From Raillietiella orientalis (lineage: Eukaryota): a DNA stretch of 64,000 bases. The stretch lies in assembly GCA_036172245.1 (NCBI GenBank), contig JAYWIR010000013.1:3658001-3722000 (forward strand). Reading direction: 5' to 3'. The number at the start of each line of letters is the position of its first letter. Position 1 is the first letter of the stretch. Both the position numbers and the translations under genes were made by a program. This document shows, one piece after another, positions 1-64,000 of the stretch. Under the pieces are notes generated by a model. It ran no database searches. It was not told the origin of the DNA and was given only the letters and a program-made list of their open reading frames with translations.

Positions 1-2530
1 GCTGGCTGTCCCACTGCAGCGTCCGCAAGTTCATTAGCATGGTTCGAGAGGCATTCGTAACATCTGTTACATGCACTCCACACTCTTTGCCCCCAGTCAG
101 GTTCTGCAGTTGGTGCAAAGAGAGACAGTTTTGGTGCGGTTTTGAAATCAAACTTTCGAAACATTACAAATAACATTAATAATGAAAAACAGCAAAGATT
201 ATTCTTTTCAACTTCACATGAATCCCACAATCCTTACCCATATCAGCCATGAATCAACGGTTCCAAAAAGGCATCTTTTATCTTTTATTGCTTCCGGTAA
301 ATTAGGGACATTTTCAAATAACCAACATAACTTTACTGAACTAAAGTACGTGCTCAGTGGAAGTCCACACAATTCCAAAAAATGATCATGTTTTTTACTA
401 GAGGTACGAGTAGTTAAAGTTTCAACTAAGTTAGCTGTACGAACGTCATTCCAAACTGAAGGATGAAACATATGGATGGCAAACAGAAAATCGAACAAAA
501 CAATAATCCACACAAATAATTAATGAAAAAAAATTAATGCGAATTATTCATTACGAAAAGACATGTTAGTTTCTTTCTAAAGGCAAAGTCAACTCCGCGT
601 ACAATTACAAAATACTTTCTCTCTCTCAAGATTTCCAGGAATCGGCACACTGTGTACCAAAATGCAAAATACAAGAGTGTCTCCTGGTCTCGGGAAAGTT
701 TACATTTCGACATCATAACGAACATGGGGATAAAGCAAAACTTTTACCTATGGCATTATAATAAGGCAATCCAGTATACTTGTCCCACAGAATGGTCGTC
801 TCTCTTTGATTCGTTAAACCAATTGTTTTTACATCTTCTAAATTGATGTCGAGTTGCCTCAAATTTTCTGCAACTTTTTGCAAGCATTCTTCAACTGATG
901 ACAGAATTTCTAATGGCTTTTGCTCAACCCAGCCAACTTCGGGATAATGACTAGTTAGTTGAACTTGGTGATATGTAATTACCTCAAAGGTGGAACACGA
1001 AAAAACCTGGTTGGGGGACACACATGGAGTATTAAAGGGTAAAGTTCACCTGTATGCACAACACAGTATTTTAATCGAAACTAATGATTAAAATTTTGTC
1101 ATTAAACGAAAACATATGAAACAAACGGTTAAAACGACCATAATCACAAGATCTGAATCGACAACTGTATGTGTGTGTATCGAGAATGCCGAGTTGACTG
1201 TTTCAACAGGTCACATATTAGTCCATTTCGTCTTTTGTCGAGATATTCAGTTACCTGATTTGCTATTCAGATCACTTGGCCATAAACAAGCAACAGCACA
1301 GAATAGTGGGAATGTATCCTACTGTAATCACTATAAGGAGAAATCAAATTTCGTAATTTTGTTGTTCTACACTTCAAATCTTTATTTTTACTGCATATAA
1401 TCCATAGTTCTCAAATGCCATGCTTTGATTTTCCAAGCTTGTTAAATCCAAATGCCCTTCTCCAAACAGAATTTACTAGGGTCTCTCAAACCTACAATTA
1501 TTCGATAAATAACCTTTTGCTTCAAATTCTTTTAATCCAAAAAGCATTATCTACAATCAATAGCAAAAGGGAAATTGCACATCATGTGACTCTTTGGCTT
1601 CAAATATTGACTATAAAGGAATAAGAAAAAATGAAAGGCTCACAAAATAAATCCTTAATTTTCATGAGAAACTAACATTTCAGGAATATTATCCAGATAA
1701 GTACCCCAACATTTTAATGCACACACATTCACATAAAGAATTACTATGCAAATTTTATCAATTCCATTTAAATTTCTTTTATTGTTTCAAAATCATATCA
1801 AATATTGTATCATTTTTGAAATAGAAGAACCAATTAGAAAGCTTGAATTCCACATGACATGACCTGGCTATAAGCAAAAATCATGCCACCATGTATGCTT
1901 TGAGAGCCAGAGTTTATGGGCAGACACCGAGATCAACAGATGTATTTCAAGAAGCATAGAAAAACAATCAGGATATCTTTAACATCATGATTTCACAAAG
2001 CAAATTAAGTCCTGTCATGAAACATAATCAATTAAGGAATTCATTAGATACAGCAATAATAATACTTTTCATATTTTATTTTCATTTATTGGCATCCTCA
2101 AATAAATACAATACAGTTTTTAAACATCTTTTTAATGAAATCTTCTTTCATTAAGGATGCGTGGCTTGACAATAAGCTTTGAAACGTATGGCTTAATTCC
2201 TGAATGTGATTTCTCACAGGTGCAAATTTTCATATGGTGGAAGTTATTAATTCTGAGCATGATTGAAACTTTAAATTTATCAAACATCCAAATGGAAGTA
2301 CTTTCATGCAATAGTTAGGCTTTCAAGATTTGCTAATCCCCTATTGAATATTGTGTTCCTCAACTTTAATTCCTGTTCAATATGTTTTTATAAGGAGAAA
2401 CAATGTTACAGATGATGCATGTACACTTGCCTTATACAAACAGAGAATGACTTACCAAAAACCTAGTACTGCTAGTACCTTGATCAATTGCTCCCACGAG
2501 AGGGCCATAGGCACTGGATGTTTTATTCAT
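1..2530 (-). CDS. GK: Glycerol kinase, first four coding exons (gene continues beyond the left edge)
   Basis: Exons 2530-2456 ([25 protein letters not shown]), 1006-748 (VFS...GWVEQKP...[18 protein letters not shown]...YNAI), 455-238 (VWNDVRT...[16 protein letters not shown]...[10 protein letters not shown]) and 103-1 (NLTGG...[16 protein letters not shown]). These carry FGGY-family glycerol kinase motifs. All junctions are GT-AG and in phase. Confidence 0.96.
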
Positions 2531-3329
2531 TATGAAGCTATATCTTAGATATATCTCAATATGTCTTAAAAAAATTCCACTAATTCATTATGGCATTATG
2601 TAATGCATTACTCGAAATACTTACATGAGTACTTATGTATGTCTATTAAAATGGATAATTTTCTGCTTGACTCGGCAGACTCTCATTAGAACAGGTGATT
2701 AAAAAACAATACACTGAATTCCTGCATGGATTGGAAACTCAAAACTTGAAAATTTCTGAGCTATTTGGCTTCGGATCTGAAAAACGATTTCCATAAATAA
2801 TTTATTCATCAAACGTGAAGTTAAATGGGCGATAAAATGCATCACAATAAAAATAATGTCCTTAATGTTAAGATGAAACTTTTCACTCTATACAACACAA
2901 GATTCAAACAGCAAGGGTTTAGGAGAACAGGATTCCCAATAGAATTTAATCATTAAGACCGAAGAACAGCAACACCATTGAAAACACATTACAGTCACTT
3001 CTTTTAAGCTCTGGAAAAATGTTATCTATGCCTTAAATTGTTTTCAGAATTTTTAAAGAATTAAACAGCCAAATTGCAGCGCGCAGAAACATCGAAGGCA
3101 TTTGTCAACTCCACAAAGGCAATTGTTATTATTGGAAACAATAGGACAAATTCCATTCTACAAGTTTATTTTCATTCTACGTTCTCATCCGCACGCGGCA
3201 AATGTTCTGCTTCCGAAGATCCAAATATCGGAATTATGGCATTCAGCACACATTCGAAAACCACATGTCAGTTAAAACACTCTTGAATGAATTTTTAGCT
3301 ATTTTACAGTTTAGATACAATCAAAGATG

Positions 3330-5950
3330 CAAAACATTCCCAAAAGAGACTCATTGAAACTTTCGCAAATGTGAAATTGAATCCGCAAACTCCTCTACAA
3401 CTTTTGATACCGGTGAAAAATTAATGTTAAATGAAATGCAGTAGGATATAAGTTTGATGTTTTTGCAATGGCAACAAACTAAATTGCCCAAGTTGTACCC
3501 ACTTGCTGGTGCATGTATTTTAAAATTTTCAATATACTCTATAATCTCCACATTCCAGGAAAAGTGTTTGCGTTGCTTTCTTGTGTAAAGATTTTTGTGT
3601 AAATATAATGCCGTGTCAATGCTATGCTATGTCCTTTAGGAGGGATGATGTGCATCCTTGAGTATTGACATGGGGAGAACATCTATGGCTTTAGCCGATT
3701 TTATGAAATGTTTCATGAAGCTTCGGTGCGGGCGTAGTTTGGTCACTGCAAAAAAGTTTTCCAGTTCCGACTTTCTATCCTTCACCCTTAATCAATTCAT
3801 TTAAATCGAATGGCCACCGAATTATCAGAGTTTATGTTGAAACGGTTTTGTTATACATCTCTGAGATACTTCTTTCTTCTCCTTCTTCCAGACAAGAGCC
3901 TTCTTCATTACTCTCAGGGGGTCATCTGGGTGACCGTATATTCATGCTGGTCAGAAGTCACAAGCCTGGTGAGGAGTTCATTCATATCTTAGTGAGGTTA
4001 GGCTCATCCATCGTGAGTCTTCTGAGCTACGGTTCCTTTTTTCTGCAAAATGGATCTGTATAGTGGCTGGAAGCTGATGGGAGAGCTCGGTAGTAATCTT
4101 TATATGGGATGATAACAAGGCTTATAAGTTTCCTAAGAATCCATTACTCTTTTCCCAAAGCATCTTCGTTCCAGTCACCCAGAGTTTCCAAGAAACGATC
4201 GCTTTCTCAAGTCGAGGAACCACTGGCGAATTTGTTAGACGGCAATTACTCCATCCGAATCATTTTCCAAATTAAGTCGACAGAATCCGATACGCCTTGA
4301 ATCTAACATTCACTTCTGGAAGCTCGACATCATGCGATGATACTAGAGTCTTCCTTTCCAAATAGATGCAATTTCGGAGGGACACGACGAACGAATTCTG
4401 CTCTTTTTTTTCAAACAGGAATGACAGAGCCACCTCCACTCCAGCTAATCGAGGCAACACTAAGTGGATTTGCCTCCTTACTGGGTCAGTAGTGTGGCAC
4501 TTCCGATCTTTACGAAGGCTACAAGTTTCTAGGCTCTACATTCCGGAACTCTTGAATCCACAGTGTCAGCCACTAAGTCTAATGTTTTCTCCCAAGTTTC
4601 CAGAGTATACATTCACGCTCTGATTCTTGATTGGGGCACTAAATAAACCGTCTGGCTTTCATAAGGGCAAAGTTCGTTAACCATTGAGACCCGAAGTTCT
4701 CTACCCTCTCGAAGAATCGAGGAAATGTCCAGTAAAGAATCTTGGAAGTCGATTCAAAATGCTGCGAAAGAGGGGAAAGCGGCTACAACGAGAGATGCTC
4801 CGTGGAAAGCCTTCGTTTTAGAATCCGAGGATCCCCTTTGCTCGTTGCTCTCACTCTGTAGAAAGAGAGAAGAAATTCAGCCGGAAGAGAGGAGAGTCCT
4901 CTGGCTGCAGTGCCTGCATTCGCGTTTTCAAATGAACATGCAGTAGGGAGGGAAGGAAGAAAAGTGAGCTCGTGGCACAACGAAACCACACTAGTGGAAT
5001 GAGATCAAATAAATAAGATTGGCCCGCGCCGGAGGCCACTTGGCTGCAATCTCCGCAAGGCGTGGCATCGAGCTTCGCGGGTTCGAATACTCGGAAAGAA
5101 TCGAAGTCGAGAGATGGGGTGCGCCATAGGTTCGAGTTCCTCCTGCTATATGACGCTGGTCAGCCTCTGTTTATTCGGGTGCGGCACCGGTAGCGCTTCA
5201 AACCGGATACCCCTGATGAGTAGCCGAGATTGAGAGTCGACCTTCCGGGGTCCTTTCAGGGAACAGAATCAGGAGGCTCTTTTGTTTCTGATCCAGGGAA
5301 GAGGTAGTCGTGGTTAATGAGACCACCTGGAGCAAGGAGGAAAAATGAGGGCGACAGCAGCGCTCTTCAGCTTCGCGGAGAGCCAGCGATACTTTGCCCT
5401 TCATCCCTTCATCGAAGTCGTCGACACACTGCCGGTCGATCGTCGGGTAGCACCGTCGGACGACGGAAAGGCCGGGGCACACCCTCTCACCCCACGGGAC
5501 GATTCCCACGCCAATCACTGGAGTTTTCCTCCTCGTCGATCTCTGGCTAAGATCTACCGACCGAGAGGCTGCATAAGAAAAGGGAGAAGGGAGTCTCTGC
5601 TCTTCCTGGATCGAGTTCGTACCCTTCTTCTAGCTCGAATCAGTCGCTTTTTTGGGAGGAGAGGGCGATCCGCTTGACCTCCTGGGTGGGCCTCGCATCA
5701 TCCTCCGGAGCGCCTGAGAAGCGCTGGTGTCCCCCCGTTTCTAGAGAGTTCCTTCCCGGAAGTTCGATTTCCACCCGGACACGCCAGGGCGTTGCTCAGA
5801 ATTTCAAGAAGAAGCTCGTAGGACGTGCGTGTCGGCCCTACCACACTCCGCTTGTCCACGGACCTTCCAGATCGCCGGTGCGAGACCGGCGAAGGTCACC
5901 TCGGCAGCGGTGCGAGAACGGGAGAAAAACACAAAGGAAAAAGGAAGAGT
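3330..5950 (-). mobile_element. Degenerate L1/Tx1-like non-LTR retrotransposon remnant A (APE endonuclease plus RT thumb)
   Basis: Minus-strand translation gives ERTPEGRLSI (APE 'DPEGR' motif, ~5240) and YRILST*FG...PRLEKAIVSWKLW (RT thumb-like, ~4150-4300). DNA at 5030-5290 is visibly homologous to 11760-12000, 49730-49910 and, inverted, 7430-7560. Many stops and frameshifts. Ends are approximate. Confidence 0.5.
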
Positions 5951-6439
5951 AAATAAAAATAAATAAAAACCTTTTCGGGAGGGAAGGGGAGGAGACCACC
6001 GGCCGCTGGAGAAAGTCCTCTAGGATTTCGTTCCGGCATCCTGGAACGTCCTAGGTCCTAGGTCCGTCCGAATAGGTGCCGGGTGGGGCCGTCCGGTCGG
6101 TATCCGCGGAAGGCAAACTGCGAGCTGGACGGCGTCCCGTCCGCTTCTTCCTCCGTCGGTTTCGCTTTTCTTCTCCATCCCTCCGACGGCCTCGACTCCG
6201 CGGAAACAGCGAAGGGCTGCTTCCAGGGCGGGCCGCGGCCGGATGCAGGGCGTCCCGCACAAAGAGGAGCCGTGAAACGTCCTTGAGGAGGGTGCCAACC
6301 GGGATCCGGATGTCGGATGGGAGGACGGGGAAAGGGGGGAAGGAGCATGGGTGATCTCCGTCATCGCCGGCCAGTGCGCCTTCCCGCGGCTCCTGGTTTT
6401 CCGCAGCAGTCGATGACCTGCCATCCGTCGGATGCGTCC

Positions 6440-8500
6440 TCGTCAGTCAACTGCGGTTGAGGACCACGGTCGGGCGCTCCGCGCAAGAGAGGCGTTCCGG
6501 ATATGGGGGGGTCGATGATGACGTTTCAGGAGGGGGAACCTGGCGCTGCCGCGCCACTTGAGGAGGCCGGTGGGCGGTTGGGAAACTCGCGGCGTGGGTC
6601 CGCGGACACGGTGGCGCGCACGAGGGAGCCGTGGAGCCACCTACCCGGGGGAGGAGTCGGGCGAAGGCGCTGTGCCGCGACAGGCGCGCGGCCCCAGCGG
6701 GCGGGTCCTCGCCCTTGCCGCCCAAGGTCATCCTGCGGGTGTCGCTCTCGTACTCCTGGGAGCAGTGCCTCGAACGGTCGCTCCCGGGAGCCGTCGCAAC
6801 ATGCCGGCCTGCCAACCGCGCACATGCGCAGGGCAGCGGGCGGAGGGGTGGGGGACGAGTGGGAAGGGCAGGTGTGGTGGGTGGTGGCCCCCGGGCTTCC
6901 AGGTGTGCCACTGCTCGACACCTCTGTGCAACGCCAGCTTGGAAGACATGCCAGAGGTGCCCTTGGTGGTGGAGAACCGTTCGCGCCTTCCCCTGAGGTG
7001 GCGGCAGTCGACGCAGCGGACGTGGCGCCGGGCACTCCTCCTTGGGCTGCGTGCCACTGCCGCCGCTATCGGACGAGAGGGAGTGTCGCGTCGAGCTGCT
7101 CCGGGAGCAGGGGAAGGGAGCGTTCCCCATGAAGGAGCCCGTTCCTCTTACGCTTGGGAAGGAATCCCGAAGGGAACCACCTCTTCCTCGTTCTTCCTGG
7201 AGGAACCTCCCAGAATGATCCGATCCTGGGATTTCTTCTCCGAAGGGAACCCGGAAGGGACCCACTCTTTATATCCTCCTCCTCCGAAGGGAACCCGAAA
7301 GGGGGTTTCTCGATTTCCCCAAAGAGCTGCTCCCCGAATTGTAGCAGCTCGCTTCTTGCAAACTGGAAAGGCGATCATCCGAAGGGGGTACCAACCTGCA
7401 TGGTACAAGGGGGGTACCTCCATGGTACGGCTCCATTCTCACAACCGGAGGGGAACCTCCGAGGAAAACCGAAACCCTGATTCCTGGAAGGACCCTGGAG
7501 GGTCAACTTCCAATGCCGGCCAGACAACAGGAGCATCCGGTTTCCACCCGAAGTGGCCGACCAGTCATCCATCCAGCCGGGGAAGGGGGAGGGGAACTCG
7601 AAAGCTCGCCACGACGCCCTCCCCCCTCATTTCTCGGCTGTGTCGATCCTGCATGTGAGGAGGCGAACACGCTGCGCTCGGTGCCACGCCCAGCGGCCGC
7701 CAATTCGGGTGGGGAGAGCCCACGTATCGAACGCACCGCGCCCAGACATACGCAACGCGCCATCTCCGGACGTGTCAGGGATCCAGCAACGGGAGCCACC
7801 AGGGAACTCTTGAGCTGGGAGCTGCGTCGAAACTCTCAGCAGCCAAAGATCGCCGTTTCTGGTCCCGTCTCTTCCAAGTGTATCTCCTTCTATCCCTTCG
7901 CTGGAGGAAACATCGGGCGGGAGCGCTGCGTCGCGGCTCGAGCTGCAGCTGCGAGGACCTTCGGTGGCGACAGGAGCTGCCCCCGCGGTGTGCGCGCGCG
8001 CTGGCGACGGGGCTCCACCGCTTCCTCCGCCCCCTGGCCACCGGCAAAGGGTCGACGGTGTCGTTTCGCTCACTTCGCCAGTTTCTGCCCTTCCCCTCTC
8101 TCTCCCAACCTTGTGAACCGGGAGCGCGTCCCGAGGGCGTCGTTCCTCATCGCACCCAGTGAGTCGCGCATTCCCGGAGGGACTTCCAAGTCCAGCCCGA
8201 GCCCCCTACGAAATGGCGAAATCGATGAAGGATGGGGGTGAGGAGGAAAAAAGGAAGAGACGCTCTCGAAGGAAGAGGATGGGAGGGGGGCACCGTCTCT
8301 GGAAGCATATGGAAAGAGCAAACGTGCATAGTTGTATCAGATGATCTCCATGCCAACGAGGAAATAATCGACCTCGGCAGGATGGGCAACGCGCTACGCA
8401 CCCTCCAGACGCCAAGCACACGGTGGATTTCTGATGCACAAAACCTCGGGCGCGCGTGGGCTCGCCAGGCCTCGGCGCTTTCAGTTTGACCTTCCATCGT
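6440..8500 (+). mobile_element. Degenerate L1/Tx1-like remnant B (ORF1-like region, CCGAAGGG repeat array, endonuclease)
   Basis: ORF1-like fragments (LPPKVILRVSL..., zinc-knuckle-like CHCRRYRTRGSVASSC), a repeat array at 7160-7460, and DSWKDPGG. 7430-7560 aligns with the reverse complement of 11880-12040. Confidence 0.5.
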
Positions 8501-9127
8501 TGCGACTGTTTGAATTCAATGACGTAAGGTGCATCGCAGACGCGTGCCTACGGACAGGAGCGAGGCAAATCACCTGGAGATTGCACGCACATTCAAGGGA
8601 TTCATCATTGGGTCCAATATATATAAGCTGTCGTTTGTTCTACGTATTCCTCATCTTCTGCACCCAACATGGCTATTTAGTTTCTAAACGACTGGAATGA
8701 CGACATTTTTTTTCCAAAGACGTTTTTTTTTTCCGCCGTGAAGTGGCTCAGGGAATTTGCATCCCGTAATCGAAGCGTTCGATCTTTTGCAAGGATCTTC
8801 TAGGGACTCGCGGAGGAAGCTCGGGATTTTGAGTTTTCTGAAATGAAACCGAACCGCAGTCCGTTTTGATTTATGATGATGGTGGATGATGGCCGACAGT
8901 CGAAATGGCCGATTCCCTCCGGAGATTCTCGCGGCCAGGCACGTCTTTCGTTCACAGGAAGAAGGAAAGTCGAAGGCTCGTCAGCATTGGAAAAATCTTC
9001 TGCGTTCGCGGATGGGCCTTGTTTGAATTATTCGACAGGGCAAACTACAAATGCCTTCCAGTAGGAACTTGACCTCGGAGCTAGTGTGCGCGAAGCAGGG
9101 CGAATTTTCTTTCAACACTTGTAAAAT

Positions 9128-9135
9128 TATATAAA
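9128..9135 (+). promoter_or_regulatory. TATA box of the secreted-protein gene
   Basis: TATATAAA 85 nt upstream of the ATG at 9213. Confidence 0.45.
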
Positions 9136-9212
9136 CCAGCCTTCCCGCATTTCTCGCCGCCTATTGCCTTGGTCGCTGCTAGCAGTTTACTGGTCAACCC
9201 GTCTCTCGCGGC

Positions 9213-9880
9213 ATGGAATTCGGGGTGGTAAGTCACGAAACTTTATGGACTGCATCATGAGTGATTTTTAGCTTCTTGGTTTTCTCCTTCTGCTCTCTGG
9301 CTGCGGAAGTGGAGGAGCGCTTTCTCTGCCGGAGTACAAATTGCAGCCGGGGACGCACTACTCTGAAGAAGAACCTTCTCTAATCGTTTTCCCTCTAATA
9401 TACGAAGATGTGATAGCAGACGGCTTTCTTGATGACGACAAAGATTTTTACTTCGACATAATGGATAAGCAGAATAAGAACAAGAAGGCTTCTACAAAAC
9501 TTGCTGCAGTAATAAAAGATATTATCCTCAAAAGGCTATCCGTAGGCGCATGGAAGAAAAAAAGCACCCTGAAAAAGATTGCTAAGCTGGAGGATGCCCG
9601 TGTACCAGCTGGGGTCAAAATGAAAGAAAAAGTAACCGAAGCAGGGAAGGCCATCAAAGAATTCGGAAACTCTTATGCTAAAGCGCAGCAGGAGAAGAAG
9701 GAAACCATTGCATCCGCCATTAGCAAACTAAGAAAAGAATTCTTGGCGTTGTTGATCCCAGAATCCTTTTCACTTGAGAAAACAGTGGAACTTCCCTTAC
9801 CGGAACCGATACCTTTAGACGAAGCAGATGTTTTCTCGGCAGGTGCAGCTTCTTCCAAAGGAGTTTATAGAGACGTGTAG
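9213..9880 (+). CDS. Putative secreted Lys-rich protein of unknown function (about 207 aa, 2 exons)
   Basis: Exon 1 9213-9227 (MEFGV), a 44-nt intron GTAAGT...TTTTTAG (9228-9271), and exon 2 9272-9880 in frame with ORF 9341-9880. Splicing creates the signal-peptide-like N-terminus MEFGVLLGFLLLLSGCGSGGALS. TATA box upstream and AATAAA at 9993-9998. Confidence 0.75.
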
Positions 9881-10218
9881 AGACCTGCTTAAGTCCTTGT
9901 TCTCAATCTATGAAGAATTGAAAATATTCCATCAGTCATCTCGGTCTTGAACAGAGATGAAATACTGCTGATTATTTACTGACCGTAAATTAAATAAAAA
10001 AAAAAAACACTCCCTGAAATGATTGTCTTGTTGGCTTGCTAAACACTTATGTGGGCACTAAACTGAAGTAGAAATCCATGGTTCCAATGTTTTGGGTATT
10101 CTTTTTTTTTATCGAAAAATGTTCAGTACTGAATTACATACGCCAAGTGAGTCTCGGAAGCTGTCTCGGAGAACATCGTTAATTACCGGAGAACCATCTC
10201 CGGAGAAAAAGGAAAGAT

Positions 10219-10275
10219 AATGCGTGTAAGTACGGTAATTGCCGTACTTACACGCATTGTAAGTACGGTAATTAC
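10219..10275. repeat. 17-bp perfect inverted repeat plus partial direct repeat
   Basis: AATGCGTGTAAGTACGG-TAATTG-CCGTACTTACACGCATT followed by GTAAGTACGGTAATT again. Confidence 0.9.
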
Positions 10276-11559
10276 GTTTGACGACGATGGTGAGCCCGCG
10301 GCTCTCCGGATTCTTGTACTCACGCGACTGATGCCACTGTGGGCGACCAGTCCCCATGATGACCGACTTTCGCGACGAGGAAGCGGATCCTGGCTCTGTC
10401 TGTGCCCCGTCGTCGGCAGGACTGGCACCATGGAGAGATGGTGCATCGAAGAGGATGACTACGCGACGACGGTCGAGACCATCCTCTGCGGAGGCGAAAC
10501 CTACCGCAAGCAGTGCGAGCGGAGCCCGGAAGCAGCCCACCGCGCATCGCCTGCCGGCACGTTGGACTCCTCGGACTCAGGGACGGACGGAGGTCTCTTC
10601 TTCGACGACTCGGAGGGCAGGGTCTTGTTGCCCTCCCCAGCGCGACAAGCGCTGGCAGGTTTCGGCGCAGGCGACGGCTCTGGGCCGCGGGAGGATGCCG
10701 CCTGCTTGAATGCGACTCGACCCCCGCAGCGGATGGTTTTTGCCTCTGACCGTCCCGTAGGCTTTTCGACTGTAAGACTTGGCTCCCGAGCCGCCGCTCC
10801 AGCAGCCTGATCACCCCAAAAATACCAAACAAGGCATATGAAAAGCTTTCCCGTAGAGAAAATCGAAATCCATCTAAATGGGGCTCAACGCTGACGTACT
10901 AGTGTGTGTGTCGATACGGTAATTGGAAAAAGAAAGAGTAAATTTTTCATTTTTCAAGTGCTTGAGTGAATCTGAACTGCTATGGAACTGTTTTGAGGTC
11001 TTTTCTCCTTCCATCCCACTGAAAACGCTTTCTTCGTCTTGTTTCATGGGTTGCTCGTGCCTTCCAACAAAATGGGAACTGCAACTGATCCCTTCACAGA
11101 ATAGGGCTTACCCAAAAGGTTCCAGCTGGTCAAGCGTCGTGAACCTATCGCCAACGCACGAACTGCATGTCGTGTTGTGCTTTGCAGCTTGCACCTCAAT
11201 CACGACTTAACCTACGTATTTTGTTGGAGACCTCAGCAAATATTGCTGTGCTCTGCTCATCACCTTTGATTTTCTTGAAAACCGTGATAGGAATTCATCA
11301 AAATTATTACAATAAAAATCCGATGTTTCGAACGGTTTTCTTAGACGTGTCCTGGAGGCTATTTGGCCGTTTCGAAATCCCTGCCATACCCTGTGTTTTG
11401 TCGTTTCGAAATGCACGCAGCGTTTTCTTGTGATTAACACAACCATCTGACATCGATTATCAGTGCATTTGGTACTTGGGGAAATGATTGCGCTGTAGGA
11501 CATCCACCTAATACCAACCAGACCAAACGTTCTTCGTTCTCCAAACGGAAGCAGCAGAT

Positions 11560-12400
11560 CAGGAAATGGCAGGTTTTTCGAGGGCGGCTATTCTGGAGCT
11601 TCGGTAGTTGTTGCCAGACGTCAGCTTCCTCAATTCAAAACGACGGCGAGGGGTCGACTTTCCATCCCTGGTCGAGATGGAATGTCCACAGGAAAGCTTC
11701 CTGCTAAACTCGTGCACCAACCATCCCCTTCTCCTGCGAAATCTGCCTTTGGCCCGCGTCGGAGGCCACGTGGCCGCTGAGGTCTCCGCAAGGCGTGGCA
11801 CCGAGCGTCGCTGGTTCGAATACTCGGAAAGAATCGGCGCCGAGAGATGGGGTGTGAGTCGGGGGTTCGAGTTCCTCCCGCGAGATGACGCTGGTTGGAC
11901 AGCATCCAGGGGCCCGGTAGTGGTTCAAATTGGATGTCCCCGATAAGGGCCGGAACAATGGGAGTCGACCTCCGGGTCCTTCCTGGAATCAAGGAGGTGG
12001 GACCTCCCCCTCCGGTTGTGCAAAGGAGCGGACCCTCCTTCGGTGAAGGACCCTTCCGTGGAGTAGGTGTATCGTCACCTCTCTAGAGTTCAGAGAAGTG
12101 TGCCGCTCCCTTCGGGGAGCACCCTTCTGGGAAATTTCGGAAGCGTTCCTTCAGAGGAGAAGACAGGGAGCAGCTCCCTTGCGGGTTCCCTCTAAAGAAG
12201 AAATTCCTGATTGGGGATCCTTTCCGGGTCCCCTTCGGAGACGAAAACATGGAGCGGACGCCTTTGGGGGTCCTTCCGGAGAGAGTGAGGAGGGTGATTC
12301 GCGTCCGGGTTTCCCTTCGGGGATCCCACCCCAGGCATGAGAGGCGATCCCCTCCCGGGGTACCCCTCATCTTGAAGAGTCAACATGCACCCTCGGGTGG
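11560..12400 (-). mobile_element. Degenerate L1/Tx1-like remnant C (repeat array plus APE endonuclease)
   Basis: NLNHYRAPG...EELEPPTHTPSLGAD resembles the APE 'NVYAP...IILGGDFN' region. DNA is homologous to remnants A and B. CCGAAGGG array at 12040-12340. Confidence 0.6.
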
Positions 12401-14305
12401 CGTGGAACAGCGTCCAAGAGCCGCGTGGGTCGCCGCCGCCGCCTGTGGCCCGGCGGTTCTTGAGGTGCTCAGCGAACCAAAAAAAAAGAAAAGCTGAGAG
12501 GAATGACGGCGAAGACAGAAAAGAACCCAGAAAAGGATTTGCATCGTCCACAAACGAGAAACGTAACGACGCAAACAACGCGGTGCTTTGACAAGTCCGA
12601 ACTCTGGACGTAGCTGGAGAAAACTTTCCAAGTGGGATGCCCTCTGGTGGGCCAAACGCAAAACTCGGGAGGGCAATCCATTTTCAGACCTTGGAAAACC
12701 ACAGCAAAGGGGGGGGAGGGGGGTTGTATGGAGACGTGCAGAGTCTCAGCTGCGTTTCCATCACAAGGGAACTTGGCCGACTCTTGCCGAGGCAAGCATG
12801 GAAACTGGACCAAATAGAAAGGCCCGTCGGCGCGAGTTATTATTAAATATAATTTCCCGTGTGCATTTTCTTCTTTTTTTTTTTGGACTGATCTTTTTCC
12901 CCCCCTTCCCTTTCGGCTGAATGCCAGTTTGGATTTCCAGTTTTGGATCGGCACTTCTGGGGAAGGAGTGGTGGTGTTGGGAGTGTACCCCCACTGAGCG
13001 ATGGCAACGTCGGCGTGCGCCCTGCGAGTGCGTGAGCAAAACAACAAAAGCAAGAAAGATGAAACTTTAGGTGATGGAAGCAATCCTAAGGCACGAAAGA
13101 CAGAAAACTCGTCTTCCGAGCCAGCACCAGGATGGCGAGGCTTCAAGAGCAATGTAGGTACAGGTAAGTGCACAATCCTTCACTATGCACTCACTCAAGT
13201 TCAGTAGTGTTGACGAAAGGACGTGCCTCAGAACATGGAGAATAGGATATCGTGCACCAACATTAGAAATGTGCTATTATTACGAGATATTATTTTCTCT
13301 GGGATGAAAAGTAGTTTCGAAAACCCTCTCCTTAAATCCCGTAGCACGAGTACATGTTATCTATAACCGTTTCATAATTAAACTTTGCCAGCACATCTAA
13401 TGGTACAGACCTGGACAAAAATTGGGTGCAAGAATACTTGGAGAATTTAATGTATGCGTATCAATAGTGTGTTGCATGTTTATAATAATAATGCACATAT
13501 TTCACGTACACATTTATTTTTAGATTTCATACCTTAGTACCCAGACTTACACAGGAATGCTGAGTTGAGCATGAATACTTATAATACACAAGTGTGCAAT
13601 TACTGTATATTTTGATCTCCCTCCATCCCCCATCTAATAATGCTTCTCTGTAAAATTTCTTCTTCAAACTTTCCTAGTAAGCAATCTTCAGTAATGACAA
13701 AGTTTCAATAATGATGGTGAATAACAAAGTTTTCAAAGATGAAGAAAAGCGAGCCTTTATAGGAGAATTTACAGTTTACAAGACAACAACAAGCAAATCA
13801 GGAACCATCCATTGCAAAGAGATGAGGAAATGCACATGTAGCTCCATGCATCAATTCAGTTACATTCAAGTCTTTTTACTTTGACTCTAGAGCTCATTGC
13901 TGCATGCAACACACTAAACAGCAGGAAGATATTATGCGAAGCAAGAAGTCCAAACAGCTTTGGTTGAACATCTTGAGGCTGTTTAGATGAAGTAAAAATT
14001 AAGTTAAAAAAAGTGAATCAACAAAGATACAAACACATTTTGAATAAAATGTTTTTATATTTTCTGATTATAATTTACGTTTGTAACTTTTAAAAAGCAA
14101 TGAATAAACATAAACATGCTTTGGCATCTCAGTGTACTCGAGTACCTAACAGCAGAAAGCTCAATTTAAGAAATAACAAAATACATCCGGTTTACATAAA
14201 TGTTAATATTATTTTCCAAATCTGATAGCAAGAAGGCTTCCTAGTTCTTGGAACACAACACGTCGTGCATATTTACATGAATAAGTTGTGTGCTGGACAT
14301 AAAAA

Positions 14306-17300
14306 TTAAATGTACTTTGTCTTGGTAAGTGCAGCTTGGCCAAAAGTGGGATCTGTCATCCTATTCCAATCAGTCTGTCCCAAGACAAAGCCAACAGCTC
14401 TCATGCGTTGCTGTTGCCTCCACTCTTCAATGTCGGCCCAATGCACCTGTTGATTAATAAATGTAAATGACTCATGCACAATAAAACATGCCTCGATCAA
14501 TTATTTCCAAACATGTGCATTAACATCGGACAAGAACATACATACTAGCTATTAAAAAAAGCATGCCTACCCTCTTCTTTCCTGGCTCTAAAGGTTTGGA
14601 TTCTAACTCTCCTGGAATTTGGAGCCAGTCCTTGAAGGTTTGAGGCTCAGAGTGTCGTTTTTTAACCAACATGAGGCCATCTAACTTGTCTGAGGAGTTC
14701 CGCTATTACAACCTCTGCACAACCCTCCCTTGATAACGTTTTCCCACCCAACTTGTGTTTGCACACTCTAGCCACAAATCATAATCCTTATACTACATGT
14801 GAAATTGCTGCTGCTGACTGTGTACAGAATTATCTGCTGATTAACGACTAGTGTAACTCTTAAGCTGGGATCAGTAGCCACACGTTCTCATCACGCATCC
14901 ATCACAGACAAAACACCGCCAATCAATCATGACTTACCCAGCCTATCTTCAGATGGTTCCAGCTGCTCCCATTTACTAACTCCACTGCTAACACCAACAC
15001 CACAAATAGATTCCTGGAAAGAAATGCAAAGTGCTTACATACAGCTCAAGAGGTCACGAAATTCTCGTACTGTTTCTTCACTGTCTGCTTTTTCTGAAGA
15101 TATCTTTTCCCCTTCCTTAGATTCATCTTCCATGTGCACCTATACCAGAAATTTGCAACAGTGAAATTAATACGCTTTAATATTATAATTCCGTACCTCG
15201 GGAATGGCAGCATCCTGTAAAAGTGAGCGCACATCTAATTGTGTTAAATGTGCAGGAGTATCTTCCCACTCCTTGAGGATAAGCTCTATGTCCTCTAAAG
15301 TGCGTCCATGGGTGTTTCGTTTATGGCAGATGTTGGCTTCTGCCTCAATTGTAGCTACATATACCTATATTACAAAGATCATGGCCAACAATATTCTAAT
15401 CGACACACATACGTGAAACTGTTTCTGTTTGGCATAACTGGCAATCTCGAGGAAGTGCGCCGCTCTTTCATTTACACAATCCACAATAATGAAGGGAAAG
15501 AATCCATCATCGACTTGTTTCTTGAAAGATTTAACAAGGCAATGACGATAACCATTCTCCAACTCTGGTTCATATGCATACTCCATTGTCTTGAAAACAA
15601 AGCATGCATAAATCAAACTGTGGCGTGAAATTACCTTCACATTAGATTTTTTATCGCCTTCTGTATTTTGTTCTTCCGATTCAACCATGAAATAATCATC
15701 CAAGCTGAGAATTCTGGGTGCACTTCCACCATTTTCTACCTCTTTATCCTGAAAAAACGATGTATCTAATACAGGTAAAAGTATAGTTACTACTTTGATC
15801 AATTTCGCCATAAATGTCTTCCCTGAGCCAGGGGCTCCCCTCAAAATAATCACAAGTTTTGATGGGCGAAGGCTTCTTCCAGGAGAAAGGAGCAAATCAT
15901 CAATCATTATCGTTTCTCCTCTAGTGTCTCCTTCAGCATCTGATGAATTAACATTCTTCAGTGCTAGGCTGGATGATACAGAGTCTTGGCTAAAACAATT
16001 AATGTTAAAGTTAGTGACTAAATTCAACCAGCTTGCAAAATGTAAAAACTACATCAACATAGATGATAATGTAAACACAGAAATGTTTACATTTTGTAAG
16101 GTGAAAATAGTGACATTAATGACTTCATTTATAACACAAACTTACCTCAATAAATTCTGCCGATTTGCAAAATTCTCTGAAAGAATTAATCAGATTATTT
16201 GAGAATAAATATTCAAATTTTGATTGTTGGATTTCAATAAAAATTCAAAAGAATTGAAAATTTTATTTTTTAAATAACTTGGTTCTTGAAGCACCACAAA
16301 AACACGATGTGTGCGACTTCATTTGTGTAATGATTGTTATCGAAAAAATAATTTAAAAATAAGGAGAAAATAATAAACCCATGATTATGCTAATGAAAGC
16401 CTCAGTTGTGATGTGTTCTGTATAACTTTCGACAGTTTTTTGGGTTCTGAGCTGTGAAAATATGCTCAAGCAACACACTGATTGCTATTTTCCTTTAATA
16501 AATCTTTTATTCTGCTGAAATTTCTAAAGAAATTGAACTTCTCATATAAACATTCCATTATTGAAGGCAAATTCCATGTCACATTAAAATAAACATTGCA
16601 CATACTAGTCTTTTTTTTTTTTTTTTTAAATCTACGCTGTTATTTCAAAGCATACGTGCAACAATCTGTCTGAAAATTACCAGAAATCGTTAGAGATTTA
16701 TGGCCATATTCAAGTACTTGTATCTTAGAATTAGATATAGGTGAAGGTCCAGGTGATCGTCGCCGCTCATATAAATCATCAGCAGGTCTTTCTGGTCCAA
16801 AGCAGTTTCTGTTAGCATCCATCCCGTGTGCATAATCAAGAGTTTTTCTAATAAAAAAAAACAAAAACAAAAAACAAAAAAAATATCCTTGAAATTTGGA
16901 AACAGCATTAAAAAGTAAGAAAAAAAATTGTAATTAGAAATTAGTATTACAGAAAGAAGTAATATGCTTACGACTGAAATAATTTTACGGAATTATTATT
17001 CGCAGAATTTGGCTCCTGAAGTGCATTATAACTCTGATCTTTGAAACATGATGCCTTTTCTTCGGGATATGAGGTTTCAGGAACAAAATTGCTGCTAGGA
17101 GCAGGCAATGTTTCTTGGTACGGTTTATTGCTATAATTCCACTGTTCATCAGGTGGGCATAATTCTTTTGCATTATGAAATTCTGGAAGAGCAGCATAAG
17201 AATTTCTTCTCATGTCCCAACTTTCAGATGAATTCGTATGCTGAGCATCATTGCAGGCATCACGATTATTTGAGCAACCTGGGTGGTCACCAGCAAAGTC

Positions 17301-20300
17301 TGACCAAGTTGCTTCCATAGTTTGTGATCTGTTTGATTTTTCTGAATGCCAGTGATTATCTGCATACTGATGATGAGTGCTATCCACACCTAATGTCCTG
17401 TGAAACAAAATACATTCAGCACAACCAGAATGTTTTCAATCCTTTTTTTGTTTATAATTCCCTTGTATAAATATTCATAACAATAAAACCATGGAATATT
17501 CAGTATTTCTATTAACTTGTGGAAATTCCATGTAATTCAAGGTCGACAACAGATCCATAGAATAAGTTGAAAGCATATGCTACAAAGTGCACATATTTTG
17601 CTTACATATCACATAAACACACCACATAAGGTTTGCTTATGTGACTTATAGTCATAAAAGGTTTTGAAAAATGTAGAGAGGAATGTTGAAATTTACCTAT
17701 AATGATCTGGACTACCTTTTTCACCGAAATCTTCGTAACCTGTTTCATGTAATCTTGCTGGAGGTAACACTGAATGTGGATTATATTTTGTCTAAAACAA
17801 ACAAATCTCGAGATTCAATCACATCAATGCTCTGCGTGTACGTAAAATGCTAAAATATTCTTAAAGATTAATTGATTAGAAATCATGGAATAATGCTTGA
17901 ATTGCGTGTATGTTTACATGTTGAGAATCTTTTATGGTTGTGAATTCATAGTTGGAGCACAGTCATTTGAAAATAGCATTTTTCTACTCAGAATCTATTT
18001 TTACATTCTTAGTACCAACAGTGATCATTTTAAAAGGAAAGAAGCTTTACAAATCACTTCAACAATCTGATTCCAAGTTCAAATATGTTAAAAAAAAGGA
18101 AAATAACCATAATGAAAATTAACAATCGATTTTCTGAATATCCACTATTAATAGCTTTAATGAATGCTATCTGAATAAACAAACTGTTTTTAAGCTGGAT
18201 AAAGTGAGACATTACTTCAAATAAAGCATCCAAGACTAAACAATACAAAAAACTGTTGCATACTTATATGCAGGACCACATGTCAAAAATTGACAATTTA
18301 TCGGGCAATTTCAAAGAATTATAACCTAATGTACTAATTAGACTTCGAACTATTAAAACAGTGAAATACATAATTGTATCCTTGATCTACTTGAATGATC
18401 AGGTGGTCATGTTCAAGATTATTACAAAATACTTTTAACCATAAAAAGATTTTGCCAGCACTTTTTTACACTAGGTACAATCATTATTCCTGTCCTAATC
18501 CTTTTAATCAGGTATGTTCTTGTTTACTTTTTAAGCCAACTATATTACAAAAAGAATTAATCCAAATAACTAATTGATTTATTGTACACACATAGTGCAG
18601 GATCAACTTATAAGCTGCAGAATTCAATTTATAGGTTTGCAGATACAAAATTCAATTAAAGACTTAAATACATATTTGATTCAGTGAGAAACTTTTTTTC
18701 CCCATTTTTATTACAAAACTGGAAAGAAAACCCATAAAGATATATAACTAAATCAGGTTAATTTAAGAACACATTCACCAAAACAGAATCCAATAATCAG
18801 TGCATTAAAGTAGAATTAGCAAACACTGAAAACTGAAACTTATAATAGGCAGTAAACACCAAGACAATACAAATGCGTGTCTGCTTTATTGCAATAACAA
18901 CTAACATAAACATCAGCTGTTCAGCATGTTGAAAATATACGCAGATTTTCATTTTCTGTGGGAAGGGGAGAAAAAAACTTTGATTATCATACTTGAGCAC
19001 TGTTCATGGTTCAAGAGCAGGCTGTTATGATTCAAAAATGACAAAATCTTGGCACAACTAACTTTGCACAAATATACGAACTTAGTGAAGTACACACACA
19101 TGAAGCAAATGGCTTGCATTCATCCCTTTTAAATACTCCTCTTCAACATAGCGCACTTCAATGAGATGTAGATATAGCTTGTATAGCACATCAACATGTA
19201 CATACTTTACATGCATTTCAAGTAACTTGAAATAGAATCAACCAATCAATCGATAAATTAATTTACCATCTCAAAATAGATCACAGATCTTGTGATCAAT
19301 CAATTTCCTTGACAATGTACACTTCATAAAATTTTTCAACTTTTTAAATACATATGTTTAGAGAGACACTACAATTTTCAAGGCAGAGATTTGGTAATAA
19401 TGTCCTGGTTCTTGAAAGTGCTTCACCTCAGGAAGTTGTTGTACTTTCTTTTGGAGTTGACAACTGCTTCAGGAGTATCAACATTTGTAAGATTATATAA
19501 TGTAGTATTTCAACTGTTCTTTAATGAATCAAAAACACAGGATGCTATTGTACTATCTTTTTGAAAGTATTAATAATACACAAAAACAATTTCCAACATA
19601 TTAGTTTTGCTTTCTTTTTTAAAAAACTAGCGAATACTCTGACAATTCATGCACTTCAATCAGGAGGATGTTTCTCCATTGCTGCAACTTTACGAATGAT
19701 TTTTCCTGGCAGCAAAATGCAAGCTCTAATCTTTAAATTAGTTTCGAATCTATTCACAAAATTGTCTTAAAAGCATTATTCAAACTGATCACGCTCTCAA
19801 TAAATAGAGGCACCCAGCACCCAATGTACTATCCTGCATATTGGCTACAAGTATCAAAACCACTGTTACACATATTGTGAACAAAACATTACTGTTAGGA
19901 ACCAGTATACAAGGCAAATTATGACTGAGCCTATATCTGCCTCCTGCTCATAAATGCTAAATAAGCAAGATGATGAACTTCAATGACAGTTTCTATAGAA
20001 ATTCATATTTAATATATGTTTATTATTAATTAGCATGTAAATAGTTCGTTTTTTGATTGAGCAGAAGTCTACTTCCATTCGAAAATTGCTCTTGAAAGCT
20101 GTCACATTCAGTAAAAACTGACTCCCTCCGTTCAACTCTTGGATACTAAGAAAACCAACTGGACCAACTATCAAACACGGTAAATTGGATTAATATGCTT
20201 AATCATTAACAAATGCATTTCCATACTCAGGATTTAAATTCAATTGTATGATGCAATATTTTAATTCGTCTTGCATTTAAAGTGCACAAACTAAGTGTGG

Positions 20301-23300
20301 TTTACAGGTATATGAATAGAAATTAAATGCACAGAAAAACTACCTGATTCAAGAGTAAGGAAAAAGTATTTCACTCGAACAACAGACTAATGAATAAATG
20401 CAGAAACGTGTATTCTACTTATTATCTACAAACACACACACAAGCCATAAGTAATAGGACCCGGTTGCTTATATGCAAGGGGCACAGTTTTTTACTATGA
20501 AACAAATCAGCTAATTATTCATCATCATTGAATTGAAACATTAATGTGGCAATCACTGTATGAACAGCATCTGAAAATATGTTTTCAAACTGAACACAGT
20601 CCACTTCCACTGTTAGTTTTCCCTTTAGTAACTCTTTAGTATGACTTCTTGCTTTCTTCTTATGTTATGTGTTTTGTTATTTATCAGATTTAATACTTCC
20701 TATAATTATCAATCATTCACTTGTGGTCTTTTCAGTCTGAGAGCTTCAAAGGTTATCCGGCCACTTTAAAAACGTCAAAATATTTTCTGAAAAACCAAAG
20801 GATCATAGCATTTTAAAAGGCAGACATGTAGTTACTGATGAGCCAGGCACAACGAGTGTGCAACTCTTGTCTTGTTTTTTAACTTCTAAGAAAAAACTGC
20901 AAGGACAAAACGTTCATCAACATCGTAAAAATTGTGGTCCGGAACGAAAGCAAAAACAATGAAAGAAAAGAAAGATTTTCAGAAAGGACTGCAGCTCAGA
21001 AAAGAATGCATGAAAATGAAAACTCTAAAAAAATTTTGGCAAACAGTTTTCCTGTTTTTGTATTAAGAAACTAAAAAAAGTGCTTTTTACCCTCTAAAAA
21101 GCACCTAGCATTGCATCCTATACAGGAAGTTTTGGTAGCAATTTCATTTCATAAACCTTTGAATTAAATTAGCATGCAAAACAAACCTAATAATCATAGG
21201 AAATGCTAAAGTGCTTAAGTGGATGCAAAAATCACAAGATGCAAACAAAAAGAAATCATTCAACAAAGTAATATTTTGAAGACAACAGCGTGAGAAATAA
21301 TTCGAACTATTATACAAGTATCACTACCAAAACGCAATTTATTGCATTTTTCTGTCTCACTTTGCTTTCTGCATTCAATCCATGCAATTTTCCTTTTCAG
21401 AGGGAAAAAATTTTTGTTGGTAAAATGAAATGCAAAAAAATCTGGTCAATTTCCGGGAAAAATCGAGAGAAAAGCATGCAAATGATGCAGATGATTAACA
21501 ACGTGAATTATTCATATTGTTTCCCTTTGAAAATACGTAAATATTTGTAATCAAAAAAAAGGTTAATCAAATGAATCCTAGTACGGAAACAGTCAAGGTC
21601 AAAGATTTTGAGGTTCATCAACTCTTTTCTAACTATTAAAGAAAAAATGGCAAATCTTACAGGTTCAAATACAGGTTTAGGCAGGTTGAGATCTATTGAA
21701 ATGAAATGCTTGGTATTATTTTTATACATTATTAAAAACATTTACTGATGCAGTAGCATCTAAAGTATATCTGTTGAAGTTGGGAAGAAGTAAACTCTGA
21801 TGTAACATAAAAGAAAGGGGTCACGGTTTGCTCAGCAAAAATGTTTTCAAATTGTGAAGCCAAACATAAAATCAAAAATTTGAATCCTAGGACTAATTTG
21901 AATTAACTCTATAAAACAATAAAGATAATACATCAAAGAAATTGAGAATGCAGCATTCATTTAGCAGAAAAAATTGGGTAGCATTGACATTGAAATCCAA
22001 AAATTGGGAAGCAAAATGCATACAAACAGTGTAGATAAAAAAGTAAAAAAAAATTAAGATGATACGAAATGAATAATACTGTTATTAATTTAAAATTAAT
22101 GTAAAACTAGTTAGGCTCATTCCATACAAACACTGAAATGGAAAACAGTATTTTAAACAAGATTAGGAAAACCTAATGACTGCAGCTCCAGACATACATT
22201 GACGAATGAACGTAATCTTGTCAGCTCTGATACACATTATGGATACACTGGTTTCTCAAAACAATAGCATTATCACATTTAGTTGTGCAATAAAAATGCA
22301 TTTGGTAGTTACAATGAATATATTTTCTGGTTATGAATAATGATTAAAATTTTTTGAAACAGAATTCCATATTAAAAAAGCAAATAAAATAGTTATTCAA
22401 AGGATCGTGACTATACAAAAAAAATATTTAGTTTGGACCACACACATAATTTTCGATTACTGGAGACTTCAGAACTGGACAATGTTTTGAATGCTTGCAC
22501 ACATGAATATTTAACAAAAATTTCATTTTTAATCTTACAAAGATATTCACTCACAAAACATTACAAGGAAAAATATCATTTACCTAAAAAATACCATCAT
22601 CTAACATGTTTATTAATCTTACCCTTTTGACATAATCAAAATTACTGTGTCTTCTCAAAACCCGATATGAATCTTCATTTTTCTCATGGCCAAAATTACT
22701 AAAATCATCACCATATCGGTGAGAGTAATCTGGGTTATGGAGTGGTGGGATATCTTGATAATGATTTTTCCTTTTTTTGTGAGAAAATCCTGATGCATAA
22801 TCAGCATGAACAGAATCTGAATAATGAACATCATGATGAAATTTGTTTGCATAAACACTATCACTATATGGATAAGTTTCATCATATTCCCAGCACTGAT
22901 AGTCATTGTTTTTTCCCCACATTGTGTTGTAATTAGAACTAAAATTTTTCGGTGACCAACTCCCTAATCTTCTTTGTTCATCTTCTGCATAAGCTACTCT
23001 GTGTAAAGTATCTGCAGCTTTCCTTTCTGATAGTGAATAACTTTGAGAGTACGAATTAAGATCATCCATGCTATCTGCATAATAAGGACTATCTCCAAGA
23101 AGCCCTCTTCCTTGGGATTTTAAATAAGGATCCCTTGGATAATCACCAAGAAGAGAAGACCGTTCTTGGTTCATATCTAATTCAAGTGTTGCATTCTGTT
23201 TATTCGCAATATATGGACTGGAGGATGAAACATTTCCAGAGTAGGGGAAGGGCCTTTCACCTGGAAGTCCATATGTAGTTTTGTCTGGAAGAAGATGAAA

Positions 23301-26300
23301 AAAAAAAAAAAAGAATTATAATACTTTTAAAGTTTTATCAACAACAGCTCACCATGAGTTTCATAAGCAACTGGTTTTGGTTGCTGATGCTCAAATTCAT
23401 AATTTCTATCCATGTATGGATCAACTGATTTGTACGATTTATGCACAGATGCACTCTTCTGAGTGTCCACAGGTCTAAGACTGCTCCCATACTTTAGAAA
23501 GAGAAAAGAATAAGCATTAAAACATAAATCTGAAAGATAGAGCAAAATGGTACACAAACAAATTACAACTTTATTTACAAGTGCCATATAGGATACTCAT
23601 GCTGGGATTGGGGTTCAGATTTCCTTTTTTAATGAAAGCTGAGTTCTTAAGAAAAACACTCTTCATTAGAATTTTCGCTTATACTTCTCATGCATAAACC
23701 AAAACGCAGTTTTATCACATTAAACAGCATGTAAAGAACATTCACAAAACATCAGATCTTCTTGTGCATGACTGATGTATTAATCCAACAAATTTTGTCC
23801 AAAAGACAAACATACTTTTGTTGGGTACCTTCGTTGTGGATAAATATTATAAAAAATCTTTTAGCCTCATTGGTCTTTTTAAAATTTGGAAAGACTTTAA
23901 ATCGAATCCTGAAAATCGAATTAAGAACAGCATACTGCACTCTTTATGCTGATCAGTTTATAAACCCAAAGTAAAAGATTTTAAAAATAAAAACTGGATG
24001 CATATAATTATCATTTAAATAAAGTATCTTGAGTGTAACATAGTAACTGGTCCTTTATCATAACATGTATGCCAGTAGATATTTTTCAGACAACCAACAC
24101 CTGACATCCAAATCAAAGGATTTTGGTGCACATATACTTTAAACACAGTCATCAATCCATTGCTCTTTCCTGTAAATCACCTTAATTTATTTATCAAGTT
24201 TATTATTTAATTTATATAACCTCGTTTATTTGAATGCGAAAGACCATGCAAAAACCAAAAAAATTTGCCCTCTGATTTTCAACACTTTGTACCAAGTAAA
24301 CCAAAAGAGATAATTTGCTGAATACATGGGTCACAGACACTAAATAAATTAAGAATATTTTACATCAATAGCAACAAATGTGGAGTTATATTTATTCATA
24401 TAAAGATGATGAACGCAGGCCAAAATTACACAGTAATAATTATACATGACACACACGAAAAAATTATAAAAGGAACCTATTTACCAAAAGTTTCAGTAAA
24501 ACTGCCCCCTCATGAATGAAATATAGAAACATCAAAAGCAAAACTGGTAAACTACATATGAAATGAAAAGGAAAAGAAAATGAATCATCACAACCTTAGG
24601 AGACAATTCTGCTTATAAGATTATAATATTAACAATAAAACTACATCTAAAAAAAGATACACTGAATTTTAGCAATCATGTAAATTAAAAGCAAGCATAC
24701 TTGCTACCTTGTTTTAACAAATTTCTACTATTATCATTGCTTGGCAATTTTATGGATTGCTCTTGGAAGAGAATATTGATCAATGAATAACATATTGCTG
24801 CACGATGTCACAAATAAAAAAGGAAAGTGATAAGTACATGCAAAAATAAAATAAAAGCTTCCACACCAGCACTATTGATGATTACTTGAAATGTAAGAAT
24901 GGAAAAGAACAACACTGAAATGCCTACACTCTTGTCTGTCAATTGTATTCAGTGCAACTATTCAGAATTACATCATAAACTTTACATGAACGCATCATCG
25001 AGTAATTCAAAAATTAAGCAAGAATTTGTTTGCTAATGTGGATACAACAAATCCTATCAACCCAACAACAATATTCCTCCACCTAAACACTGATTTGGTG
25101 GAGGAATATTGTTGTTAATGTATCTTAGCTTCTGAAAAAAAATCTAAAACAATAATTCTACAAACAAGTAACCCTATCTTTGGAGTACATGATGCAAGTA
25201 TGTAGTAATAAGCTTTCTCTGCAACCTTTGGTGTTCTTTTTAGTATTGCTAATACATTACAAAAACAGCTTTTAATGAAAATACTGCAATGAATTTTCCG
25301 AATGTTTGCAAAATACGGCATGCAAATTCCAGTAGTTCATTTGAAACATGGTGCACTTAATTCAAATTTACTCATTCAATGGTGGTTGAAACTTTGCAAA
25401 CTTTTTTCAGCATTTCCCAGCAAATTCTATGAATATTTTCTTGCTTATCATGCTTGATCCACTTCCAAATTTCTGAACACAGTACTGTTTGAAAGAACGA
25501 TGTCATCACAGATAACTATTCAGAAATAACTTTCAGAACTCATTGCATTCTTCTATAATTCATTGGAAAGTTTACAGCTATAGGCTTAAAAAGCATACAC
25601 ATCATCGCATTCAACAAATTTCACTTTTCTAAACACAGCCTTAAAAGCACCAAAGGAACATTTATAAACTCGTACAAAGCAAAAGTACACCTTTTCCTAA
25701 ACAGCAAAAGCATACATCCGTACATAATCTTTCACAAAGATTGAAATCTGGTTTTCTTCTCTTCAGTTTAATATTTTGTAGTATTTCAAAATAGCTGCAT
25801 TTTTTTCCCTTGGAATTTTCCCTTTATAATCCAGAATTTTCAACTCAAACCTTAGTGCTCAAACTGATATAAATATCCAACATTTTGCACCAATACCTAT
25901 CACTCTCTTAGTTGACCTATGTTTCTTAAAAAGTAAAAACAACAAAAAAAAAAAAAAGTAAAAAACATGGCTGCACTTTCAATTTAACGATTCACTATTG
26001 TTTTATAAATGATCAGATAAGAGCAGTAACCTAATGTAAAAGCACAAAAATCTATAAACTTTGAGAAATTGATTTCTCTTTAATCCAGAAGGGAGAACTC
26101 CTTTTTAAAAACTCAAGCTACTTTGCAAGCACCAAAAAGATAACCTGATAATGAATGTGGTCTTTCTTTTTTTAATTCATTTGGATCATTCTTAATTATA
26201 TATTCTTAAAAGTCTTTATTATAACTAAGAAAAACATAGTCCACATACCATACAAAAATGATTTTACAAAACAAAAAAAAAATGGAATTGAAAATTAATT

Positions 26301-29300
26301 CAATACTTTTCCCAAGGAAACATTATCATCAAGGCTATATGATTTTTGGAAACGAAGATCGTCCATTTGTTTTTTTCTTTCCAAAAGTTGCGTCCTCCAC
26401 TGTTCCCACTGAGTTTCATATTCAGAATATGCCATCTATCAAGAAAATTAAATGAGTAAAATATATTTTGTGCTCAAAAGTGTTTTTTTTACGTAAATAA
26501 AAAAATCAATTCTAATTTCACTAAATAATATAAAAATAAAGATATAGGTCTTGACCTGCTATCATATATGACATACATACATAATTGCATTCTTCAATGT
26601 ATTTGTTTACACAAGCAAAAAAATATTCCACACCTAAAAATAAAAGCTAGGTCTCTCTGATAAATACTGCAAAAAACGGAATTGGAAACTAGAAACACTG
26701 GAAACTCTTTTGCGATAGGAGTCTCCAATTTTTCTTTCTGTACAGTTGCTGATGCAAAATGAGTGATGTTAGATGTCAGAAATGTTAGAATCCTTTATTT
26801 ACGAATGTATCATTGAGCTTGTTTAAAAGAATCAAATACCATATTTGAACTAGCAGTTTGATTCATGCTTTAAAAGATAAAAGATAAACAGAGAAAATGC
26901 CCAGAAGAGAATCTTATTAAACAAACGAGCAGGATCACTTATTAAAAGTAATAAGGCTTAAATTATAGCACTAACTAGGAGCAGTACTGTTATTTCCAAC
27001 ACACTTAAATTAAGAAACTGTAAAAGACTTTAGAAAATTAAAAACATGCCTTATTGGGATCATTTTTATGTTCTTCTTTCCACCTCAAAAATTGCTCTTC
27101 CCACTGCTTGAACTGTTCTTCAAACAATCTAGCAGCTTCCTCCAATCTTTTATCCTTTCCAAAGAAATTAAATTTACTTTGAAGAAAGCAATTATTTTAA
27201 AACAAAACAATATTTGTAAACAATTAAATCTGAATGATACTGTTATAGTAAAATAAGGGAAAACAAAAATGAACTATGCTGATGCTTTTGTAAGAATTTG
27301 TCATGCTAATTTGTATCATGCATGCATATAAATTTCGAAAATCCCAAAGGTCAAAAAAATCTAAAGTGGTAAAAAATCCAAATTAATCTAAATTATTAAT
27401 ATCTTCAAAATTAGGAAGGGCATCATAAATTTCCATTTAGAAATAAAGACACAGCTATGAAATGATCCTTGATTTTCAAGAAAGTGAATACTGATGGTTT
27501 ATCCTACTTTGAATTAGAATTTCTTAGCTGTCCAGCAATAATGTTTGTTCTAAACCACTAATTCATTAGTTAATGATGTTCAGGTTAATGGTATTTAATT
27601 CAGATTATTTATTTACGATTTCCTTCAATTGCATGACTATAACATAAACATATGTACTTGAGAGTAAACACAATTCACTTGTGCTAGTTTATAAAATGGC
27701 CATTCTGGAATTAAATTTCTTCTAATGTAAGTTGCATGCATAGATAGCATATGCACAATGAAACTGAAGTACACACAATTTGAGCAAATGGATTCATTAA
27801 GTTAACCAACTTTCACAGGCCAAGAAATAAGACATTAAATTATCAAAAGGAAATCCTACTCATGCTTTCAAAGAAACAGTTAACAACTGTACTTTCAAAG
27901 ACCCTAACACATACTGACGTGAACAAATATTTTATAACCTAATTTGCATCCCTCCCCCCAAGTGGAATTAGCTAAATCAGCTGTTTTCAGTATTATAATC
28001 ATTTTTCTGCTGTCTAAACTTTTCCTTTACATGGAGAATGCAAATTCCATTAAACTGAATGTATACACTACTTTTTGAAAAGCTGCATTATTAAAAGTTT
28101 ACCTTAAATAACCCAAACACATAATTTTGTCTATTCTTTTCCAAATATATCCAAAAATGCAATAAATCTTTTGGCACAGAGACGAATTCTTACATACTAG
28201 CACAAACATTTACAAAAAAATATAAAAAATTCAATCCATTAGCTCAGAATGAGTAAAATCATCAATCAAATTAAGTTGAACATAAGAGATGCCTTTTTCT
28301 TTGTTCATGCATTTAATTTTAATAAAAACAAATATAGAACATGGCAAGCCAAATATAAATATAAAATAAAATAAATGCATGACGGATTACAAGCTGAGTT
28401 TAAAATCTGCTGGTATCTCTCAATTGTATGCATATGATAATATAAACAATGTATTAAAATGCTTCTCATAAAAATATTAGCAATTTACTTTTATGTGGCA
28501 GCAAAAGCATGACTTCAGTATGCCTTAATCATTAGTTATGCAAAGCACGAATTTATAGTGCCATTGAAAAGCAAATGACATTGGAACACCATTTAAATTT
28601 CTATTTTTGTACAAATCCAAATAGAAAATTTCCAATATCAAATTTTTCAGGGTAAGATACTGAGCGAATTTTTTGCATTCAAGTTGGCGCATTGAGATTA
28701 TTTAGCAAATTTTACCATTCCTTTTAACTTTCCTAACTGTTCATCGAGAAATGTTTCATAATTTCTTGAATTTTATCAAATTAACCTAAGAATAAAATCA
28801 AAATTTTATACGGAGAACTACTGAATTTAATAATCAATTTGAGTTTAGACAAAAAATACAAAGAAAACAGAAAAGCAAACATTATTGGAATTAGCATTCA
28901 TACCTTCAGAAAATCAGCCCGGGATGCCATCCTTGAAATAGGTGCATTCATCTTAGGTAGCTGGCTTTCATGCTCAAAAGAAGAGTTATAAGTTGAGTTC
29001 TGATGGCTTTCCAAAGTTCGTGAATTTGCTTTATCTTGTAAACTGGTGTCATGCTTTTCTAAATGTGCTCCTTCCTTCTCAACCTCTTTGCAATGTAAAG
29101 ACTGAACAGAAGCTACCGCACTCTTTTCTGGGATAGAAATCACAGGTGTAACTGTTTCATTTGACTCAACTTTTGGAGATGGTGGTAGTGGAGGTAAAGA
29201 ACTAAGTGGTGCCTCAGAATCTTCAGAAGGAGGGGGTGGGGGAGGAGGGGGAGGCAAAGGTGGAGGTACTAAAGGTACTGCTATTCCACTGGAATTTGAT

Positions 29301-31884
29301 ACCTAGAAATGAGAAAAATACGTATAATAATGAAAAAACTTATCGCTTGATTGCAAATAAGTACAACACTTAAGCTATATTAGCACCAGTACATTTCAAT
29401 ATAACAAGTTTGAAACAAATATTTTCTCTAACTATGCTCAAAAATTAAAAGCAGCATTACTACTAAAATTACAAAGAACTTCTAAAATTTTAATCTGAAA
29501 CCAATTCCGTAAACACAATGCAATTAGCTGCAATCCTAATTTCACATGTCATTCAAAAACTCTTACAATAAGCTAACTTTCACTTGCGAATTTGCATCAT
29601 AATTTGTAACCTCAAAAAACAAAAACTGGGATTCTGAGCCTGCTGATCCATTGCTTATGACTATAAACAATATTCACTATAAACATAAAATTTGTGCTAA
29701 TCAAATTCAAATTAAATACGAATAGCATTATAAAAAAAATCCTTGTTTTTTACAGAGAAGAAGATTCATTTCTTACATAATGAATAAAACATGTCTTTTC
29801 CTATGCACCATTAAGTGTTAACCATAAATGGGGCCTTAATTGGAATGGCAAGAAATTCATTGTACCCGGTTTTTTGGGTAACCACAAACTCCAATTAAAG
29901 AATCAGTTACAATACAATACTCCATATTGTATTGTAACTGAAACTTTAATTTGTTCAGTTTATTTATTGATTAGAAAAAGGGGATGACTGGGACATAGAA
30001 AGGAAAAAAAAACTCAGACATTAAGCTGCATCGCAAATGCAGGTGTAGGAAAAAGAAAACCATATTTTGCACAACTGATTCAACATACACAGTGACAGTG
30101 ACTATGAAACACCCATTCAAGGCTGCTAATTGGTTAGAATACCATTCTGTTTTGAAAAAAAGTAGATCTGTAAGATCTGTAAATACCGACTTTGGTATGA
30201 ACAAAAATATGCTTGCTATGAACATAGAACTTTTATACGGATTTGATTAAAAGATAACATTTTTTAAACATTCGAAACTGATGAAGCATGAAATTTTGTT
30301 CGACAAATTATTGATTGGACTTGAATTATGCTTCTTTTCGATTTGCATACTTGAAGAATTAATAAGCAATCTCACAATATTTTCAAAAATAGGAAAATGA
30401 GCATCTGTTACACAATATTGCAAAATTGATTGCAAAAAAAAACATGAAAAATAATCAGCTTCCTAAAGACTTAATTACGAATACATTATGCTCCTTATAC
30501 ATTTCTAATTACAAGCTGGCAACATATTTCTGAAAGTACAAGCATTCCAATCCGCTAATGCTTTGATTTATATCTCAAGTCAAAATAAGGAAATTAAACA
30601 AGCTTCCCTATCAGATTTATATTACAGCAAGAATTTACTACATCAACTGGCAAACAGTATCATGAAAAAGGAATTTTTTTTTGCTTGCAGATACTATTTT
30701 TCTTAATTTCCATGCTTTTTTAAAGCCCTCCTAGTTTCCAAAAAAACTATGCATTTTCACGCAGCATACCAAATTCTTGTGTTTTATTATAAACTTCAGA
30801 CAAAAATGAAAAATCCCATTCATCAACAAAAATATCCACATACAAAGTTACCATAACTATAATTGCAACTTAATTGAAAAAATAAATTAATTAAAATCTG
30901 ATGATGGGGAACATGGAGTTTGGAAAGCATAAGCACAATCAGCAAACAGAATAACAATAACTAAATGGCACAACACATGCTTTCTTTGCAGACTTAAGTA
31001 AGCATGAGTTTCAAATACAAAAGAGCTACTTTGAGAAGGAAATCCTCTAGAGAAAATGTAACATCAACATTGTTATTTAATTGAAAAACACTATTTAGCT
31101 CTAGAGTAGTATTTGCCCACAAGATAAATAAGTCTTTACCTTGTGGGCAAATGTGCAATATGATTTGGCTTTCATTTGCTATCAAATTTTCTAAGGATCT
31201 AAAATCTAAGTGCTCAACATGCGAATTTGAAACGTTACCAGTTTGCCCAAATTTAACTTTGATTGTATACATATGAACAATCATATCCATGTACTTTATT
31301 AACAAATTTACAAAATTGTTCTCATTGCATGGTAAAACATACATTTGGAATAAATTGGTGAACTAAAATCCAAGAACTAAATAATTTCCAGGCATATGAA
31401 TCAACATTCCCAAGAAAATGATGATTTCAATAGCATGGTCTCACCTTGGTGGAAGCAGCTGAAGTTGTCACTAAATTTGTATTTGGATAATATGTACTAG
31501 TGTTTGTGTATACAGATGGTTGGACAGGCCACTGATAGGATTGTGAAGGGGCTACATAATTCCATGACTGGTTAGGCATATATGCAATCTGAAATGATAT
31601 GCTTTGTCACAAGTTTACACAAGTAATTTTGAAAAGTTAAAATATGTCTTTATTACTCATGAAAAGTCCAATAACTATTCATTATGCAAAAGAATCACTG
31701 TTCACCAGTTAAATACTTTGCTGCCGATTAATTTAAAAGGATCAAAAAAATGCGTCAAGAGTTAATTTAATCTGCTTACTGGATACTTTGGTAATGATGA
31801 TGCTGCCGCTGCTGTATTCCAATAATTTGGAATAAAACCTCCAATTGGTGGAGGAGGCTGTGACCAGAAATTCCAGTTTGCCAT
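14306..31884 (-). CDS. YLPM1: YLP motif-containing protein 1 (ZAP3), 19 coding exons, about 1153 aa
   Basis: Exons 31884-31780, 31588-31445, 29302-28904, 27154-27050, 26435-26307, 23491-23353, 23284-22623, 17791-17697, 17397-16972, 16847-16681, 16176-16146, 15989-15794, 15748-15635, 15589-15413, 15364-15197, 15139-15071, 15013-14938, 14689-14571, 14446-14306 (sum 3462 nt, phases consistent). Motifs: poly-Pro N-terminus, QFKQWEEQF/YETQWEQWR, DYAHG, P-loop IILRGAPGSGKT, RILSLDDYF, SKWE...DKLDGL, PP1-docking KKRVHW, and C-terminal AVGFVLGQTDW...TKYI*. Extra exons within the long introns cannot be excluded. Confidence 0.95.
25064..25116. repeat. 20-bp perfect inverted repeat (intronic hairpin)
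   Basis: AACAACAATATTCCTCCACC, 13-nt loop, GGTGGAGGAATATTGTTGTT. Confidence 0.9.
29903..29941. repeat. 17-bp perfect inverted repeat (intronic hairpin)
   Basis: TCAGTTACAATACAATA-CTCCA-TATTGTATTGTAACTGA. Confidence 0.9.
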
Positions 31885-32685
31885 TATTTTTAAAAGTATA
31901 TCACACCAATTAATACAGTGAATATATTATATACGTCAGCAATCTAATACAAATATAACAATGCATTCAGATTACTTGAAGATGCGTCACATCAAAACAA
32001 AAAACAAATAACACATCATCAATAATTAAATAATGCACATTACTATTAAAAAGCATGAAAAATATTTACATTATCACACATATTTGTAATATGAATATTC
32101 TCGCGAATATTACATATAATCAATGTTAAATATTACATATATATATACTTAAAACAAAAAAGGGTGCAACCCACATGTGTCTACATGAAATTTTGAATTC
32201 TACAAATTTAATACAAAATGATGCACAGTTAGTTCAATTTTTTGTCAAATTGTGTGAAACAAGGTTAAGGAATCAACTTATTTATTACCTTGGATGACAA
32301 ATTTTATACAGTCATATCTTCCACAGATATTTAAATGACTGTCCACATAAAAAAATGTCTTTATGAACCAACGCATATTCAAGCAAACATTACAACTAAA
32401 AAGAAAGATTGATCCATGTTTAACAAAAAATCATCATAGCTGTTACATTAGCTGTGAAGAATTTTTCCTGTTAACAAATTAATCTCAGTGATTCCAAATG
32501 ATTCTCCATTTTTTCCCCAAATCCCGTAAACTGCAACTATAAATACTTTGCACGGTGATCCATTGCTTAAAACATCATTTCACGAATTTTCGAAACATGC
32601 TCACAATCAATCCATATTCTATTTGCATTTTCGTATATCAATGTCAAGCTTGCTTCCCATAGAAAACATGAATACATGCCCCACC

Positions 32686-32762
32686 GAGGAGGAGGAGGAA
32701 AGAAAGGAGAAAAAAAAAAAAAAAAGAAAGAAAAGAAAGAAAGAAAGAAAAAAAAAAAAAGG
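32686..32762. repeat. Polypurine (GAG/GAAA/A)n tract
   Basis: About 75 nt of uninterrupted purines on the + strand. Confidence 0.9.
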
Positions 32763-34303
32763 CATCCACGAAATGGTCAATTTTTCGGCATTACGAAAAC
32801 ACAAAATAAAGAAACGAGTCGTGGGGACGTGCTCGATTTACCAGCAAACACTCCCATGCCAGAAACGTTTTTCGAAGGGGCCCTCGTAGAACACCACGAA
32901 AAGCCTAACGAAATTCTCGGGCAGACATTACCCATTCTGCCTTAACCTGAATGAAATGCAGCAAATTATTTCTTGCCGTTTGCCCATCCATTGCTGAACA
33001 GTTATTCACTTGGATGTGGGGGGAAAAAACGATGTTGGATTACAAAATGACAAAATTCGATTGGGAAAAGGACGCAGTCCATAATTTAGATTTCCATATT
33101 CATGAAAGGCCGTTCCATATCCATCGAATTACTTGTTGTGTAAAAAAATCGTGAAACGAAATAAATACAAATGATGAAGAGGAATTCGATGGTTTTGAGC
33201 AAATGAAAAGATCCTGATAGCTGGAACTAAAAAAAACAACAATAACAACAACAACAAAAAAAAAAACATTTAATAAACCCCTATTTCGGATATAATTAGA
33301 TTAAATATCCCGATCCCCTATTCCAAATTTCAATCTGGAATAGAGGACTGGGATGTAAAGAAACATCCATAAGCTAAAAAACTCGGAAAAGCTGTCATTC
33401 CATTCTTAACATGTGTTTTTCTCTAAAAAAAACATTATTTATAATTAACGATTATGATCATCAAGGCAGAGAAAACGGCGAGTGGAGGGTTCCGCTTGAA
33501 TTCCCATAAATGTCTTTCAAAATTAGACAACCATCCGCAAAAGGTTCAAAACTCACATTCAGGAATATCATGAAGAGAAACCTCAGGAACGAATGAATAA
33601 ATGATTAATCAGATCAATAAAGCTCCGAGAGCAGATTTTGTCAAAGGAATTTTGGTGTCTTTACAAAAATGTAGCGAGAAAACATTGCTTTTAATAATAC
33701 GCTTATATTAGGTATGCATGCATGCAGGTTGTAGTAGTAAACTCATAAAAATTCCAAAAACACATGCAGGAGCCAAACGAAATGGATGCTGAGAAAAGCA
33801 TACAATAATTTTTAAATGGGATGATCATGTAGAATATGATTTTAAAAGTCTGCTTTTGACACTATATCCTGGTTCCAGCAGATCTTAAAATGATCCGGCA
33901 ATCGATGTCGATTTATATGATATAAAAGTCAACTAGCTATGCATAAATTGTATTAGTAAAAAACAAAATTTAGTTATTTCTAAGGAGAATAGTTTTCCTC
34001 TTGGTGCCTTTTTATCGGTATGAAATAATATGGGCATTTTTTCAAGGTTGCGGTTGAGAACGAATTTGAAATTGAAGCATTTTTGGTTAAATATGCATGT
34101 CGGTTTAACCGAAAATGCTTTAATTTCAAATAGGCATGCATTAAAAAACAATTTTCGCTTTTATGGTTTTTAAAATAAGTTTGCCAATAAAAAATCTGGA
34201 TATTGAAGTTTCATTTTGCATATTTGGAGTTGAAGGAGGAATTTTATGAAGAACTTTGGATTCTTGTTTCATTTTCAAGATTGATTAGTATTGGTATGTT
34301 CAA

Positions 34304-34411
34304 TTACAATTGATGCCTGTTGAAATCCTTGCTTCAGTGAAACTTGCTTGCTTTTCTTTATGAATAAACGATCAAAATCAAAGCAAGGATTTCAACAGGC
34401 ATCAATTGTAA
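34304..34411. repeat. 31-bp perfect inverted repeat with 46-nt spacer
   Basis: TTACAATTGATGCCTGTTGAAATCCTTGCTT (34304-34334) and AAGCAAGGATTTCAACAGGCATCAATTGTAA (34381-34411). Confidence 0.92.
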
Positions 34412-35368
34412 CTGGAATCAGAATGTGTACAAACTGAGGGAAGCACAAAAGATTCGTTCAAAACAACTCGTACATTTCAGTACTAATTCATAGTGTTGGT
34501 AGCATTTCGAATGATTGAGGATACGTTTAATTATTTTAAACTACAAAAGATTTTCAGCTTCTGTGGAATATTCATTTTATTTAAACGAAACTTATGTAAT
34601 TTGTGGTAATTCAGCATGCAATGTAGAACTCTGATGCAGCAACGAAATCCAATTGGTTGTTCACGATCACGTGATTTGCCGATACCTATGCATTACCTGT
34701 AGCATGGATTTGGTGAACGTCTGAGTTGTTTTGTTTTCAGAATGCAGAAAACAGAAACGCTCTCTCATGACCTCCGAATCTCAGTGAAACGAATGAAGTC
34801 AACTGCTTGCAAGCAGGTTTCTATACTTTAGAGCAAAGGTAATTGGTGTTCGCGTGCTGAATTCGTTGTTGAGTGGGTATCGTGTCTGATGTGAGATGCT
34901 TGTCTAAAGCACATACTTTGGGAAATTTGAAAGTGCATCACTTGGATGACTCACGGGCATTATATACCTGACATTATTGTTCTTCCGGACAGCTGTTGCC
35001 TGTAGGTTTGCAGAAGTTTGAAGGACTTTAATCCAGCATTGCTTGCGCATGATTTGCATCATTGGTTGATCTGATGACTCCGTGTGTTACATCAGATGGT
35101 TCGTGTTATGAAATGCAGGGTCTTAATCAAATGGCGATGAAGTGCCAGTTTGTGTATTAGATTTGGGAATGAAAAAATTTTTTAGTCCGCGGATTCAAGG
35201 GCGATAATTTAAACAAATGATTTGTCATTATACGAATGATGTCATTTCTGCAATGTTTTGCTGGTTATTGCAGCTTAAATCACGATTGTCAATTTCCAAA
35301 GTGTTGAAAGATTTACAGACCATGGTAGAGTGAGAATTCAAAACCCGTAATCGTTTCGAATTTCAGAA

Positions 35369-35887
35369 ATGTATTATGCAACGTATTTTTTGATTTACGT
35401 TGCTTGCCAACTATATGATGGAAAAACAACTGAAAGTACATTGGTACACGATCATGTTTCAAGTACTATGTTGGTTTTGAGTAATACTGAATACCCAGAT
35501 AGTATAGTTCTGAAAGGAGGACATTATGATTTTTGCTCACTGACTCCTGATGCCATTCATAATAAAGATAATTTAATTACCACTGCTTATGCCAATCTAC
35601 TCAAGTCCACTTCAAGTTTTGCTGTGCATCTTATTGATAGTCTCCAAACCTATCAGCATTTTAATCAAGACTCCCATCCTAGGACAACAGATGCTGTTTT
35701 AGACCATGAAATATCTATACAGCCATCATCTACATTGAATTTTTATGCAAAGGATCCTGAATTCAGTACTATTTATGAAGTGCATTCAGATGAAACTACA
35801 TATGGTTTTGACAATACTTTAGCAATTAGTTCATCATCTAGGAAGCTTTTTGAATGTAACAGCTCAAGAGATGCTTTAATCAACTGA
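35369..35887 (+). CDS. Hypothetical Ser/Thr-rich protein or coding exon (172 aa), divergent from YLPM1
   Basis: Long ORF for AT-rich DNA, with a TTTCAG acceptor immediately before the ATG, a candidate upstream non-coding exon at 34741-34838 and a hydrophobic N-terminus. No recognisable domain. Confidence 0.45.
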   Translation: MYYATYFLIYVACQLYDGKTTESTLVHDHVSSTMLVLSNTEYPDSIVLKGGHYDFCSLTPDAIHNKDNLITTAYANLLKSTSSFAVHLIDSLQTYQHFNQDSHPRTTDAVLDHEISIQPSSTLNFYAKDPEFSTIYEVHSDETTYGFDNTLAISSSSRKLFECNSSRDALIN

Positions 35888-37419
35888 TATTGATGTTTCA
35901 TACATGTATAGCATTGGGGTATAAGAAATTTCAAATGATCCTTCAAATTTTCAAATGGTTGATTTATGTTAGTTTTTGTGGAATATATATATGTATATAT
36001 AAGCAATTTCTTTTTGCTGCACTGGAAATCATCAGTAAGTCCTACTGATAACAGTAAAAGCAAATCTTATTATAACCAATTTTGGACATCTTTTGATGAC
36101 CAAATGTAAAACTACACCATGTCAAATTTACTGATTTATTCAGAATTTTCATGTATTGCAAGCTTGTGTAATATGTAACACTAATGTTATTGTATTATTT
36201 ATTGAGGAAAATTTCTCAACAGACAAATAAATCGATAACACAAATAAACTGATAAGATTTTTCGGAAGGAAATCCTAGTATTTCTAACCAATTCAGTTTA
36301 TACTGTTGTACATTATTAAAGGACCTCCTGGCTTAACTTTGTAACCATTTAGATTCAAAAACAAAGTTCAGTGAAAGTACTAAGCACAAGAGTGAAAGGG
36401 TGGTTGAGCAATGTCTCACTGTCTCCAAGCAGTCATGATGTCCAGTGAGATCAGTGATCCTTTCATTTTTTGCTTTTCAATCCTTAAACAAATTCGATTT
36501 AAAACCCATAATCATTTTCATATACTTTTATTCATCTTCTGTTTATCCCGTTTTCTTGATATTTTAATCACCTCAAAATCCTCTTCTCCATCTGGTTGTT
36601 ATAATTTCCTATCATTTCTCGATGTTTGAAGCCCACCTCCATCCTGTAGCTACCAAGCCATAATATTTATCTTCCAACTCCTTTGTATTATTAATCTTTC
36701 CTTTATTGCTAATTGCATTTCATTATTTCAAGATACAAAAATCTGCAGTATATTTTTAGTAAAACAGCTGTGGTTTTAACACAAGGTTTGAAAACCATTG
36801 TTTTCTAGAGTTATGCACCACCTAATGTTAACATAACACTGATGGGCACAATATTCGTAATTTTCGAATGCTTCTTTGGAAATAACTACAGAGTACCTTC
36901 TTTTTTACTTGTAGCTGCGCATTTCTACTTTTGTTGAGTACACTCTTGAGCACTAGTTTGGATTTTTTTGAACAAACTTTGTGCTAGAAACACTGAAAGC
37001 ATAATCTGAATACAAAATATGCATTGAAATGAAAATTAATATTAAAATAACCCTGCAACTGCCATCTTTTTGCTTTTTAGTAATAAAATGACAGAAAGTG
37101 GCCCAACTTCAATGAAGCCTTAATTGAACGACGGGAACATCAGATTATTTATGAGTATATCTCTGAAAGTCAAAAAAACGGCAAACTTACTAATAGAACT
37201 CACTGCTTATAAATTACAGTAATCATGGTGGAATTATTGGAAATTTTCAATACAGCTGCCAAAAACACGCACAATAACAATCCCGTAAAATGCATGAACT
37301 GGGGATTCAAGAGAGCGGTTTCTGTTTTATGAATTCCGTGCATTATGCTGCAAACCAACAGATCTGGTATGAAGAACCCAAAACATTGTAATCGTTAAAT
37401 TTTGTATAACCTAGTACTT

Positions 37420-40250
37420 TCCACGTACATTAGGAAAGATCTGTTTAAGATGGCCAGTCGTTCTTGCTCCTGCTGTGGCAACAGTGTCAGCTAAACTCAG
37501 AAGTTTCTGACATCTTTTGAAACATCCGACCTAAAGAACGTTCCAATAAATTTATAAAAGTTTGTGGTTTGGGTGTCGTTCTTTGAGATAATATGCAACA
37601 GCGTGGCAGAATATCATACAAAATTAGAGACTGGCTAGATGGAAACTCGCAATCTTGCAACCTACCTTGCCTCTACTTCTTCGAGTTCATTTAGGATATT
37701 TGTTTTGTGAAGTTGTTTTTCCCTCATTGTGCAGATTTTGCGATTTCCTGATCAGTTTCCTATGCTTTCAACTGAATGCTTCTGTGGTTCTCTGCTGCTT
37801 CCGTTAGTGGACAGGCACCAGCTAACACGAAAGGTGTCCAGGAGAGTAGTGTAATCAGATCCCTCGTTTGATGTCTTCCGGTTCTCGTCAGGTTGCCGGC
37901 CAGGATTCCCAGACTGCACGAATACTTGAGAACTGCTTTTCTTGACTCCTTTCGTGCCATTTTGCCTTTGATTCTGTAATGTGCCAAGAAGAGTGATTGA
38001 CTTTGTGGACGCAGTTGATTGCATTTGCACAGGCGCCAAGCCGAGAAGTTTTATGTGCTCACTCAATGAGCAGTGATAAGGGAGATGACATGGGAGAGTG
38101 TCAAGTCAGCAGGGATTCTACCTGTTCTGGAAATGTGTAACTGCATCAGTCATCTGCATGCAAAGTAGAGATCTTCTTGTGCTTCCATTCGTTTGTCTGA
38201 GATCTTGAACGAAAAAAAATTGTTCCCTCAGCTACATGTTCTCTCTGCAGCGTTGTAGCCCAATATCGTTGTGTTCCCACTTTCTCGTCTAGCAGTGCTT
38301 TCAGTGGCAAACAAGTATATATTTTAAGCCCAAGTACTATAACAAGAAGCGAATCGATGTTTGTACACCAAATTCTAATGTTGAATTATGCTCCTAGCTT
38401 TGTTTCAAAATATGGAAAAGGTTCTGTTTAGTGAGGCAGCCAGCGTTTGTAATTTGTAACTTTCAGAATTTTTTTTCATCTGAAAATAAAAGCAGACTGT
38501 ATGGACTACAGGACAACTGTAAAGGTAATCACGGGAACAGATTTTATCGAACGGATCTCACCTTCTGATTCTTTTGAATTCAGTGGTAATTTGCAACTGT
38601 AAAAACAAGTTGTTGCTTTGCCTTTTATTACCACAAACATCAGAAACATGACGTTTGCTCTTGAACATCATGAACAATGTTTTATCAGAAGAGATGTCCG
38701 TTAACACTAAACTCTACTTCATGGAACAAAAGTGCTATTTTCTTTTAGTCATGGTTGACAATCTTGCCAAATGGCCATTCTAGTCCAAATACTGCAGTAC
38801 TCTGGTGACCAGGGGTCTGGAGGTGCATTGCCACAGCGAGAGAGAGAGCTGGGCTGAGGAAGAGGTGAAAGGGAGAGGTCGGTGGCGGATCCGAGCTAGG
38901 CGAGCCGAGGGCGACATCCAGGGCGCACGAGTGAGAGCGGGGGAGGGAGGATGCTCTTTGAGACGACAGGGAATGTGAATCACCTCCGGTTCGGAGAAGA
39001 CCCTAGGGCACTCGCGCGCTCTTCTCTCTCTTCTTCTTGATTCCAATTCCCCGGAACAGCGCTGTTGGAGGTTTCCCAGAGGGGACTCAAGAGAAGGAGA
39101 GATCCAGAGGGACAGGAGCGCTGCATCTGGCAGGAAGGTCTGTGAGGGGTTCCTCTCCAGACGCTTCCTGGTGGTAGGCTAGCTGGGCGTCCTTCCTCCT
39201 GCCCCTTCTTTGAACCTCCTCGCCCCCACGTCTCTCCAAGTCGAGTGGATCTTCCGGAGTCATCTCTTTACTTCACGAGAGCACGAGGTGGATAGGGAAC
39301 GTTCTGGGATGCCTTTCTCCGGCTTTCGAAACGTGGTGGTGGGAGCAGGGGGAGGGAGGACGTGCGGCGACCACCAGTCGCAGATCAATCTCTTTCCCGA
39401 AAAGGGAAGAAGACTTGGCCGGATTGCTTTCGGGAAAGGAGAAGGGGAGGAGGAGGAAGGGATCGGCGTGTGCCGAGGGAAGGCGAAGAGGGTCCGACCT
39501 CACTGGAGACAGAGCTGGGAAGACAGTGAGGGTGGGAGTGACCGCCAATAAGTAGGAGTGAGTGGGATGGATCCGCCGTGGAGGTGGAGAAAGGGAGAGA
39601 TCTCTTCCTGCTTCGCTCCGTGGTCTCCTCTCCGGCAGTCTCCTGTCACATGCCAGCGACGGTGGTCACCAGAACGTAAAGAGGTGGTGTGATCTCAGGA
39701 AAACGTCCGCATCCGGCACTCCTACTCAGGGTAAGTGTCTAAGACTGGGGAGTGAAGCGCAAGGGAGCCTAGGACCATGGTGAATCAGATGAGATCGAAA
39801 GTGCTCGAGGCACCAGACATAGCACCCCATTTCCACACAACCCTCCCCCCTCTTGCCCGAATTCTTGCCCTCAGTAATCGTGGTCACCACCATGAGGCTG
39901 AAACTCCTCTTTATCTTTTCATTCATTGTGGCTCCCCCTTCCACTACTTTCTTAGTTCTGCCTTATCAGCTGATCGAAAGCACGTCTAGACCTACGGGTC
40001 CAATAGATATCACGGCTGTACGAGGGGTGATTAAGACAACCATAAGGCGCCCCACTTTGCGGCGGGATTCCCAGCTCTCTCATGACTCATCAGCCATAAG
40101 CGCTCCCAGAGAGCTAACCAGTAAAAGTCTCGGACGGTGCCTGGACGTCTTTTCGTCGACATGGAGGCGGAGAGGCCTTTACTCTGTTTCCTGTCTCCGT
40201 CCCCTCTGGAACAGGGTTTTGGGTGTTTAGGAGCAAGCTACGCGTAGGTG
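37420..40250 (-). mobile_element. Degenerate near-full-length L1/Tx1-like element D (ORF1 fragments, APE, RT)
   Basis: Colinear minus-strand motifs: knuckle-like WHVTGDCRR (~39640), APE-like RDDSGRST and ARLARIRH...PLVTRVL (38790-39260), RT PFDKICS (AFD motif, ~38545), KKISTLHADD (YADD motif, ~38150-38180), SITLLG and GNLTRTGR (thumb, ~37880-38000). Confidence 0.65.
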
Positions 40251-40499
40251 GCGCACCCTATTCTGACGCACCTCCTCGGAGGTGTCGAAGGTGTTGTTCA
40301 CGTGACAGGAAGGTGTGCATCGCATTTGGATTTCAACGGGCGATCGATGACGCCCTTGCACTTGCTCCTTGATCAGCTTTCGTGATACGACATGCTGCAG
40401 GCGACCTTGAATGGGGCCGACGATAGCCGGCAGGGTTCGCATCAGGTCTTGACCTAGTGACCGTCGCGAATTCTGCCAGTCGCTTGCCGGCGAGCGGTC

Positions 40500-41520
40500 C
40501 TCGATTTTCACCCGGGTTCCGCCGGGGCGTTTATTAAAAAAATAAACTTTAACAAAGACGTGCAGTGGCTGGAGCAATGCTCCAGCCACGCACGAAGAAA
40601 CACAGAGCCTGCCGGGTCACCGGTTCGCAGACCGGTACAGTCCACCACGGCAGCAGGGAGAAGAGGGATAAACAAAGAAAAAATAAACAAAAAGAAAAGG
40701 TGGGAGGGTACGGGAAGGGATCACTGTTGCTTCTGGGGCCGTTGCATCCTTCGCAGGATGCCGGCAAGCTCTTTCTGCATTCCAGGATCCAGGTGGGGCC
40801 ATCTCGACGCCCTCCTCGAAAATTCGGCGGCGTGCTGGATGGCACGCTTATCGCGTGGTCTTCCCGCAGCCTTGCTCCAAGCGGCGAAGGTCCCGCGAAG
40901 GCAGCACAGGGCTGCTAACGAGGCCGCAGGCCGAAGGGCGTCGGCAACGAAGAGGGCTTTTAAAGCGTCCCTGGGGTTGCCGCAGGGGATTCCGATGGCC
41001 GCGGCAAAGCGGAACCAAAGGGGCCGGAGGGCAACACAATCCACAAGTAGGTGGGAAGGGACTCCCGTTCCCCACACCTGACACAATTGGGGTCCACCGC
41101 TCCCCAGGTCCAGTGGTGTAGGCGGACGTTGCAGGGGAGTCCCCAGTGCTGCAACAGGAGAGCCGACTCCTGCCATTTTAAGGGGAGGGTGGAGGTGTTC
41201 ATAAGCACCAAGGGCCAATTCAGATGTTCAATGGGAACATCGGGCAGCGCGCCCCAGCGCAGAAGTCCATGGGGAGGCGTACCCGGGGTCGCAGCGTCTG
41301 TTAGCTGGCCCGTCTTCCACTCTCCTATCTTCTCCTTTCCGGAGATTGTCACTGTAACCTCCCACTTCGCCGCAACATCTCTGTCCAGATCTTCCATCAG
41401 GGAGGGCATCGCAGCAGCGAGGGTGGGCCAGCGGTCCCCGAGTGTGCGGATGCAGTCGCTGTTCCTCCTGCCTTCCTCTTTTGCGACAGAAGGTGTGCAC
41501 TTCCTGTCTGGAAGTGTTTT
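40500..41520 (-). mobile_element. 5'-truncated L1/Tx1-like copy E (ORF2 C-terminal zinc-binding region plus structured 3' UTR)
   Basis: LPLKWQESALLLQHWGLPCNVRLHHWTWGAVDPNCVRCGERESLP/HLLVDCVALRPLW (CxxC..ExxxHL...C, zf-RVT-like), stop at ~40721. Homologous to copies G, H and I. Confidence 0.82.
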
Positions 41521-41629
41521 GATCAATTGGCTGTTGTTTTTGTGAGGTAGAATAAAGCAGAGTCGGGCATTTCAGTGTAGGTAATAGGTAAGCAAGGGGT
41601 TTCGTTCAAAATCCCGAACGTCATGATCT

Positions 41630-42465
41630 CGAAAGATAAAAGAAATAAATACATAAGTTGATTATATAGATCAATACATAGATTCACAGATAAATACATA
41701 TACTAAACTAATATTAATATATATTCAATCTGTATGTATTGTATACAGATTAATATGCATAAACATATAAAGAATGTAGAAAATGAATACATGTTTATTA
41801 TGTATATATGAATACATATATTTAGTTTGATAAATATATTATATAAAATTTTATTATTAACACAAATTAAATCTGTACACATCACATCTGGAGTAATATG
41901 CATATTAAAGATTAAGAGATAAATATATACAAAGATATATTTATACATAAAAACAAATCAACGTTTAATGTATATTCATTACACATGAATATGTATTAAG
42001 ATATAGAATAAACATGTATGTTTATTTTTTGCAATCTCAAATATATCTTACTAATCTATATTTATACGTATTCATTGCATAAATAATGAGCATGATGATA
42101 AATAATAAGAAATATGTATATTAAAATAATTTTGTATATTAATCCAAGTATATACATGCATTAATATAATATATATTTATATGTAATAGGCATATATATT
42201 TATTTTTAATAATCTATATTTATATATACCTTAGTATAGATTATGTATGGATTATCTATAGGGTATATATGGATTAATGAGGATTGTACTAGATTAATGT
42301 ATGTTTATAGATAAATAACTCTGTATTCCCATGTAGATCAATATACAGATTTATATATTTATGTATATATATGCAGATGTGCACATAGATGTATATATGT
42401 ATAGAACTATATATATAATCTATATATATTAGTATTGATATATATACATATATAGATGTATTTTT
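41630..42465. repeat. Extremely AT-rich degenerate (TA)n low-complexity island
   Basis: About 830 nt dominated by TATA/ATAT/TACA with abrupt borders against GC-richer flanks. Confidence 0.9.
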
Positions 42466-42829
42466 AGTTATTTCTTATGATCTGAGATTTCGACATTCGG
42501 TATTTTGATCGGCACTTGTCAAGCAGACATGGGGGGGTGGATTTCAGTGGTTTGGCAATACTGCAAACCATAAAGTTTCCTTGGTGGCTTATAATCCACG
42601 AAAAACTTTCGTAATTACCAATTCGCATACCGTTGTTTTCATTACTGAAAGGTGGTTTTCTTAATTGATGATAATCAGTAGTTCTGATCAAGGTGCAGTG
42701 TAAGAAAGAATCAAGTTAACCACTGTATGTTAATATTGGACATGCGAATGTGATGCTTTCACGTGTATGGCAATAGGCCTTAACCGAAAATTTATCAGGG
42801 AACGGCAAATTGAACTTATCTGAGTGCTC

Positions 42830-43700
42830 GCACGGCGCTCATCACTTCGGTGTGACACAAGTGGATGTACCGGAACGTGCATCCAGTCAAAGAGATGGAA
42901 CCAACAGATTGTTCTTGGGACTTATAGTAGGGCGTTCATCGGCATGCGATTGGCAGCTGGTTTGTTGGAGGCAGCAGCCACCTACACAGCCTAAGAAGAG
43001 GAAATGCCACCAAAGGCTTCAGTCGCTGGGGAGGGGTTTTCGCCGTCAAAGTTGCTGCACGCAGGGAGGATGCTGCGGGAAACCGCGCTTCTCCGAATCC
43101 GGAACTGCCAGAGTGATTTTCCAGGATGGGGGGAGAGAGAGAGAGAGAGAGAGAGAGAAGGATGGGATTTAGCGATTGGGTGTTCCTTCTTGCTGGGATG
43201 ACTCGGAGCGGTATGTGAAGCCCCTGGAAGCGGTCGCGGCAAGCCAACTTCCGGAACCTTTGTCTTCAGGACAGCATGCTCGAGTTCCAATGTGCCTAGT
43301 ATCGGCAGCTGACGAACCCTCATAGAGACTGGTCTCATTCTCTGCTCCTCACCTTCCGCGCCTCTCTCCAGAGCTGCAGAGCTCCAGTGCTGCAAACCCG
43401 GCGCAGCGAAGAAATCTGGCCGAGTCGAAAATCGAAATTTCCAGAATCCAGCCTGATCGGCTGTCGAGTTTGAACCTTGCACGGCAAGCGAAAGGGCCGT
43501 GGTGGGAAATCGGAGGCCAGCTCGTGCCCGCAACGTCCTGGTCCATTCGGCCACCCGAGCCGGAAGTGGCTCATTCCTTCTGCCTAGGCTGGGCCCGAGA
43601 GTTGGCACCGCACCGGGCGAGTTGCACCCCAACCCAACGATGTCCACAGCGCCAAAAAAGAGTCCGAGGTTCCAAGTTGAGGACCTTCTCTTGGCACGTT
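42830..43700 (-). mobile_element. Tx1-like ORF1 (gag-like) remnant, interrupted by (GA)n at 43132-43158
   Basis: FWKFRFSTR...PVSMRVRQLPILG...LEHAVLKTKVPEV...WQFRIRR...ILP resembles L1/Tx1 ORF1 RRM-region motifs. Weak, by-eye match. Confidence 0.4.
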
Positions 43701-43714
43701 GGCTGCTCTTGCAC

Positions 43715-43897
43715 TCCTCCTCCTCCTACTACTAACTTATGCTACTGCTTCTGCTATTATCACTGCGTCTACTACTACTGCTGCTATTGCTGGTGCTGCT
43801 GCTGCTACTATTACTTCTGTCTCTACTACTTGTACTACTATTTCTGCTGTTGTTGTTGGTAGTGGTGCTACTAGTACTACTACTACTACTACTATCC
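43715..43897. repeat. Compound trinucleotide microsatellite (CTC/CTA/CTG/TTG)n
   Basis: Directly visible; generates the poly-L/poly-S/poly-C artefact ORFs. Confidence 0.92.
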
Positions 43898-44639
43898 TCA
43901 CTCTCGGTGAAGAAGAGTTCGTCGACCGAGAATCTTTGGCAGCCTCCCACCTCAGTGCCTCAGCAGAGACTCCTGCAGCGATTCATCTCCTTCTCAGAGA
44001 GATTCCAAGAAACTTCCAAATTGGATGTGCCCTGTCGATTCCCGAAGTCTCGCTAGTGTTCCTTCCTTTTGGTGTCCCAGTCGCGACGTGACCTTCCTTC
44101 GAGTGGCGCAACGAACGCTCGCAAGCCACGCACGAATCCCATCCTTTCAACGGTGAGACCGTGGACACGCCTCACCTCCACGTCAAGGTGGAAGGCGCGT
44201 GCGAAAAAACCTTTTCGGTTTCTCTCATCGTCGTGGCCTGTAAGAGGCGAGCTCCTGGGAAGAAGACTATCCTTCCAGGTTGCTTAGTGACTCCTTGCCA
44301 CCCAGCAAATGCAGTCGGAGAGGACTCGACTTGACCCCCCCCACCACCACCACCACCAAGCAAACGACGAACACTTCCTCGCGAATCCGTCATCTTCCCT
44401 CCTCCCCTAACGCGGTTGCGGCGTGGCTGCGCACGTCTGATTGAGTTTCCTTCTGCAAAAGTCTCTTCAGCACCTACCTGCACAGTCATCCAAAAATGCT
44501 TGGAAATGGAAAGTCGACCTCAGGAAACTCTTGTTGTCATGACTAGCTCTTCGGCAAATGAGACCATCCCGATGAATTATTCCATCCCGTCTTTTCTGAA
44601 TACGCGCTCTTAACATGAACAACAGAGACATAATCACTT

Positions 44640-46600
44640 TCACTCCGTCCAGAAAAAAAAAAAAAAAAATGCAGCGATCATCATCACTTTGCAGTGGCGA
44701 CTATTACAGTGCACGCTCGACCTTCGATGAAAGGAACTTTTGACATGGGCAGCCCTCGGTGCAGTCAACATTTTGAGCCTTCCGTCGTTCGGCGAAGGCA
44801 ACTTTTTCCAGCCGCGTCGAAGATGCGGAAAAACATGGGAAGTTCCATGGACTGCCCCAGTAAAAAGTTGGATGTTCCACGTGAAACCGAGGAGGGAACG
44901 AAGGTGAAAGTGCCGTGGACACATTAGCAATTTCGGAAATCGTGGAAGGCAAAGGGAACGCGGAGGACTGCGGTCGCCCCATGCTGTGGCCACACCTAAA
45001 AACGGGATGGCGATCTCGAAATGTCCCGAAATGGAAGGAGCTTCCCATTCGTGGCTCTCACAGCAACAGCGAGGCTCGGGGAAGACCATCGTCCCCAACG
45101 AAATCTGGAAAGGAAAGCCCAAGGAAACGGCTGGGACGGAGTGAGGAATTTCGGGGGAGAGATGGGTGGCCGAGCACCTTCAGCAAAAGACATGACACGC
45201 CATGCCATGACATGACATGCCATTCCGTGTGACGAGAGAGAGAGAGAACGTAGTAAGTGACCCTGGGATTACGGGCTGGGCGGAAGGAGAAGACGGATGA
45301 AAACCGTGCTCATGACCCGGGTACCCCCACGAGCGTGCAGAAGAAATTGGAGATGAGAGGGGCAACCGTGTTCCAGAACCCCAAAATCGGCAAAGTCATT
45401 GACCACTCATTCAAGTTCGCTGTGTCTGCCTCCCTGTTCGTGAGGTTCTTCCCTCCTGAGAGGAGGAGTACGGGAAGAAGCTTGAATAAAATTTTACACC
45501 GTATCATCATCATTCACCATACCCCATCATCATCTTTACTCTTTGTAGTGTTACTAAAGTTGCTCATGTTGCTGCTGTTCAACAATTTGGTTTCTTTAAA
45601 TTATATCGAATGTGCACTGTACTATTATGTGGTTCTCTCCTCGTCTCGGGAAGACGCTGGGTTCTGCAAAGCCCCTCCCCTTCCCCTCCCCCCCGAGTTT
45701 CGAGCACCTTTGACTTCTGAGATCATCTCGGAGATGGCAGCACGTCACCGTCGTGGAGAAAGGTTCTTTCTTCCCGCTTCAAGACGTCGCAAGCTGCATT
45801 CTGCTCTCCGACTGACGACGCGGGCGGGGGTGAATTCCCGCATTCCTCTGGAGGGAGAGCCGGCGATGGGAGCAGAAGTGCAGGCAGCGTCAAGCTTTCC
45901 TGGCCGAGAGCGACACGGAAAGTGCAAGCCCTCCGGCATACTGCACACCGCGCATCGCAGAAAGTGAAATTCTCAGCGATCGGACCGCGTCTTGGGTCTT
46001 CCCGGGGGCGGTCCGTCCTCTCTCCTTCAGCGAGTCCCGAGCGCAGCTGGAGTGTCGAGGGGCGCTCTCCAGAGTGATACTCTCCAGGGAAGCAAAGAAT
46101 CTCGGGAAGAGCCAAGTTCGCTTCTCCTTTTCTCCCATTTTTTTGTTGCCTCGCAGCCTCCACCCACCCCGCGCATTTCGTAATTCAACGGAGCGGTCCC
46201 TCCCACTCCAGTGGCTCGGAGTCCCCTCTGTCCCGACCCTGCAGCCTCGCGGACCTTGCGGTGCCGACCCCTGGCTTCACGGAGGGCGTGTCGCTGGCTT
46301 CCCGACCCCGAAAGGGTGAGCCCAAGAATGTTCGGCGGGGCAGGCCGGAGGTAATCTCGCGAAGGGCTGTGCGAACGGGGGATCCCGGAGATCGATCCAT
46401 TCGGATGACTCGAACGGGAATTTTTCTTTTCGTCTCTGGTTTCACGCCCACTTGCTCCAGGGCCTTTTCGGAGAGCGCCACGAACTTTGCGAGTCCCCAT
46501 GTTCAGGCGAGATGCAGAGCAGGAGACTGCTCGCCCAAACACCTTTGGGGAGGAAGGGAGCAGGGCAGGACGCCACACTCCCGCCAAAGCGCTGCAAGAA
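44640..46600 (+). mobile_element. Degenerate L1/Tx1-like remnant F (ORF1 plus APE), interrupted by (CATGA)n and trinucleotide tracts
   Basis: KVKVPW...WPHLKTGWRSRNV...ELP (ORF1 'TGxR..IP'-like), then PSGIL, FN and RMTRTGIFLFVS (APE 'SRID.F.S'-like). Confidence 0.42.
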
Positions 46601-47244
46601 TTTTATTTGCTAACTGCTATCACTCTTACCATTATCACGAGGCACATCTCAAAAGTAATGGCGGATCGGATAGAAAGAAAGGACGAACAAGGAGGAGCAG
46701 AAATGCATTCGTGGCTCTGAGCACAGACGTCCACGTGTCATCTTTCCACATGGTCACCATTTTTCTTCCAAGCACTTTTGATCCCGTGGAACGAGCTTTT
46801 TGGAACCGCCTGCATGGAATTCCGCCGCCTGGGAGTGGGGCCAGCTCAGCAGCACTGCACTTTCCGACTCCCCACTTTCCCCCTCGAGATAGAAGGGGCC
46901 ACTTCATGAGGTGCAGGGAGGAAGGCGTGGTAGCCACCGGGCGCGAGAACTTCAAAAAGTTCCCATTCGAATGCCTGAATTGTGTGGAGTGTGCGGACGG
47001 CAGCGTGCGTGCTTTCGGTGGACTTTATGGAGCCCGGAACGACCACCACTTGGCCAGTCCACTGCGTAGAAACACTCTCGAAGCTGCGGCGTACCACCGA
47101 AGACGTGGAGGGCTGAGGTCAGGAGGAACGGTTCCTCTCCTTCACGGCAACGCGCGCCTTAGCAACACATGCCGTCCGCACATTCCAGGCAGTTCAGGCA
47201 TTCGAATGGGAAGATCACCAGTCCTGACCTCGCGCCATTACTTT

Positions 47245-47550
47245 TGAGATGCACTGCTTATTATGACCACTGTTACCACCACTACTACATTGCCATCAGA
47301 TTAGCATCCGGATGACCTTTCATCCTTCCGGATATCACTTTCAAAATTATCACCAATATCACTTGTATCACTACCATTATTAGCATTCCTATTCATGCTT
47401 TAGTTATTGTCTTTTATTACTAATAATTGTTTTCGTTACTGCTGTTCTTATTATTACTGCTGCTGTTTCATAATCACCCCCACTATTATTGCTTTTTCAT
47501 CGCCAGTGGCTGTTAACCGTGCTCAACTAGTATTGATGCTGTTGTTGCCA
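47245..47550. repeat. Degenerate trinucleotide low-complexity tract (TAT/CAT/TGC)
   Basis: AT-rich 3-periodic sequence between GC-rich element fragments. Confidence 0.75.
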
Positions 47551-47559
47551 TGATACATT

Positions 47560-49385
47560 GCGTGATGCGCCCATCACTTGTTGACAGATGCTGCAGTCGA
47601 GCGCCACTGCGGACCGCCGGCGTGAGTCGGGGGTGCTTCCGCGTCCCGACTCGCGCCTTCCTCGATCCGAGCATCGCAAGACCTCAGACCTCCCCTTCCC
47701 CCCTCCTCGAACCGCAGTCCGCAGTGCCGCCAGCCGAGGAATCCCGGTCTTCCGTCCGGGGGCGTCCGTCCGTCCGCCGTCGTCCCGGCGGCGAGCGAGC
47801 TTCCCCTGGCGTCGCAGCGGTAGGAGCCGAGCGCGGTGCCGTCAACAGGGATCCCGAGGGCCGCACGGACGATTACCCCTTGCGTCTGGCCGCGAGCGGG
47901 AAACGGATCAGCCCCGGGCGGGAAGGACGCGACCCCGGCAGCAAACCGGGAACGTGCGGCTCGGAGCTCTTCCGTGCCGGAGGAAGAGCTGGAACGTGCT
48001 GCCGTGCATGGCGAGGGCCCAGCGGGAGCTTGGAGGTCACTCCCGACGGAAGGGCGCGACCCGCGGGGGATGCGTCGCCCTGCCGACGCCACCGAGCCTG
48101 CACATTTCGGCAGCGACCGACGGGGCGGTCGGATCGCGATGCCCGGCTGTCCTCGGAAGGGACCGCCTGCCTCATGACAATTCGGTCCGCTTTGCGTCCA
48201 TCCGTGCGTGGGAAACGGACTGGACAGTGGCCTGCCAATCAGGTGGAAAAGCAGGAAGAGACTTATCATTCGTGCTGCCAATAGACAGAGGTGGAGGGCA
48301 GTGAATGAACCCGCGCTGCCTGGCCGCAGGGAACCGCTCGCACGTGGACAGGGATCCAGGAGCCATGCCCGGAACAGGTGCGACGTTTCCTGTAGGTGCG
48401 TAACAACAACTGCAAGCTCCGGAAGATCCTGGAAGTTCCCGCGAAGAATGCATGGGAAAACAGAACCTCCCTCCCCGCTGCACTGCCCTCCCTTAGGGAG
48501 CATATGGGCAGCAGTCTTACGGCTAGATGGGAGGTTACTGCAGAAATCTCCGGAAGGAGAAAAGGACTGGGCGAGTGGACGATGGGCCAGGTCACTGAAG
48601 CTGCGACCCCGAGTGCTCAGCCTCGTAGACTTTGGCGCTGGGGCATGCTACTGGGTATTCCGGAGTAATACCTGCAGTGACCCCCGGTGCTCATGAACAC
48701 CCGCACCCTCCCCTTGAAGTGGTAGGAGTTGGCGTTGATGCTGCTGCACTGGGGCCTCCCGTGCAACGCCTGCCAGCATCACTGGACACGGTGCGGGGAG
48801 CGGGAATCCCTCCCGCACCTGCTTGTGGGCTGTGTTGCTCTCCGGCCTCTCTGGGAACTCTTTTGCCGCAGCCCTAGGAACCCCTGGAGACAACTCCAGG
48901 GACCCTTTACGACTTCTCCTCCTAGGCGACGTCCTCTCGCCGGCCGCATCCCTAGCAGCACTGTGCTGCCTACGTGGGATCGCATGGAACAACGCCAGAG
49001 GAGGCAAGAATGACAGGGACTCCATGCATTTTGCTGTCCTCTTGATGAGGACAGTGTCAAGGTGGCCCCATCTGGGAGTCCTGAAACAGGAACTTGCCTA
49101 CATCCTTACAAGGATGCAGAGGACACCCTTCAACACACAGTGATCCCTTCTCGAACCTCCTCCCCTCCCTTCATCTTTTTTGACTGCTGCTTTTCGTTTT
49201 GTTTTTCTCTTTTTGTTTGTCTTCTCTTCCCTTGTACTGCCGAGGTGCATCCTGCTGGCCTGTGTGACGGATCCTGGCAGGTTCCTTTTCGTATTCATAA
49301 GTAACGTGGCAGGATCAAACGTCCTGCCACAGGCAAGTAGGTTTGTTTTATAAATAAACGCCCCGGCGTGACCGGGTCAAGGGGA
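47560..49385 (+). mobile_element. L1/Tx1-like copy G (APE fragment 47600-48200, ORF2 C-terminus 48240-49143, structured 3' UTR)
   Basis: SPGVAAV...RDPEGR (APE), then LHWGLPCNACQHHWTRCGERESLPHLLVGCVALRPLW and SRWPHLGVLKQELAYILTRMQRTPFNTQ* (49143), ending AATAAACGCCCCGGCGTGACCGGGTCAA. Confidence 0.82.
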
Positions 49386-49389
49386 ATGG

Positions 49390-50550
49390 ATGGGGGAAGG
49401 ATGAGGGAAGGCCAGGAAGTCGGTGCGCGCGCATTCGGCAAGAATGGGTCGCATCCAGAAACCCGCTGGACGGACGGCACGGGACGGAGCAGCGCGCGGA
49501 ATCGACAGGCAGCGGCAGGGGCCACCTGCCCTCCGAGCGTGCGGAGACCTGCTCGCGCGCGCGCGCCTTCGGGGCAAGCGAGCTGCACCGAAGAGGGCGC
49601 ACGGGTGGCACGGCTCCGCTGGTCAGAAGGCGTCCAAGGTCCGTCTTATCCACGAGAGGGTCGCAGACAGAGTCAGGGGAGGGGCAATAGGGGGATCCTT
49701 ACCCGCTCGGGCGACCGTGCGCCTGCGCGCGCCTCCGCCGGGTTCGAACTCCAGTCCGGAGAAGAATCGACGCCAAGAACGAAGGGTGCGTCGTGGGTTT
49801 CGAGTTCTCCCGCGAGATGGCGCTGGTTGGCCTGTAGGTTTCCTGTGCGGCGCTGGCGGAAGCAGCCGGACACCCCGGGGTCTTTCCAGGAATGCAAGGA
49901 GCCCTTCGGAGCTCTCCCCCGGGTCTCTAAAGCTGCGGAGCTGCTTGATGTCCCCCCCTCCCTTACCAACAACAAAAAAAGGCTCGAAATCGCCCTGCGC
50001 CGCACCGCTGGCTCTCATCTCGCCGCCGCGGATGTGACAGCGGCTGATGCCGTAGCTCGGACTCGTAACGATGCCTTCGCCTTCCGCTTGTCCACCGAGC
50101 CTCCCCGCCGATGCATTGGGCGCCTCCTCTCTCTGGCGGCGTAGGTGAGGAAGGTCCTTCGTGTAGGCCGCTGCTTGCGGACGGTGGACCCGCTGGCGGC
50201 GATGCACGCGGGTCCGCCCTTCCATCTCTGCTCGACAGTGCAGGCGTCAGCTTTCCTGCTTTCCCTTCCCTTTCGGGTCGTGGTTGGCCAGCGGCGGCTG
50301 CCTGACGATGGGAGGCGACGGGGGACAACGCGCCACATCGTGGCGGGCGTTCTGGTGGGATGCGGCTGCTTGCGCAGCGAAATCTCCCTCTCCCGCCGTT
50401 GGAATGAGGGTCGTCTCTGGTGGTCGAGGGGTTGCCTGGCAGCGGATCTTTGTCGGGAGCGAAGTACGCGCAGAGTGGCGCCGATTTGGCGGCTCTCGTG
50501 CGCATTTCTCCCGGCAGCGCCGGCGCGTTTCTTTTGTGGGGAAAAAAAAA
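49390..50550 (-). mobile_element. APE-endonuclease remnant related to A and C
   Basis: SWKDPG...QRHLAGELETHDAPFVLGVD. 49730-49910 is homologous to 5060-5290 and 11800-12000. Confidence 0.55.
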
Positions 50551-50654
50551 GGAATAATTTCGACAAGTAATAGTAAATAAATTTAGCAGTTATATTACAA
50601 AAACAGAATTTTAAAAATTAACAAGTCATTCATGAAGGTGGGTAATGGCAGTAC

Positions 50655-50880
50655 AATGCCACCCGGTTGCGCAGGGACGTTTATTTTTTTCTTAAAACAA
50701 ACTACAAGTTAGGGCGGAAAAGAATCCCCTCAAAATACAAGAAATGCCCGATAAAAAAGTTCATCCGGGACAACCACCGGCACGCAGGCCGGCTTCCAAA
50801 AAGTAGGGAACAGAGGGAGGGGACAACAAATGAATAAATAAAAAGACAGGAGGGTGGGGACAAGGGTCTTTCGTTGAAGA
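50655..50880 (-). mobile_element. Solo 3' UTR fragment J of the E/G/H/I family
   Basis: Reverse complement shows a pyrimidine tract, GCCGGCCTGCGTGCCGGT and GTTTGTTTT...AAATAAACGTCCCTGCGCAACCGGGTG. Confidence 0.68.
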
Positions 50881-50929
50881 CGTTCTTTTCCTTTCTAGAA
50901 GCGGCTCTAGACGGTAGCGATCTGCCTAG

Positions 50930-52475
50930 CGACCTCTGGCAGATGAGACCACCTTGCTGCTGTCCTCATGACGGCTGCTGCCATGCTGGCGGCCTCTCTT
51001 AGCTTCAAACCTGACTCCAGCACGTGGCAGGCTGTCACCATGGCGCTGATGCATCATCTCGTCGCGATCACAGAGACCTTCTTTAGCCCTCTTTCTGCGA
51101 AGAAGCGTTGCAGCAAATCCGTTCCAGTGTCCTGCGGTAGACGGAGTGCCGAAGCGAGACTCCTCCACAAGTCCTCCAGGGCGCTGCAGCCCAACAAAAG
51201 TTGCGGGAGAGACTCCATCTCCTCTCACCTTAAACAGTTCAGGGATGCAGCTACCCCGGAATGACCTCCTCCCAGATGTCGGCGCTGACTGCACTGGAAT
51301 CCCCCCAGTGCAGAAACAGAAGAACATCCTGAACGTTTCCATCGGAGCGGGAACACGGAGGTGTCCACACACAAGGGACGGAAGACGAGTTCTTTAGGGG
51401 GTACATCAAGCAGGAACGTGTCCAGCTGCATACTGGAGCTCCGGCGAGTGGCCAAGCTGACCAGGACAAACACCTGGCTCTCCTGCCGGCCCGCGAACGG
51501 TAGCTCCTGGTTGCAGGAAACCGTTCTCACATGGGCCAAGAGCAACGAAGCGAGCCCGGAGATGCGGCAGCGACTGCTGCACTCCTTCGACAACAACCTC
51601 CCTCTGCAGGATATCATCGTGCAGCCCACCACCACGTGTGCGTGGTGGTGGACTGGAACATTCCTAGCCGCCTGGTTACTGCCCTCCCTCAGGGAGCACC
51701 TGGGCAGTAACCAGCCGACTAAATGAGTGGTCCGATGTGAGATCGGAGGAAAAGCGAAGGAATCAGGTGGTTGTACCACGGGCCAGCTCACGGATGCTGC
51801 AACCCCAAGTGCACCACCAAAAGGATGCTCTGGAGATCCCACAGGAAGACCCCGAGTGGCCCCCGGCCCTGAAGAACAACCCTCCCCCGGAAGTGGCAGG
51901 AGTGGGCACTTCTGCTGTTGCACTGTGTCCCCTGCACCTGCTCGTAGACTGTGTTGCCCTCCAATCCCTGCGGTTGCGTTACGCAACGACCCTTGGGGCA
52001 TCAAAAGATAATCCCAGAGACGTGTTGAAGCACCTCTTCGTGAGCGATGCCCTTTCACCTCCGCATTGCTAGCAGCTCTTTGCTGCCTGCGTGGGATTGT
52101 GGCAGCCTGGAGCTACGCTAGAGGAGGACGACGCGATAGGGACGTCATCTGCTCCGACCTGCGCTTCCTGCGGACGGCAGCAAGATGGCCCCACCTGGGA
52201 CACTCACAGATGGAACTTGCCAGCATCCTGGAAAGGATTCAGAAGACGCCCTCCAGTAAACAGTGATCCCTTCCCTAAGCCTCCCAATTTTTGTAAATAC
52301 TTTTTTTTTTATTTTTTATTTGTCCCCTCCAATGCCGAGGAGAATCTCGCCGGTCTGCGGGCCGGTTACCGCTCAACAAATTTCGAACATTTTCGGACGA
52401 TTTAGGGTCGATGGCCCTACACATGTATGTTTATTTTTAATAATAACCGCACCGGCGTTACCCGATGTTAAACCA
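50930..52475 (+). mobile_element. 5'-truncated L1/Tx1-like copy H
   Basis: LPSLREHLGS...GQLTDAATP...LAALCCLRGI...RWPHLG...ELASILERIQKTPSSKQ* (52266), homologous to E, G and I with the same 3' UTR layout. Confidence 0.78.
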
Positions 52476-52479
52476 AGCA

Positions 52480-55400
52480 GGTTGCTCCCCACTGGAAGAG
52501 TCCCTTTGCCCGAAAACGAAGGATGGAGCCATCAACCAGCTCGCCCTCTCGTCTGGCAGTCGTCTAGGAGTTTTTCGATTCCTGCACTGTTGCAGGAGAA
52601 CTCCCGCCCCGCCGGTTGGCTGTTGTCATTTCTTGCCCTGAGGGAATACAACGCAGCGGGGAGGGGTGAGACGGCTACCCGGAACCACTGCGTCCAATTC
52701 TGCAGAAGATCTCCCAGCGATTTGCGCAGGAGAGTATGCAACGTTCGCCGTTCCTCTGCGCGCACTTCCAGAGCTCCACGTTCCGGAGGAGTCCTTTGTT
52801 CGGAGCAGTCACCGGAAGAGGTCCACGGGGGGAAATCAGGGAATGGATCAGGGAAGGTATCGAGCCCTTCTGATTGATCCCCCCTCTCAAGGATGCCGGT
52901 AAGTTCCTCCCAGTTGGGTGTCAGGCGCGACCGTCGCACCGCAGTCCTTAGGAACGAGAAGACGAAAGAGATGATGACGGCTTCTCTGTTGTTCCGGCCT
53001 CTGCCGTCGGGGGCTTCCAGCCACCACGGTCCCGTGGAGAAGGCTGAAAGACTGCAAGATCCGCCGCAGGCGACATCCCTCCAAGCGGGAGGAGGCACCT
53101 GAATGAGGTCCTCGAGGGGTCTTCTGGTAAGTTCAAGGACATGGTCAGACGTGTCCCCTTCTCCCCCCCCCGCGCACACCGGAGGGCAGCATGCACTCCG
53201 AAAGCAGGTGCGGCGGGGTTTCGCTTTGGCCGCCCCTGCCACCCTCTGGGGCCGTACTTACCCTGGTCCAGCGGTGGAGGCGCGCGTTGCATGGGATGGC
53301 CAATGCGGCAGTTGCGATGCTCTGAGTTCTGCCACTCCAGAGGAAGGGAAAAAGCTGCCGAAGAGCACCACGGGAATCACTCCCTCCGATGGGATTCCAA
53401 GGAGTCCATCAGGGAAGACGGCGGGGGTAGAAGCGTCCGCCAGTTGACGCGCCGTCCAGCATCCCAGGGCTCCTTTCCTGTGATCCCGCAGTTCGTTTCC
53501 CTTCTTGAGGGCTGGCGGCCGTCCTGACTATCCTGGAGGGATGTCAGCGTCGCAGCAAGAGGGGTTTACTATGCCCACGGGGCCTTCCTGGGGGCAGTCC
53601 GTCTTCCCCTTCAGAGAACAGCGAGCGCAGCTGGGGTGCCACAGATGTCGCGCTTCTTCAAGGCTCGTGCCGCTGATCTTCCCCCACCATCTGAACTGCA
53701 ACTTCCTGTCTCCAAGAACCACAGTTCTTCGGCGAGCAGGAGGTCTGGGGTTGGCCTTGAGCCAAGGCAACTGTCTGCCGAGTGGCACCCACGTCGGTGA
53801 ACTCTAGGGCGGTTGAGGAACGAGGTGAGTTGACTGCGATTCCCCGGGACGCTTCGGTGAACGTCGCCAGAACGTCGCCTCCGGGCTGCTCCCTTCCCAC
53901 AGAGCGCCCGGGGAGACACGGGACCTCCGCATGCCCCGGAAGGCTTTTCTTAGAAGAATCTCAGTCCGCTTCCTCATGCCGCTCGGAGAAGGAAGAGGGG
54001 AGGGCAGAGGACGGTGGCCACGAAAGTGTTGCAAATGACGGTCTCTTGCGGCAGGAAGCGGAACCTGCCATCCCGGAACGGGTCGGGGGCCGGCTCTGCC
54101 TTCTGAAGACAGATGGACCATGCCCCCTTCTACACGGCACCGAGGTACATGAAGTCCCGAACTGTGGAGGGTCCACTGGAACCTCCCGCCCGACGCCCGC
54201 CGACACCATTGAATTCGGGGGTGGAGGTGAACCCGAACTGCGGCAGGTGATGCTGAAGAGAGTCCCTCCCGCACCTGCTAGTGGATTGTGTTGCCCTCCT
54301 CCCCCTCTGAGAACGCTTTGCCGCGCCCACGCGAATCCCCGAGGGCAGCCCCAGAGACGTTCTGAAGCGTCTCTTCCTGCGCGACGTCCTCACTTCATGA
54401 GGACAGCGTCAAGATGGCCTCATCTGGGAATCTTGAAACAGGAATTTGCCGGCATCCTGGCAAGGATACAGAGGACACTCTCGAGCACACAGTGATGTCT
54501 TCCCGAACTCCCCTTCCCAAGTGTTTGTATCTTTGTTTTCTTTCTTTCTTTTGGTTTGTCTCCCTTTCCCCTGTGCTGCCGTGGCGAACCTCGCCGGCCT
54601 GCGCGCCGAATCTCGGCAGGTTCCTTTTGTATATTCTGTAACGTGGCAGGATCACGCACCTTGCCACTGACTTCCATGTTTATTTTATGCAAATAAACGG
54701 CCCCGGCGCAACCAGGTGTCAAACCACAGGGACGCCATGATCCCCACCGTGTCCCCCTTTCCGAGGATGGCAACGAGCTTGCCGCACCCCTTATGCCGCG
54801 CAACTTGCCTGCCTTCCGGAGACGGGATGCTGAGGATGTCTGGGAGGTCGTTGTGACCCGTCCTCCCTTTGCTTCCCCCTTCCCTCCCAGTCTTTTTAGT
54901 TCCGGTCTTTTTGAAAATCTATGTTCGCTGCCAGAATGGCATAGATGAACATAGATGTTTACCTCTCCCTCCCTCCTCCCCCCTGATTTTCCCCGCGCGA
55001 GGACCCAGCTGGGCGGCCCAATAACGATCAGAAATGCCTCCTAGGCGTGCGCTGACGACGTCGGGCTACCACCGTGACCCCACTGCGAACGAATGACCTT
55101 TTGGTTTTCTTGACTGCCCACTTGCGAATGGGTTTTCCCCAGTCTGACGTACGGCGGAGCGAATTCATCCGTTCTTTTAGGTTCAGCGGGGAACGCACTT
55201 TGGACCGACTTCTTCCCTTCGAACACGCTTTGAACTTTGCCCTCGATATTCCAGGAAAACCTGAAATGTCGAGGGTGTTCCGTCGGGAGCCTTTTCAGGG
55301 TTCAGGCGCCCCCGGAGCGCCAGCCGCTCCCCGTGCTAGTCGCATCCTAGCGAAACATGGCTTATTCCGCCCTTGCGGCATCTGCAGCGGACGTCCCCGG

Positions 55401-56700
55401 AATGACCCGGCAAAAGGCGGGATGGGGAGGGGAGGAAGAGCAAGCGGTACGTTCCCGTGCCGGAAGAGAAGAGGGGGAGCATTCCTCTGCCTCCGCGAGA
55501 GAGACTCCTCCCTGGACGTTTGTCGTCCGAGGAAGGGAAGCGCTGCAGCCCCGGAGGGCAAGGTCAGGTCGATGCGCCTGTGAACATCCTTCACTCTTCT
55601 CCTCAACCTTGACCTCAGTTGAATGACCTCCTTTTGTTCCTGCGGAACGCTGCCCCCAAGGAGCTCCTCCCTCCGGACTGTGTCTCCCTTCTTCCAGAGA
55701 GCACCCTTGCCGTTCACCCCCCGGTGAAGCGCGCCCTGCTGCTGCGGGGGGGGTGCTTCCGGGATTGGTCAAGCGCCCTTCTCCGCGTTCCGGAGTTGGC
55801 CTTCGCTCCCCTCCCTTCTTCCTTCCGGAAGGCGCTCTCCCCGCGCCTCACCATCGGAGAGGCGAGACAGACAGCGAAGCATTTAAAGGGGGTCGCATGG
55901 CCAGAGGGAATCAATGAGCGCACGGCGCCTGGATGCCCTTGGTGATCTCCGCTCCCTGCCGTGCCCCCTAGCAACCGCAGTGGTGGTGGGTTGGAGAACG
56001 AGGTTTTTTCCTGAACCCCAGGTTCTACCCTCCCCCTTTTCCCTCGAAAATTTCGGGGTTCCTGCTGCACCACCCCCGCACCGCTGCCTTCCTCTGTCCG
56101 CTCGTGGATGGCCCCGCGACGTTCTCGCGTCCCTTCCACGAATCGCGTAGGGGCGACCTACGAGCGGAGGCGGCCGCCAACCTGCTCGAAACGTCCCGGC
56201 GAAAGATGCCGCCGGCGTCGGGTGCGCGCGTCGCGGGGTTCCAAGGAAGCGTTGCATCACGCGGTGAGGTCGGCGGCAAAGGTGACTCCCCTGGGTGGAA
56301 ATGGAACTTGAGGACTGCGCTCCCGTTCGGAAGCGGGGAGGAAACCTTCTTTGCACAGCTGAGTGATGGTCGGTTAAGGGGCAGCAGCAACAGATCGCGC
56401 CTGTTGTGCAGGCTTGCAGCAACGGTTTCAACGTCTACAAATCTACTCGCGAATCTAAAATCAGCTCCTCCCTGCGCTGGATTGTTTTCCTCCTCTTTCC
56501 GAGGAGATCGTTTCCCTGGCACGGCTGCTTGCATTTTCCGACACGGAGAGATGCCGCTTATTTTCGGAACGGAGGACGGTGAAAGAGGGGACAGCCATTC
56601 GTTTGTGGTTCAACGTAGGAACGCACGTAAAAGTCCTTCGCGCGGAAGGAAACGGGATCGCTTGGAAACCAGGGCTTTCCCGATGTTCGGAAGGAGCATT
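52480..56700 (-). mobile_element. Degenerate L1/Tx1-like ORF2 element K (different family), split by copy I
   Basis: Colinear motifs: LRDSWK (APE, ~56140), KAPDG...FSWNI...VFE (RT domain 0, ~55230-55290), VVSARLG...QLG (~55010-55060), VRDFMYLGAV...ICNTFVATVL (thumb, ~54010-54160) and C..CAGGGEGDTSDHVL (zinc finger, ~53140-53200). Confidence 0.62.
54190..54725 (+). mobile_element. Short 5'-truncated copy I nested antisense within element K
   Basis: ESLPHLLVDCVAL...MRTASRWPHLGILKQEFAGILARIQRTLSSTQ* (54495), ending AATAAACGGCCCCGGCGCAACCAGGTGTCAAA. Confidence 0.82.
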
Positions 56701-57799
56701 TCTCGATCCTCTGGAGCTACGGGAAACCACCTTCCCCCAAGTGCCCCGAACTGTCCGCGCGCAGAAGACTTCTGTCGGATGTGGACGGTGGCTGCGGTCG
56801 GCAGACACAGATCCCAGCCGCCGACGCAGAGGGAGAAGACGAGGATGCTTGCCCAGGTGACGTACGGGTGGCGCTCGAGGGGCAGAGCGATTGTTCGGTG
56901 GGGGTAAAGTTCGCCAAGAGGGATCGCTGCTCCCTCCGCTGCCGAGCGAGTCGTTAGCCTCTCCCACCGTGTGATAGCCTCGTTCATAACTTTGCGGAAA
57001 CCGCTCCGCACAACGCGAATGCGATTAGCGTCATGGCAAGCATTTTTTTTTTTTTTTTTCCGGTCGGCTACGAAACGAGGAAGGGTTCGCAGTGTAAACG
57101 AGAGATCCGTTTCCTTTTCTTCAGCGGGGAGGGGAGCTACGCAGATGAGTGAAGAATTTGCCCGCCCGCGGCGCATCTCAAGCCACCGTGCGTCAAAGCA
57201 GCAAAAAGAAGAAGAAGAAGAAGCAAAAACCAGTTGCGCACTCCACGTGCACAAGCAGAATTCGATTCACCGTCTGCGCTGCCGTGGGACATCTTCGATC
57301 CTTTGGGCCGATGTTGCCCCGGTAGGTCCGAAGCCAGGCCCTACTACCCTTGCCGACATCTTTCACGCTAACGGCGCGCAAAGTTGTCAGCCGCTGCTGA
57401 TGGCAGCAGTCGCGACTGCGCTCTCAGGCGGGGGGGGGGGGTGGAGGGCGCGGTTCGGCAAGCTGCTCGCGAAAACGAGTGCAAGGCCGAGGATGGAGGG
57501 AGTTTCGCCATAAGGGGAGTCTTCGCAGGGTCTTCGCCATGGCGAAACGAGTGCAAGGGTGGGTACCCAGGCAGAGGAGGAGGAGTTTCCCGCTCGCGGC
57601 ACATCTCAAGCTGCCGTACGTCGAAGCAGCAAAAAGAAGAGCCAGCAAGGCTCTCGTCGGCCAGCTGGGGAGCCCCGAAAAGGTTCCGTGACCCAGGTGA
57701 GAGGCGGAGACTTCAGAGCGAGCGAACGACAGCCACGCTTACGTTGACAGACCGGCGCGGAGGCACTCCTTTTTCCAGATCGGTGGACGGTTTTTCGCC

Positions 57800-58600
57800 T
57801 TTCCTTGTGAAGCCGCTCTCGGAGCGAGCGGACCAGAGAATTCAAATGCGCAGAAGGCACAAAACATGGCGGCTGTCCAGCTGGGGAGAGAGGGGGAAAG
57901 GCGTGACGCAGGGCTTCCAGTCTCTCACGACGCGGCCCGCGGGATTTCAAAAAGAGAGGTGCACGGCAGCACTTTCTGCAGACAGGCGGAAAGTGCTGCT
58001 GACGTTCAGCAGCGCGAGGAAGACCTCGGAGATAGGACGACGACGACGATGCGAGGCCACCATCCGTGGTGGGAGCAAAGATGGCTACCCCCCCCCCCCC
58101 CCAGGGGGCCACGCGCCTCTGCCGGAACTTTGCTTCGCGATCAGCCGCACACTGACCAAGCTCGCGCGAAGCAGGTGCTATGAGGGCACAGAGTGGCAGT
58201 GCGTGGCTGGAAGGTGGCGAACCGCCCGGCGAAGGAACTCGTGGCCGGATGAGGGGGGGGTGAGGAGGAAGAGAGAAGCTGGCGGTTAAGCAATCCGAGG
58301 GAGTTTCGCAGGAAAAGACGTCGGCAGCGACTTCGTGGCGTATGTCCCTGCCGTTTGGGAAGGCGGGCGGAGCAGCAGCCAAGCGCAATGCTCCTCGGTC
58401 AGCGGGTTCCGGCCTAGAGGCGGTGGCAGGGGAAGGAGGCCTTCCTTTCACCTCAGGCCGCATGCCGTTGAGGAAGTGTGTTCGGAGACACAACCGTAGA
58501 CGCAACGAATGGCATTTATTCCCAAGATGGAAACCAACGTTCCGTCGCTCCCGAGGACCGAAGGCCTCGGATTCGTTTTCGCATTCACAGAAGGAGAAAA
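57800..58600 (+). mobile_element. Possible Tx1-like ORF1 remnant
   Basis: RKVLLTFSS...PLPELCFAISRTLTKLA...WRTARRR resembles the ORF1 motifs in the other remnants. Weak. Confidence 0.3.
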
Positions 58601-60390
58601 GATGGGAATGTCTGCATGATCGGAGCTGCCAGGGATGCACGGTGGCCCTCGGCATGGGCAGCATGGGGAAAATTCGACCTCACCTCCTTGCAGCCGGCTG
58701 CGAAACGCGAAGAACTCCCAGTTCAGCCGATTAACCGATCGTCTCTTGGAGCGCGGCATCGAGGAAGCATCCAGTGGACCAGGATTGCCCGTGTCCACTG
58801 CGGATCGGCGGTGCTGACACGTGCAACCTCGTCGGTGGTGAGACGCTTTTGCTCGATCAAAACCGCGGAAAAAAAAAAAAAAAACCCCTCATCACGAAGA
58901 AACTCCTTGCCCGAGTCCTGGGGCGCACGTGGGGGGGATCAGGGAGGAGAAGGCGACATGGCTTCAGAAACCCCTCGTCTCCGGGCTCGTTTCTTCCTGG
59001 CTGCTGACGTTGATGGGAACGTCCCGAAGATTCGGGTGATTTGGTGAATTCCTTGTGAACGCCGACGCCGGGAGTCACGAGGGAACGGAGGGATTGAAGT
59101 CGACGGTGGCAGCGACGGGGAAGATTGCTGCCGCGGGCCGCTTGCATTCAAGCTGCGAGGGGGCGCACGACGAATTCCGGGAACGGTGGGGAGACTGCAG
59201 GGGCACAGTTCCAGAAATTTCTGGCTGCCACCGATGCGTTTCAACGAAGAGCTCGGAAGAAGACCCCGCGTTTTTTTATCTGTTCTAAAAAACCGGAAGC
59301 CTTGAATGAAAGTCCTCACACGTAACTCGAATTTGGATAATGGGAAGGGCGAAAATGTGATGTCCTTTCCGTGGTGTTATCCTTGAAATGGAAAATCATT
59401 TTCTAAAAAGTGGACGGCATTGAAATTACTATGCGTAATTGAATCCTTTGGACGTCACCAATTAAGTATCGAAGATGAATGCAATCTCGAAATGATTCCA
59501 TCACTTGAAACTCTGCGGCCTACGGATGCTGCTCGGAATTACAATGTATCGCTATGTAAAGTTTCCAAGTCGGCCTTCTCAAAGGGAGCGCTACCGAGTG
59601 CTTACGAACTATCCTTTGGTCTCTGAAATGAGGGAGCACAAATTTGGCCTTTCCGATTCGCTTGCAAGAATCGGCGAGGGGATTGCCGAAGGCGTTTTTG
59701 ATTTTCCTCCGTAGAAGGTCGGTTGTGTGCGCTGAAGGGCCGAGAAATCAATTCAGAGACGCAGATGCATCTGGATCACGTATCCGGGCATCGCGAACCC
59801 CGTTGCCATGGCGTGGGCTTCTGGAATGGCGCTTCCTAGCTTTCTGGAGATGACATCCCGAGGGAGAACAAAGAAAGGGCTCGAGGTTTGGCCATCGGAA
59901 ATTTGCTTCGCCCCCGCAGCTTCTGGAGCGCGGATTGGCCCGACAACAGCGCCGGCAAAAAAAAAAAAAAAAAACCGGAGTCTTTTTCGACTTTGCTGTT
60001 CGGTCTTCCAAACTGCGACGGACTCTTGCAGCAGCGTCATCACCACCCCACCAGATGAAAAGCGAGGCGCAACCCACAGTCCCGATGGCGGCCGTTTCCC
60101 TGCTGGGATGTTGCGGGGCATCATCTTCGCCGCGCAGCATCCGAGTTCCGATCGGCGTGCGAGTACCGTCCGCGGTTCCCACCGGGGCATTCCGAAACAC
60201 TCGCGGTGAACAGGGCGCACGAACCGCGAAAGCACGCCCGGGGGCAAACACGGATCGCGGCGGGCGTGTTTTCGAGACCACTTCGCTCGAGGCGCCGTTG
60301 ATAGATGGCACTGGCGGGGGGGGGAAGGGGTTGCCTTGGATACCGGCAGTTCGCCGTGCCGAAGGTGTGCGCGCGGCCATCGCAACCCAG

Positions 60391-60399
60391 TCAGTCAGT
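60391..60399 (+). promoter_or_regulatory. Initiator-like TCAGT motifs upstream of transketolase
   Basis: Tandem TCAGTCAGT about 55 nt upstream of the ATG, matching the arthropod Inr consensus TCAKT. Confidence 0.4.
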
Positions 60400-60450
60400 G
60401 CACGCTGCATCCTCCTCGGCAACGGACCGTGTTCGAAATTCGAAGCAGAG

Positions 60451-60554
60451 ATGGAAGGAGGACGCACCAAGGAGGAACTGTACCAGGAGCTGAAAGACAT
60501 TTCGTACAGACTACGAATCGACTGCGTTCGGGCCACGAACGCCAGCAAATCCGG
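60451..60554 (+). CDS. TKT: Transketolase, first coding exon (exon 2 not found in this window)
   Basis: MEGGRTKEELYQELKDISYRLRIDCVRATNASKSG matches the animal TKT N-terminus (L..LKD...RLRI..I.AT....SG[HPTS]) and ends at a phase-2 GG|GTGAGA donor. Confidence 0.88.
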
Positions 60555-63500
60555 GTGAGACGCATTTTCTTCCACGTGGATGGATGGATGGCTAGTGTGG
60601 ATGGTTGGGGAGGGGACGGGCAGAGAGCATTCCCTCCCCCCACCTACCCCGAGCCGTGGGTGTCGCCGGGGGCAACCGGCCGCCGTAGCGACGCATTTCG
60701 GGCGCAACCCGCGTGCGCGCGCGTGCGAGCGTCGACCGCTAGAGAGACGTCGGGCACCATGCGCCCGGGGGGGCGGGGGCGGCGCACCTGGAGAGGGAGC
60801 GTGGCGGCGCCTTTACTTTTCAGTCGCTGTACGGCCTTGTGGCTGTTCCTCGATTTTTTTCTGCTTCTATTTTCCTTCCCACCCCGGGGATGGCCCAATT
60901 CCGCAGGGGAACTCGCTCCGCTGCCCTGAAGGTGAAGGCTTCGGTCAGCTCAGCTAGATGTGACCCAGGATGGTGGTTGAAACGACCGTCGGTATCCGTC
61001 GGCGCCGTTGGTCGTACAGCCCGCAACCCACCGACTGCGGAAGTTTAGAGCCAAAAATGCATCGACGAGTGCTCATCCGTGGATCAATGAACACGCCTGC
61101 CAAGGTTTTCAGTGCGCAAGGCATCGGCTTTTTCTCTCACTTGGTGTTGAGGCGGGAAGCACTGCGGTGTCTTCGGCGGGGTCGCAAGGGATGTCTTATC
61201 ATTATCGGTACAGAATATTAAAAAAAAAAAAAAAAAAAAAAAAGGATTAGGATACCTTGGAATTGTAAGGTAGGCGAGCTTTGAGTATGGTAACCCATCA
61301 GTCACGCTGCTCGTCATCCTCATTATCCTTTCATTACGGATAATGCTTTCGTTTCCACCATTCGGATGTCACGTGTGCACAATATTGTCTCGAAAATGAT
61401 CGTGATCGAAACACTTTTTTTCCATTTTATCATTATGCTTGTTGTGTGCGTGCGCAAGAGGATTAAAAATGAAAGAAAAGAAAAAAGCACGGTTGCCAGC
61501 ATACACACGACGGGATATTGCCCGCACCACCACTCTGCCAAGGATTCCGCACGCGGTGTGAAGAGTGGTGAAATTTCATGATGTTGGCGTGCTGTGAGGG
61601 GTCCACCGCAGATGTGTTTTTTCTGATGAGGACGTAAGCATCTCGAGGTATCTGTTCGTGTTGGAAAATTCATTCTGTGCTTTTCTCTGCACCCTTCCTC
61701 TTGGTTTCTTCTTTTCGAGGACGACCCTCACGCTATTTCGCTCTTCGGTTGTAATCGATACATTTGGAAATATTTTTTGGGGAAAAAATAAGCTCTTATT
61801 ACAAAAAGCTCGAGCTAGCCAAAGAGAAAGTTCCTCTTATTGCTGTTTGTTTAAGTTTCCGTTTGATGGCACACTGCATGTACCTCGATGTGGTGGGTAT
61901 GGATACTTTTGTCTCCACGCCGACCACATCGCGGGAACACGAATTAGGAGCGTTTTTTTTATTAAAACTAGAAACAAGTGAAGCTGACTGAACAGAACCT
62001 CGCACTATTATAGTACTTGAAAAAAAGCCATACATTTAGAAAATACTTTGGGCAGAAGGGAGGGGGTCACTACAGGTTGACCTGTGCAACACCCGAATCA
62101 CCAATCACGTGTTTTTTTCTTGAGTCTCAACACCGTCTTCCTTGGTTTCGTCCTGTTTCGTTTTCTTGGAAGATTACTCCAGGTGTGCCTGCCTTTCCAT
62201 CCTTCTCGAATCTTCTCGTTGGAAGAGCGAGGAGCACTTGCTGCTCGTCGGTTTGGAAAGCTGCGTTTGTATTTTGGTGCGGGCGGTGGAGTTCCCCCAA
62301 GTTGTTTCATTGGCGAGCATCTTCGACCTATCTATGCCAGAAGAAAAAAAAAAAAAGGCACTGCGTTTTGAAAGGACGGTCTCTGCATCACGGGAAATGA
62401 ACTTCTGCTGTTTGAATAGGATAAAGGCTGCATCCTGTTTGTGTGCGATCCGTACGATTACAATCTTAGCAGCACCTTTCTTATTCCCCTCAGCATCGAC
62501 GGCATCCGTGCTAAACAGACAAAGAGCCTCGAGGTATCAGAAGACGTTCTCCAGTCCTTCTTGCTGACAAGTTTGGAGTGACTTCTTATTGCACGGATGC
62601 TGCTCCAAAGAACTGTGTCCGAACGTGTCTTTTTTTTTTTGGTAAAGTCGATAGTGGAAACTACTTTGCGAAACCGCCACTCGGGAGGGGAAATAAACAT
62701 GGATGGAAAGGGGACTTTTTCCAGAAATTGTCCGTTGCCATTTAGAGCACTTGGGAAGTCGGTTAACCTCCATCGTAAGCAGTTGGCGAACGACTAGGCG
62801 TTAGTAGGCGCGAAGATCCGAAATAAGCTGCCCACTGGATGGATTTTGTCGCTCTCGGGAGCGATGTCTTTCCGCCAACTCCGTGGTCGGTCGCCTCTCC
62901 ATTCGTTTGCACGTTCAGGCAGCGAGGAAGACGGCAGCAAAGCATCCGCGTTTCGGAGGGTGATGCACTTCTTCCCAAACCCGAGGCACTCCATTTTTCT
63001 TCCATTCTTCACCATGACAACGCACGGGTACCTGGAAGCTCGCGACTGGCGTTCAAGTAGGATCGTTGGCCGCAACGACCGATTCAGCCGTGAGGACGGA
63101 AGAAGGCAAACCACTGGAGAGACACAACAAATCCAGGATCGAACGTCTTCACGAAAACCTCGCGGAAAGAATGACTTTGGAAACGCTCAACCGTAGAAAT
63201 CCTTGGTTGGATTCCGGGCAGCGGTTCTGCTTGCAAGCAGACAGTGATGGATGCGCGCGCGCGCGTCTTTGGATGGCGGTGTTTTGCTTCCTTTGCCTCT
63301 GGAACCAGGTTTTTGGAACATTGATTCGCACGGGCAAGGGCCTCGTCCCGGCTTTCCGGGAAATCACGTAAAGTGGCGAGCGGTGATGTCGCGAGGAATG
63401 TTCTCGGAGATCTCAGTCGAACCCGCGGGGAGGTTTTCGACGTCCGGCGCACACATGCTCCTTGATAAACTCCAAGGTTAGGGGGATAGCATGTGCTCAG

Positions 63501-64000
63501 GTTGTTGGATGAGAAAGCAGGAACGGGAGACTCTCGGTTGCGTGCTTCATTTGAAACCCGTGCGGGCCCTCCGGAATAAAGCAAATGCTTGGCCCCGCGA
63601 GCCATCGAGCAAGTGGGTGGTCGAAATACGGTTTCAGAAACACGTCGCCCGGAAGCCAGTCACAGGTAAAAGTTGCCTGAAAAAAAGAGAGGGATCATTA
63701 CTGGCAGAAGCCTGGAACTGCGCAGGGAATGGACCACCTATGTGGGGTCTATGCTGCGCACATGGGAGTTTGGTTATGAACATTCCCTGTTGTTAAGGCT
63801 CCATTGAGGTCGCGCGCACTGATGTTCAAAGGAAATTTCCCAGCTGTTCAGTCAAGAACGAAAACTATCATGAGCTCAGGTGGCAAAAAAAAAAAAGAAA
63901 AAAAAAACAAGAGCAGGAGGGTGTTTTAGAACGAGGGGTGGTTGGAAAAAGTGCCTCCCTAGCGTGGTAGCCCGCGATCGAGTCGAGTGGTTTCCGCTCT

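Follow-up and report, generated by a model that had tools for sequence, protein, structure and literature searches.

A structured 3′ tail with partly compensated hairpins in six decayed copies of a LINE-like retroelement

Does the 3′ untranslated region repeated along this part of the Raillietiella orientalis genome (the window, the whole 64-kb stretch that was analysed) fold into a conserved RNA structure, and what kind of element would such a structure serve? The original prediction described five diverged retroelement copies that share an ordered series of four hairpins after a pyrimidine tract. Six copies, designated E, G, H, I, J and K, were located, and they are decayed, front-truncated members of one LINE-like retroelement. 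Their tails have a conserved fold, compensatory changes and a common 3′ end, and one copy is flanked by a target-site duplication. The favoured explanation, held with a probability of about 0.6, is that the region is the 3′ untranslated recognition tail of a ‘stringent’-type non-LTR (LINE-type) retrotransposon, the class being assigned from insertion hallmarks and a motif read by eye.

All five predicted copies were found, and K is a sixth tail that the prediction had not listed. Of the 18 matches listed by nhmmer in the window, six have E ≤ 1.8e-15, and a covariance model gave six matches at E ≤ 1e-5 among the 31 listed at E ≤ 10. All copies are shorter than approximately 1 kb by blastn. The 5′ limit of copy G is a minimum, because a weak match to copy H suggests that it reaches to about position 48319. 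An isolated terminal motif represents a copy truncated to a very short remnant or, alternatively, the tail of another, related family.

The stop codon lies within a CAGTGA common to copies G, I, H and E, and the pyrimidine tracts equivalent to that of G measure 65–88 nt in the other copies, with 75–88% C+T. The sequences quoted in the original prediction, its four hairpins and the outer stem (P0) are all where it had placed them. Hairpin 1 is closed by T-A in E and K, by C-G in G, I and J, and by T-G in H, in line with the predicted variation; its outermost pair is A-T (E), G-C (K), G-T (H and J) or G-A (G and I), and in K the hairpin reads GCCGGT-CTCGC-ACCGGC. The pair table also bears out its degradation in G, where two of six pairs are broken, and the presence of P0 in E, G and I. 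P0 has one mismatch in K, is lost in H and has its 5′ arm deleted in J. The double A-T to T-A swap claimed for hairpin 2 between G and E holds, with I on the side of G, as does the claim that H has a different sequence that still pairs (TAGGGTC-GAT-GGCCCTA). Hairpin 2 of H, K and J is in register with that of E, G and I around a common AGG/CCT core; in J it has shrunk to a 4-bp core, and the aligned loop block ranges from 3 to 8 nt among copies with a constant stem register. Hairpin 3, with weak energies of −2.3 to −4.2 kcal/mol, occurs in E, G, I and J and, with a single mismatch, in H; K lacks it and carries hairpins 1, 2 and 4. The AATAAA motif is intact in four of the six copies, one base off in H and absent in K. 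Hairpin 4, predicted as CCCGG-loop-CCGGG, is perfect in E and G and includes a G-U pair in K; I, H and J each show a single mismatch.

Table 1. Positions of the retroelement copies, tail elements and flanking repeats within the window.
Feature	Position	Strand	Remarks
Copy G (ORF remnant, stop, pyrimidine tract, structured tail)	48466..49380	+	blastn, nhmmer, covariance model 152.4 bits
Copy G stop codon TGA	49141..49143	+	
Copy G pyrimidine tract	49144..49236	+	93 nt, 85% C+T
Copy G 5′ domain	49237..49280	+	P0 enclosing hairpin 1
Copy G outer stem P0	49237-49242 with 49275-49280	+	
Copy G hairpin 1	49254-49259 with 49266-49271	+	loop CTGTGT
Copy G hairpin 2	49306..49330	+	GTGGCAGGAT / GTCCTGCCAC; local fold −16.7 kcal/mol
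Copy G hairpin 3	49341..49359	+	A/U-rich; −2.3 kcal/mol
Copy G AATAAA	49353-49358	+	in 3′ arm of hairpin 3
Copy G terminal hairpin 4	49362..49376	+	CCCGG-CGTGA-CCGGG; −7.7 kcal/mol
Copy E	40505..41425	−	best-preserved tail; single-sequence fold z −5.4
Copy E P0	40648-40653 with 40609-40614	−	
Copy E hairpin 1	40619-40636	−	
Copy E hairpin 2	40565-40589	−	
Copy E hairpin 3	40529-40547	−	
Copy E hairpin 4	40511-40526	−	
Copy E target-site duplication, 5′ copy	41426..41441	−	TCGGGGACCGCTGGCC; 14/16 bases match 3′ copy
Copy E target-site duplication, 3′ copy	40489..40504	−	TCGAGGACCGCTCGCC
Copy I (ORF remnant and tail)	54174..54726; tail 54576-54726	+	nhmmer, covariance model 152.2 bits
Copy H (ORF remnant and tail)	51678..52476; tail 52332-52476	+	nhmmer, covariance model 53.3 bits
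Copy J (ORF end and tail)	50652..50954	−	nhmmer, covariance model 31.2 bits
Copy K (sixth copy, new relative to the original prediction)	5764..6093	−	nhmmer E 1.8e-15, covariance model 36.6 bits
Isolated terminal motif	50503..50549	−	AAACGCGCCGGCGCTGCCGGGAGAAA; nhmmer E 0.0027; sequence-only model 10.2 bits, E 0.038
ORF-end fragment of the same family, no recognizable tail downstream	52829..52974	−	nhmmer, blastn

Two further contacts were considered and left out of the model: a kissing interaction between the loops of hairpins 1 and 4, for which complementarity judged by eye is inconsistent across copies, and an alternative helix near hairpin 1 (GAACCT/AGGTTC in I, GACCTTC/GAAGGTC in K), which was noticed by eye and in the local fold of K and is absent in E, G and H.

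The fold predicted for the tail exceeds its shuffled controls, the alignment beating column shuffles in 500 of 500 cases whether unedited or curated. The curated alignment, made with the structure in mind, has an alignment-fold energy of −27.5 (−3.6 ± 2.0 in shuffles, z −11.7), and the unedited MAFFT alignment one of −19.9 (−4.1 ± 2.2, z −7.4), with none of the 500 shuffles as low in either. RNAalifold recovered hairpins 1–4 from the curated alignment, and from the unedited one hairpins 1–3 with additional long-range pairs, missing hairpin 4. The tail of four copies reaches a z of −8.4 and a structure conservation index of 0.64, compared with −0.87 (36/200) and −2.46 (3/200), and indices of 0.24 and 0.15, for two adjacent ORF blocks of the same copies. 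Single-sequence folds are uneven, with z of −5.4 in E, −4.2 in G, −1.9 in I, −0.2 in both H and J, and +0.8 in K, so that three of the six copies do not outdo their own shuffles. Local folding returned the expected hairpin 1 in five of six copies, hairpin 2 in all six (weakly in J), hairpin 3 in four, and hairpin 4 completely in three and partially in three.

In none of the six copies does the antisense strand fold better than the sense strand; the antisense alignment fold reaches −23.7 against −27.5 and lacks hairpin 3 in its consensus, and the sense-strand alignment holds 13 G-U cells against 6 A-C cells. In a held-out comparison, a covariance model trained solely on E, G and I found H, K and J at 53.3, 36.6 and 31.2 bits, with no other credible match in the 64 kb. 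A sequence-only model from the same alignment scored them at 39.5, 27.2 and 28.0 bits, values that are not strictly comparable with the former owing to different effective sequence numbers.

Conservation is distributed unevenly along the tail. Pairwise identity in the stem arms is mostly 0.52–0.80 (0.93 and 0.44 in the two arms of P0), and in the linkers, spacers and hairpin 2 loop 0.20–0.43. The most sequence-conserved part, at 0.76–0.83, spans hairpins 3 and 4, counting their arms and the intervening bases, so the 3′ end is conserved above the linkers, spacers and hairpin 2 loop, as is characteristic of a stringent-type tail.

The compensatory changes that had been predicted are present at moderate strength: 8 of 36 pairs have changed on both sides with pairing kept. 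Among doubly changed cells, 10 of 15 form standard pairs, compared with 4.5 ± 1.8 in a partner-swap control in which 3′ columns were exchanged between pairs sharing a consensus type (P 0.0028, 5000 permutations); hairpin 2 alone does not rise above this control (P 0.22). In the unedited MAFFT alignment, paired cells amount to 80.5% (75.0 ± 1.6 shuffled, 0/500), pairs changed on both sides number 10 (6.7 ± 1.7, 20/500) and the covariation score is 0.255 (0.172, 1/500), and sliding the partners leaves 29–49% of cells paired and 2–5 both-side-changed pairs. A model-fitted alignment gave 94.4% paired cells (89.4 shuffled, 0/500) and six both-side-changed pairs (2.5, 3/500). The hairpin 2 swap from A-T to T-A is a double transversion, which has no wobble intermediate. 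Two-sided compensatory changes in hairpins 1 and 2 thus exceed three kinds of control, with a strength that is moderate because there are only six sequences, which are related and decayed, and related sequences can beat shuffles without any structure. Hairpin 3 is weak, and AATAAA alone could account for its conservation; conservation of hairpin 4 is mainly in its sequence, since its changes mostly break pairs, with one compensated pair in H. Together these data support 3′ UTR hairpins with conserved positions, maintained in part by compensatory changes, including the compensated stem-loop of a stringent-type tail, the latter at moderate strength given six sequences.

The ends of the copies bear on how they were made. 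The six tails share their 3′ end and differ at the 5′ end, as LINE copies do, the 5′ limits lying approximately 921 nt (E), at least 915 nt (G), approximately 800 nt (H) and approximately 550 nt (I) from it. The copies end in GGGTG(N)AAA(A) (...GGGTGAAAA in copy E), about 22 nt past AATAAA, with only three or four A after the terminal hairpin region and no long poly(A). In copy E alone, a direct repeat matching at 14 of 16 positions lies exactly at both insertion boundaries; by our own arithmetic, chance would yield about 0.12 matches of 12 bases with at most one mismatch anywhere in the 2.35 kb searched. Comparison by longest common substring gave no significant target-site duplication for G, H and I, and apart from E no copy had one that could be established; a candidate for G at 48445 was discarded, since this copy probably extends farther upstream. 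The duplication of copy E and its A-ended terminus therefore support the view that the copies are retroposed, 5′-truncated insertions without long poly(A).

The coding remnants say less about the element’s class. The 146 ORFs of 100 aa or longer taken from the G+C-rich parts of the window contain no reverse transcriptase domain, its six frames show no reverse transcriptase motif, and no endonuclease or other relevant Pfam domain was found in the 64 kb; for the C-terminal ORF remnant, even a cut-off of E ≤ 10 gave no Pfam match. The class is therefore assigned from the insertion hallmarks and a zinc-knuckle-like motif. As the copies are shorter than about 1 kb, reverse transcriptase would have been lost by 5′ truncation anyway. 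This C-x2-C-x7-H-x4-C knuckle (CVRCGERESLP-H-LLVDC), read by eye about 110 residues before the stop, spans a frameshift in E and lies in a single frame in G, with the first Cys lost. A similar C-terminal knuckle occurs in ORF2 of many LINE clades, zf-RVT being the Pfam name of the C-terminal CCHC knuckle in plant-type L1; such a knuckle is not known to be specific to L1/Tx1. Language-model neighbours in the ESM Atlas include zf-RVT clusters (score 0.93; 21% of the members of the listed cluster carry zf-RVT), a lead only, and the sole hint towards L1-like ORF2 ends. Since the APE endonuclease and reverse transcriptase by which phylogeny would place an ORF2 in the L1/Tx1 clade are absent from the window, the L1/Tx1 assignment of the original prediction is a putative one.

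Relatives are scarce. A profile search of 1.84 billion representative proteins gave two matches, one a true relative (P0001, 87 aa) and the other a spurious repeat protein. A word-indexed protein search found no longer relatives, a cluster look-up of P0001 gave no name, and prokaryote genomes held no loci related to it. AlphaFold2 modelled the last 110 residues as all-helical with a mean pLDDT of 59.6, and a Foldseek search of the PDB with this low-confidence model had no match at E ≤ 0.001 (best E 1.2). Rfam gave no match at the gathering score and no rRNA over the whole window; over E and G the matches were at chance level (E 0.53–8.2, 10–15 bits against cut-offs of 40–103 bits). There is no partner SINE with the same tail in the 64 kb, where the covariance model picks up the six ORF-linked tails and nothing further. 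A metagenome scan with the terminal motif returned 101 stretches, attributed to chance, as nhmmer matched just the pattern itself in all of them. One, L098, has a slightly longer match without hairpin 1, hairpin 2 or the pyrimidine tract upstream, and the covariance model run on 100 of the 101 loci gave a single weak match (E 0.055), also judged chance.

A mechanism may be proposed from this layout. After the stop codon, the transcript would present a pyrimidine tract of 65–93 nt, predicted to be unable to pair with itself, followed by a domain of approximately 145 nt that would form four hairpins in the sense-strand RNA. Hairpin 1 would display a CUGCG-N loop, within the outer stem in most copies; the long hairpin 2 would have a co-varying stem and a loop free to change; the weak A/U hairpin 3 would bear AAUAAA; and the G+C-rich hairpin 4 would be terminal, with 2–4 bases between it and AAA(A). 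The element’s own reverse transcriptase would bind this fold, the likeliest putative contacts being the sequence-conserved hairpin 4 and the loop of hairpin 1, and target-primed reverse transcription would start at the short A run right after hairpin 4. Such a mechanism would explain both the 5′ truncation and the copy ends without long poly(A).

A further, doubtful proposal is that this is the tail of an L1-like lineage whose 3′ recognition lies between the ‘stringent’ and ‘relaxed’ types, possibly combining a modular four-hairpin domain, a polyadenylation signal embedded in hairpin 3 and a sequence-specific terminal hairpin against the first A residues, with a reverse transcriptase that would read structure and oligo(A) together. 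Okada and Ohshima reportedly proposed such a stringent-to-relaxed transition for L1 evolution. If the intermediate reading is true, this transition would have a living example in a family whose relatives are all but missing from current protein databases.

Other explanations account for parts of these observations. The tail could mainly be a module for mRNA 3′-end formation or stability instead of a reverse transcriptase handle, with AAUAAA in hairpin 3, cleavage about 20 nt downstream after hairpin 4, and hairpins that present the signal or protect the end. This is unlikely, although an AATAAA intact in four of six copies and one base off in H, copy ends about 22 nt beyond it with AAA(A), and the high sequence conservation from hairpin 3 to hairpin 4 would all fit. 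Copy K has kept hairpins 1, 2 and 4 without AATAAA or hairpin 3, the ends carry just three or four A with no poly(A) remnant, and the covarying hairpins 1 and 2 sit 60–130 nt upstream of the signal; a 3′-end role and a reverse transcriptase handle are, moreover, not mutually exclusive. It is distinctly unlikely that the hairpins are inherited ancestral inverted repeats with no selected role, their compensatory changes having arisen by chance with the aid of G-U transitions. Against this stand the identity of the stems (mostly 0.52–0.80) relative to that of the linkers, spacers and hairpin 2 loop (0.20–0.43), the lack of such a fold in ORF blocks of the same copies, the double transversion in hairpin 2 with no wobble route, a stem register kept while its loop varies from 3 to 8 nt, and the common direction of every control. 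In its favour are the small set of six related sequences, the 20 of 500 shuffles that match the covarying-pair count of the unedited alignment, the P of 0.22 for hairpin 2 alone in the partner-swap control and the three copies that fold no better than shuffles.

In another, improbable reading the repeat is not an autonomous LINE but a different dispersed unit that only shares a structured 3′ UTR, for example pseudogenes retroposed from a cellular gene, or a non-autonomous element. The 64 kb without reverse transcriptase or endonuclease, the ORF remnant with no Pfam match even at E ≤ 10 and the one true relative, of 87 residues, among 1.84 billion representative proteins are compatible with it, but 5′ truncation of copies shorter than about 1 kb would remove the reverse transcriptase anyway, and the poly(A) tail typical of processed pseudogenes is absent. 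The knuckle read by eye about 110 residues before the stop (C-x2-C-x7-H-x4-C) and, as a lead only, the zf-RVT clusters among the language-model neighbours likewise point to a LINE. Finally, the inverted repeats could act in DNA and not in RNA, for instance as hairpins of first-strand cDNA that prime or guide second-strand synthesis. Most pairs are Watson–Crick and so possible on either strand, and the antisense alignment fold is only slightly weaker (−23.7 against −27.5), but the 13 G-U against 6 A-C cells, the greater stability of the sense strand in six of six copies and the loss of hairpin 3 from the antisense consensus make this highly improbable.

Under the favoured reading, a stringent-type recognition tail, current understanding is unchanged, as structure-dependent 3′ recognition is the rule in most LINE clades, and descriptions of it exist from within the L1 clade. 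The suggestion that the fold was possibly undescribed is accordingly overstated as a principle, which is in print for L1-clade lineages in the accessible text of PMC3472496; for this particular four-hairpin tail, no Rfam family gives a match. If the fold is a recognition handle, it would be a multi-hairpin addition to the short list of covariation-supported LINE tails, a search model for active copies of the family and any SINE that borrows its tail, and a compact RNA–protein pair for studying template choice by non-LTR reverse transcriptases.

The 3′ UTR of R2, a 28S rDNA-specific element with a restriction-like endonuclease, binds the R2 protein and templates target-primed reverse transcription without need for poly(A), and in elements of the UnaL2/ZfL2 type the stem-loop is followed by short repeats. 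The tail described here resembles the R2 3′ UTR, as presented in the available sections of PMC11194090, in being a multi-helix fold of a non-LTR element; unlike R2, the window has no rRNA, and there is no sequence or Rfam match. Human L1 is of the relaxed type with long poly(A), whereas this tail has three or four A after its terminal hairpin. A position-conserved stem-loop near the 3′ end of human L1 and Alu has been put forward as a reverse transcriptase recognition element in the accessible part of Grechishnikova and Poptsova 2016 (PMC5135761). Stringent LINEs depend on their 3′ stem-loop, and in UnaL2, ZfL2-1 and ZfL2-2 of the L2 clade its recognition by the element’s own ORF2 protein is needed for retrotransposition, according to the sections available of Hayashi et al. 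2014 (PMC4176376). This is the mechanism proposed here, although those elements belong to a different clade and have a single stem-loop, and the requirement is experimental in them and inferred for the present tail (PMC4176376). The closest parallels are L1-clade stringent LINEs with a conserved 3′ hairpin and compensatory changes, published for the monocot LINE1-1_ZM group and the green-algal L1-1_CR; in table 1 of the same source, 5 of 15 algal L1 families lack a 3′ repeat (Ohshima 2012, PMC3472496, as far as its available text goes). Those elements are placed in the L1 clade and have one hairpin in the last 45–50 nt, whereas the present tail is known from truncated copies without reverse transcriptase, has no partner SINE in the window and comprises four hairpins and an outer stem over approximately 145 nt with a pyrimidine tract upstream (PMC3472496, same text). 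Both share a 3′ end that is far better conserved than the remainder of the element, and a compensated hairpin in which the stem bases vary and the loop or flank bases are conserved (PMC3472496, same text).

The tail of this retroelement family, the structured 3′ UTR after the ORF stop, was traced in six copies. In copy G, a pyrimidine-rich tract follows the stop of the ORF remnant, and downstream of it lie about 145 nt containing the inverted repeats of the original prediction, which had also located copies E, H, I and J and quoted their sequences correctly. Searching this eukaryotic DNA with a profile of the five copies revealed a sixth tail, copy K, and an isolated terminal motif. A covariance model built from copies E, G and I only recovers exactly six tails in the 64 kb (six matches at E ≤ 1e-5); of the 31 matches listed at E ≤ 10, the rest were noise or hairpin 2 matched on the reverse strand. 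The isolated motif lies beyond approximately 100 nt of A+T-rich DNA directly downstream of copy J, and may represent either a truncated insertion of very small size or a related family's tail, beside which J landed.

Positions of the tail family and of neighbouring features in the window
Feature	Position	Strand	Detail
Copy G, ORF remnant stop	49141-49143	+	TGA
Copy G, tract after stop		+	93 nt, 85% pyrimidines
Copy K, tail	5764-6093	minus	E 1.8e-15, profile of five copies
Isolated terminal motif	50503-50549	minus	AAACGCGCCGGCGCTGCCGGGAGAAA; profile of five copies
Same motif with A+T-rich DNA next to J	50503-50624	minus	
ORF-end fragment	52829-52974		without tail
Copy E, direct repeat	41426-41441		exactly at 5′ limit
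Copy E, direct repeat	40489-40504		just past 3′ end
Alternative helix, copy I	54585-54625		GAACCT/AGGTTC
Alternative helix, copy K	5862-5897	minus	GACCTTC/GAAGGTC
Exon-like ORF	716-1045	minus	110 aa; PF00370, E 1.7e-16
Runs of 17-22 A	44653-44696, 59957-60000, 61222-61265		then unrelated sequence
A+T-rich island	41600-42700		1.1 kb, 23.5% G+C
Inverted repeat	46960-47002 with 47170-47212		43 nt, 91% complementary, 167 nt apart
Direct repeat	57153-57212 with 57581-57640		60 nt, 85% identical, 428 nt apart

Folding of the aligned tails is clear. Comparison with shuffled controls had been proposed as a check on the predicted fold, and the six-tail alignment outperforms its column shuffles both as unedited MAFFT output (RNAalifold, −19.9 kcal/mol versus −4.1 ± 2.2, z −7.4, 0/500 shuffles as low), with hairpins 1, 2 and 3 recovered, and after hand curation (−27.5 versus −3.6 ± 2.0, z −11.7, 0/500), with all four recovered. 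Two 150-nt ORF blocks adjoining the tail in the same four copies served as a control and gave z of −0.87 and −2.46 and a structure conservation index of 0.24 and 0.15, versus −8.4 and 0.64 for the tail of those copies. Single-copy folding is uneven (z −5.4 in E, −4.2 in G, −1.9 in I and about 0 in H, J and K), as unequal decay of the copies would predict. The expected local fold is adopted by hairpin 1 in five of the six copies (not G), by hairpin 2 in all six (−21.0 kcal/mol in E to −5.3 in J) and by hairpin 3 in four, at only −2.3 to −4.2 kcal/mol; hairpin 4 folds completely in E, G and K and partially in I, H and J. Pairwise identity is mostly 0.52–0.80 in stem arms (0.93 and 0.44 in the arms of P0, the outer stem enclosing hairpin 1) and 0.20–0.43 in the linkers, spacers and hairpin 2 loop. 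In 6/6 copies the sense strand equals or exceeds the antisense in stability, alignment folding gives −27.5 for sense versus −23.7 for antisense, and G-U cells number 13 versus 6 A-C cells, which together point modestly to a fold belonging to the sense RNA.

Standard pairs make up 83.3% of cells over all 36 pairs, and 10 of the 15 doubly changed cells are standard pairs, with 4.5 ± 1.8 expected (P 0.0028) when 3′ columns are swapped between pairs of equal consensus type; hairpin 2 alone is not significant in this control (P 0.22), since few of its columns are exchangeable. In the unedited alignment, 80.5% of cells are paired versus 75.0 ± 1.6 in shuffles (0/500), 10 pairs are changed on both sides versus 6.7 ± 1.7 (20/500) and the covariation score is 0.255 versus 0.172 (1/500); sliding partners by 1–3 columns leaves 29–49% paired and 2–5 pairs changed on both sides. 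The corresponding values for the model-fitted alignment are 94.4% versus 89.4 (0/500), 6 versus 2.5 (3/500) and 0.141 versus 0.087 (0/500). These figures are mutually consistent but modest, coming from six related sequences, whose kinship alone can beat shuffles, and from a structure derived from one of them, with one alignment fitted to that structure and the curated one made with it in view.

The closing pair of hairpin 1 is U-A in E and K, C-G in G, I and J, and U-G in H; its outermost pair is A-U, G-C or G-U (G-A in G and I), and its inner CCGG core is invariant except for mismatches in G and I. Hairpin 2 of H, K and J looks different but keeps the register of E, G and I, with C-G or U-A at position 5, A-U or U-A (a double transversion) at position 6, A-U, G-U or G-C at position 9, and an aligned loop block of 3 to 8 nt. 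Changes in hairpin 4 comprise one compensated pair (H), one G-U (K) and three single mismatches. Compensatory changes had been claimed for the four-hairpin tail; covariation supports hairpins 1 and 2, hairpin 4 is supported mainly by sequence conservation, and it is doubtful whether hairpin 3 is a structure at all. Beside hairpin 1, an alternative helix is possible in I and K, overlapping the 3′ arm of P0, and its I and K versions differ at two compensated positions; the local fold of K uses it, whereas E, G and H show no such helix.

All copies share a common 3′ end, and their upstream limits differ, each lying less than about 1 kb away. Copy E is flanked by a direct repeat identical at 14 of 16 bases (TCGGGGACCGCTGGCC and TCGAGGACCGCTCGCC), a signature of target-primed insertion that sets its 3′ end at ...CCCGGGTGAAAA; no target-site duplication was demonstrable for the other copies. 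These terminate likewise, 2–4 bases and AAA beyond the last hairpin, although the true terminus may lie 3–4 bases further on, because TCGA is shared past the A run by E and K, and CCA by I and H. The end region of the ORF remnant is 43–62% identical between copies, and a C-x2-C-x7-H-x4-C motif, read by eye about 110 residues upstream of the stop, crosses a frameshift in E and lies in a single frame in G with the first cysteine lost. No reverse transcriptase or endonuclease domain was found in the window by Pfam (13 + 133 + 14 + 4 translated ORFs), nor any such motif across its six frames. A profile of the C-terminal region had two matches among 1.84 billion representative proteins: an 87-residue relative on a metagenome contig, and a repeat protein rejected as spurious. 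The last 110 residues gave a low-confidence predicted structure (pLDDT 59.6) with no PDB match. In a language-model atlas, 13 of 30 hits fall in clusters partly with zf-RVT, a family carried by 21% of the listed cluster's members, which is a lead and not a test. By its insertion hallmarks the repeat behaves like a LINE, with L1/Tx1-like as a candidate label only.

Base composition of the window is sharply bimodal, with blocks of 30–35% and blocks of 50–65% G+C. The A+T-rich blocks compared (1–4000 and 14000–38000) have 32–35% G+C, a CpG observed/expected ratio of 0.47–0.61 and a TpG/CpA excess of 1.3; the G+C-rich ones (4001–13500 and 43000–64000) have 54–57% G+C and undepleted CpG (0.93–0.97). 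No RIP signature was found in the window. The tail of copy G sits in the large G+C-rich block spanning 38–64 kb, which resembles an accumulation of decayed repeats and in which 146 ORFs of 100 aa or more yielded no convincing Pfam domain. This block also contains the inverted and direct repeats, neither related to the tail family, and, just upstream of copy E, the A+T-rich island, whose internal repeats, both direct and inverted, are 62–76% identical. The three A runs may mark the poly(A) ends of other retroposed elements, on either strand. The exon-like ORF, which matches the FGGY carbohydrate kinase N-terminal domain, probably belongs to a host glycerol-kinase-like gene in an A+T-rich block.

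Most LINE clades are of the stringent type, in which the reverse transcriptase has to bind its own RNA at a stem-loop in the 3′ tail, according to PMC4176376. The conserved structured 3′ end, the lack of a long poly(A) and the termination of copies right past the last hairpin fit the stringent pattern, and a recognition mechanism is therefore proposed: by analogy, the tail most likely works like that of a stringent LINE. The element's own protein would bind the fold, with the likeliest contacts being the terminal hairpin and the bases that flank it, together with hairpin 1's CUGCG loop, because these are the most sequence-constrained parts; reverse transcription would start at the short A run, and the pyrimidine tract, unable to self-pair, may keep the folded domain insulated from the ORF. 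A live alternative is that hairpin 3, which bears AAUAAA, and hairpin 4 act in 3′-end formation; because copies end about 22 nt past AAUAAA, this may be a function additional to recognition.

Recognition of a structured tail has precedents within the L1 clade, where, in PMC3472496, the 3′ end is conserved in a monocot lineage and in a green-algal element and includes a hairpin showing compensatory changes, and several algal L1 families are without a 3′ repeat. No Rfam family matches the tail, and the literature searched gave the general principle of structured LINE tails and nothing on this particular one. In function the tail would resemble that of a stringent LINE, membership of L1/Tx1 being a candidate assignment; the published L1-clade cases have a single hairpin, whereas the R. 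orientalis tail is longer and modular, with four hairpins and an outer stem.
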